From NCBI GenBank assembly GCA_964016885.1, contig OZ024751.1, positions 34,968,001 through 35,032,000 of the forward strand: 64,000 nt of DNA. The letters run 5' to 3'. The stretch is from Eledone cirrhosa. Its lineage: Eukaryota. Below are positions 1 through 64,000 of this stretch, in pieces. The translations under genes were made by a program, and so were the position numbers. Position 1 is the stretch's first letter, and each line of letters opens with the position of its first letter. A model generated the notes under the pieces. The model ran no database searches. It saw nothing but the letters and a program-made list of their open reading frames with translations, and was not told where the DNA came from.

Positions 1-301
1 TTACATTATTAAATCTTATTCTTATTTTGTTTCTTGTAAATAATTTTTTCCAAATATCAATTCAAAACTTTTGTGAATAGGCATCATATCTTGTCATTTA
101 CCTATGGTTTAAATTTCATATAAATTGAAGGGAAAAAATTTACAACATGAATTTGTGCCCCCGGGGAACCCTTTGATTAAAATGAAATATACTTATTCAA
201 GTACCCTGGGCAATGTAGTTTCAGAATATATATGGTTATGGGGGTCTATCTCCCAAACTATAGGAGTTCGTGAACAGACAAACAGACAGGAACTACAACT
301 T

Positions 302-571
302 TCATCATCATCATCATCACCGTTTTACGTCCGTTCTTCCACGCTAGCATGGGTTAGACGGGTTGTCCTGTTGTGGGCAGTGTCTGGTCGACTGACCATG
401 CCTTGCTCATACAGGAACTGATTTGGCTTGATTTCTACAGCTGGATGCCCTTCCTAACACCAACCTCATTTACAGTGAGTGCTGGGTGCTTTTTCGTGGC
501 GCCTACACGTCCACTTTACAGTGCGGGCTGGGTGCTTTTTTGCCGTGGCACCTCCACGACCACCTTGCGGT
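302..571 (-). mobile_element. RTE-LINE 3' UTR / RTE-tailed SINE-like fragment
   Basis: (CAT)n run followed by TTTCTACAGCTGGATGCCCTTCCTAACACCAACC, the reverse complement of the 3' UTR core and (GAT)n tail of the RTE LINE at ~40660-40811. Confidence 0.8.
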
Positions 572-789
572 GGGGGGGGGGGGGGGGGGGGGGCATATTG
601 TCTATATGCTTCAGCTTGTACCCATGGGAGGTCGGGTACTCTGTATTACTGCGTGACGCCAGAAGTCACGGTCGTGTGTCATTGCCTTTATATATATATC
701 TAGGGCGGGTAAAATTTCCGAGATATATTTATATATATAATTGTTTATCTACATGAACAGGAGTGACATGTGCAGCCGGGTTGGTAGTG

Positions 790-1038
790 GTATCTTGACT
801 GGCAGGTGTAAAATCTGTCAGCTGAAATTTGCAGACGACATGGTGTTACTTAACTCAACAAATGATGTTCTTTAACTTGCACTCAATAGGTTTCATGCCA
901 AGTGATGCATGGCTGGAATGAAAATCAGTGTTGCGAAAACTGAGACACTTGTCCTCTCAAGGAAGCTTGCGCAGTGCACTCTACATGTGAATGGAGTTCC
1001 ACCGAAGCAAGTAGTGGGCTGTGTTCATGAGTGATGGG
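790..1038 (+). pseudogene. Decayed RTE-clade reverse transcriptase fragment
   Basis: Manual translation KICQLKFADDMVLL..L*LALNRF..*..AGMKISVAKTETLVLSRK: FADD and GMKIS.KT motifs with in-frame stops. Confidence 0.75.
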
Positions 1039-1118
1039 CGAAGAAGAATATATAATTGTGTTTTATGAAGCATATTTATCATATCTTCCTCAACACTCTA
1101 TCTCATTTCTCTTTTCAG

Positions 1119-2911
1119 CTTCCAGAATTAAAACCAAGAAAGACAACTCTGTCCTTGATGAACATTTGCCTCTTAAAGAGAGAATAAAGGACACTTACAT
1201 GCCAACTGAAAATCATAAACCAAATAAGGAAATATCAAAACAATTACCATCACTTACCAATTCCATTGCCAATGAAACAGAAACTGATTCTGAAACCACA
1301 AAACCAGTGGAACTATGCTCCAAAAGCAGTGACCGAATCCTAAGTTTTACAAGTCTATTGACATATTCATCTGATCAACAGACCAATTCCAAGAGTGACA
1401 GAACCACCTCTAGCAATAGATTAATTTGTAATTTAAAAAGAAATTTTTGTCTGGAAATTGACTCTTCTAATGATGAAGACTCTGATGATAGTCTCTATCT
1501 TCCCGTTTCTCACAAACTATTTAACCGTTACCAAATTGATAACGAGTCTGAAAATGAAGACAGCTTTAATTCTGATGATAAGGATCATTTCTTAAATTTG
1601 TCTCAAGCTCCATGTGATGACAACAGCAATAAACCGAATCAGTCCAAACAATTAGAAGCACTGAATGCAAAGAAAAAATTTTCTGGAAATCTCTCATATA
1701 TGCCTACAGATCATTCTGGTAATTGTCAACTGTTATCCAAAACAGATGAAATAACTGAAGAATTCTCCATGTTGAATGTAAATGATGTAGCAGATAGCAT
1801 GTCGTCTGTAATGGTTGCTCCTCACCTCTCTATTGATACTGAAGAAAGTTCACTTAGTGCTGATGCTGTACTGAGATCATTCAGTACAGTTCCTCCACAG
1901 TTGTGTACTGATGTTGTGGAGGGGTCATTCAGTACAGTTCCTACACAGTTGTGTACTGATGTTGTGGAGGAGTCATTCAGTACAGTTTCTACACAGTTGT
2001 GTACTGATGTTGTTTGTCAATCACCATCAACAGATACCACTGCTCCTCTATATAGAGATGTTATCAAAAGCTTTTCTCAGACTGATGCTGCCCATCTTTG
2101 CCCCAGTACACTCAAGGTTACATCAGAGTTTTATATACCAAAGATCTCCAAAGAGGCTTCACTTATACCTGAATTTTCCAACTTAAACAGAGATCTGAAA
2201 GAAGACTCCATACCTTATTCATCATTTGAAGACCATTCTTCAATTATGGATGCTGCATGTAATTTAACACCTGATTCTCTGAATTCTTTCTGTGAAAGTA
2301 GAATAGGAAATTTCCAACTTATTTCATCTCTCTTAGATGATTCTTCTGAATTTAAGTTGAACTTTGACTCATGTAAAACTGGAAAAGTTTTTCCAGAAGA
2401 TTTAAACACTGGATTAAATAAACTTATTTTAAAATCTGTTGATTTAGATGAGAAGAATACCAAATTTCTGTCTCATTATAAAGAAAATATAAGGTCATCA
2501 TCTTGTAAAAATAATTATAACTGCCCAAACCAAGCTCCACTTCAGCAAGGGGATTTTCGAATATTTGAAGAAAATAGTTACCTTTCTTACATTCATGACT
2601 CTTTCTCACAACAAACAGACACTAAATCTGTAATCCCAAAATTAATTATTAAAAAAAATCCCATAAAATCCCATTGGGATTATGTAAATCTTTCTCTTAA
2701 CCCTCTAGATAATTCCAATAACTCTTTCAATGATACATTTGATGATTACAAGGGTAGTTTTAGGATGAAAGCAGAAGTTGACTTCAAGGACAATTGTAAT
2801 GTAGATGACGCCGAACTGGGATTGAAACCAAATCTTGAATCTCCACTTCCTCTTCTAATGAGGCTGGGAAAACATTTCAGTGGAGAATATATAAAGAACT
2901 TGAAGAAATGA
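1119..2911 (+). CDS. Large terminal coding exon, Ser/Asp/Asn-rich disordered tail; probable GEN1 Holliday-junction resolvase C-terminus
   Basis: ~1.8-kb stop-free frame in AT-rich DNA. Acceptor TCTCATTTCTCTTTTCAG ends at 1118. C-terminal ESPLPLLMRL resembles, from memory, the vertebrate GEN1 tail (SPLPLRQRL). Coding status is fairly secure; the identity is tentative. Confidence 0.6.
1877..2020 (+). repeat. In-frame coding tandem repeat, 48 bp x3 (SFSTVPxQLCTDVVxx)
   Basis: TCATTCAGTACAGTT recurs at 1877, 1925 and 1973; two degenerate units follow. Confidence 0.9.
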
Positions 2912-3123
2912 TATTTCTTGCTACAACCACTATGATCACTCTGATATGAAGTTGCCACCACCATCACCTCTGTAACAAAGGTAAAAACACTGTGTGTATA
3001 AGCCTGGTTGAGTGGTTAAGAAGTTCATTATGGATCTGTGTGACTTAAGGTTTAATAGAACTGCAGTTCATCTTTGATGAATTGTCTACCACCATAGTTA
3101 CTTGTCAAAACATTGATTTTGTT

Positions 3124-3262
3124 CACCACATGGTGCTGGATGACAGGCGACAGACTATAAACCGAATAGCCAAAGCTAAAAGGGTCACGCCATCAATGGA
3201 GAGGACTATACCAACTTGCTGAGAAAGTTACAAAAGGCTATGAAACCAAACTGCATTAACTC
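3124..3262 (+). pseudogene. mariner/Tc1 transposase remnants
   Basis: Two joined peptides, HHMVLDDRRQTINRIA and KGHAINGEDYTNLLRKLQKAMK, match mariner DRRxT..IA and KG.TIN..YY..LL motifs. Confidence 0.6.
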
Positions 3263-3405
3263 ACAAAGATCCAAAGAGAGACCCAAGAAGGAAGTACCTA
3301 CATACATACATACACTCAGGTGTACCCATATATATATGTGTGTGTGTATATCTATGTATATATGTATGAAAATATTGAGAGAAGGCTCATGTATATGTGT
3401 GTGTG

Positions 3406-3436
<31 letters not shown>

Positions 3437-3823
3437 ATGTTTTTCTGTACCTGGAGGTGACAGGGTAACAAACAAGGTGGCAGATATGAAAAGGATAGAA
3501 AAAACATGAAATAAAGGGAGTTTCTGGATTAAATAGGGAGATGGGGTGGGAGAGAGCATACCTTTTGGTTTGGCACCACTGGGTGGGGCCTCTTTGGGTC
3601 TTCTTAGCTCCAAGGAAGTATTTCTCAATACCCTTCAATACATTGTTGTTGCGTAGCAGGGCCTAGTCCTTCATTACTGTTAATAATTTAGCGTTAAAAT
3701 GCTTGAAAAAGTATATATTGTAAATATATTTACGCTTCCGCGAATATACGGTGGTTTCTGCGAACAATTATTAGGTTCTAAGGAAAGTTCCGTGAATGTC
3801 GGGGTACACTGTATATATATCAA

Positions 3824-3947
3824 GTTTAATATAGAAATGACTTCTACAGTACTAGAAATGTTTCATTCGAAAGAAATCGTCAGGAAAGCCTTGATATCTT
3901 TTGAATGAAACAGTTCTAGTTCTGTAGAAGCTATTTCTATATTGAAC
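3824..3947. repeat. Imperfect inverted repeat (~55-bp arms), MITE-like
   Basis: GTTTAATATAGAAATGACTTCTACAGTACTAGAAATGTTTCATTCGAAAGAAATC pairs with GATATCTTTTGAATGAAACAGTTCTAGTTCTGTAGAAGCTATTTCTATATTGAAC. Confidence 0.8.
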
Positions 3948-4738
3948 ACGATGTTTACACTCTACTAATGTATTGAGTACCTTACTAACTATGGTTACCT
4001 CTGATTGAACCTGAGACATATATAAATAGAGGGAGAGACACTGGATCAGACCTGATGTAAATCAGGTATATATTTCATCACTTCTCTCTTTAAACCATGG
4101 TGTTAAAAATATAAGGTGTGAGTGCCTGTCTTTATATACACAGTCAGTATAAATGGAAGTGGTAGCCGCAGTAGAGCAGATATATATTTCTCATTTGCTA
4201 TCACAACAGTAAAAGCTTAACTGAAGGGAAGAACATCTTTTATATATACATATAAATTTCCGTCTAACCCATGCTAGCATGGAAGAACGGACATAAAACG
4301 GTGATGATGATATATATATATATATATTCATTAAAAACATTTTTGCGGAATTAAAATTCTAAAGAAAGTTTCCAATCCAGCCTTTTCTTGTTTTTAATGA
4401 ATATTTAACTCTGTTCCTGCCCCAACCATGGGGCACCACATCTATGATGAATTACATAACGTCGAGTGCTTGAATTCGATCATTTACTAACTAGAATCAC
4501 CAATCCTACTGGTAAACAACCTAACATAACTGGTATATATAGATATATATATACCGTAAATATTTACCATAAATATATACAATAAATGGTATATATATTA
4601 TATATGTGTATGTGTGTATATATATATACATATATATATATACCATATTTTTGTTCATTGTATATATGTGTTTATGTATCTCTATCTCTCTATATATATA
4701 ATAAATTATACAATTATCAAAGTTGTGTTCAAATCATT

Positions 4739-4792
4739 TAATAGCTGATAATCGTTTCTTCTAAACTCATGTTTGGAATCATCGGAGCATTA
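4739..4792 (-). ncRNA. Degenerate minimal type I hammerhead ribozyme (Penelope/retrozyme type)
   Basis: Minus strand: TAATGCT-CCGATGA-TTCCAAAC ATGA GTTTAGAA-GAAA-CGATTATC-AGCTATTA. Stem I, core, stem II and GAAA are in the correct order; stem III is damaged. Confidence 0.6.
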
Positions 4793-6206
4793 TCAATGTT
4801 TGCACATATAATTAACCTCCTATTCAACTGAACAATAATATAGATACATATAAATTGTGAGCAACAGTTTCGTATTTACAGGGTGGAATGGATGTGACAT
4901 ATATTTTACGAGAATTGTACAATAATTGTACAAACATTCAAGTTCAAATTAAATTATATATGCACATATATATACAGATACACACACATATATATATGTA
5001 TGTATCACTGTCTTTGCATGTACATCAAATTATCTTTTTCACGTGTCCCTGTTGAGATAAAATGTCTTAGACATTTCTGTACATGTTAATTTCATGACTA
5101 CCCTTCATTTTGTTTATATTTAAATAAAGGAGACAAGCTGGTGTTTTACATTTACTATTATTATAAAGTACCAGTAATGCACTGGGTAATTGCTGGCCTT
5201 GTGCCTAAATATTTAAAGTCGAAATGGTTTATAAAGGACAAAATTCTTTAATTTGAAGGATATTAGATTATATACAATTGCTTCTAAAGGAGTAGAACTC
5301 TTCAATTCTAAGGAAATAGATTATATGCAATATTTAATACAGAACTGGCTTCTATAGGACTAGAATATCATGACTCGTACAATATTCACTTCCCTGACAT
5401 TTGTACATTATTCTATGTACTATACATGCACCTTTGATGAGTTGTAGTGCACCTGAGCACTGTACACAATTTCATTATTATTATTATTATAGAACTCTTG
5501 AATGCAAAAGAAATAGTAGTGTATATGCTGTATTTAATACAGAAATTGCTTCTAAATTGCCATATGATGCTTATGTTTGCCAGGGGGAGATAATTACATG
5601 ATTGGGTGTATGACACACGTGCGCACACCCACATGCCGAAATCAGACGAACGGCGGTAAATTTGATTTTCAGTGAAAGTTTGCTAAGCGTCAACAATTGT
5701 TTACTAAGTTGTGTTTCATTGTTTGAACAAACGGACCGTATTCTTTCTTCTTACTCTCCTTTCTCCTCCATGGAAGCAAATAAGACATTTATTTTACAAG
5801 AGAGTCACTTCAGAAAATTACGTTATCAATATTGATACAACGCATAATAGTGATAACCATTTCAATGCAACAACAATAATATTAATGATATAAGGAAAAA
5901 TAGTTCAGAGGAAATTTAACAGAAGAAATGAATTAAGAGAGGAAACTAGAATTTCTCACAATGAAGCAAGACGAAGACGAAGGTATGCTAAAATGCGTAG
6001 TTCTGTTAAATATTTAATTGGTTTTATTTACAGGTGTTTAAATAACATTACAAATTGTTCACATTTCTTTCAGAATGAAAATAAAAACACATATAATACA
6101 ATGTGTATAAAAATATCTCTATTTGATTTCTAGCTTTGAAAAACTCTCACAATTTATTTATGAAAATGCAAAAGAAGGATTCAGCGAGGAGTACTGGGCA
6201 ATCTCT

Positions 6207-6317
6207 CTAATGATTTTTGAGGCAAGCCAGCACATTGGCAGTGTTACCTCGGGTGATGGCGAGGCTTAGGTGCTGGAACAACCATGCGCCCTCGCCAGAT
6301 TCGCCAGTTACCTCTGT
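6207..6317 (-). pseudogene. C-terminus of a second CRE-clade RLE retrotransposon family
   Basis: Manual translation TEVTGESGEGAWLFQHLSLAITRGNTANVLACLKNH* aligns with CEPRELEWLFQRVSLAVLRGNAFSIL of the arrayed CRE element. Confidence 0.75.
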
Positions 6318-6580
6318 TTATTTGCGAATTTACTGGGGTGTAGCGACTCTATCCACTCTCACCTTCCTTCTGAAATGGTACTTAAAGAAGGGGATGAGTT
6401 TTTGTCCGGAGAGAAAGGTGTTTGCCCTGATAGATAGATAGATAGATAGGTAGGTAGGTATATAGATATCTTTCTTTATTTGCCACAGCTCCTTTATCTT
6501 ACCTGTACAAACCATTTGTTGGCCGGCGACATATCCCCACAGTTTCCTCGTTCTTTCATACTTATCCTCTTCAACTACAC

Positions 6581-6716
6581 ATGGATATTTGTCTTACAGT
6601 GGAGAAGGAATTAGAAACAGTTTTATCAAAATTCACTGCTATTCGGGAACATACAAAGCGAACTTTGGGTGACATACCAACTTCTGTTGATAATATAAGG
6701 AAAGAAATCAGTGAAG
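6581..6716 (+). CDS. RMND5: First coding exon of E3 ubiquitin ligase RMND5 (GID2, CTLH complex)
   Basis: MDICLTVEKELETVLSKF matches the RMND5A N-terminus MDQCVTVERELEKVLHKF. Donor GAAG|GTATTT at 6716/6717 (phase 1). No further exon recognised in the window. Confidence 0.8.
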
Positions 6717-7150
6717 GTATTTATTACATTTTGATTGCATTTTTATTACAACCACTAATACTTACAATTATACCGAGGGGTCCTGCCCGTTCGGGAAAGG
6801 CTCTACAGACACGCATTTAATCATCATCATTTTAAGTCCGCTTTTTCCCTGCTTCCAAGGGTGGGACGGGAACTGATTCTGGCTAGATTTCTACTGCTGG
6901 ATGCCCTTCCTAACACCAACCTCATTTACAGTGAGTGCTGAGTGCTTTTTTGACGTGGCACCTCCACAACCACTTTGCAGTGGAATGATATGGACCCCAG
7001 TCCCTATCATCTCATTTCTACAGCTGAGTAAACTGGAGCAATGTGAAATAAAGTGTCTTGCTCAAGGAAACAACACATTACCCGGTCTGAGAATTGAACT
7101 CACAACCTTTCGATTGCCAGGCCAATGCTCTAACCACTAAGCCATGTGCC

Positions 7151-7567
7151 TACATATACATACACATACATATACATACATACATATATATACATATATA
7201 TATATATACATATACATACACATATATATATACATATACATACATACATATATATACATATACATACATACACATATACATACATACACATACATACATA
7301 TACATACATACACATACATACATATATATATACATATACATACATACACATAAGTATATATACATATACACAAGTATATATACATATACACAAGTATATA
7401 TACATATACATACATATATATACATATACATACATACATATATACATACATATACACATATATACATATACATACATACACACACATACACACATACATA
7501 CATACACACACATACACATACATATATACATATACACATACATACATACATATATATATATATATAT
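7151..7567. repeat. Compound (CATA/TA/CA)n microsatellite, one per intact monomer
   Basis: Read directly. Other copies at about 13650-14176, 19623-20124, 25547-26048, 31472-31977, 47217-47715 and 53159-53598. Confidence 0.95.
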
Positions 7568-7570
7568 GGC

Positions 7571-8208
7571 ATAGGTTAATTATAACGTTCGCGAAACTGA
7601 AAGTGGATTTTCTGACAAGTGAATGTGTTTGTTTTGTTTTTTTTACAGTGAAATTTACGATACACTCTTTGGTTATTTACAACAGGTCTCTATAGTGATA
7701 TGGTGTTAATTAGTATTGCGTGTGTGAATATTTTCTCTTATATATATATGTGTGGGTGTGTATATGTGTGTCTGTATGTATATATATATGTGTGTTTGTA
7801 TATATATATGTGTTTGTGTCATCATCATCGTTTAGATGTTTTTACCCAAATCCCTTATCATTCTCTGTCCTTCTTATGACCGGGCCTTAATTTGTTTATA
7901 GTTGGTACCAACTTTGGCAAGATATTACAAAAACATCTAAACGATGATGATGACACGAACACATATATATATATATATACAAACACACACATACAGACAC
8001 ACATATATATACACACTTATACACACCCACACATGTATATATGAGAAAATAATCACACACGCAATACTAATTAACACCATATCACTATAGAGACCTGTTG
8101 TAAATAAACAAAGATTGTATCGTAAATTTCATTGTAAAAAAAAAAAAAAAACACATTCACTTGTCAGAAAATCCACTTTCAGTTTCGCGAACGTTATAAT
8201 TAACCTAT
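7571..8208. mobile_element. Foldback/MITE-like long inverted repeat (~275-bp arms, 85-bp spacer)
   Basis: Arm 7571-7843 (ATAGGTTAATTATAACGTTCGCGAAAC...AGATGTTTTT) is the reverse complement of 7929-8208. It lies inside the CATA run of the first monomer only. Confidence 0.9.
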
Positions 8209-8316
8209 ACACATATATACATATACACTCATATATACATATACATACATACACACATACATACACACACACATAAATACACACACACACATACATACAC
8301 ACACACATACATACAT

Positions 8317-8361
<45 letters not shown>

Positions 8362-9374
8362 CATAAAGACAAATTCACCTCAAATTCACCCGCAATCCAA
8401 AACTTCAGAGTTGGTACCATGAATGTAGGCACCTTCAAGGGTCGCTCTAACGAGGTTGTAGAAATGCTTGAACGTAAGGAGGTCGATGTTTGTTGTATTC
8501 AAGAGACCAGGTGGAGGGGTGGGTCTGCTAGATTCATCGTGGGTAAAGAACGAGGCTATAAGCTTTTCTGGTTGGGAAATGACAATGGGCTGGGTATACA
8601 CATACCACCCCACCACCCCACCGCAAAGTGGTCGCGGAGGCACCACGGCAAAAAAGCACCCAGCCCACACTGTAAAGCTGACGTGGAGGTGCCACGGAAA
8701 AAAAAAAGCACCCAGCACTCACTGCAAACGGGGTTGGCGTCAGGAAGGGCACCCAGCTGTAGAAACCAATCCAGAATCAGCTCCCACCCCACCCTTGCAA
8801 GCATGGAAAAGCGGACGTATGATGAAGTTGATATATATATATATATATATATTAGTATATATATACACATATATATATACACACATATATATCAGTGTAC
8901 ATATATATATACATATATATATATATAAATGAATATTTATTCAATTTAAAGCGCCAATTATCTATATATAACAAGATATGAATTTTTCTAGGGATGGGGG
9001 AAATTTTCAGTTTGTTTTTATATTTTCACTTCATTTTTTACTTTCTATTTAATACAGTCTTTGATCCAATATAATCCTGACAGTATTTGAACCAGTTTAC
9101 CTCATATATATGTATGCACACACAACACTCAAGTTTCGCCATCTACTGCTATTTCATTCATATTTATTGTTTAATTAACTCTGGTCTAATTCATCAACTA
9201 TTGTTAATTATATTATTACGTAGATTTCTTATAAAATCTAGTGCATATATACGTGTATATATATACAGGGAGACACTGTAATAGATGTAAAGAGAGTGGG
9301 AGATAGAGTTATAGAAGTAAAGAGAGGGGGAGAAATAAGCGGTAGATAGAGTAATAGATGTAAAGAGAGGGTTA

Positions 9375-9551
9375 GAACGTTCAACTTGGCAGTCAGTACA
9401 ATGTTCAGCATGGTAGCCAGTACATATGCCAACTACCCAACCGGCCAGCCAGCCGCATATGCGGTTGACTGGCCAGTTGGGCGGTTGCTATGTGGAACGT
9501 TCAACTACGCAGTCAGTACCAAAGTTCAACATTGTAGCCAGTGCATATGCC
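9375..9551. other. Direct repeat - hairpin - direct repeat module, one per monomer
   Basis: 56/57-bp repeats GAACGTTCAACT...CATATGCC at 9375 and 9495 flank a palindrome centred on GCAT|ATGC (9458/9459). Confidence 0.9.
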
Positions 9552-9597
9552 GATCGCCGCGCCCTCTTTGCTCTATTTTAATGACCTGGAACTAAGT

Positions 9598-9710
9598 AAA
9601 AAGAGTAGGAGATAACTCGACAAGAGCGGAGAGGGTGAGATTCGAACCATGTAAAGTCGTTGGCTCCTGAAGTTCGTAAGCGGGGCTGCTACTGACTAAG
9701 CAACGCCGGC
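9598..9710 (-). ncRNA. Candidate tRNA-like Pol III small RNA, copy 1
   Basis: Minus strand: GCCGGCGTTGCTTAGTCAGTAGCAGC (A-box-like), then GGTTCGAATC (B box), then TTTTT. TATAAG lies ~34 nt upstream. No intact cloverleaf. Confidence 0.5.
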
Positions 9711-10469
9711 AGCAAGGCAGATCGCGCATAAAATAACGCTTATATCTACAAAAAAAAAAAAAAAAAAAAAAAATTTCAATGTTGCACTCTTGTTTGTTGT
9801 TCTTTTATTTTACGTAAACATTTCGCTGCTCTAGCCTCTTATTTCCTATTAGATTACACTTAATTCCATTAAACATTCATTCTTAGTCTCGTGGTAAACT
9901 ATTTCATCTATATTTATATCGCTGTTACAGCCTTTTATTTCTACATCTATCACCTATAGCCACTGTTACGCCGGTAGTATAAGTAGCTTTATAACAAGAA
10001 ACGATGATATAACTCCACAAAATGTCTTCTTCAGCAAGACACTTCACTTCATATTGCTCCAGTACACCGAGTTACACATAGACAGATACATACATACATA
10101 CATACATACATACACAGATAGAAATGAGAGGTAGATAGAGTAAAAGATTTAAAGAGAGTGTGAGAAGTACGAGTTAGATAGTGTAAAAGATTTAAAGAGA
10201 GGGTGAGAGTGTGACACACATTTATCTGTCTATCTCTCTCTATTTTAACACCGGTCGTTATAATTAGTTTTATAACACCGCTATATTACCGACATGAAAG
10301 AGGTAAATAATTATTTCTTAAATGTTTAGAACATGTTTCTTATGTATATTCTTAACATAGCTACGACCTTATCTCATTTACTGGTCTCTACTTTTAGGAC
10401 TTTGCTGGTCCCATGTGCCCTCCACCAAGACACACTCGTCCCTGTACTAATTACTACACATACGTATAT

Positions 10470-12667
10470 ATATTTATTTTAAGAAACCTTAATGACAAAT
10501 AATATAAAGTGTTTGTAAAGTGGGGAAGAGTAGTTTTACGGTGGGGTTGTTATATAGATATCGTGTTTGCAGTGGGGTCGTGACTGGCGTATAATAATGA
10601 GTCACTGTTGATGTATATACAAATCATGTTTTGGATATAAGTGAAGTTATTTAAGAGATTTAGTTGTTTTGTATACATTCATAACGGTACGCGATGGGGC
10701 CCACCCACAGCCCCGGCGGACAGAATGGAGAAGGCGTTTCCCCGGAGCACGGCAAGGGACACGCGCTGGAAAAGCCACTCCAACTCGCGGGGCTCACACC
10801 TGCGGCTGTCCAGCTCAGCGCCTATGGTGGTGAGTAAGGAGGTAGCCCTGGGGCCGAGGACACCAGAAGTCTCCACTTCCAGGGGTACGACCGCAAACCT
10901 GTCGGAGAGTGAACGATATGTGAGGAGTTTGGCCCCCTCAGCCTGACGTGCAGCAGAACCTGGGCCAGTCGCAGACTGCACCAGGTTGCGGCTGCAGAAA
11001 GTGTCGGTGCAAGTGGCATCCCAGACGAGGGGTTTGCCACCGCGGAACGGGAAGATGGTCATGCCATCTAGCCTTTTGCCGTCCCCTCGAGCTGGGAAGG
11101 GAAGCCTGCAGCTTCCAAGCCATGCTTAATGACTTCGTTGAGGGCAGCATGGCATGGATTGCGGCTGGCACTGTGGCGACAGGAAAGCGGGTGGAGGCCG
11201 AAAGAGTCCATGGTGGAACGGCAGCGACATTGGTGTGAGGCCGAGCCTCAGGGAAACGCCGATGCGCAAGCTATTGTTGTCTAGCTGCGTGCGAGTGGAG
11301 AAGGAGGGCAGGGCATGGAGCCAGGCCCCACTGTGGGGTTTGGAGGCTGCACGAAAACAAACAAGGCGGTGCTGGTCGAGCTGGCGCGTGAGCCTGTCTG
11401 AGGCCAGGCTGCACTGGATGGCATCCCAAGTGTGTTGGGGGGGACTTGACGTCAACAGGGGGAGAAGGAGGAGGAACGTCTACTGGGCTAAGTCCCAGCC
11501 GGTCCCACGTCTCACAGGCGGCCACGCGTTCTCTGAACACAGAGGGTTCTGTTGTGTTTTGAAGAACCCTGCTGAGGAGGACGTGGTACGAGGTTACCGA
11601 CGAAAGATATGCCGGCAAAGCTAGTGAGATCGGGGACTGGAGGCGAAGGCCGCCATACCTGACAGGTAAAGTTGCATATCTCATCGGCTGCTGCTCGGAT
11701 ACAAGTTTAGGTGCAGCACAGAGTGTATAGAGGAGCTTCGGCATGGCGTAGCAGTTCCTCAGCAGAAAGAGAACTGGGTGGCCATCAATCAAGCCCAGTC
11801 GGCTCGTGAGAGTCTGGACTTGATGGAGGAGCGGATGGCCGGCGGGTGGATCGGTGAGGGCATCCTCTTTGGGGGTCACCTGAACCTGGCGGAGAATGGA
11901 CCGCACGTCCAAGACGGAGACTGCAAAGCTTGCAGCATCGAGGCTGACATTCACCACCTCCGACTTGGCTGAGTTGACCTGGAGGTCGATTCCCGCCAGG
12001 GCAGGAACCACCGATTGAAGGTCATGGCAGACCGCCTGTACGGGCCCACCCAAAGTAGCATCATCCAGATACCAAACGTTGAGAGCGGGCGATGTGGTCA
12101 ATACCAAGGGTGAACAGGAGGGGTCCCAAAGGGTTGCCCTGTTGGATCCCAGTAGCCGAGGGTATGACCGTATCAGCAGCAAGGCGCATGCTCGGGGCTC
12201 CATATGACAGCTAGGCAGAGGGGGCTCGGCTGAGGCAGGCCTCGAGCAGATGATCCCAGCGTAAAGAGTTGAAGGCATTCCTCATGTTAAACTTGACAAT
12301 GAGGTGGCTGGAGTCCCTGGATGCCGGTTCAGAGTGTTACGGACTTGCAGATCACCTTGGCAGCCAGCCTCCGGAAGACATTGCCCACAGCAATGGGGCG
12401 TATGCCAATCTCTTTCTTCCTGAGAGCGGTGAGGCTGGCCGAAAAAAAGTGGCCTCGAGCATAAGAGTCCAGGGCGCCATGGATGAGCCTATTGGTGAGC
12501 GCCACAATTGCACTCAGAAGGCGGCACCCGGCCTCAGCGGAGAGGGGAGATATCAACTCCTTGAGGAGGCCTGGTCAGAGACCATCAACATCTCCGCAGC
12601 TGCTAGCTGGGAAGGAGCTGATGGCGGACATGATGTCTGCATCAGAAGCCACAAGGAGCAAGTGTGG
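10470..12667 (-). mobile_element. 5'-truncated, decayed CRE-clade non-LTR retrotransposon, copy 1
   Basis: RT motifs RPIAVGNVFRRLAAK, DMRNAFNS, GIQQGNPLGPLLF and WYLDD; zinc knuckle CRC..GLHPLSC; RLE region R(L/P)DG..GKPLVWDAT..AE.AK..PLEVETSG..QRVSLAVLRGNA. Frameshifts and stops present. Putative AATAAA near 10475; the 3' boundary is approximate. Confidence 0.9.
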
Positions 12668-12734
12668 ATTACAATACAAAACCTCTGAGAATGATTTCTA
12701 AGATATTTCACCATAATTAATTTTCATCAATATA

Positions 12735-13030
12735 TGTTAATATTATTATTGTTTATTAGGTCAGGTGGATTGGCCAGAACAATTCTACTCTTCTTTTTTA
12801 GATGTCACGATTTTTCATGGCATTCCTGAGATCATTAATCTCCAGCTGGAGATCCAGAGACATCTGATGTATGTAGGTGAACCTCAGTCATCCCACTTGG
12901 GTCTTACTATGTTTAGGTATCCACCACAGGAGCCAGCTCATCAGGTCATCCTACCCTCAGCAGCAATGTCCAGCATCTATTGACTTCCGCTCCCTAGTTA
13001 TTGTGGTAATCTTCGATATCTGGGAATATA
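12735..13030 (-). mobile_element. 3' end of an RTE-like LINE, one per monomer
   Basis: Minus translation GHCC*G*DDLMSWLLWWIPKHSK..TYIHQMSLDLQLEINDLRNAMKNRDI* matches the RTE C-terminal GH..W.P.H..TY...M.DR pattern; (AAT)n tail. Confidence 0.65.
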
Positions 13031-13112
13031 TTTCTTCTGCTTAAGGGAGTAATAAATATATAGTTTAAAAAAAAACATATATATACACACACATATATAT
13101 ATGTTGTCATTT

Positions 13113-13258
13113 ATAAGAGTTCTCTATCAAAAGCCTTCTCTATGTCCAAAGCTAAGTATAGTGGCTTATTTTTCTCTAAGAACCTCTTTTGTAGTTGTCT
13201 CACTAAGAAGAGGGCATCTGTTGCACTTTTCAGCGGCACAAAACCAAACTGCATCTCA
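13113..13258 (-). mobile_element. RTE reverse transcriptase fragment, one per monomer
   Basis: EMQFGFVPLKSATDALFLVRQLQ..NKPLYLALDIEKAFDR is homologous to the RT in ORF 38771-40027. Confidence 0.9.
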
Positions 13259-13300
13259 TACACATACATACATATACATACATATACACATACATACATA

Positions 13301-13479
13301 CATCATCATCATCATCATCATTTCGTTTTAAGTCCGCTTTTTCCCTGCTTGCAAGGGTGGGACGGGAACTGATTCTGGCTTGATTTCTACAGCTGGATGC
13401 CCTTCCTAACACCAACCTCATTTACAGTGAGTGCTGAGTGCTTTTTTGCCGTGGCACCTCCACGACCACTTTGCAGTGG
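13301..13479 (-). mobile_element. RTE 3' UTR fragment with (GAT)n tail
   Basis: Reverse complement of 14515-14728. Copies also start near 6821, 19271, 25195, 31120, 46862 and 52804. Confidence 0.85.
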
Positions 13480-13504
13480 AATGATATGGACCCCAGTCCC
13501 TATC

Positions 13505-13649
13505 ATCTCATTTCTACAGCTGAGTAAACTGGAGCAATGTGAAATAAAGTGTCTTGCTCAAGGAAACAACACATCACCCGGTCTGAGAATTGAACTCACA
13601 ACCTTTCGATTGCCAGGCCAATGCTCGAACCACTAAGCCATGTGCCTCC
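13505..13649 (-). mobile_element. tRNA-derived SINE with CORE-like body, 3'-truncated
   Basis: Minus strand: TGGCTTAGTGG (A box), GAGTTCAATTC (B box), then TCCTTGAGCAAGACACTTTATTTCACATTGCTCCAGT. Also at 7010-7150 and in later monomers; a plus-strand body fragment lies at ~10025-10070. Confidence 0.8.
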
Positions 13650-14176
13650 ATATACATATACATATACATACACATACATATACATACATATATATATACA
13701 TACATACATATATACACATACATACATACACACACATACATACACATATACATACATATATATACATACATACACATACATACATATATATATATATACA
13801 TAATATAAATATACATACATACACATACATAAGCATATACACATAATTATATATATACATATACACACGTATATATACATATACATACATACATATATAC
13901 ATATACATACATATATACACATACATACATATATACATACATACACACATATACATACATATATACATATACACATACATACATATACATACATATACAC
14001 ATACATACATATATATATATATACATACACACACATATATACATACACACACATATATACAAACACATACATATACACATATATACACATACATACACAT
14101 ACATATACACATATACACTCATATATACATATACATACATACACACACATACATACATATATACATATACATACAT

Positions 14177-14725
14177 AAAGACAAATCCACCTCATGGACG
14201 AGAATGCAAGGGCTCCTCCTCTTTGTTTCGGCCGCGGATGGCTAACCCTAACCCCATCCCCGCTCCCCACCGCTCCCAACCTCCAAACGCAATCCAAAAC
14301 TTCAGAGTTGGTACCATTAATGTAGGCACCTTATAGGGTGGCTCTAACGAGGTTGTAGAAATGCTTGAACGTAAGGAGGTCGATGTTTGTTGTATTCAAG
14401 AGACCAGGTGGAGGGGTGGGTCTGCTAGATTCATCGTGGGTAAAGAACGATGCTATAAGCTTTTCTGTGTGGCAAATGACAATGGGCTGGGTATACACAT
14501 ACCACCCCACCACCCCACCGCAAAGTGGTCGTGGAGGCGCCGCGGCAAAAAAGCACCCAGCCCACACTGTAAAGCTGACGTGGAGGTGCCACGGAAAAAA
14601 AAAAGCACCCAGCACTCACTGCAAACGGGGTTGGCGTCAGGAAGGGCACCCAGCTGTAGAAACCAATCCAGAATCAGCTCCCACCCCACCCTTGCAAGCA
14701 TGGAGAAGCGGACGTATGATGAAGT

Positions 14726-14728
<3 letters not shown>
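14177..14728 (+). mobile_element. Internally deleted (bipartite) RTE element: APE endonuclease N-terminus fused to the 3' UTR
   Basis: ATG 14238 [40 protein letters not shown] joins the RTE 3' UTR at ~14492. Copies near 8365, 20125, 26049, 31978, 41959 (truncated), 47716, 53599 and 63601 (truncated). Confidence 0.85.
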
Positions 14729-14780
<52 letters not shown>

Positions 14781-15520
14781 TATATATATACACATATATA
14801 TATACACACATATATATCAGTGTACATATATATATACATATATATATATATAAATGAATATTTATTCAATTTAAAGCGCCAATTATCTATATATAACAAG
14901 ATATGAATTTTTCTAGGGATGGGGGAAATTTTCAGTTTGTTTTTATATTTTCACTTCATTTTTTACTTTCTATTTAATACAGTCTTTGATCCAATATAAT
15001 CCTGACAGTATTTGAACCAGTTTACCTCATATATATGTATGCACACACAACACTCAAGTTTCGCCATCTACTGCTATTTCATTCATATTTATTGTTTAAT
15101 TAAGTCTGGTCTAATTCATCAACTATTTTTAATTATATTATTACGTAGGTTTCTTATAAAATCTAGTGCATATATACGTGTTTATATACAGGGAGACACT
15201 GTAATAGATGTAAAGAGAGTGGGAGATAGAGTTATAGAAGTAAAGAGAGGGGGAGAAATAAGCGGTAGATAGAGTAATAGATGTAAAGAGAGGGTTAGAA
15301 CGTTCAACTTGACAGTCAGTACAATGTTCAGCATGGTAGCCAGTACATATGCCAACTACCCAACCGGCCAGCCAGCCGCATGTGCGGTTGACTGGCCAGT
15401 TGGGCGGTTGCTATGTGGAACGTTCAACTACGCAGTCAGTACCAAAGTTCAACATTGTAGCCAGTGCATATGCCGATCGCCGCGCCCTCTTTGCTCTATT
15501 TTAATGACCTGGAACTAAGT

Positions 15521-15633
15521 AAAAAGAGTAGGAGATAACTCGACAAGAGCGGAGAGGGTGAGATTCGAACCATGTAAAGTCGTTGGCTCCTGAAGTTCGT
15601 AAGCGGGGCTGCTACTGACTGAGCAGCGCCGGC
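15521..15633 (-). ncRNA. Candidate tRNA-like Pol III small RNA, copy 2
   Basis: As copy 1; 5' end GCCGGCGCTGCTCAGTCAGTAGCAGC. Confidence 0.5.
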
Positions 15634-16416
15634 AGCAAGGCAAATCGCGCATAAAATAACGCTTATATCGACAAAAAAATAAAAAAATTTCAATGTTGCA
15701 CTCTTGTTTGTTGTTCTTTTATTTTACGTAAACATTTCGCTGCTCTAGCCTCTTATTTCCTATTAGATTACACTTAATTCCATTAAACATTCATTCTTAG
15801 TCTCGTGGTAAACTATTTCATCTATATTTATATCGCTGTTACAGCCTTTTATTTCTACATCTATCACCTATAGCCACTGTTACGCCGGTAGTATAAGTAG
15901 CTTTATAACAAGAAACGATGATATAACTCCACAAAATGTCTTCTTGAGCAAGACACTTCACTTCATATTGCTCCAGTACACCGAGTTACACATAGACAGA
16001 TACATACATACATACACAGATAGAAATGAGAGGTAGATAGAGTAAAAGATTTAAAGAGAGTGTGAGAAGTACGAGTTAGATAGTGTAAAAGATTTAAAGA
16101 GAGGGTGAGAGTGTGACACACATTTATCTGTCTATCTCTCTCTATTTTAACACCGGTCGTTATAATTAGTTTTATAACACCGCTATATTACCGACATGAA
16201 AGAGGTAAATAATTATTTCTTAAATGTTTAGAACATGTTTCTCTTGTCTTCTTAAATGTATAGAACATGTTTCTTATTTATATTCTTAACATAGCTAGGA
16301 CCTTATCTCATTTACTGGTCTCTACTTTTAGGACTTTGCTGGTCCCATGTGCCCTCCATAAAGGCACTCTAGTCCCTTCTCTGAGGCCCCGTACTAATTA
16401 CTACACATACGTATAT

Positions 16417-18629
16417 ATATTTATTTTAAGAAACCTTAATGACAAATAATATAAAGTGTTTGTAAAGTGGGGAAGAGTAGTTTTACGGTGGGGTTGTTAT
16501 ATAGATATCGTTTTTGCAGTGGGGTCGTGACTGGCGTATAATAATGAGTCACTGTTGATGTATATACAAATCATGTTTGGATATAAGTGAAGTTATTTAA
16601 GAGATTTAGTTGTTTTGTATACATTCATAACGGTACGCGATGGGACCCGCCCACAACCCCGGCGGACAGAATGGAGAAGGCGTTTCCCCGGAGCACGGCA
16701 AGGGAGACGCGCTGGAAAAGCCACTCCAACTCGCGGGGCTCACACCTGCGGCTGGCCAGCTCAGCGCCTATGGTGGTGAGTAAGGAGGTAGCCCTGGGGC
16801 CGAGGACACCAGAAGTCTCCACTTCCAGGGGTACGACCGCAAACCTGTCGGAGAGTGAACGATATGTGAGGAGTTTGGCCCCCTCAGCCTGACGTGCAGC
16901 AGAACCTGGGCCAGTCGCAGACTGCACCAGGTTGCGGCTGCAGAAAGTGTCAGTGCAAGTGGCATCCCAGACGAGGGGTTTGCCACCGCGGAACGGGAAG
17001 ATGGTCATGCCATCTAGCCTTTTGCCGTCCCCTCGAGCTGGGAAGGGAAGCCTGCAGCGTCCAAGCCATGCTTAATGACTTCGTTGAGGGCAGCATGGCG
17101 TGGATTGCGGCTGGCACTGTGGCGACAGGAAAGCGGGTGGAGGCCGAAAGAGTCCATGGTGGAACGGCAGCGACATTGGTGTGAGGCCGAGCCTCAGGGA
17201 AACGCCGATGCGCAAGCTATTGTTGTCTAGCTGCGTGCGAGTGGAGAAGGAGGGCAGGGCATGGAGCCAGGCCCCACTGTGGGGTTTGGAGGCTGCACGA
17301 AAACAAACAAGGCGGTGCTGGTCGAGCTGGCACGTGAGCCTGTCTGAGGCCAGGCTGCACTGGATGGCATCCCAAGTGTGTTGGGGGGGACTTGACGTCA
17401 ACAGGGGGAGAAGGAGGAGGAACGTCTACTGGGCTAAGTCCCAGCCGGTCCCACGTCTCACAGGCGGCCACGCGTTCTCTGAACACAGAGGGTTCTGTTG
17501 TGTTTTGAAGAACCCTGCTGAAGAGGACGTGGTACGAGGTTACCGACGAAAGATATGCCGGCAAAGCTAGTGAGATCGGGGACTGGAGGCGAAGGCCGCC
17601 ATACCTGACAGGTAAAGTTGCATATCTCATCGGCTGCTGCTCGGATACAAGTTTAGGTGTAGCACAGAGTGTATAGAGGAGCTTCGGCATGGCGTAGCAG
17701 TTCCTCAGCAGAAAGAGAACTGGGTGGCCATCAATCAAGCCCAGTCGGCTCGTGAGAGTCTGGACTTGATGGAGGAGCGGATGGCCGGCGGGTGGATCGG
17801 TGAGGGCATCCTCTTTGGGGGGGTCACCTGAACCTGGCGGAGAATGGACCGCACGTCCAAGACGGAGACTGCAAAGCTTGCAGCATCGAGGCTGACATTC
17901 ACCACCTCCGACTTGACTGAGTTGACCTGGAGGTCGATTCCCGCCAGGGCAGGAACCACCGATTGAAGGTCATGGCAGACCGCCTGTACGGGCCCACCCA
18001 AAGTAGCATCATCCAGATACCAAACGTTGAGAGGGGCCGTTATACTCCAGGCGATGTGGTCAATACCAAGGGTGAACAGGAGGGGTCCCAAAGGGTTGCC
18101 CTGTTGGATCCCAGTAGCCAAGGGTATGACCGTATCAGCAGCATGGCGCATGCTTGGGGCTCCATATGACAGGTAGGCAGAGGGGGCTCGGCTGAGGCAG
18201 GCCTCGAGCAGATGATCCCAGCGTAAAGAGTTGAAGGCATTCCTCATGTCAAACTTGACAATGAGGTGGCTGGAGGCCCTGGATGCCAGTTCCGAGTGTT
18301 ACGGACTTGCAGATTACCTTGGCAGCCAGCCTCCGGAAGACATTGCCCACAGCAATGGGGCGTATGCCATCCTCTTTCTTCCTGAGAGCGGTGAGGCTGG
18401 CCGAAAAAAAGAGGCCTCGAGCATAAGAGTCCAGGGCGCCATGGATGAGCCTATTGGTGAGCGCCACAATTGCACTCAGAAGGCGGCGCCCGGCCTCAGC
18501 GGAGAGGGGAGATATCAACTCCTTGAGGAGGCCTGGTCAGAGACCATCAACATCTCCGCAGCTGCTAGCTGGGAAGGACTTGATGGCGGACATGATGTCT
18601 GCATCAGAAGCCACAAGGAGCAAGTGTGG
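16417..18629 (-). mobile_element. CRE-clade retrotransposon, copy 2
   Basis: ORF pieces 16625-17008, 17735-18247 and 18249-18518 carry the same RLE/RT motifs. Confidence 0.9.
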
Positions 18630-21444
18630 ATTACAATACAAAACCTCTGAGAATGATTTCTAAGATATTTCACCATAATTAATTTTCATCAATATATATT
18701 AATATTATTATTGTTTATTAGGTCAGGTGGATTGGCCAGAACAATTCTACTCTTCTTTTTTAGATGTCACGATTTTTCATGGCATTCCTGAGATCATTAA
18801 TCTCCAGCTGGAGATCCAGAGACATCTGATGTATGTAGGTGAACCTCAGTCATCCCACTTGGGTCTTACTATGTTTAGGTATCCACCACAGGAGCCAGCT
18901 CATCAGGTCATCCTACCCTCAGCAGCAATGTCCAGCATCTATTGATTTCCGCTCCCTAGTTATTGTGGTAATCTTCGATATCTGGGAATATATTTCTTCT
19001 GCTTAAGGGAGTAATAAATATATAGTTTTAAAAAAAACATATATATACACACACATATATATATGTTGTCATTTATAAGAGTTCTCTATCAAAAGCCTTC
19101 TCTATGTCCAAAGCTAAGTATAGTGGCTTATTTTTCTCTAAGAACCTCTTTTGTAGTTGTCTCACTAAGAAGAGGGCATCTGTTGCACTTTTCAGCGGCA
19201 CAAAACCAAACTGCATCTCATACACATACATACATATACATACATACATACATATACACATACATACATACATCATCATCATCATCATCATCATCATTTC
19301 GTTTTAAGTCCGCTTTTTCCCTGCTTGCAAGGGTGGGACGGGAACTGATTCTGGCTTGATTTCTACAGCTGGATGCCCTTCCTAACACCAACCTCATTTA
19401 CAGTGAGTGCTGAGTGCTTTTTTGCCGTGGCACCTCCACGACCACTTTGCAGTGGAATGATATGGACCCCAGTCCCTATCATCTCATTTCTACAGCTGAG
19501 TAAACTGGAGCAATGTGAAATAAAGTGTCTTGCTCAAGGAAACAACACATCACCCGGTCTGAGAATTGAACTCACAACCTTTCGATTGCCAGGCCAATGC
19601 TCGAACCACTAAGCCATGTACCTACATATACATATACATACACATACATATACATACATATATATATACATACATACATATATACACATACATACATACA
19701 CATACATACACATATACATACATATATATACATACATACACATACATAGATATATATATATACATAATATAAATATACATACATACACATACATAAGCAT
19801 ATACACATAAGTATATATACATATACACACGTATATATACATATACATACATACATATATACACATACATATATACATACATACACACATATACATACAT
19901 ATATACATATACACATACATACATATACATACATATACACATACATACATATATATATATACATACACACACATATATACATACACACACATATATACAA
20001 ACACATACATATACACATATATACACATACATACACATACATATACATACATATACACATATACACTCATATATACATATACATACATACACACACATAC
20101 ATACATATATACATATACATACATAAAGACAAATCCACCTCATGGACGAGAATGCAAGGGCTCCTCCTCTTTGTTTCGGCCGCGGATGGCTAACCCTAAC
20201 CCCATCCCCGCTCCCCACCGCTCCCAACCTCCAAACGCAATCCAAAACTTCAGAGTTGGTACCATTAATGTAGGCACCTTATAGGGTGGCTCTAACGAGG
20301 TTGTAGAAATGCTTGAACGTAAGGAGGTCGATGTTTGTTGTATTCAAGAGACCAGGTGGAGGGGTGGGTCTGCTAGATTCATCGTGGGTAAAGAACGATG
20401 CTATAAGCTTTTCTGTGTGGCAAATGACAATGGGCTGGGTATACACATACCACCCCACCACCCCACCGCAAAGTGGTCGTGGAGGCGCCGCGGCAAAAAA
20501 GCACCCAGCCCACACTGTAAAGCTGACGTGGAGGTGCCACGGAAAAAAAAAAAAGCACCCAGCACTCACTGCAAACGGGGTTGGCGTCAGGAAGGGCACC
20601 CAGCTGTAGAAACCAATCCAGAATCAGCTCCCACCCCACCCTTGCAAGCATGGAAAAGCGGACGTATGATGAAGTTGATATATATATATATATATATATA
20701 TTAGTATATATATACACATATATATATACACACATATATATCAGTGTACATATATATATACATATATATATATATAAATGAATATTTATTCAATTTAAAG
20801 CGCCAATTATCTATATATAACAAGATATGAATTTTTCTAGGGATGGGGGAAATTTTCAGTTTGTTTTTATATTTTCACTTCATTTTTTACTTTCTATTTA
20901 ATACAGTCTTTGATCCAATATAATCCTGACAGTATTTGAACCAGTTTACCTCATATATATGTATGCACACACAACACTCAAGTTTCGCCATCTACTGCTA
21001 TTTCATTCATATTTATTGTTTAATTAACTCTGGTCTAATTCATCAACTATTGTTAATTATATTATTACGTAGATTTCTTATAAAATCTAGTGCATATATA
21101 CGTGTATATATACAGGGAGACACTGTAATAGATGTAAAGAGAGTGGGAGATAGAGTTATAGAAGTAAAGAGAGGGGGAGAAATAAGCGGTAGATAGAGTA
21201 ATAGATGTAAAGAGAGGGTTAGAACGTTCAACTTGACAGTCAGTACAATGTTCAGCATGGTAGCCAGTACATATGCCAACTACCCAACCGGCCAGCCAGC
21301 CGCATATGCGGTTGACTGGCCAGTTGGGCGGTTGGTAAGTGGAACGTTCAACTACGCAGTCAGTACCAAAGTTCAACATTGTAGCCAGTGCATATGCCGA
21401 TCGCCGCGCCCTCTTTGCTCTATTTTAATGACCTGGAACTAAGT

Positions 21445-21557
21445 AAAAAGAGTAGGAGATAACTCGACAAGAGCGGAGAGGGTGAGATTCGAACCATGTA
21501 AAGTCGTTGGCTCCTGAAGTTCGTAAGCGGGGCTGCTACTGACTGAGCAGCGCCGGC
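21445..21557 (-). ncRNA. Candidate tRNA-like Pol III small RNA, copy 3
   Basis: Same as copy 2. Confidence 0.5.
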
Positions 21558-22340
21558 AGCAAGGCAAATCGCGCATAAAATAACGCTTATATCGACAAAA
21601 AAATAAAAAAATTTCAATGTTGCACTCTTGTTTGTTGTTCTTTTATTTTACGTAAACATTTCGCTGCTCTAGCCTCTTATTTCCTATTAGATTACACTTA
21701 ATTCCATTAAACATTCATTCTTAGTCTCGTGGTAAACTATTTCATCTATATTTATATCGCTGTTACAGCCTTTTATTTCTACATCTATCACCTATAGCCA
21801 CTGTTACGCCGGTAGTATAAGTAGCTTTATAACAAGAAACGATGATATAACTCCACAAAATGTCTTCTTGAGCAAGACACTTCACTTCATATTGCTCCAG
21901 TACACCGAGTTACACATAGACAGATACATACATACATACACAGATAGAAATGAGAGGTAGATAGAGTAAAAGATTTAAAGAGAGTGTGAGAAGTACGAGT
22001 TAGATAGTGTAAAAGATTTAAAGAGAGGGTGAGAGTGTGACACACATTTATCTGTCTATCTCTCTCTATTTTAACACCGGTCGTTATAATTAGTTTTATA
22101 ACACCGCTATATTACCGACATGAAAGAGGTAAATAATTATTTCTTAAATGTTTAGAACATGTTTCTCTTGTCTTCTTAAATGTATAGAACATGTTTCTTA
22201 TTTATATTCTTAACATAGCTAGGACCTTATCTCATTTACTGGTCTCTACTTTTAGGACTTTGCTGGTCCCATGTGCCCTCCATAAAGGCACTCTAGTCCC
22301 TTCTCTGAGGCCCCGTACTAATTACTACACATACGTATAT

Positions 22341-24553
22341 ATATTTATTTTAAGAAACCTTAATGACAAATAATATAAAGTGTTTGTAAAGTGGGGAAGA
22401 GTAGTTTTACGGTGGGGTTGTTATATAGATATCGTTTTTGCAGTGGGGTCGTGACTGGCGTATAATAATGAGTCACTGTTGATGTATATACAAATCATGT
22501 TTTGGATATAAGTGAAGTTATTTAAGAGATTTAGTTGTTTTGTATACATTCATAACGGTACGCGATGGGACCCGCCCACAACCCCGGCGGACAGAATGGA
22601 GAAGGCGTTTCCCCGGAGCACGGCAAGGGAGACGCGCTGGAAAAGCCACTCCAACTCGCGGGGCTCACACCTGCGGCTGGCCAGCTCAGCGCCTATGGTG
22701 GTGAGTAAGGAGGTAGCCCTGGGGCCGAGGACACCAGAAGTCTCCACTTCCAGGGGTACGACCGCAAACCTGTCGGAGAGTGAACGATATGTGAGGAGTT
22801 TGGCCCCCTCAGCCTGACGTGCAGCAGAACCTGGGCCAGTCGCAGACTGCACCAGGTTGCGGCTGCAGAAAGTGTCAGTGCAAGTGGCATCCCAGACGAG
22901 GGGTTTGCCACCGCGGAACGGGAAGATGGTCATGCCATCTAGCCTTTTGCCGTCCCCTCGAGCTGGGAAGGGAAGCCTGCAGCGTCCAAGCCATGCTTAA
23001 TGACTTCGTTGAGGGCAGCATGGCGTGGATTGCGGCTGGCACTGTGGCGACAGGAAAGCGGGTGGAGGCCGAAAGAGTCCATGGTGGAACGGCAGCGACA
23101 TTGGTGTGAGGCCGAGCCTCAGGGAAACGCCGATGCGCAAGCTATTGTTGTCTAGCTGCGTGCGAGTGGAGAAGGAGGGCAGGGCATGGAGCCAGGCCCC
23201 ACTGTGGGGTTTGGAGGCTGCACGAAAACAAACAAGGCGGTGCTGGTCGAGCTGGCGCATGAGCCTGTCTGAGGCCAGGCTGCACTGGATGGCATCCCAA
23301 GTGTGTTGGGGGGGACTTGACGTCAACAGGGGGAGAAGGAGGAGGAACGTCTACTGGGCTAAGTCCCAGCCGGTCCCACGTCTCACAGGCGGCCACGCGT
23401 TCTCTGAACACAGAGGGTTCTGTTGTGTTTTGAAGAACCCTGCTGAGGAGGACGTGGTACGAGGTTACCGACGAAAGATATGCCGGCAAAGCTAGTGAGA
23501 TCGGGGACTGGAGGCGAAGGCCGCCATACCTGACAGGTAAAGTTGCATATCTCATCGGCTGCTGCTCGGATACAAGTTTAGGTGTAGCACAGAGTGTATA
23601 GAGGAGCTTCGGCATGGCGTAGCAGTTCCTCAGCAGAAAGAGAACTGGGTGGCCATCAATCAAGCCCAGTCGGCTCGTGAGAGTCTGGACTTGATGGAGG
23701 AGCGGATGGCCGGCGGGTGGATCGGTGAGGGCATCCTCTTTGGGGGGGTCACCTGAACCTGGCGGAGAATGGACCGCACGTCCAAGACGGAGACTGCAAA
23801 GCTTGCAGCATCGAGGCTGACATTCACCACCTCCGACTTGGCTGAGTTGACCTGGAGGTCGATTCCCGCCAGGGCAGGAACCACCGATTGAAGGTCATGG
23901 CAGACCGCCTGTACGGGCCCACCCAAAGTAGCATCATCCAGATACCAAACGTTGAGAGGGGCCGTTATACTCCAGGCGATGTGGTCAATACCAAGGGTGA
24001 ACAGGAGGGGTCCCAAAGGGTTGCCCTGTTGGATCCCAGTAGCCAAGGGTATGACCGTATCAGCAGCATGGCGCATGCTTGGGGCTCCATATGACAGGTA
24101 GGCAGAGGGGGCTCGGCTGAGGCAGGCCTCGAGCAGATGATCCCAGCGTAAAGAGTTGAAGGCATTCCTCATGTCAAACTTGACAATGAGGTGGCTGGAG
24201 GCCCTGGATGCCAGTTCCGAGTGTTACGGACTTGCAGATTACCTTGGCAGCCAGCCTCCGGAAGACATTGCCCACAGCAATGGGGCGTATGCCATCCTCT
24301 TTCTTCCTGAGAGCGGTGAGGCTGGCCGAAAAAAAGAGGCCTCGAGCATAAGAGTCCAGGGCGCCATGGATGAGCCTATTGGTGAGCGCCACAATTGCAC
24401 TCAGAAGGCGGCGCCCGGCCTCAGCGGAGAGGGGAGATATCACTCCTTGAGGAGGCCTGGTCAGAGACCATCAACATCTCCGCAGCTGCTAGCTAGGAAG
24501 GACCTGATGGCGGACATGATGTCTGCATCAGAAGCCACAAGGAGCAAGTGTGG
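22341..24553 (-). mobile_element. CRE-clade retrotransposon, copy 3
   Basis: ORF pieces 22550-22933, 23660-24172 and 24174-24443. Confidence 0.9.
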
Positions 24554-27368
24554 ATTACAATACAAAACCTCTGAGAATGATTTCTAAGATATTTCACCAT
24601 AATTAATTTTCATCAATATATATTAATATTATTATTGTTTATTAGGTCAGGTGGATTGGCCAGAACAATTCTACTCTTCTTTTTTAGATGTCACGATTTT
24701 TCATGGCATTCCTGAGATCATTAATCTCCAGCTGGAGATCCAGAGACATCTGATGTATGTAGGTGAACCTCAGTCATCCCACTTGGGTCTTACTATGTTT
24801 AGGTATCCACCACAGGAGCCAGCTCATCAGGTCATCCTACCCTCAGCAGCAATGTCCAGCATCTATTGATTTCCGCTCCCTAGTTATTGTGGTAATCTTC
24901 GATATCTGGGAATATATTTCTTCTGCTTAAGGGAGTAATAAATATATAGTTTTAAAAAAAACATATATATACACACACATATATATATGTTGTCATTTAT
25001 AAGAGTTCTCTATCAAAAGCCTTCTCTATGTCCAAAGCTAAGTATAGTGGCTTATTTTTCTCTAAGAACCTCTTTTGTAGTTGTCTCACTAAGAAGAGGG
25101 CATCTGTTGCACTTTTCAGCGGCACAAAACCAAACTGCATCTCATACACATACATACATATACATACATACATACATATACACATACATACATACATCAT
25201 CATCATCATCATCATCATCATTTCGTTTTAAGTCCGCTTTTTCCCTGCTTGCAAGGGTGGGACGGGAACTGATTCTGGCTTGATTTCTACAGCTGGATGC
25301 CCTTCCTAACACCAACCTCATTTACAGTGAGTGCTGAGTGCTTTTTTGCCGTGGCACCTCCACGACCACTTTGCAGTGGAATGATATGGACCCCAGTCCC
25401 TATCATCTCATTTCTACAGCTGAGTAAACTGGAGCAATGTGAAATAAAGTGTCTTGCTCAAGGAAACAACACATCACCCGGTCTGAGAATTGAACTCACA
25501 ACCTTTCGATTGCCAGGCCAATGCTCGAACCACTAAGCCATGTACCTACATATACATATACATACACATACATATACATACATATATATATACATACATA
25601 CATATATACACATACATACATACACATACATACACATATACATACATATATATACATACATACACATACATAGATATATATATATACATAATATAAATAT
25701 ACATACATACACATACATAAGCATATACACATAAGTATATATACATATACACACGTATATATATATATACATACATACATATATACACATACATATATAC
25801 ATACATACACACATATACATACATATATACATATACACATACATACATATACATACATATACACATACATACATATATATATATACATACACACACATAT
25901 ATACATACACACACATATATACAAACACATACATATACACATATATACACATACATACACATACATATACATACATATACACATATACACTCATATATAC
26001 ATATACATACATACACACACATACATACATATATACATATACATACATAAAGACAAATCCACCTCATGGACGAGAATGCAAGGGCTCCTCCTCTTTGTTT
26101 CGGCCGCGGATGGCTAACCCTAACCCCATCCCCGCTCCCCACCGCTCCCAACCTCCAAACGCAATCCAAAACTTCAGAGTTGGTACCATTAATGTAGGCA
26201 CCTTATAGGGTGGCTCTAACGAGGTTGTAGAAATGCTTGAACGTAAGGAGGTCGATGTTTGTTGTATTCAAGAGACCAGGTGGAGGGGTGGGTCTGCTAG
26301 ATTCATCGTGGGTAAAGAACGATGCTATAAGCTTTTCTGTGTGGCAAATGACAATGGGCTGGGTATACACATACCACCCCACCACCCCACCGCAAAGTGG
26401 TCGTGGAGGCGCCGCGGCAAAAAAGCACCCAGCCCACACTGTAAAGCTGACGTGGAGGTGCCACGGAAAAAAAAAAAAGCACCCAGCACTCACTGCAAAC
26501 GGGGTTGGCGTCAGGAAGGGCACCCAGCTGTAGAAACCAATCCAGAATCAGCTCCCACCCCACCCTTGCAAGCATGGAAAAGCGGACGTATGATGAAGTT
26601 GATATATATATATATATATATATATTAGTATATATATACACATATATATATACACACATATATATCAGTGTACATATATATATACATATATATATATATA
26701 AATGAATATTTATTCAATTTAAAGCGCCAATTATCTATATATAACAAGATATGAATTTTTCTAGGGATGGGGGAAATTTTCAGTTTGTTTTTATATTTTC
26801 ACTTCATTTTTTACTTTCTATTTAATACAGTCTTTGATCCAATATAATCCTGACAGTATTTGAACCAGTTTACCTCATATATATGTATGCACACACAACA
26901 CTCAAGTTTCGCCATCTACTGCTATTTCATTCATATTTATTGTTTAATTAACTCTGGTCTAATTCATCAACTATTGTTAATTATATTATTACGTAGATTT
27001 CTTATAAAATCTAGTGCATATATACGTGTATATATACAGGGAGACACTGTAATAGATGTAAAGAGAGTGGGAGATAGAGTTATAGAAGTAAAGAGAGGGG
27101 GAGAAATAAGCGGTAGATAGAGTAATAGATGTAAAGAGAGGGTTAGAACGTTCAACTTGACAGTCAGTACAATGTTCAGCATGGTAGCCAGTACATATGC
27201 CAACTACCCAACCGGCCAGCCAGCCGCATATGCGGTTGACTGGCCAGTTGGGCGGTTGGTATGTGGAACGTTCAACTACGCAGTCAGTACCAAAGTTCAA
27301 CATTGTAGCCAGTGCATATGCCGATCGCCGCGCCCTCTTTGCTCTATTTTAATGACCTGGAACTAAGT

Positions 27369-27481
27369 AAAAAGAGTAGGAGATAACTCGACAAGAGCGG
27401 AGAGGGTGAGATTCGAACCATGTAAAGTCGTTGGCTCCTGAACTTCGTAAGCGGGGCTGCTACTGACTGAGCAGCGCCGGC
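27369..27481 (-). ncRNA. Candidate tRNA-like Pol III small RNA, copy 4
   Basis: As copy 2, with one substitution (GAACTTC to GAAGTTC). Confidence 0.5.
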
Positions 27482-28264
27482 AGCAAGGCAAATCGCGCAT
27501 AAAATAACGCTTATATCGACAAAAAAATAAAAAAATTTCAATGTTGCACTCTTGTTTGTTGTTCTTTTATTTTACGTAAACATTTCGCTGCTCTAGCCTC
27601 TTATTTCCTATTAGATTACACTTAATTCCATTAAACATTCATTCTTAGTCTCGTGGTAAACTATTTCATCTATATTTATATCGCTGTTACAGCCTTTTAT
27701 TTCTACATCTATCACCTATAGCCACTGTTACGCCGGTAGTATAAGTAGCTTTATAACAAGAAACGATGATATAACTCCACAAAATGTCTTCTTGAGCAAG
27801 ACACTTCACTTCATATTGCTCCAGTACACCGAGTTACACATAGACAGATACATACATACATACACAGATAGAAATGAGAGGTAGATAGAGTAAAAGATTT
27901 AAAGAGAGTGTGAGAAGTACGAGTTAGATAGTGTAAAAGATTTAAAGAGAGGGTGAGAGTGTGACACACATTTATCTGTCTATCTCTCTCTATTTTAACA
28001 CCGGTCGTTATAATTAGTTTTATAACACCGCTATATTACCGACATGAAAGAGGTAAATAATTATTTCTTAAATGTTTAGAACATGTTTCTCTTGTCTTCT
28101 TAAATGTATAGAACATGTTTCTTATTTATATTCTTAACATAGCTAGGACCTTATCTCATTTACTGGTCTCTACTTTTAGGACTTTGCTGGTCCCATGTGC
28201 CCTCCATAAAGGCACTCTAGTCCCTTCTCTGAGGCCCCGTACTAATTACTACACATACGTATAT

Positions 28265-30478
28265 ATATTTATTTTAAGAAACCTTAATGACAAATAATAT
28301 AAAGTGTTTGTAAAGTGGGGAAGAGTAGTTTTACGGTGGGGTTGTTATATAGATATCGTTTTTGCAGTGGGGTCGTGACTGGCGTATAATAATGAGTCAC
28401 TGTTGATGTATATACAAATCATGTTTTGGATATAAGTGAAGTTATTTAAGAGATTTAGTTGTTTTGTATACATTCATAACGGTACGCGATGGGACCCGCC
28501 CACAACCCCGGCGGACAGAATGGAGAAGGCGTTTCCCCGGAGCACGGCAAGGGAGACGCGCTGGAAAAGCCACTCCAACTCGCGGGGCTCACACCTGCGG
28601 CTGGCCAGCTCAGCGCCTATGGTGGTGAGTAAGGAGGTAGCCCTGGGGCCGAGGACACCAGAAGTCTCCACTTCCAGGGGTACGACCGCAAACCTGTCGG
28701 AGAGTGAACGATATGTGAGGAGTTTGGCCCCCTCAGCCTGACGTGCAGCAGAACCTGGGCCAGTCGCAGACTGCACCAGGTTGCGGCTGCAGAAAGTGTC
28801 AGTGCAAGTGGCATCCCAGACGAGGGGTTTGCCACCACGGAACGGGAAGATGGTCATGCCATCTAGCCTTTTGCCGTCCCCTCGAGCTGGGAAGGGAAGC
28901 CTGCAGCGTCCAAGCCATGCTTAATGACTTCGTTGAGGGCAGCATGGCGTGGATTGCGGCTGGCACTGTGGCGACAGGAAAGCGGGTGGAGGCCGAAAGA
29001 GTCCATGGTGGAACGGCAGCGACATTGGTGTGAGGCCGAGCCTCAGGGAAACGCCGATGCGCAAGCTATTGTTGTCTAGCTGCGTGCGAGTGGAGAAGGA
29101 GGGCAGGGCATGGAGCCAGGCCCCACTGTGGGGTTTGGAGGCTGCACGAAAACAAACAAGGCGGTGCTGGTCGAGCTGGCGCATGAGCCTGTCTGAGGCC
29201 AGGCTGCACTGGATGGCATCCCAAGTGTGTTGGGGGGGACTTGACGTCAACAGGGGGAGAAGGAGGAGGAACGTCTACTGGGCTAAGTCCCAGCCGGTCC
29301 CACGTCTCACAGGCGGCCACGCGTTCTCTGAACACAGAGGGTTCTGTTGTGTTTTGAAGAACCCTGCTGAGGAGGACGTGGTACGAGGTTACCGACGAAA
29401 GATATGCCGGCAAAGCTAGTGAGATCGGGGACTGGAGGCGAAGGCCGCCATACCTGACAGGTAAAGTTGCATATCTCATCGGCTGCTGCTCGGATACAAG
29501 TTTAGGTGTAGCACAGAGTGTATAGAGGAGCTTCGGCATGGCGTAGCAGTTCCTCAGCAGAAAGAGAACTGGGTGGCCATCAATCAAGCCCAGTCGGCTC
29601 GTGAGAGTCTGGACTTGATGGAGGAGCGGATGGCCGGCGGGTGGATCGGTGAGGGCATCCTCTATGGGGGGGTCACCTGAACCTGGCGGAGAATGGACCG
29701 CACGTCCAAGACGGAGACTGCAAAGCTTGCAGCATCGAGGCTAACATTCACCACCTCCGACTTGGCTGAGTTGACCTGGAGGTCGATTCCCGCCAGGGCA
29801 GGAACCACCGATTGAAGGTCATGGCAGACCGCCTGTACGGGCCCACCCAAAGTAGCATCATCCAGATACCAAACGTTGAGAGGGGCCGTTATACTCCAGG
29901 CGATGTGGTCAATACCAAGGGTGAACAGGAGGGGTCCCAAAGGGTTGCCCTGTTGGATCCCAGTAGCCAAGGGTATGACCGTATCAGCAGCATGGCGCAT
30001 GCTTGGGGCTCCATATGACAGGTAGGCAGAGGGGGCTCGGCTGAGGCAGGCCTCGAGCAGATGATCCCAGCGTAAAGAGTTGAAGGCATTCCTCATGTCA
30101 AACTTGACAATGAGGTGGCTGGAGGCCCTGGATGCCAGTTCCGAGTGTTACGGACTTGCAGATTACCTTGGCAGCCAGCCTCCGGAAGACATTGCCCACA
30201 GCAATGGGGCGTATGCCATCCTCTTTCTTCCTGAGAGCGGTGAGGCTGGCCGAAAAAAAGAGGCCTCGAGCATAAGAGTCCAGGGCGCCATGGATGAGCC
30301 TATTGGTGAGCGCCACAATTGCACTCAGAAGGCGGCGCCCGGCCTCAGCGGAGAGGGGAGATATCAACTCCTTGAGGAGGCCTGGTCAGAGACCATCAAC
30401 ATCTCCGCAGCTGCTAGCTGGGAAGGACCTGATGGCGGACATGATGTCTGCATCAGAAGCCACAAGGAGCAAGTGTGG
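28265..30478 (-). mobile_element. CRE-clade retrotransposon, copy 4
   Basis: ORF pieces 28474-28857, 29662-30096 and 30098-30367. Confidence 0.9.
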
Positions 30479-32526
30479 ATTACAATACAAAACCTCTGAG
30501 AATGATTTCTAAGATATTTCACCATAATTAATTTTCATCAATATATATTAATATTATTATTGTTTATTAGGTCAGGTGGATTGGCCAGAACAATTCTACT
30601 CTTCTTTTTTAGATGTCACGATTTTTCATGGCATTCCTGAGATCATTAATCTCCAGCTGGAGATCCAGTGACATCTGATGTATGTAGGTGAACCTCAGTC
30701 ATCCCACTTGGGTCTTACTATGTTTAGGTATCCACCACAGGAGCCAGCTCATCAGGTCATCCTACCCTCAGCAGCACTGTCCAGCATCTATTGATTTCCG
30801 CTCCCTAGTTATTGTGGTAATCTTCGATATCTGGGAATATATTTCTTCTGCTTAAGGGAGTAATAAATATATAGTTTTAAAAAAAACATATATATACACA
30901 CACATATATATATGTTGTCATTTATAAGAGTTCTCTATCAAAAGCCTTCTCTATGTCCAAAGCTAAGTATAGTGGCTTATTTTTCTCTAAGAACCTCTTT
31001 TGTAGTTGTCTCACTAAGAAGAGGGCATCTGTTGCACTTTTCAGCGGCACAAAACCAAACTGCATCTCATACACATACATACATATACATACATACATAC
31101 ATATACACATACATACATACATCATCATCATCATCATCATCATCATTTCGTTTTAAGTCCGCTTTTTCCCTGCTTGCAAGGGTGGGACGGGAACTGATTC
31201 TGGCTTGATTTCTACAGCTGGATGCCCTTCCTAACACCAACCTCATTTACAGTGAGTGCTGAGTGCTTTTTTGCCGTGGCACCTCCACGACCACTTTGCA
31301 GTGGAATGATATGGACCCCAGTCCCTATCATCTCATTTCTACAGCTGAGTAAACTGGAGCAATGTGAAATAAAGTGTCTTGCTCAAGGAAACAACACATC
31401 ACCCGGTCTGAGAATTGAACTCACAACCTTTCGATTGCCAGGCCAATGCTCGAACCACTAAGCCATGTACCTACATATACATATACATACACATACATAT
31501 ACATACATATATATATACATACATACATATATACACATACATACATACACATACATACACATATACATACATATATATACATACATACACATACATAGAT
31601 ATATATATATACATAATATAAATATACATACATACACATACATAAGCATATACACATAAGTATATATACATATACACACGTATATATACATATACATACA
31701 TACATATATACACATACATACATATATACATACATACACACATATACATACATATATACATATACACATACATACATATACATACATATACACATACATA
31801 CATATATATATATACATACACACACATATATACATACACACACATATATACAAACACATACATATACACATATATACACATACATACACATACATATACA
31901 TACATATACACATATACACTCATATATACATATACATACATACACACACATACATACATATATACATATACATACATAAAGACAAATCCACCTCATGGAC
32001 GAGAATGCAAGGGCTCCTCCTCTTTGTTTCGGCCGCGGATGGCTAACCCTAACCCCATCCCCGCTCCCCACCGCTCCCAACCTCCAAACGCAATCCAAAA
32101 CTTCAGAGTTGGTACCATTAATGTAGGCACCTTATAGGGTGGCTCTAACGAGGTTGTAGAAATGCTTGAACGTAAGGAGGTCGATGTTTGTTGTATTCAA
32201 GAGACCAGGTGGAGGGGTGGGTCTGCTAGATTCATCGTGGGTAAAGAACGATGCTATACGCTTTTCTGTGTGGCAAATGACAATGGGCTGGGTATACACA
32301 TACCACCCCACCGCCCCACCGCAAAGTGGTCGTGGAGGCGCCGCGGCCAAAAAGCACCCAGCCCACACTGTAAAGCTGACGTGGAGGTGCCACGGAAAAA
32401 AAAAAGCACCCAGCACTCACTGCAAACGGGGTTGGCGTCAGGAAGGGCACCCAGCTGTAGAAACCAATCCAGAATCAGCTCCCACCCCACCCTTGCAAGC
32501 ATGGAAAAGCGGACGTATGATGAAGT

Positions 32527-32581
<55 letters not shown>

Positions 32582-33322
32582 TATATATATACACATATAT
32601 ATATACACACATATATATCAGTGTACATATATATATACATATATATATATATATAAATGAATATTTATTCAATTTAAAGCGCCAATTATCTATATATAAC
32701 AAGATATGAATTTTTCTAGGGATGGGGAAATTTTCAGTTTGTTTTTATATTTTCACTTCATTTTTTACTTTCTATTTAATACAGTCTTTGATCCAATATA
32801 ATCCTGACAGTATTTGAACCAGTTTACCTCATATATATGTATGCACACACAACACTCAAGTTTCGCCATCTACTGCTATTTCATTCATATTTATTGTTTA
32901 ATTAACTCTGGTCTAATTCATCAACTATTGTTAATTATATTATTACGTAGATTTCTTATAAAATCTAGTGCATATATACGTGTATATATACAGGGAGACA
33001 CTGTAATAGATGTAAAGAGAGTGGGAGATAGAGTTATAGAAGTAAAGAGAGGGGGAGAACTAAACGGTAGATAGAGTAATAGATGTAAAGAGAGGGTTAG
33101 AACGTTCAACTTGACAGTCAGTACAATGTTCAGCATGGTAGCCAGTACATATGCCAACTACCCAACCGGCCAGCCAGCCGCATATGCGGTTGACTGGCCA
33201 GTGGGGCGGGTGGTATGTGGAACGTTCAACTACGCAGTCAGTACCAAAGTTCAACATTGTAGCCAGTGCATATGCCGATCGCCGCGCCCTCTTTGCTCTA
33301 TTTTAATGACCTGGAACTAAGT

Positions 33323-33435
33323 AAAAAGAGTAGGAGATAACTCGACAAGAGCGGAGAGGGTGAGATTCGAACCATGTAAAGTCGTTGGCTCCTGAAGTTC
33401 GTAAGCGGGGCTGCTACTGACTGAGCAGCGCCGGC
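33323..33435 (-). ncRNA. Candidate tRNA-like Pol III small RNA, copy 5
   Basis: Same as copy 2. Confidence 0.5.
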
Positions 33436-34221
33436 AGCAAGGCAAATCGCGCATAAAATAACGCTTATATCGACAAAAAAAAAAAAAAAATTTCAATGTT
33501 GCACTCTTGTTTGTTGTTCTTTTATTTTACGTAAACATTTCGCTGCTCTAGCCTCTTATTTCCTATTAGATTACACTTAATTCCATTAAACATTCATTCT
33601 TAGTCTCGTGGTAAACTATTTCATCTATATTTATATCGCTGTTACAGCCTTTTATTTCTACATCTATCACCTATAGCCACTGTTACGCCGGTAGTATAAG
33701 TAGCTTTATAACAAGAAACGATGATATAACTCCACAAAATGTCTTCTTCAGCAAGACACTTCACTTCATATTGCTCCAGTACACCGAGTTACACATAGAC
33801 AGATACATACATACATACACAGATAGAAATGAGAGGTAGATAGAGTAAAAGATTTAAAGAGAGTGTGAGAAGTACGAGTTAGATAGTGTAAAAGATTTAA
33901 AGAGAGGGTGAGAGTGTGACACACATTTATCTGTCTATCTCTCTCTATTTTAACACCGGTCGTTATAATTAGTTTTATAACACCGCTATATTACCGACAT
34001 GAAAGAGGTAAATAATTATTTCTTAAATGTTTAGAACATGTTTCTCTTGTCTTCTTAAATGTATAGAACATGTTTCTTATTTATATTCTTAACATAGCTA
34101 GGACCTTATCTCATTTACTGGTCTCTACTTTTAGGGCTTTGCTGGTCCCATGTGCCCTCCATGAAGACACACTCGCCCCTTCTCTCTCAGTCTCCGTACT
34201 AATTACTACACATACGTATAT

Positions 34222-36408
34222 ATATTTATTTTAAGAAACCTTAATGACAAATAATATAAAGTGTTTGTAAAGTGGGGAAGAGTAGTTTTACGGTGGGGTT
34301 GTTATATAGATATCGTTTTTGCAGTGGGGTCGTGACTGGCGTATAATAATGAGTCACTGTTGATGTATATACAAATCATGTTTTGAATATAAGTGAAGTT
34401 ATTTAAGAGATTTAGTTGTTTTGTATACATTCATAACGGTACGCGATGGGACCCACCCACAGCCCCGGCGGACAGAATGGAGAAGGCGTTTCCCCGGAGC
34501 ACGGCAAGGGAGACGCGCTGGAAAAGCCACTCCAACTCGCGGGGCTCACACCTGCGGCTGGCCAGCTCAGCGCCTATGGTGGTGAGTAAGGAGGTAGCCC
34601 TGGGGCCGAGGACACCAGAAGTCTCCACTTCCAGGGGTACGACCGCAAACCTGTCGGAGAGTGAACGATATGTGAGGAGTTTGGCCCCCTCAGCCTGACG
34701 TGCAGCAGAACCTGGGCCAGTCGCAGACTGCACCAGGTTGCGGCTGCAGAAAGTGTCGGTGCAAGTGGCATCCCAGACGAGGGGTTTGCCACCGCGGAAC
34801 GGGAAGATGGTCATGCCATCTAGCCTTTTGCCGTCCCCTCGAGCTGGGAAGGGAAGCCTGCAGCGTCCAAGCCATGCTTAATGACTTCGTTGAGGGCAGC
34901 ATGGCGTGGATTGCGGGTGGAGGCCGAAAGAGTCCATGGTGGAACGGCAGCGACATTGGTGTGAGGCCGAGCCTCAGGGAAACGCCGATGCGCAAGCTAT
35001 TGTTGTCTAGCTGCGTGCGAGTGGAGAAGGAGGGCAGGGCATGGAGCCAGGCCCCACTGTGGGGTTTGGAGGCTGCACGAAAACAAACAAGGCGGTGCTG
35101 GTCGAGCTGGCACGTGAGCCTGTCTGAGGCCAGGCTGCACTGGATGGCATCCCAAGTGTGTTGGGGGGGACTTGACGTCAACAGGGGGAGAAGGAGGAGG
35201 AACGTCTACTGGGCTAAGTCCCAGCCGGTCCCACGTCTCACAGGCGGCCACGCGTTCTCTGAACACAGAGGGTTCTGTAGTGTTTTGAAGAACCCTGCTG
35301 AAGAGGACGTGGTACGAGGTTACCGACGAAAGATATGCCGGCAAAGCTAGTGAGATCGGGGACTGGAGGCGAAGGCCGCCATACCTGACAGGTAAAGTTG
35401 CATATCTCATCGGCTGCTGCTCGGATACAAGTTTAGGTGTAGCACAGAGTGTATAGAGGAGCTTCGGCATGGCGTAGCAGTTCCTCAGCAGAAAGAGAAC
35501 TGGGTGGCCATCAATCAAGCCCAGTCGGCTCGTGAGAGTCTGGACTTGATGGAGGAGCGGATGGCCGGCGGGTGGATCGGTGAGGGCATCCTCTTTGGGG
35601 GGTCACCTGAACCTGGCGGAGAATGGACCGCACGTCCAAGACGGAGACTGCAAAGCTTGCAGCATCGAGGCTGACATTCACCACCTCCGACTTGGCTGAG
35701 TTGACCTGGAGGTCGATTCCCGCCAGGGCAGGAACCACCGATTGAAGGTCATGGCAGACCGCCTGTACGGGCCCACCCAAAGTAGCATCATCCAGATACC
35801 AAACGTTGAGAGGGGCCGTTATACTCCAGGCGATGTGGTCAATACCAAGGGTGAACAGGAGGGGTCCCAAAGGGTTGCCCTGTTGGATCCCAGTAGCCAA
35901 GGGTATGACCGTATCAGCAGCATGGCGCATGCTTGGGGCTCCATATGACAGGTAGGCAGAGGGGGCTCGGCTGAGGCAGGCCTCGAGCAGATGATCCCAG
36001 CGTAAAGAGTTGAAGGCATTCCTCATGTCAAACTTGACAATGAGGTGGCTGGAGGCCCTGGATGCCGGTTCCGAGTGTTACGGACTTGCAGATTACCTTG
36101 GCAGCCAGCCTCCGGAAGACATTGCCCACAGCAATGGGGCGTATGCCATCCTCTTTCTTCCTGAGAGCGGTGAGGCTGGCCGAAAAAAAGAGGCCTCGAG
36201 CATAAGAGTCCAGGGCGCCATGGATGAGCCTATTGGTGAGCGCCACAATTGCACTCAGAAGGCGGCGCCCGGCCTCAGCGGAGAGGGGAGATATCAACTC
36301 CTTGAGGAGGCCTGGTCAGAGACCATCAACATCTCCGCAGCTGCTAGCTGGGAAGGACCTGATGGCGGACATGATGTCTGCATCAGAAGCCACAAGGAGC
36401 AAGTGTGG
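34222..36408 (-). mobile_element. CRE-clade retrotransposon, copy 5 (26-bp deletion in zinc knuckle)
   Basis: ORF pieces 34431-34814 and 35511-36026; deletion junction TTGCGGGTGG at ~34915. Confidence 0.9.
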
Positions 36409-37329
36409 ATTACAATACAAAACCTCTGAGAATGATTTCTAAGATATTTCACCATAATTAATTTTCATCAATATATATTAATATTATTATTGTTTATTAG
36501 GTCAGGTGGATTGGCCAGAACAATTCTACTCTTCTTTTTTAGATGTCACGATTTTTCATGGCATTCCTGAGATCATTAATCTCCAGCTGGAGATCCAGAG
36601 ACATCTGATGTATGTAGGTGAACCTCAGTCATCCCACTAGGGTCTTACTATGTTTAGGTATCCACCACAGGAGCCAGCTCATCAGGTCATCCTACCCTCA
36701 GCAGCAATGTCCAGCATCTATTGATTTCCGCTCCCTAGTTATTGTGGTAATCTTCGATATCTGGGAATATATTTCTTCTGCTTAAGGGAGTAATAAATAT
36801 ATAGTTTTAAAAAAAACATATATATACACACACATATATATATGTTGTCATTTATAAGAGTTCTCTATCAAAAGCCTTCTCTATGTCCAAAGCTAAGTAT
36901 AGTGGCTTATTTTTCTCTAAGAACCTCTTTTGTAGTTGTCTCACTAAGAAGAGGGCATCTGTTGCACTTTTCAGCGGCTTAATTAATTAATGAGGAATTT
37001 TGAGGTATTTATAACAATTATTAATTATTTCATTACTGAGATATCATTTGAAGGACTTACTAATGTTTTTATTTATTAATTATTTTATTAGTAACTTAAC
37101 ATGTGGTTCTTGTATAAAATTATGTTGGAAGATTTTAGGAAGATGCTATGTAGCCGGTCGCGGTAAAATAGACGCCCAGGCTATGTAGCCGGTAAGAGTG
37201 TCAGACTCCATGTGTTGCGGCCCTTTATGGTCTGAGTTAAGACAATTTAAAATCTTTTCCACCATCAATTGTTAAAAAACAAGTTAAAATCATTTTGTCG
37301 TCCATTTGTAACGTACGTTACACTTTAGT

Positions 37330-38120
37330 TACATACACATATACTATGTTACATACACACATCTACTGTGTTACATACACACACATCAACTGGGTTGTAT
37401 ACACACACATCTACTGCGTTACATACACATCTACTGTGTTACACACACATCTACTGTGTTACATACACACACATCTACTGAGTTACATACACACACATCT
37501 ACTGTGTTACATACACACACATCTTCTGTGTTACATACACACATCTACTATGTTACATACACACATCTACTGTGTTACATACACACACCTGTGTTACATA
37601 CACACACATCTACTGAGTTACATACACACAGATCTACTGTGTTACATACACACACATCTACTGTGTTACACACATCTTCTATGTTACATACACACAATCT
37701 ACTGTGTTACATACACACATCTACTGAGTTACATACACACACATCTACTGAGTTACATACACACACATGTACTGTGTTACATACACACATCTACTGTGTT
37801 ACATACATACACATCTACTGTGTTACATACATACACATCTACTGTTACATACACACATCTACCGTGTTACACACACACATCTACCGTGTTACACACACAC
37901 ATCTACCGTGTTACACACACACATCTACCGTGTTACACACACACATCTACTGAGTTACATACACATATACTGAGTTACATGCAAACACACATCTACTCTG
38001 TTACATATACACATCTACTGTGTTACATACACATCTACTGTGATACACACACACACATCTACTCATACATATTCATAAATAGACACACATTATACAAATA
38101 ATTATTACATACACACACAT
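37330..38120. repeat. Minisatellite, ~20-24-bp unit CATCTACTGTGTTACATACACACA
   Basis: Read directly; second copy at ~58965-59755. Confidence 0.95.
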
Positions 38121-38890
38121 CTCTGTAATAATTCAGGAAGGAAGGGGCTGGTGAAACGCTATAGCAATGTGTGTGTGTTGTGTACCTTTCAGGTTTACCG
38201 GTTTCGTAGCCTATTTGAAGATTTTATTATAATTATGAACCTTATAATTCAATTAATTATGAATAATTTTGAGCTATTTATCACAATTGTTAGTTAATTA
38301 CTAACATAGTAACTTACCATATGGTTGTTATATAGAATTTTGTTGGAAGACTTTAATTTAGATAGGAACCATTTCCATAGTACGAGAACTAATTTTGGCT
38401 GGGTTTCTACCAAAAGGGTTAATGAAGAATTTTGAACAATTTACTAAAATTATTAATTATTTCATTACTAAGATAATGTGTGAATACACAATTATATGTG
38501 TGTATATATATATAAACAGTATATATATATATAGTATATATATATATAAACAGTATATATATATATAGTATATATATATATAAACAGTATATATATAGTA
38601 TACAAAAGATGTAGTGGGATAGTGTGTAGTCTTAAGACAAGTCTGTCCAGATAGCTGCGCTGTAACTTACACTTATTGGGACTGTGTGTTGGCAAGCAGG
38701 CCTGTATTTTGGGATCTAGCTGGTCCATTATGAGGGAGGTCTGGTTAGTTGGCAGCACCATGCCTTACTTGTGGTATATGTATGTATAGAAATAAGTTAT
38801 TGTATATGCATAACTGTCCATCTATATGTATACATGTATGTTTACTTATATCTTTGCATACATATATACATTTTCAGATGTATACACGTA

Positions 38891-40811
38891 ATGGTCACCC
38901 GGATAGTAAACCAAGTCATACAGAATGGGGTTGTTCTGAAGGACTGGCGTAGCAGCATCATCATTAACTGTTACAAGGGTAAAGGAGATGCCCTAGATAG
39001 GAGTAACTATAGAGGCATTAAATTAATCGACCAGGTCATGAAGGTCACGGAAAAAGTAATAGCGCAACTAATCAGAGAGAGAATTGATCTAGATGAAATG
39101 CAGTTCGGGTTTGTGTCAGGTAAAAGTACCACAGACGCTCTTTTCATTGTACGACAACTACAGGAGAAGTACCTAGTTAAAAGTAAACCCCTATACTTAG
39201 CTTTTGTTGACTTGGAGAAAGCCTTCGACAGAGTCCCCCGTTCCATTATCTGGTGGGCTCTTAGAAAACTAGGTGTTGAGGAATGGCTTGTGAGAGCTAT
39301 ACGAGCCATGTATAAAGAAACAGTCAGCAAGGTTAGAATTAACAACGAATATAGTGAAGAGTTTAGCGTAAAAGTTGGTGTTCATCAGGGCTCCGTCCTT
39401 AGCCCCCTACTATTTATTATTGCCCTTCAGGCTATAACAGTGGAGTTCAAGACCGGCTGCCCATGGGAACTCCTATACGCAGATGATCTAACGCTCATAG
39501 CTGAATCAATGGCCGAGCTAGAGAAGAAATTCCAAACATGGAAGCAAGGCCTAGAATCAGAAGGCCTTAAAATTAACCTGGCTAAGACTAAAGTTCTAGT
39601 TTGTAGGAAAGAAAATAAGGCGCCGGTCCCTTCCGGGAAATGGCCATGCTCAGTGTGTAGGAAAGGCGTAGGTAGAAACTCCATTTTATGTCCCAAATGC
39701 AAAGTATGGGTTCATAAAAGATGTAGTGGGATCACAGGTAAGCTAACTAAGAACATAGATTTTACATGTGGCCGGTGCTCTGGTGCAATAAGTAGCAGCA
39801 AGTGCCCACAAAATACTAGCTCTTTCAATTGCGCAGAGGGTTCTATAGAAATAGTGGACAGCTTCCGTTACCTGGGTGACAAAATCAGCAGTGGGGGAGG
39901 GTGCTCTGAAAGTACAGTAGCTAGAGTCAGAACTGGATGGAAAAAGTTCAGAGAGCTTATACCACTATTAGCCGCTAAAGGGTTCTCCCTAAAAATGAAA
40001 GGCAGGTTGTATGATGCCTGCATATGAACAGCAATGTTGCATGGCAGTGAGACCTGGGCATTGTGTGCAGAGGATATACGCAGACTAGAGAGGAACGAAG
40101 CTTGCATGCTTCGCTGGATGTGTAATAGTAATATATGTGAACGGCAAAGCATAAACGAACTAAGGGAAAAATTAGAAATAAGAGGGATCAGATGTTGTGT
40201 ACTCGAGAGAAGACTACGTTGGTATGGTCCACGTGATGCGGATGAAAGACGACAGCTGTATAAAAAAAATGCAGGGCAATAAAGATAGACGGTAGCCACG
40301 GAGTAGGCAGACCCAGAAAAACCTGGGACGACTTGATAAATTCCGACCTCACACACTTACACCTCTCCAAGACAATGTCACTGGACCGAGATCTTTGGCG
40401 GTACTCAGTAATAGAGAAGACCCGCCTTACCTAGATACAAAGTAAAACCTACTACAGTCAGTAGGCACCTCTAACAAAATACACCCCCACCCCATCCACA
40501 CCGCCCCTTTCAATGTAAAGTTATGTTGGTGCCACAACATCCAGGCCGAAACAAATGAGGTCGTGTAGGTGTCACGACAAAAAAAAAAAACACAGTCCAC
40601 GCAGTAATGTGGCCGTGTAGGTAACACGGTAAAAACCTCCCAGTCCCACACTGTAAATGCGGTTGGTGTTAGGAAGGGCATCCAGCTGTAGAAAACCCGC
40701 CAGACAGTCCTATGCGAGCAAGACAACCACTCTTGCCTCAAGTGGGAAAATTCCCGTCCAAACCCATGCAAGCGTGGAATATGGACGTTAAACGATGATG
40801 ATGATGATGAT
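38891..40811 (+). mobile_element. 5'-truncated RTE-clade LINE with RT and PHD-like finger, pseudogenised
   Basis: Motifs NYRGIKL, QFGF, FVDLEKAFDRV, GVHQGSVLSPLLF, YADD, C4HC3 cluster and FRYLG. Premature TGA at 40025-40027 before LHGSETW; frameshifts near 40230 and 40265; GRPRKTW; stop at 40432-40434; 3' UTR with (GAT)n tail. Confidence 0.95.
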
Positions 40812-40834
40812 ATATATATATATATATATATATA

Positions 40835-41958
40835 TTCCTTTGACATTTCTTAGAAAAAAAATGAAAAAGTTTTGTGAGAACCCCAATGTTTATTTATTTT
40901 ATTTTATTTTTAAATAAAATTAATAACATTAATTTTATTTTGAAATTAGGTTTATAAATATTAATTATCAGCAGACCTTTGTAGCAGTCTTGGCGGCTTA
41001 GTGGGAAGTACCAGAGATGGTGAGGTCCTTGTCTGTAGGTTCAATCCTGGTCTGGGAGTTCAATCATTGCTGTAATGTGTCCTGTTAATCTTTTTTTAAA
41101 TTTTCCTCAGAAAAAACTGAAAATCTTTGGTGAGAACCCCAATGTCTATTTATCTAATATAATTTAATTTATTTTATTTTATTTTACTTTAGTTAAATTG
41201 TCAAAACCACTGGTGATCTAAAGTTAGAGGAGACAGATAAAATAGACATATTGTCTCCTCAACCTTTAGATCTTCAGTGTTTTCGACAATTTAACTAAAA
41301 TAAAAAATTAAATTCAATATAATTAAATAAATAGGGGTTCTCTTTTTCAAAGAGATATAGAAAGAAAATTATAAAAGATTAACATGACACCTTACATGTA
41401 ACTCATGGACCAGGATTGAACCTGAGTCCCCAATTCAACCCTCAGACCAGGATTGAACACCCAGAACAGGATCTCACCATCTCTGGTACTTCCCACTAAG
41501 CTACCGAGACTGATACAAAGATGTACTGAAATTTAATATTTATAAACCTACTTTCAAAATAAAATTAAAAATAAAATATATATATATATATATTCCTTTG
41601 ACATTTCTTAGAAAAAAGAACTGAAAAAGTTTTGTGAGAACGCCAATGTCTATTTATTTTATTTTATTTTTAATTAAATTAGTTATATTTTGAAAGTAGG
41701 TTTATAAATATTAATTTTCAATAGACCTTTGTAGCAGTCTTGGTGGCTTAGTGGGAAGTACCAGAGATGGTGAGATCCTTGTCTGTAAGTTCAATTCTTG
41801 CTTGGAGACATGTCTAATGTGTCCTATTAATCTTTTTTTAATTTTCCTTTTACATCTCTTAGAAATAACTGAAAATCTTTGGTGAGAACCCCAATGTCTA
41901 TTATCTAATATAATTAATTTAATTTAATTTAATTTAATTTTTATTTTAGTGAAACCAC
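40835..41958. mobile_element. Foldback element (arm / inverted arm / arm) with tRNA-like A and B boxes
   Basis: Centre GATCTAAAGTTAGAGGAGACA..TGTCTCCTCAACCTTTAGATC (~41215-41271). CTTAGTGGGAAGTACCAGAGATGGTGAG occurs at ~40998 (+), ~41475-41500 (-) and ~41747 (+). Confidence 0.8.
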
Positions 41959-42407
41959 TGTTGTATTCAAGAGACCAGGTGGAGGGGTGGGTCTGCTAGA
42001 TTCATCGTGGGTAAAGAACGGTGCTATGAACTTTTCTGGGTGGGAAATGACAATGGGCTGGGTATACACATACCACCCCACCACCCCACCACCCCACCGT
42101 AAAGTGGTCGTGGAGGCGCCACGGCAAAAAAGCACCCAGCCCGCTCTGTAAAGCTGACGTGGAGGTGCCACGGAAAAAAAAAAAGCACCCAGCACTCACT
42201 GCAAACTGGGTTGGCGTCAGGAAGGGCACCCAGCTGTAGAAACCAATCCAGAATCAGCTCCCACCCCACCCTTGCAAGCATGGAAAAGCGGACGTATGAT
42301 GAAGTTGATATATATATATATATATTAGTATATATATACACATACATATGTACACATATACACATACATATATATATATATATACACACACATATATATC
42401 AGTGTAC

Positions 42408-42446
<39 letters not shown>

Positions 42447-43091
42447 AATGAATATTTATTCAATTTAAAGCGCCAATTATCTATATATAACAAGATATGA
42501 ATTTTTCTAGGGATGGGGAAATTTTCAGTTTGTTTTTATATTTTCACTTCATTTTTTACTTTCTATTTAATACAGTCTTTGATCCAATATAATCCTGACA
42601 GTATTTGAACCAGTTTACCTCATATATATGTATGCACACACAACACTCAAGTTTCGCCATCTACTGCTATTTCATTCATATTTATTGTTTAATTAACTCT
42701 GGTCTAATTCATCAACTATTGTTAATTATATTATTACGTAGATTTCTTATAAAATCTAGTGCATATATACGTGTATATATACAGGGAGACACTGTGTAAT
42801 AGATGTAAAGAGAGTGGGAGATAGAGTTATAGAAGTAAAGAGAGGGAGAGAAATAAGCGGTAGATAGAGCAATAGATGTAAAGAGAGGGTTAGAACGTTC
42901 AACTTGACAGTCAGTACATATGCCAACTACCCAACCGGCCAGCCAGCCGTATTTGCGGTTGACTGGCCAGTTGGGCGGTTGGTATGTGGAACGTTCAAAT
43001 ATACAGTCAGTACCAAAGTTCAACATTGTAGCCAGTGCATATGCCGATCGCCGCGACCTCTTTGCTCTATTTAAATGACCTGGAACTAAGT

Positions 43092-43204
43092 AAAAAGAGT
43101 AGGAGATAACTCGACAAGAGCGGAGAGGGTGAGATTCGAACCATGTAAAGTCGTTGGCTCCTGAACTTCGTAAGCGGGGCTGCTACTGACTGAGCAACGC
43201 CGGC
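43092..43204 (-). ncRNA. Candidate tRNA-like Pol III small RNA, copy 6
   Basis: 5' end GCCGGCGTTGCTCAGTCAGTAGCAGC; B box and T5 intact. Confidence 0.5.
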
Positions 43205-43975
43205 AGCAAGGCAAATCGCTCATAAATAACGCTTATATCGAGAAAATAAAACAAAAATTTCAATGTTGCACTCTTGTTTGTTGTTCTTTTATTTTACGTA
43301 AACATTTCGCTGCTCTAGCCTCTTATTTCCTATTAGATTACACTTAATTCCATTAAACATTCATTCTTAGTCTCGTGGTAAACTATTTCATCTATATTTA
43401 TATCGCTGTTACAGCCTTTTATTTCTACATCTATCACCTATAGCCACTGTTACGCCGGTAGTATAAGTAGCTTTATAACAAGAAACGATGATATAACTCC
43501 ACAAAATGTCTTCTTGAGCAAGACACTTCACCTCATATTGCTCCAGTACACCGAGTTACACATAGACAGATACATACATACACATATATATGTACACAGA
43601 TAGAAATAAGAGGGAGATAGAGTAAAAGATGTAAAGATAGTGTAAAAGATTTAAAGAGAGGGTGAGAGTGTGACACACATTTATCTGTCTATCTCTCTCT
43701 ATTTTAACACCGGTCGTTATAATTAGTTTTATAACACCGCTATATTACCGACATGAAAGAGGTAAATAATTATTTCTTAAATGTTTAGAACATGTTTCTC
43801 TTGTCTTCTTAAATGTATAGAACATGTTTCTTATTTATATTCTTAACATAGCTAGGACCTTATCTCATTTACTGGTCTCTACTTTTAGGGCTTTGCTGGT
43901 CCCATGTGCCCTCCATGAAGACACACTCGCCCCTTCTCTCTCAGTCTCCGTACTAATTACTACACATACGTATAT

Positions 43976-46220
43976 ATATTTATTTTAAGAAACCTTAATG
44001 ACAAATAATATAAAGTGTTTGTAAAGTGGGGAAGAGTAGTTTTACGGTGGGGTTGTTATATAGATATCGTTTTTGCAGTGGGGTCGTGACTGGCGTATAA
44101 TAATGAGTAACTGTTGATGTATATACAAATCATATTTTGGATATAAGTGAAGTTATTTAAGAGATTTAGTTGTTTTGTATACATTCCAGTTGTTGTCTCC
44201 CTGTTTCTTCTTCAACAACTATAACGGTACGCGATGGGGCCCACCCACAGCCCCGGCGGACAGAGTGGAGAAGGCGTTTCCCCGGGGCACGGCAAGGGAG
44301 ACGCGCTGGAAAAGCCACTCCAACTCGCGGGGCTCACACCTGCGACTGGCCAGCTCAGCGCCTATGGGGGTGAGTAAGGAGGTAGCCCTGGGGTCGAGGA
44401 CACCAGAAGTCTCCACTTCCAGGGGTACGACCGCAAACCTGTCGGAGAGTGAACGATATGTGAGGAGTTTGGCCCTCTCAGCCTGACGTGCAGCAGAACC
44501 TGGGCCAGTCGCAGACTGCACCAGGTTGCGGCTGCAGAAAGTGTCGGTGCAAGTGGCATCCCAGACGAGGGGTTTGCCACCGCGGAACGGGAAGATGGTC
44601 ATGCCATCTGGCCTTTTGCCGTCCCCTGGAGCTGGGAAGGGAAGCCTGCAGCGTCCAAGCCATGCTTAATGATTTCGTTGAGGGCAGCATGGCGTGGATT
44701 GCGGCTGGCACTGTGGCGACAGGAAAGCGGGTGGAGGCCGAAAGAGTCCATGGTGGAACGGCAGCGACATTGGTGTGAGGCCGAGCCTCAGGGAAACGCC
44801 GATGCGCAAGCTATGGTTGTCTAGCTGCGTGCGAGTGGAGAAGGAGGGCAGGGCATGGAGCCAGGCCCCACTGTGGGGTTTGGAGGCCGCACGAAAACAA
44901 ACAAGGCGGTGCTGGTCGAGCTGGCACGTGAGCCTGTCTGAGGCCAGGCTGCACTGGATGGCATCCCAAGTGTGTTGGGGGGACTTGACGTCAACAGGGG
45001 GAGAAGGAGGAGGAACGTCTACTGGGCTAAGTCCCAGCCGGTGCCACGTCTCACAGGCGGCCACGCGTTCTCTGAACACAGAGGGTTCTGTTGTGTTTTG
45101 AAGAACCCTGCTGAGATGGACGTGGTACGAGGTTACCGATGAAAGATACGCCGGCAAAGCTAGTGAGATCGCGGACTGGAGGCGAAGGTCGCCATACCTG
45201 ATAGGTAAAGTTGCATATCTCATCGGCTACTGCTCGGATACAAGTCTGGGTGTAGCACAGAGTGTATAGAGGAGCTTCGGCATGGCGTAGCAGTTCCTCA
45301 GCAGAAAGAGAACTGGGTGGCCATCAATCAAGCCCAGTCGGCTCGTGAGAGTCTGAACTTGATGGTGGAGCGGATGGCCGGCGGGTGGATCGGTGAGGGC
45401 ATCCTCTTTGGGGGTCACCTGAACCTGGCGGAGAATGGACCGCACGTCCAAGACGGAGACTGCAAAGCTTGCAGCATCGAGGCTGACATTCACCACCTCC
45501 GACTTGGCTGAGTTGACCTGGAGGTCGATTCCCGCCAGGGCAGGAACCACCGATTGAAGGTCATGGCAGACCGCCTGTACGGGCCCACCCAAAGTAGCAT
45601 CATCCAGATACCAAACGTTGAGAGGGGCCGTTATACTCCAGGCGATGTGGTCAATACCAAGGGTGAACAGGAGGGGTCCCAAAGGGTTGCCCTGTTGGAT
45701 CCCAGTAGCCAAGGGTATGACCGTATCAGCAGCATGGCGCATGCTTGGGGCTCCATATGACAGGTAGGCAGAGGGGGCTCGGCTGAGGCAGGCCTCGAGC
45801 AGATGATCCCAGCGTAAAGAGTTGAAGGCATTCCTCATGTCAAACTTGACAATGAGGTGGCTGGAGGCCCTGGATGCCGGTTCCGAGTGTTACGGACTTG
45901 CAGATTACCTTGGCAGCCAGCCTCCGGAAGACATTGCCCACAGCAATGGGGCGTATGCCATCCTCTTTCTTCCTGAGAGCGGTGAGGCTGGCCGAAAAAA
46001 AGAGGCCTCGAGCATAAGAGTCCAGGGCGCCATGGATGAGCCTATTGGTGAGCGCCACAATTGCACTCAGAAGGCGGCGCCCGGCCTCAGCGGAGAGGGG
46101 AGATATCAACTCCTTGAGGAGGCCTGGTCAGAGACCATCAACATCTCCGCAGCTGCTAGCTGGGAAGGACCTGATGGCGGACATGATGTCTGCATCAGAA
46201 GCCACAACGAGCAAGTGTGG
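43976..46220 (-). mobile_element. CRE-clade retrotransposon, copy 6 (least decayed)
   Basis: Retains GKRPDG, longer open frames (44666-45223, 45227-45838) and ~35 extra bp of 3' UTR. Confidence 0.9.
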
Positions 46221-48264
46221 ATTACAATACAAAACCTCTGAGAATGATTTCTAAGATATTTCACCATAATTAATTTTCATCAATATATATTAATATTATT
46301 ATTGTTTATTAGGTCAGGTGGATTGGCCAGAACAATTCTACTCTTCTTTTTTAGATGTCACGATTTTTCATGGCATTCCTGAGATCATTAATCTCCAGCT
46401 GGAGATCCAGAGACATCTGATGTATGTAGGTGAACCTCAGTCATCCCACTTGGCTCTTACTATGTTTAGGTATCCACCACAGGAGCCAGCTCATCAGGTC
46501 ATCCTACCCTCAGCAGCAATGTCCAGCATCTATTGATTTCCGCTCCCTAGTTATTGTGGTAATCTTCGATATCTGGGAATATATTTCTTCTGCTTAAGGG
46601 AGTAATAAATATATAGTTTTAAAAAAAACATATATATACACACACATATATATATGTTGTCATTTATAAGAGTTCTCTATCAAAAGCCTTCTCTATGTCC
46701 AAAGCTAAGTATAGTGGCTTATTTTTCTCTAAGAACCTCTTTTGTAGTTGTCTCACTAAGAAGAGGGCATCTGTTGCACTTTTCAGCGGCACAAAACCAA
46801 ACTGCATCTCATACACATACATACATATACATACATACATACATATACACATACATACATACATCATCATCATCATCATCATCATCATTTCGTTTTAAGT
46901 CCGCTTTTTCCCTGCTTGCAAATGTGGGACGGGAACTGATTCTGGCTTGATTTCTACAGCTGGATGCCCTTCCTAACACCAACCTCATTTACAGTGAGTG
47001 CTGAGTGCTTTTTTGCCGTGGCACCTCCACGACCACTTTGCAGTGGAATGATATGGACCCCAGTCCCTATCATCTCATTTCTACAGCTGAGTAAACTGGA
47101 GCAATGTGAAATAAAGTGTCTTGCTCAAGGAAACAACACATCACCCGGTCTGAGAATTGAACTCACAACCTTTCGATTGCCAGGCCAATGCTCGAACCAC
47201 TAAGCCATGTGCCTCCATATACATATACATACACATACATATACATATACATACATATATATATACATACATACATATATACACATACATACATACATAC
47301 ACATACATACACATATACATACATATATATACATACATACACATACATAGATATATATATATACATAATATAAATATACATACATACACATACATAAGCA
47401 TATACACATAAGTATATATACATATACACACGTATATATACATATACATACATACATATATACACATACATACATATATACATACATACACACATATACA
47501 TACACATACATACATATACATACATATACACATACATACATATATATATATACGTACACACACATATATACATACACACACATATATACAAACACATACA
47601 TATACACATATATACACATACATACACATACATATACATACATATACACATATACACTCATATATACATATACATACATACACACACATACATACATATA
47701 TACATATACATACATAAAGACAAATCCACCTCATGGACGAGAATGCAAGGGCTCCTCCTCTTTGTTTCGGCCGCGGATGGCTAACCCTAACCCCATCCCC
47801 GCTCCCCACCGCTCCCAACCTCCAAACGCAATCCAAAACTTCAGAGTTGGTACCATTAATGTAGGCACCTTATAGGGTGGCTCTAACGAGGTTGTAGAAA
47901 TGCTTGAACGTAAGGAGGTCGATGTTTGTTGTATTCAAGAGACCAGGTGGAGGGGTGGGTCTGCTAGATTCATCGTGGGTAAAGAACGATGCTATAAGCT
48001 TTTCTGTGTGGCAAATGACAATGGGCTGGGTATACACATACCACCCCACCACCCCACCGCAAAGTGGTCGTGGAGGCGCCGCGGCAAAAAAGCACCCAGC
48101 CCACACTGTAAAGCTGACGTGGAGGTGCCACAGAAAAAAAAAAGCACCCAGCACTCACTGCAAACGGGGTTGGCGTCAGGAAGGGCACCCAGCTGTAGAA
48201 ACCAATCCAGAATCAGCTCCCACCCCACCCTTGCAAGCATGGAAAAGCGGACGTATGATGAAGT

Positions 48265-48335
<71 letters not shown>

Positions 48336-49076
48336 TATATATATACACATATATATATACACACATATATATCAGTGTACATATATATATACATATATAT
48401 ATATATATAAATGAATATTTATTCAATTTAAAGCGCCAATTATCTATATATAACAAGATATGAATTTTTCTAGGGATGGGGAAATTTTCAGTTTGTTTTT
48501 ATATTTTCACTTCATTTTTTACTTTCTATTTAATACAGTCTTTGATCCAATATAATCCTGACAGTATTTGAACCAGTTTACCTCATATATATGTATGCAC
48601 ACACAACACTCAAGTTTCGCCATCTACTGCTATTTCATTCATATTTATTGTTTAATTAACTCTGGTCTAATTCATCAACTATTGTTAATTATATTATTAC
48701 GTAGATTTCTTATAAAATCTAGTGCATATATACGTGTATATATACAGGGAGACACTGTAATAGATGTAAAGAGAGTGGGAGATAGAGTTATAGAAGTAAA
48801 GAGAGGGGGAGAAATAAGCGGTAGATAGAGTAATAGATGTAAAGAGAGGGTTAGAACGTTCAACTTGACAGTCAGTACAATGTTCAGCATGGTAGCCAGT
48901 ACATATGCCAACTACCCAACCGGCCAGCCAGCCGCATATGCGGTTGACTGGCCAGTTGGGCGGTTGGTATGTGGAACGTTCAACTACGCAGTCAGTACCA
49001 AAGTTCAACATTGTAGCCAGTGCATATGCCGATCGCCGCGCCCTCTTTGCTCTATTTTAATGACCTGGAACTAAGT

Positions 49077-49189
49077 AAAAAGAGTAGGAGATAACTCGAC
49101 AAGAGCGGAGAGGGTGAGATTCGAACCATGTAAAGTCGTTGGCTCCTGAACTTCGTAAGCGGGGCTGCTACTGACTGAGCAGCGCCGGC
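49077..49189 (-). ncRNA. Candidate tRNA-like Pol III small RNA, copy 7
   Basis: As copy 4. Confidence 0.5.
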
Positions 49190-49975
49190 AGCAAGGCAAA
49201 TCGCGCATAAAATAACGCTTATATCGACAAAAAAAAAAAAAAAATTTCAATGTTGCACTCTTGTTTGTTGTTCTTTTATTTTACGTAAACATTTCGCTGC
49301 TCTAGCCTCTTATTTCCTATTAGATTACACTTAATTCCATTAAACATTCATTCTTAGTCTCGTGGTAAACTATTTCATCTATATTTATATCGCTGTTACA
49401 GCCTTTTATTTCTACATCTATCACCTATAGCCACTGTTACGCCGGTAGTATAAGTAGCTTTATAACAAGAAACGATGATATAACTCCACAAAATGTCTTC
49501 TTGAGCAAGACATTTCACTTCATATTGCTCCAGTACACCGAGTTACACATAGACAGATACATACATACATACACAGATAGAAATGAGAGGTAGATAGAGT
49601 AAAAGATTTAAAGAGAGTGTGAGAAGTACGAGTTAGATAGTGTAAAAGATTTAAAGAGAGGGTGAGAGTGTGACACACATTTATCTGTCTATCTCTCTCT
49701 ATTTTAACACCGGTCGTTATAATTAGTTTTATAACACCGCTATATTACCGACATGAAAGAGGTAAATAATTATTTCTTAAATGTTTAGAACATGTTTCTC
49801 TTGTCTTCTTAAATGTATAGAACATGTTTCTTATTTATATTCTTAACATAGCTAGGACCTTATCTCATTTACTGGTCTCTACTTTTAGGACTTTGCTGGT
49901 CCCATGTGCCCTCCATGAAGACACACTCGCCCCTTCTCTCTCAGTCTCCGTACTAATTACTACACATACGTATAT

Positions 49976-52162
49976 ATATTTATTTTAAGAAACCTTAATG
50001 ACAAATAATATAAAGTGTTTGTAAAGTGGGGAAGAGTAGTTTTACGGTGGGGTTGTTATATAGATATCGTTTTTGCAGTGGGGTCGTGACTGGCGTATAA
50101 TAATGAGTCACTGTTGATGTATATACAAATCATGTTTTGGATATAAGTGAAGTTATTTAAGAGATTTAGTTGTTTTGTATACATTCATAACGGTACGCGA
50201 TGGGACCCACCCACAGCCCCGGCGGACAGAATGGAGAAGGCGTTTCCCCGGAGCACGGCAAGGGAGACGCGCTGGAAAAGCCACTCCAACTCGCGGGGCT
50301 CACACCTGCGGCTGGCCAGCTCAGCGCCTATGGTGGTGAGTAAGGAGGTAGCCCTGGGGCCGAGGACACCAGAAGTCTCCACTTCCAGGGGTACGACCGC
50401 AAACCTGTCGGAGAGTGAACGATATGTGAGGAGTTTGGCCCCCTCAGCCTGACGTGCAGCAGAACCTGGGCCAGTCGCAGACTGCACCAGGTTGCGGCTG
50501 CAGAAAGTGTCGGTGCAAGTGGCATCCCAGACGAGGGGTTTGCCACCGCGGGACGGGAAGATGGTCATGCCATCTAGCCTTTTGCCGTCCCCTCGAGCTG
50601 GGAAGGGAAGCCTGCAGCGTCCAAGCCATGCTTAATGACTTCGTTGAGGGCAGCATGGCGTGGATTGCGGGTGGAGGCCGAAAGAGTCCATGGTGGAACG
50701 GCAGCGACATTGGTGTGAGGCCGAGCCTCAGGGAAACGCCGATGCGCAAGCTATTGTTGTCTAGCTGCGTGCGAGTGGAGAAGGAGGGCAGGGCATGGAG
50801 CCAGGCCCCACTGTGGGGTTTGGAGGCTGCACGAAAACAAACAAGGCGGTGCTGGTCGAGCTGGCACGTGAGCCTGTCTGAGGCCAGACTGCACTGGATG
50901 GCATCCCAAGTGTGTTGGGGGGGACTTGACGTCAACAGGGGGAGAAGGAGGAGGAACGTCTACTGGGCTAAGTCCCAGCCGGCCCCACGTCTCACAGGCG
51001 GCCACGCGTTCTCTGAACACAGAGGGTTCTGTTGTGTTTTGAAGAACCTTGCTGAAGAGGACGTGGTACGAGGTTACCGACGAAAGATATGCCGGCAAAG
51101 CTAGTGAGATCGGGGACTGGAGGCGAAGGCCGCCATACCTGACAGGTAAAGTTGCATATCTCATCGGCTGCTGCTCGGATACAAGTTTAGGTGTAGCACA
51201 GAGTGTATAGAGGAGCTTCGGCATGGCGTAGCAGTTCCTCAGCAGAAAGAGAACTGGGTGGCCATCAATCAAGCCCAGTCGGCTCGTGAGAGTCTGGACT
51301 TGATGGAGGAGCGGATGGCCGGCGGGTGGATCGGTGAGGGCATCCTCTTTGGGGGGTCACCTGAACCTGGCGGAGAATGGACCGCACGTCCAAGACGGAG
51401 ACTGCAAAGCTTGCAGTATCGAGGCTGACATTCACCACCTCCGACTTGGCTGAGTTGACCTGGAGGTCGATTCCCGCCAGGGCAGGAACCACCGATTGAA
51501 GGTCATGGCAGACCGCCTGTACGGGCCCACCCAAAGTAGCATCATCCAGATACCAAACGTTGAGAGGGGCCATTATACTCCAGGCGATGTGGTCAATACC
51601 AAGGGTGAACAGGAGGGGTCCCAAAGGGTTGCCCTGTTGGATCCCAGTAGCCAAGGGTATGACCGTATCAGCAGCATGGCGCATGCTTGGGGCTCCATAT
51701 GACAGGTAGGCAGAGGGGGCTCGGCTGAGGCAGGCCTCGAGCAGATGATCCCAGCGTAAAGAGTTGAAGGCATTCCTCATGTCAAACTTGACAATGAGGT
51801 GGCTGGAGGCCCTGGATGCCGGTTCCGAGTGTTACGGACTTGCAGATTACCTTGGCAGCCAGCCTCCGGAAGACATTGCCCACAGCAATGGGGCGTATGC
51901 CATCCTCTTTCTTCCTGAGAGCGGTGAGGCTGGCCGAAAAAAAGAGGCCTCGAGCATAAGAGTCCAGGGCGCCATGGATGAGCCTATTGGTGAGCGCCAC
52001 AATTGCACTCAGAAGGCGGCGCCCGGCCTCAGCGGAGAGGGGAGATATCAACTCCTTGAGGAGGCCTGGTCAGAGACCATCAACATCTCCGCAGCTGCTA
52101 GCTGGGAAGGACCTGATGGCGGACATGATGTCTGCATCAGAAGCCACAAGGAGCAAGTGTGG
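49976..52162 (-). mobile_element. CRE-clade retrotransposon, copy 7 (26-bp deletion)
   Basis: ORF pieces 50185-50568 and 51265-51780. Confidence 0.9.
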
Positions 52163-54147
52163 ATTACAATACAAAACCTCTGAGAATGATTTCTAAGATA
52201 TTTCACCATAATTAATTTTCATCAATATATATTAATATTATTATTGTTTATTAGGTCAGGTGGATTGGCCAGAACAATTCTACTCTTCTTTTTTAGATGT
52301 CACGATTTTTCATGGCATTCCTGAGATCATTAATCTCCAGCTGGAGATCCAGAGACATCTGATGTATGTAGGTGAACCTCAGTCATCCCACTTGGCTCTT
52401 ACTATGTTTAGGTATCCACCACAGGAGCCAGCTCATCAGGTCATCCTACCCTCAGCAGCAATGTCCAGCATCTATTGATTTCCGCTCCCTAGTTATTGTG
52501 GTAATCTTCGATATCTGGGAATATATTTCTTCTGCTTAAGGGAGTAATAAATATATAGTTTTAAAAAAAACATATATATACACACACATATATATATGTT
52601 GTCATTTATAAGAGTTCTCTATCAAAAGCCTTCTCTATGTCCAAAGCTAAGTATAGTGGCTTATTTTTCTCTAAGAACCTCTTTTGTAGTTGTCTCACTA
52701 AGAAGAGGGCATCTGTTGCACTTTTCAGCGGCACAAAACCAAACTGCATCTCATACACATACATACATATACATACATACATACATATACACATACATAC
52801 ATACATCATCATCATCATCATCATCATCATTTCGTTTTAAGTCCGCTTTTTCCCTGCTTGCAAATGTGGGACGGGAACTGATTCTGGCTTGATTTCTACA
52901 GCTGGATGCCCTTCCTAACACCAACCTCATTTACAGTGAGTGCTGAGTGCTTTTTTGCCGTGGCACCTCCACGACCACTTTGCAGTGGAATGATATGGAC
53001 CCCAGTCCCTATCATCTCATTTCTACAGCTGAGTAAACTGGAGCAATGTGAAATAAAGTGTCTTGCTCAAGGAAACAACACATCACCCGGTCTGAGAATT
53101 GAACTCACAACCTTTCGATTGCCAGGCCAATGCTCGAACCACTAAGCCATGTGCCTCCATATACATATACATATACATACACATACATATACATATACAT
53201 ACATATATATATACATACATACATACATACACATACATACACATATACATACATATATATACATACATACACATACATAAGCATATACACATAAGTATAT
53301 ATACATATACACACGTATATATACATATACATACATACATATATACACATACATACATATATACATACATACACACATATACATACACATACATACATAT
53401 ACATACATATACACATACATACATATATATATATACGTACACACACATATATACATACACACACATATATACAAACACATACATATACACATATATACAC
53501 ATACATACACATACATATACATACATATACACATATACACTCATATATACATATACATACATACACACACATACATACATATATACATATACATACATAA
53601 AGACAAATCCACCTCATGGACGAGAATGCAAGGGCTCCTCCTCTTTGTTTCGGCCGCGGATGGCTAACCCTAACCCCATCCCCGCTCCCCACCGCTCCCA
53701 ACCTCCAAACGCAATCCAAAACTTCAGAGTTGGTACCATTAATGTAGGCACCTTATAGGGTGGCTCTAACGAGGTTGTAGAAATGCTTGAACGTAAGGAG
53801 GTCGATGTTTGTTGTATTCAAGAGACCAGGTGGAGGGGTGGGTCTGCTAGATTCATCGTGGGTAAAGAACGATGCTATAAGCTTTTCTGTGTGGCAAATG
53901 ACAATGGGCTGGGTATACACATACCACCCCACCACCCCACCGCAAAGTGGTCGTGGAGGCGCCGCGGCAAAAAAGCACCCAGCCCACACTGTAAAGCTGA
54001 CGTGGAGGTGCCACAGAAAAAAAAAAGCACCCAGCACTCACTGCAAACGGGGTTGGCGTCAGGAAGGGCACCCAGCTGTAGAAACCAATCCAGAATCAGC
54101 TCCCACCCCACCCTTGCAAGCATGGAAAAGCGGACGTATGATGAAGT

Positions 54148-54202
<55 letters not shown>

Positions 54203-54943
54203 TATATATATACACATATATATATACACACATATATATCAGTGTACATATATATATACATATATATATATATATAAATGAATATTTATTCAATTTAAAG
54301 CGCCAATTATCTATATATAACAAGATATGAATTTTTCTAGGGATGGGGAAATTTTCAGTTTGTTTTTATATTTTCACTTCATTTTTTACTTTCTATTTAA
54401 TACAGTCTTTGATCCAATATAATCCTGACAGTATTTGAACCAGTTTACCTCATATATATGTATGCACACACAACACTCAAGTTTCGCCATCTACTGCTAT
54501 TTCATTCATATTTATTGTTTAATTAACTCTGGTCTAATTCATCAACTATTGTTAATTATATTATTACGTAGATTTCTTATAAAATCTAGTGCATATATAC
54601 GTGTATATATACAGGGAGACACTGTAATAGATGTAAAGAGAGTGGGAGATAGAGTTATAGAAGTAAAGAGAGGGGGAGAAATAAGCGGTAGATAGAGTAA
54701 TAGATGTAAAGAGAGGGTTAGAACGTTCAACTTGACAGTCAGTACAATGTTCAGCATGGTAGCCAGTACATATGCCAACTACCCAACCGGCCAGCCAGCC
54801 GCATATGCGGTTGACTGGCCAGTTGGGCGGTTGGTATGTGGAACGTTCAACTACGCAGTCAGTACCAAAGTTCAACATTGTAGCCAGTGCATATGCCGAT
54901 CGCCGCGCCCTCTTTGCTCTATTTTAATGACCTGGAACTAAGT

Positions 54944-55056
54944 AAAAAGAGTAGGAGATAACTCGACAAGAGCGGAGAGGGTGAGATTCGAACCATGTAA
55001 AGTCGTTGGCCCCTGAACTTCGTAAGCGGGGCTGCTACTGACTGAGCAGCGCCGGC
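54944..55056 (-). ncRNA. Candidate tRNA-like Pol III small RNA, copy 8
   Basis: As copy 4, plus CAGGAGC to CAGGGGC. Confidence 0.5.
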
Positions 55057-55842
55057 AGCAAGGCAAATCGCGCATAAAATAACGCTTATATCGACAAAAA
55101 AAAAAAAAAAATTTCAATGCTGCACTCTTGTTTGTTGTTCTTTTATTTTACGTAAACATTTCGCTGCTCTAGCCTCTTATTTCCTATTAGATTACACTTA
55201 ATTCCATTAAACATTCATTCTTAGTCTCGTGGTAAACTATTTCATCTATATTTATATCGCTGTTACAGCCTTTTATTTCTACATCTATCACCTATAGCCA
55301 CTGTTACGCCGGTAGTATAAGTAGCTTTATAACAAGAAACGATGATATAACTCCACAAAATGTCTTCTTCAGCAAGACACTTCACTTCATATTGCTCCAG
55401 TACACCGAGTTACACATAGACAGATACATACATACATACACAGATAGAAATGAGAGGTAGATAGAGTAAAAGATTTAAAGAGAGTGTGAGAAGTACGAGT
55501 TAGATAGTGTAAAAGATTTAAAGAGAGGGTGAGAGTGTGACACACATTTATCTGTCTATCTCTCTCTATTTTAACACCGGTCGTTATAATTAGTTTTATA
55601 ACACCGCTATATTACCGACATGAAAGAGGTAAATAATTATTTCTTAAATGTTTAGAACATGTTTCTCTTGTCTTCTTAAATGTATAGAACATGTTTCTTA
55701 TTTATATTCTTAACATAGCTAGGACCTTATCTCATTTACTGGTCTCTACTTTTAGGGCTTTGCTGGTCCCATGTGCCCTCCATGAAGACACACTCGCCCC
55801 TTCTCTCTCAGTCTCCGTACTAATTACTACACATACGTATAT

Positions 55843-58029
55843 ATATTTATTTTAAGAAACCTTAATGACAAATAATATAAAGTGTTTGTAAAGTGGGGAA
55901 GAGTAGTTTTACGGTGGGGTTGTTATATAGATATCGTTTTTGCAGTGGGGTCGTGACTGGCGTATAATAATGAGTCACTGTTGATGTATATACAAATCAT
56001 GTTTTGGATATAAGTGAAGTTATTTAAGAGATTTAGTTGTTTTGTATACATTCATAACGGTACGCGATGGGACCCACCCACAGCCCCGGCGCACAGAATG
56101 GAGAAGGCGTTTCCCCGGAGCACGGCAAGGGAGACGCGCTGGAAAAGCCACTCCAACTCGCGGGGCTCACACCTGCGGCTGGCCAGCTCAGCGCCTATGG
56201 TGGTGAGTAAGGAGGTAGCCCTGGGGCCGAGGACACCAGAAGTCTCCACTTCCAGGGGTACGACCGCAAACCTGTCGGAGAGTGAACGATATGTGAGGAG
56301 TTTGGCCCCCTCAGCCTGACGTGCAGCAGAACCTGGGCCAGTCGCAGACTGCACCAGGTTGCGGCTGCAGAAAGTGTCGGTGCAAGTGGCATCCCAGACG
56401 AGGGGTTTGCCACCGCGGAACGGGAAGATGGTCATGCCATCTAGCCTTTTGCCGTCCCCTCGAGCTGGGAAGGGAAGCCTGCAGCGTCCAAGCCATGCTT
56501 AATGACTTCGTTGAGGGCAGCATGGCGTGGATTGCGGGTGGAGGCCGAAAGAGTCCATGGTGGAACGGCAGCGACATTGGTGTGAGGCCGAGCCTCAGGG
56601 AAACGCCGATGCGCAAGCTATTGTCGTCTAGCTGCGTGCGAGTGGAGAAGGAGGGCAGGGCATGGAGCCAGGCCCCACTGTGGGGTTTGGAGGCTGCACG
56701 AAAACAAACAAGGCGGTGCTGGTCGAGCTGGCACGTGAGCCTGTCTGAGGCCAGGCTGCACTGGATGGCATCCCAAGTGTGTTGGGGGGGACTTGACGTC
56801 AACAGGGGGAGAAGGAGGAGGAACGTCTACTGGGCTAAGTCCCAGCCGGTCCCACGTCTCACAGGCGGCCACGCGTTCTCTGAACACAGAGGGTTCTGTT
56901 GTGTTTTGAAGAACCCTGCTGAAGAGGACGTGGTACGAGGTTACCGACGAAAGATATGCCGGCAAAGCTAGTGAGATCGGGGACTGGAGGCGAAGGCCGC
57001 CATACCTGACAGGTAAAGTTGCATATCTCATCGGCTGCTGCTCGGATACAAGTTTAGGTGTAGCACAGAGTGTATAGAGGAGCTTCGGCATGGCGTAGCA
57101 GTTCCTCAGCAGAAAGAGAACTGGGTGGCCATCAATCAAGCCCAGTCGGCTCGTGAGAGTCTGGACTTGATGGAGGAGCGGATGGCCGGCGGGTGGATCG
57201 GTGAGGGCATCCTCTTTGGGGGGTCACCTGAACCTGGCGGAGAATGGACCGCACGTCCAAGACGGAGACTGCAAAGCTTGCAGCATCGAGGCTGACATTC
57301 ACCACCTCCGACTTGGCTGAGTTGACCTGGAGGTCGATTCCCGCCAGGGCAGGAACCACCGATTGAAGGTCATGGCAGACCGCCTGTACGGGCCCACCCA
57401 AAGTAGCATCATCCAGATACCAAACGTTGAGAGGGGCCGTTATACTCCAGGCGATGTGGTCAATACCAAGGGTGAACAGGAGGGGTCCCAAAGGGTTGCC
57501 CTGTTGGATCCCAGTAGCCAAGGGTATGACCGTATCAGCAGCATGGCGCATGCTTGGGGCTCCATATGACAGGTAGGCAGAGGGGGCTCGGCTGAGGCAG
57601 GCCTCGAGCAGATGATCCCAGCGTAAAGAGTTGAAGGCATTCCTCATGTCAAACTTGACAATGAGGTGGCTGGAGGCCCTGGATGCCGGTTCCGAGTGTT
57701 ACGGACTTGCAGATTACCTTGGCAGCCAGCCTCCGGAAGACATTGCCCACAGCAATGGGGCGTATGCCATCCTCTTTCTTCCTGAGAGCGGTGAGGCTGG
57801 CCGAAAAAAAGAGGCCTCGAGCATAAGAGTCCAGGGCGCCATGGATGAGCCTATTGGTGAGCGCCACAATTGCACTCAGAAGGCGGCGCCCGGCCTCAGC
57901 GGAGAGGGGAGATATCAACTCCTTGAGGAGGCCTGGTCAGAGACCATCAACATCTCCGCAGCTGCTAGCTGGGAAGGACCTGATGGCGGACATGATGTCT
58001 GCATCAGAAGCCACAAGGAGCAAGTGTGG
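55843..58029 (-). mobile_element. CRE-clade retrotransposon, copy 8 (26-bp deletion)
   Basis: ORF pieces 56052-56435 and 57132-57647. Confidence 0.9.
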
Positions 58030-60525
58030 ATTACAATACAAAACCTCTGAGAATGATTTCTAAGATATTTCACCATAATTAATTTTCATCAATATATATT
58101 AATATTATTATTGTTTATTAGGTCAGGTGGATTGGCCAGAACAATTCTACTCTTCTTTTTTAGATGTCACGATTTTTCATGGCATTCCTGAGATCATTAA
58201 TCTCCAGCTGGAGATCCAGAGACATCTGATGTATGTAGGTGAACCTCAGTCATCCCACTTGGCTCTTACTATGTTTAGGTATCCACCACAGGAGCCAGCT
58301 CATCAGGTCATCCTACCCTCAGCAGCAATGTCCAGCATCTATTGATTTCCGCTCCCTAGTTATTGTGGTAATCTTCGATATCTGGGAATATATTTCTTCT
58401 GCTTAAGGGAGTAATAAATATATAGTTTTAAAAAAAACATATATATACACACACATATATATATGTTGTCATTTATAAGAGTTCTCTATCAAAAGCCTTC
58501 TCTATGTCCAAAGCTAAGTATAGTGGCTTATTTTTCTCTAAGAACCTCTTTTGTAGTTGTCTCACTAAGAAGAGGGCATCTGTTGCACTTTTCAGCGGCT
58601 TAATTAATTAATGAGGTTTAATTAATGAGGAATTTTGAGGTATTTATAACAATTATTAATTATTTCATTACTGAGATATCATTTGAAGGACTTACTAATG
58701 TTTTTATTTATTAATTATTTTATTAGTAACTTAACATGTGGTTCTTGTATAAAATTATGTTGGAAGATTTTAGGAAGATGCTATGTAGCCGGTCGCGGTA
58801 AAATAGACGCCCAGGCTATGTAGCCGGTAAGAGTGTCAGACTCCATGTGTTGCGGCCCTTTATGGTCTGAGTTAAGACAATTTAAAATCTTTTCCACCAT
58901 CAATTGTTAAAAAACAAGTTAAAATCATTTTGTCGTCCATTTGTAACGTACGTTACACTTTAGTTACATACACATATACTATGTTACATACACACATCTA
59001 CTGTGTTACATACACACACATCAACTGGGTTGTATACACACACATCTACTGCGTTACATACACATCTACTGTGTTACACACACATCTACTGTGTTACATA
59101 CACACACATCTACTGAGTTACATACACACACATCTACTGTGTTACATACACACACATCTTCTGTGTTACATACACACATCTACTATGTTACATACACACA
59201 TCTACTGTGTTACATACACACACCTGTGTTACATACACACACATCTACTGAGTTACATACACACAGATCTACTGTGTTACATACACACACATCTACTGTG
59301 TTACACACATCTTCTATGTTACATACACACAATCTACTGTGTTACATACACACATCTACTGAGTTACATACACACACATCTACTGAGTTACATACACACA
59401 CATGTACTGTGTTACATACACACATCTACTGTGTTACATACATACACATCTACTGTGTTACATACATACACATCTACTGTTACATACACACATCTACCGT
59501 GTTACACACACACATCTACCGTGTTACACACACACATCTACCGTGTTACACACACACATCTACCGTGTTACACACACACATCTACTGAGTTACATACACA
59601 TATACTGAGTTACATGCAAACACACATCTACTCTGTTACATATACACATCTACTGTGTTACATACACATCTACTGTGATACACACACACACATCTACTCA
59701 TACATATTCATAAATAGACACACATTATACAAATAATTATTACATACACACACATCTCTGTAATAATTCAGGAAGGAAGGGGCTGGTGAAACGCTATAGC
59801 AATGTGTGTGTGTTGTGTACCTTTCAGGTTTACCGGTTTCGTAGCCTATTTGAAGATTTTATTATAATTATGAACCTTATAATTCAATTAATTATGAATA
59901 ATTTTGAGCTATTTATCACAATTGTTAGTTAATTACTAACATAGTAACTTACCATATGGTTGTTATATAGAATTTTGTTGGAAGACTTTAATTTAGATAG
60001 GAACCATTTCCATAGTACGAGAACTAATTTTGGCTGGGTTTCTACCAAAAGGGTTAATGAAGAATTTTGAACAATTTACTAAAATTATTAATTATTTCAT
60101 TACTAAGATAATGTGTGAATACACAATTATATGTGTGTATATATATATAAACAGTATATATATATATAGTATATATATATATAAACAGTATATATATATA
60201 TAGTATATATATATATAAACAGTATATATATAGTATACAAAAGATGTAGTGGGATAGTGTGTAGTCTTAAGACAAGTCTGTCCAGATAGCTGCGCTGTAA
60301 CTTACACTTATTGGGACTGTGTGTTGGCAAGCAGGCCTGTATTTTGGGATCTAGCTGGTCCATTATGAGGGAGGTCTGGTTAGTTGGCAGCACCATGCCT
60401 TACTTGTGGTATATGTATGTATAGAAATAAGTTATTGTATATGCATAACTGTCCATCTATATGTATACATGTATGTTTACTTATATCTTTGCATACATAT
60501 ATACATTTTCAGATGTATACACGTA

Positions 60526-62452
60526 ATGGTCACCCGGATAGTAAACCAAGTCATACAGAATGGGGTTGTTCTGAAGGACTGGCGTAGCAGCATCATCATT
60601 AACTGTTACAAGGGTAAAGGAGATGCCCTAGATAGGAGTAACTATAGAGGCATTAAATTAATCGACCAGGTCATGAAGGTCACGGAAAAAGTAATAGCGC
60701 AACTAATCAGAGAGAGAATTGATCTAGATGAAATGCAGTTCGGGTTTGTGTCAGGTAAAAGTACCACAGACGCTCTTTTCATTGTACGACAACTACAGGA
60801 GAAGTACCTAGTTAAAAGTAAACCCCTATACTTAGCTTTTGTTGACTTGGAGAAAGCCTTCGACAGAGTCCCCCGTTCCATTATCTGGTGGGCTCTTAGA
60901 AAACTAGGTGTTGAGGAATGGCTTGTGAGAGCTATACGAGCCATGTATAAAGAAACAGTCAGCAAGGTTAGAATTAACAACGAATATAGTGAAGAGTTTA
61001 GCGTAAAAGTTGGTGTTCATCAGGGCTCCGTCCTTAGCCCCCTACTATTTATTATTGCCCTTCAGGCTATAACAGTGGAGTTCAAGACCGGCTGCCCATG
61101 GGAACTCCTATACGCAGATGATCTAACGCTCATAGCTGAATCAATGGCCGAGCTAGAGAAGAAATTCCAAACATGGAAGCAAGGCCTAGAATCAGAAGGC
61201 CTTAAAATTAACCTGGCTAAGACTAAAGTTCTAGTTTGTAGGAAAGAAAATAAGGCGCCGGTCCCTTCCGGGAAATGGCCATGCTCAGTGTGTAGGAAAG
61301 GCGTAGGTAGAAACTCCATTTTATGTCCCAAATGCAAAGTATGGGTTCATAAAAGATGTAGTGGGATCACAGGTAAGCTAACTAAGAACATAGATTTTAC
61401 ATGTGGCCGGTGCTCTGGTGCAATAAGTAGCAGCAAGTGCCCACAAAATACTAGCTCTTTCAATTGCGCAGAGGGTTCTATAGAAATAGTGGACAGCTTC
61501 CGTTACCTGGGTGACAAAATCAGCAGTGGGGGAGGGTGCTCTGAAAGTACAGTAGCTAGAGTCAGAACTGGATGGAAAAAGTTCAGAGAGCTTATACCAC
61601 TATTAGCCGCTAAAGGGTTCTCCCTAAAAATGAAAGGCAGGTTGTATGATGCCTGCATATGAACAGCAATGTTGCATGGCAGTGAGACCTGGGCATTGTG
61701 TGCAGAGGATATACGCAGACTAGAGAGGAACGAAGCTTGCATGCTTCGCTGGATGTGTAATAGTAATATATGTGAACGGCAAAGCATAAACGAACTAAGG
61801 GAAAAATTAGAAATAAGAGGGATCAGATGTTGTGTACTCGAGAGAAGACTACGTTGGTATGGTCCACGTGATGCGGATGAAAGACGACAGCTGTATAAAA
61901 AAAATGCAGGGCAATAAAGATAGACGGTAGCCACGGAGTAGGCAGACCTAGAAAAACCTGGGACGACTTGATAAATTCCGACCTCACACACTTACACCTC
62001 TCCAAGACAATGTCACTGGACCGAGATCTTTGGCGGTACTCAGTAATAGAGAAGACCCGCCTTACCTAGATACAAAGTAAAACCTACTACAGTCAGTAGG
62101 CACCTCTAACAAAATACACCCCCACCCCATCCACACCGCCCCTTTCAATGTAAAGTTATGTTGGTGCCACAACATCCAGGCCGAAACAAATGAGGTCGTG
62201 TAGGTGTCACGACAAAAAAAAAAAACACAGTCCACGCAGTAATGTGGCCGTGTAGGTAACACGGTAAAAACCTCCCAGTCCCACACTGTAAATGCGGTTG
62301 GTGTTAGGAAGGGCATCCAGCTGTAGAAAACCCGCCAGACAGTCCTATGCGAGCAAGACAACCACTCTTGCCTCAAGTGGGAAAATTCCCGTCCAAACCC
62401 ATGCAAGCGTGGAATATGGACGTTAAACGATGATGATGATGATGATGATGAT
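60526..62452 (+). mobile_element. 5'-truncated RTE LINE with PHD-like finger, copy 2
   Basis: ORF 60406-61662 translates identically to 38771-40027 and has the same lesions. Confidence 0.95.
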
Positions 62453-62475
62453 ATATATATATATATATATATATA

Positions 62476-63600
62476 TTCCTTTGACATTTCTTAGAAAAAA
62501 AATGAAAAAGTTTTGTGAGAACCCCAATGTTTATTTATTTTATTTTATTTTTAAATAAAATTAATAACATTAATTTTATTTTGAAATTAGGTTTATAAAT
62601 ATTAATTATCAGCAGACCTTTGTAGCAGTCTTGGCGGCTTAGTGGGAAGTACCAGAGATGGTGAGGTCCTTGTCTGTAGGTTCAATCCTGGTCTGGGAGT
62701 TCAATCATTGCTGTAATGTGTCCTGTTAATCTTTTTTTAAATTTTCCTCAGAAAAAACTGAAAATCTTTGGTGAGAACCCCAATGTCTATTTATCTAATA
62801 TAATTTAATTTATTTTATTTTATTTTACTTTAGTTAAATTGTCAAAACCACTGGTGATCTAAAGTTAGAGGAGACAGATAAAATAGACATATTGTCTCCT
62901 CAACCTTTAGATCTTCAGTGTTTTCGACAATTTAACTAAAATAAAAAATTAAATTCAATATAATTAAATAAATAGGGGTTCTCTTTTTCAAAGAGATATA
63001 GAAAGAAAATTATAAAAGATTAACATGACACCTTACATGTATCTCATGGACCAGGATTGAACCTGAGTCCCCAATTCAACCCTCAGACCAGGATTGAACA
63101 CCCAGAACAGGATCTCACCATCTCTGGTACTTCCCACTAAGCTACCAAGACTGATACAAAGATGTACTGAAATTTAATATTTATAAACCTACTTTCAAAA
63201 TAAAATTAAAAATAAAATATATATATATATATATTCCTTTGACATTTCTTAGAAAAAAGAACTGAAAAAGTTTTGTGAGAACGCCAATGTCTATTTATTT
63301 TATTTTATTTTTAATTAAATTAGTTATATTTTGAAAGTAGGTTTATAAATATTAATTTTCAATAGACCTTTGTAGCAGTCTTGGTGGCTTAGTGGGAAGT
63401 ACCAGAGATGGTGAGATCCTTGTCTGTAAGTTCAATTCTTGCTTGGAGACATGTCTAATGTGTCCTATTAATCTTTTTTTAATTTTCCTTTTACATCTCT
63501 TAGAAATAACTGAAAATCTTTGGTGAGAACCCCAATGTCTATTTATCTAATATAATTAATTTAATTTAATTTAATTTAATTTTTATTTTAGTGAAACCAC
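62476..63600. mobile_element. Foldback element, copy 2
   Basis: Duplicate of 40835-41958. Confidence 0.8.
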
Positions 63601-64000
63601 TGTTGTATTCAAGAGACCAGGTGGAGGGGTGGGTCTGCTAGATTCATCGTGGGTAAAGAACGGTGCTATGAACTTTTCTGGGTGGGAAATGACAATGGGC
63701 TGGGTATACACATACCACCCCACCACCCCACCGTAAAGTGGTCGTGGAGGCGCCACGGCAAAAAAGCACCCAGCCCGCTCTGTAAAGCTGACGTGGAGGT
63801 GCCACGGAAAAAAAAAAAGCACCCAGCACTCACTGCAAACTGGGTTGGCGTCAGGAAGGGCACCCAGCTGTAGAAACCAATCCAGAATCAGCTCCCACCC
63901 CACCCTTGCAAGCATGGAAAAGCGGACGTATGATGAAGTTGATATATATATATATATATTAGTATATATATACACATACATATGTACACATATACACATA

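Follow-up and report, generated by a model that had tools for sequence, protein, structure and literature searches.

The 113-nt unit that recurs on the minus strand of the window (the whole 64,000-nt stretch analysed here, C11:34.97-35.03 Mb) is probably a decayed tRNA-type Pol III gene that has been amplified as a passenger by DNA recombination. It belongs to a 148-nt stretch (9598-9745) that is present in eight copies at 96.6-100% identity, with a copy spacing of 5867-5985 bp and a single step of 9769 bp. The unit starts with GCCGGC and contains an A-box-like segment at positions 8-19, a B box at 63-73, and T5 at 109-113. TATAAG is present on the minus strand of 8/8 copies (one base shorter in copy 6) and begins at -34 in copies 1 and 2. 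The A-box-like segment misses 2-3 positions of TRGCNNARYNGG, which is taken here to be the A-box consensus.

The first-pass annotation of this DNA had reported eight copies with TATAAG near -34, GCCGGC, an A-box-like part, a B box, and T5, as well as variants in copies 1 and 6 (C8T) and copy 8 (A46G), and all of these sequence facts are confirmed. C8T is a near 50:50 polymorphism of the array, with 26 C and 24 T among 50 copies. Given a B box, a T5 within 45 nt together with an upstream TATA-like word is found at 2.1% of 20,000 background positions picked at random. On sequence grounds, the layout does look like that of a whole Pol III gene, beyond chance once the B box is given, and the earlier claim of such a layout (weak A box, B box, T-run, and TATA-like box) agrees with this result.

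Table 1. Features of the window, with strand and the evidence for each
Feature	Position	Strand	Basis
Copy 1, 113-nt tRNA-derived unit (putative)	9598..9710	-	tRNA-like part 1-85 (9626-9710), trailer, T5; tRNA alignments
A-box-like D-arm remnant	9692..9703	-	2-3 mismatches to presumed consensus
B box	9638..9648	-	10/11 to presumed consensus; no T-stem around it
T5, possible Pol III terminator	9598..9602	-	0 changes, 5 sites, 20 copies
TATAAG at -34	9739..9744	-	sequence of unit copies
Copy 2 of unit	15521..15633	-	
Copy 3 of unit	21445..21557	-	
Copy 4 of unit	27369..27481	-	
Copy 5 of unit	33323..33435	-	
Copy 6 of unit	43092..43204	-	
Copy 7 of unit	49077..49189	-	
Copy 8 of unit	54944..55056	-	
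First 5.9-kb array monomer, approximate register	8391..14287		repeat spacing
5' flank (~300 nt) common to older dispersed copies	9711..10010	-	comparison with older loci
Upstream site, presumed YY1-like motif in older copies, lost in array copies	9781..9792	-	alignment
Two ~55-nt direct repeats around ~60-nt central inverted repeat, in each monomer	9377..9547		
43-bp minisatellite block remnant; block bounds ancestral unit	9270..9370		
Second minisatellite remnant plus end motif	10100..10225		
Broken non-LTR retrotransposon: RT and C-terminal endonuclease-like part	10512..12680	-	RVT_1 E 4e-10 (copy 2)
LINE endonuclease fragment	8380..8600	+	Exo_endo_phos E 2e-4, below cut-off

A tRNA-derived origin of the unit, with Lys, Ala, and Sec as candidate isotypes, is supported by alignment to tRNAs of the same genome. 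Nine unit copies score z 5.2-6.5 against the Lys(CTT), Sec, and Ala(GGC)-type tRNAs and z <=2.4 against class II Ser and Asn tRNAs, in a partial comparison set of 25 anticodon types called by ARAGORN, several of which are variants of one element. These alignments beat shuffles, which bears out the earlier description of the unit as tRNA-like. The unit shares the GCCC start and the B box of the three best-matching types, and its D-arm fits the Lys and Ala types. Its middle region fits Sec best (z 2.7, 2/150 shuffles), a score that falls short of significance once it is taken as the best of 25, and the Sec score ranges by subfamily from z 2.3 in the array copies to 5.7. In length the unit is like tRNA-Sec, with a tRNA-like part of 86 nt in copies that carry an extra G, and both have a 23-25-nt hairpin trailer ahead of the T-run.

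Unlike tRNAs, the unit lacks an acceptor, anticodon, or T stem and contains many indels. The first-pass statement that it is not a tRNA stands: ARAGORN calls no tRNA in the window and 0 genes in 11 older loci, and array copy 2 has no tRNA or Vault match at E<=10. An older copy likewise has no tRNA match in Rfam; its matches there, like those of the window and of copy 2, are only chance ones to miRNA hairpins and snoRNAs, and no Rfam family reaches its gathering score in the window.

The genome's tRNA-Sec genes and tRNA-bearing repeats have features of their own. Two tRNA-Sec genes on C23 (L113, L114) carry an octamer-like motif, a TATA box at about -30, and a 25-nt hairpin trailer. At L115 and L116 (loci L115-L117), 5'-altered tRNA-Sec copies have their trailer joined to a common downstream tail and are possibly retroposed chimeras. 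A dispersed AT-rich element of ~1.45 kb (L123:1165-2641 and relatives L124-L152, 86-96% identity between compared copies) starts with a 10-bp hairpin, often by TA repeats, and includes an intact cloverleaf with the anticodon GGC (Ala), which is unusual in eukaryotes. It looks like a non-autonomous DNA element carrying a tRNA gene and is presumably DINE-1/Helentron-like. Genes for tRNA-Ser and tRNA-Lys stand in tandem arrays with periods of ~1.7 and ~1.9 kb (C1:441.19-441.23, C4:128.67-128.73, and C4:79.56-79.62 Mb), which makes arrayed Pol III genes a common feature of this genome.

Older dispersed relatives of the unit record how it moved. A low-depth diverged form was first seen in contigs of sequencing runs, and degenerate motifs located 13 older loci in the genome on C18, C28, C8, and C1636; the first motif tried for this diverged family gave 2 unrelated matches, equal to the control. 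A search with a spacer that is absent from the arrays returned 20 matches (control 6), comprising 13 that were already known, 5 new loci that hold the unit, and 2 with little beyond the spacer. Eighteen older loci carry the unit in a ~0.9-kb block bounded by a 43-bp minisatellite, and within this block the copies have in common a 3' spacer and a 5' flank of as much as 300 nt. Three loci (L060, L061, L064) hold an intermediate type, and L217 has two head-to-tail units ~0.9 kb apart, next to an array-type LINE junction. Upstream flanks are common to the copies, and truncated copies are cut by other insertions and not at the unit's own 5' end. Because the copies share their own flanks, the unit spread as DNA and not as a retroposed element.

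No terminal inverted repeats, target-site duplications, or Helitron ends of the 0.9-kb block were recognised by eye. Derivation of T5 and the 3' end from the minisatellite was considered and dropped, as the match was not above shuffles (51-211/500). On C8 near 0.32 Mb, ~560 nt from the L078 copy, a remnant taken to be Penelope-like, with a presumed hammerhead-like core, is joined to a 35-nt piece of the older unit.

Apart from the unit, the 5.9-kb monomer is debris: presumed SINE pieces, microsatellites, LINE endonuclease scrap, and a broken RT-bearing LINE. In array-type copies the direct and inverted repeat at 9377..9547 stands in place of the ancestral 3' spacer, and in Rfam it has only chance miRNA-hairpin matches. 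The broken LINE is presumed from its motif to belong to the CRE clade. Its homologues from Octopus sinensis are at 47-48%, a PDB search with its ORF returned 0 matches, and an empty site lacking it exists elsewhere (joint 16457>18625).

Related RT-bearing LINEs with differing 3' ends lie ~820 nt upstream of the unit in the array and ~150 nt upstream in the C18 type (L068-L075). Targeting of the tRNA-like gene by the LINE was considered on account of these two different insertion points, but the LINE is abundant and the idea is unsupported. A 9.8-kb monomer variant contains a 22/24-bp minisatellite and an inverted segment and gives rise to a ~21.6-kb higher-order repeat (37328-38055 and 58963-59690; 26602-42366 vs 48309-64000). 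At 1031-2911 on the plus strand, a 626-codon open frame with no Pfam match is probably a large exon of a gene that adjoins the array.

The 3.0-Gb assembly contains about 320-345 copies of the unit, based on 323 matches to a 20-mer (control 8) and 345 to a 22-mer (control 2). The exact B-box 15-mer has 316 genome matches (control 0), and the 4 that were checked are unrelated to the unit. Among the matches listed (the first 100 per probe), arrays occur on C6, C8, C9, C10, and C11, and single or paired copies on C1-C5 and C7. In 13/13 stretches retrieved from the surroundings of scattered copies and from the edges of arrays, the unit is accompanied by kilobases of monomer at ~86-99% identity.

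TTAGGG arrays are found at 3/6 contig ends read (C5, C6, C9), 100-270 kb from unit copies. No TTAGGG array was seen at the ends of C8, C10, and C28, and the C10 unit array reaches the contig end. The array in the window is interstitial (C11:34.97-35.11 of 53.9 Mb), in contrast to the frequent subtelomeric position of the family; it may reflect an old fusion, a translocation, or a misjoin. Beside copies on C1, C2, C5, C6, C11, and C18 there is also a 2-3-kb block that is found 1-3.7 kb to the left of the window.

Contigs from sequencing runs X1, X2, and X3 carry the unit together with its flanks, and runs X4, X6, and X8 yield short or low-depth pieces only. Differently labelled runs contain array DNA that is almost identical, mostly together with its flanks or further parts of the monomer. 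No relative conserved in the unit only was found in contigs of these six DNA runs or of X7, and a metagenome scan returned 0 matches.

Substitutions accumulate in the unit as fast as in its flanks, within the power of a test with a tree length of about 1.0. Among 50 array copies it has 0.124 variant alleles per site vs 0.086-0.229 in the flanks. A tree built from 17 copies, old and new, gives the unit 0.57 changes per site vs 0.51 in the flank (P 0.75), and with the oldest subfamily, in 20/22 copies (L060 and L217b, which have no 3' flank, were left out), 0.72 vs 0.62 (P 0.78). The exact B box is gone in 7/22 copies, its change rate of 0.36-0.55 per site is not clearly under flank rates, and L063 and L074 have deletions within the A-box hairpin. 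In the 20-copy test no change falls on the 5 sites of T5, and the 25 sites at positions 97-121 have only 4; all 20 rows of alignment A2 keep the B-box core TTCGAAT unchanged. The compared copies could all be dead offspring of a working master that is lost or unassembled.

Folding gives a similar picture. The folds of array copies do not stand out from those of shuffles (z -1.19 and -0.70), and 8 older copies give several different MFE folds, with L080 at z -2.78 and L078 at -1.91. The first-pass annotation had proposed a CAGGAGC-GCTCTTG pairing and an A-box hairpin as structure, a proposal that is not supported here: neither stem has covariation, and 112-170/500 shuffles score as high. The outer pair of the second stem is broken in 13/20 rows, its common C-G is confined to array copies, and the RNAalifold covariation term is -0.45. 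Variants that keep a G-U pair do not testify to structure when the array copies are nearly identical. An alternative 13-bp hairpin (14-29 with 44-56) is 92% paired across copies; it too has no covariation (341-393/500 shuffles), and two of its pairs are disrupted in the amplified lineage. The probability of 5'-3' pairing is 0.00 in copy 2, 0-0.2 in 5 older copies, and 0.78-0.79 in 2 C18-type copies, which fold as a closed rod. With no excess conservation and no covariation in the two proposed stems, the earlier suggestion that the unit is the functional cargo of the array is not upheld.

The passenger reading would begin with a tRNA-type gene that entered a ~0.9-kb tandem unit together with its 5' flank, TATA-like box, and T-run. 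That tandem unit also contains SINE scrap, a microsatellite, and the 43-bp minisatellite, and L217 is its surviving head-to-tail pair. The gene would then have lost its cloverleaf and scattered by DNA rearrangement, a movement as DNA to which the relics with common flanks at 18 loci attest. One derivative would have gained the LINE and rearranged into the 5.9-kb monomer; the parts of this step are present in the sequence, and their order is conjectural. Unequal crossover and chromosome-end exchange, as known subtelomere behaviour suggests, would have multiplied the monomer, with the unit drifting at the flank rate measured above. Some copies have an intact B box and may for that reason still be read by Pol III, perhaps leakily, but any RNA made from the unit would have no structure under selection. 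Several observations run against the passenger reading, namely the little-changed T5 and positions 97-121, the invariant TTCGAAT core, the 2% layout, the 316 B-box 15-mers, the C18-type closed rod, the L080 fold (z -2.78), and the interstitial position of the window array.

The rodent BC1 RNA gene is a single conserved, expressed gene, a tRNA-derived Pol III unit with an upstream TATA box and a unique 3' hairpin. The unit is like BC1 in being a tRNA-derived Pol III unit with an upstream TATA-like box and unlike it in being multicopy and showing no constraint. By analogy, the repeat comes closest to the tRNA-related tandem repeats of amphibians, which in the available text of PMC10702118 comprise newt PolIII/TAN, Xenopus OAX (satellite I), and Rana/polIII; PolIII/TAN is reported there to be transcribable in vitro. 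Like PolIII/TAN and OAX, as described in that portion of the paper, the present repeat is tandem, has one tRNA-related segment per monomer, and has no matching SINE family. Its monomer is 5.9 kb long (~0.9 kb in the older form) vs the 250-360 nt given in the same text for Rana/polIII and PolIII/TAN. Unlike the amphibian repeats, the Eledone monomer is mostly transposon debris and has a mollusc host.

Squamate SINE-derived satellites, as far as the accessible part of PMC10702118 describes them, are similar in forming tRNA-related tandem arrays with a subtelomeric preference; they differ in having a known parent SINE and monomers of ~150 nt, whereas here no parent SINE was found and the gene flanks were copied. 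The repeat is undescribed in the available text of the literature searched on octopus subtelomeric repeats, octopus SINEs, tRNA-Sec-derived SINEs, and CRE-clade targets, and the portion of PMC10886601 (Helenus/Ajax) obtained contains nothing on cephalopods. As a passenger, the unit would be one more tRNA-related tandem repeat of little importance, with an unusually traceable history from a 0.9-kb ancestor through LINE insertion to a 5.9-kb subtelomeric monomer.

An unlikely alternative to a passenger gene is a functional Pol III small RNA of tRNA descent that resembles BC1 or OAX, possibly came from tRNA-Sec, and had its dose raised by subtelomeric amplification. The full gene layout (2%), the mostly intact B box, the little-changed T5 region, the 86-nt tRNA-like part of the extra-G copies with its tRNA-Sec-like trailer, the middle region that fits Sec best (z 2.7, 2/150), and the 92%-paired 13-bp hairpin would all suit it, but the substitution rate is no lower than in the flanks and the hairpin has no covariation and two broken pairs in the amplified lineage. 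The Sec signal is moreover the best of 25 types and weak in array copies (z 2.3), and the presumed YY1-like upstream motif is lost from the amplified lineage. A more specific form of this idea is considered very improbable: an octopod-specific Pol III RNA born from tRNA-Sec, which would have kept its length, TATA-led promoter, and hairpin trailer, refolded, and reached ~330 copies at chromosome ends as an abundant germline RNA or a TFIIIC-bound boundary. If true, the tRNA-Sec reading would represent a lineage-specific RNA gene amplified by subtelomere dynamics. It is also quite unlikely that the DNA itself matters, with B-box arrays binding TFIIIC for boundary or tethering functions near chromosome ends by analogy with yeast ETC sites, for which the available text of PMC3395662 offers precedent. 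The ~310 intact B boxes in arrays, many of them subtelomeric and paired with a weak A box, are consistent with such a role, yet the B-box rate of 0.36-0.55 is not clearly under flank rates and the identical 15-mer is found at unrelated loci.

The fallback offered by the first-pass annotation, an old SINE head, fits the copies poorly. Lys-derived cephalopod SINEs exist, and the D-arm resembles tRNA-Lys. Reptiles have SINE-derived subtelomeric satellites, according to the portion of PMC10702118 available. It is nonetheless quite doubtful that the unit is the relic head of a now extinct tRNA-derived SINE that entered the ancestral repeat a single time. No copy has its own 5' end in new flanks, truncations come from other insertions, T5 follows directly after the head, and a TATA-like box precedes it. 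The copies number in the hundreds (~330) and not thousands, share 150-300 nt of 5' flank, and have no retroposed body or tail. No parent SINE with body, tail, and target-site duplications was found among the top 40 scored candidates, a screen that a very diverged family could escape.

That the unit is the animal's vault RNA is extremely unlikely. In the available text of PMC7058938, A and B boxes plus paired 5' and 3' ends are common to vault RNAs, with deuterostome and trypanosome examples, and the unit is like Vault RNA RF00006 as presented there in its internal A (2-3 mismatches) and B boxes, upstream TATA, T-run, and length near 100 nt. C18-type copies are also able to close 5' to 3'. Against this, neither array copy 2 nor the older copy L055 has an RF00006 match at E<=10, the B box is not in a terminal stem, and the 5'-3' stem is absent in array copies (P 0.00 vs 0.85-0.98 for Vault-matching genes on C3). 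The genome has its own cluster of better candidates, and the earlier vault-like assignment of the unit is set aside.

The tandem C3 cluster consists of at least 14 Vault matches over the cut-off (34.1-43.3 bits) at C3:221183987-221251257 (L108-L112, L184), obtained by scoring 49 of ~148,000 candidates, with 4 confirmed by cmscan. They are unrelated to the unit (z <=1.5). Two sequence types occur in pairs, and their terminal stems differ on both sides between types. The matches have a panhandle fold, a TATA-like box near -30, a T-run, and a degenerate B box. On these sequence features, the C3 cluster likely represents real mollusc vault RNA genes, as candidates. The available text of the literature searched describes no mollusc vault RNA, and ncRNA tables of genome papers may list the C3 loci. 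The cluster is a more useful result than the unit itself and provides probes for whether protostome vaults carry RNA.
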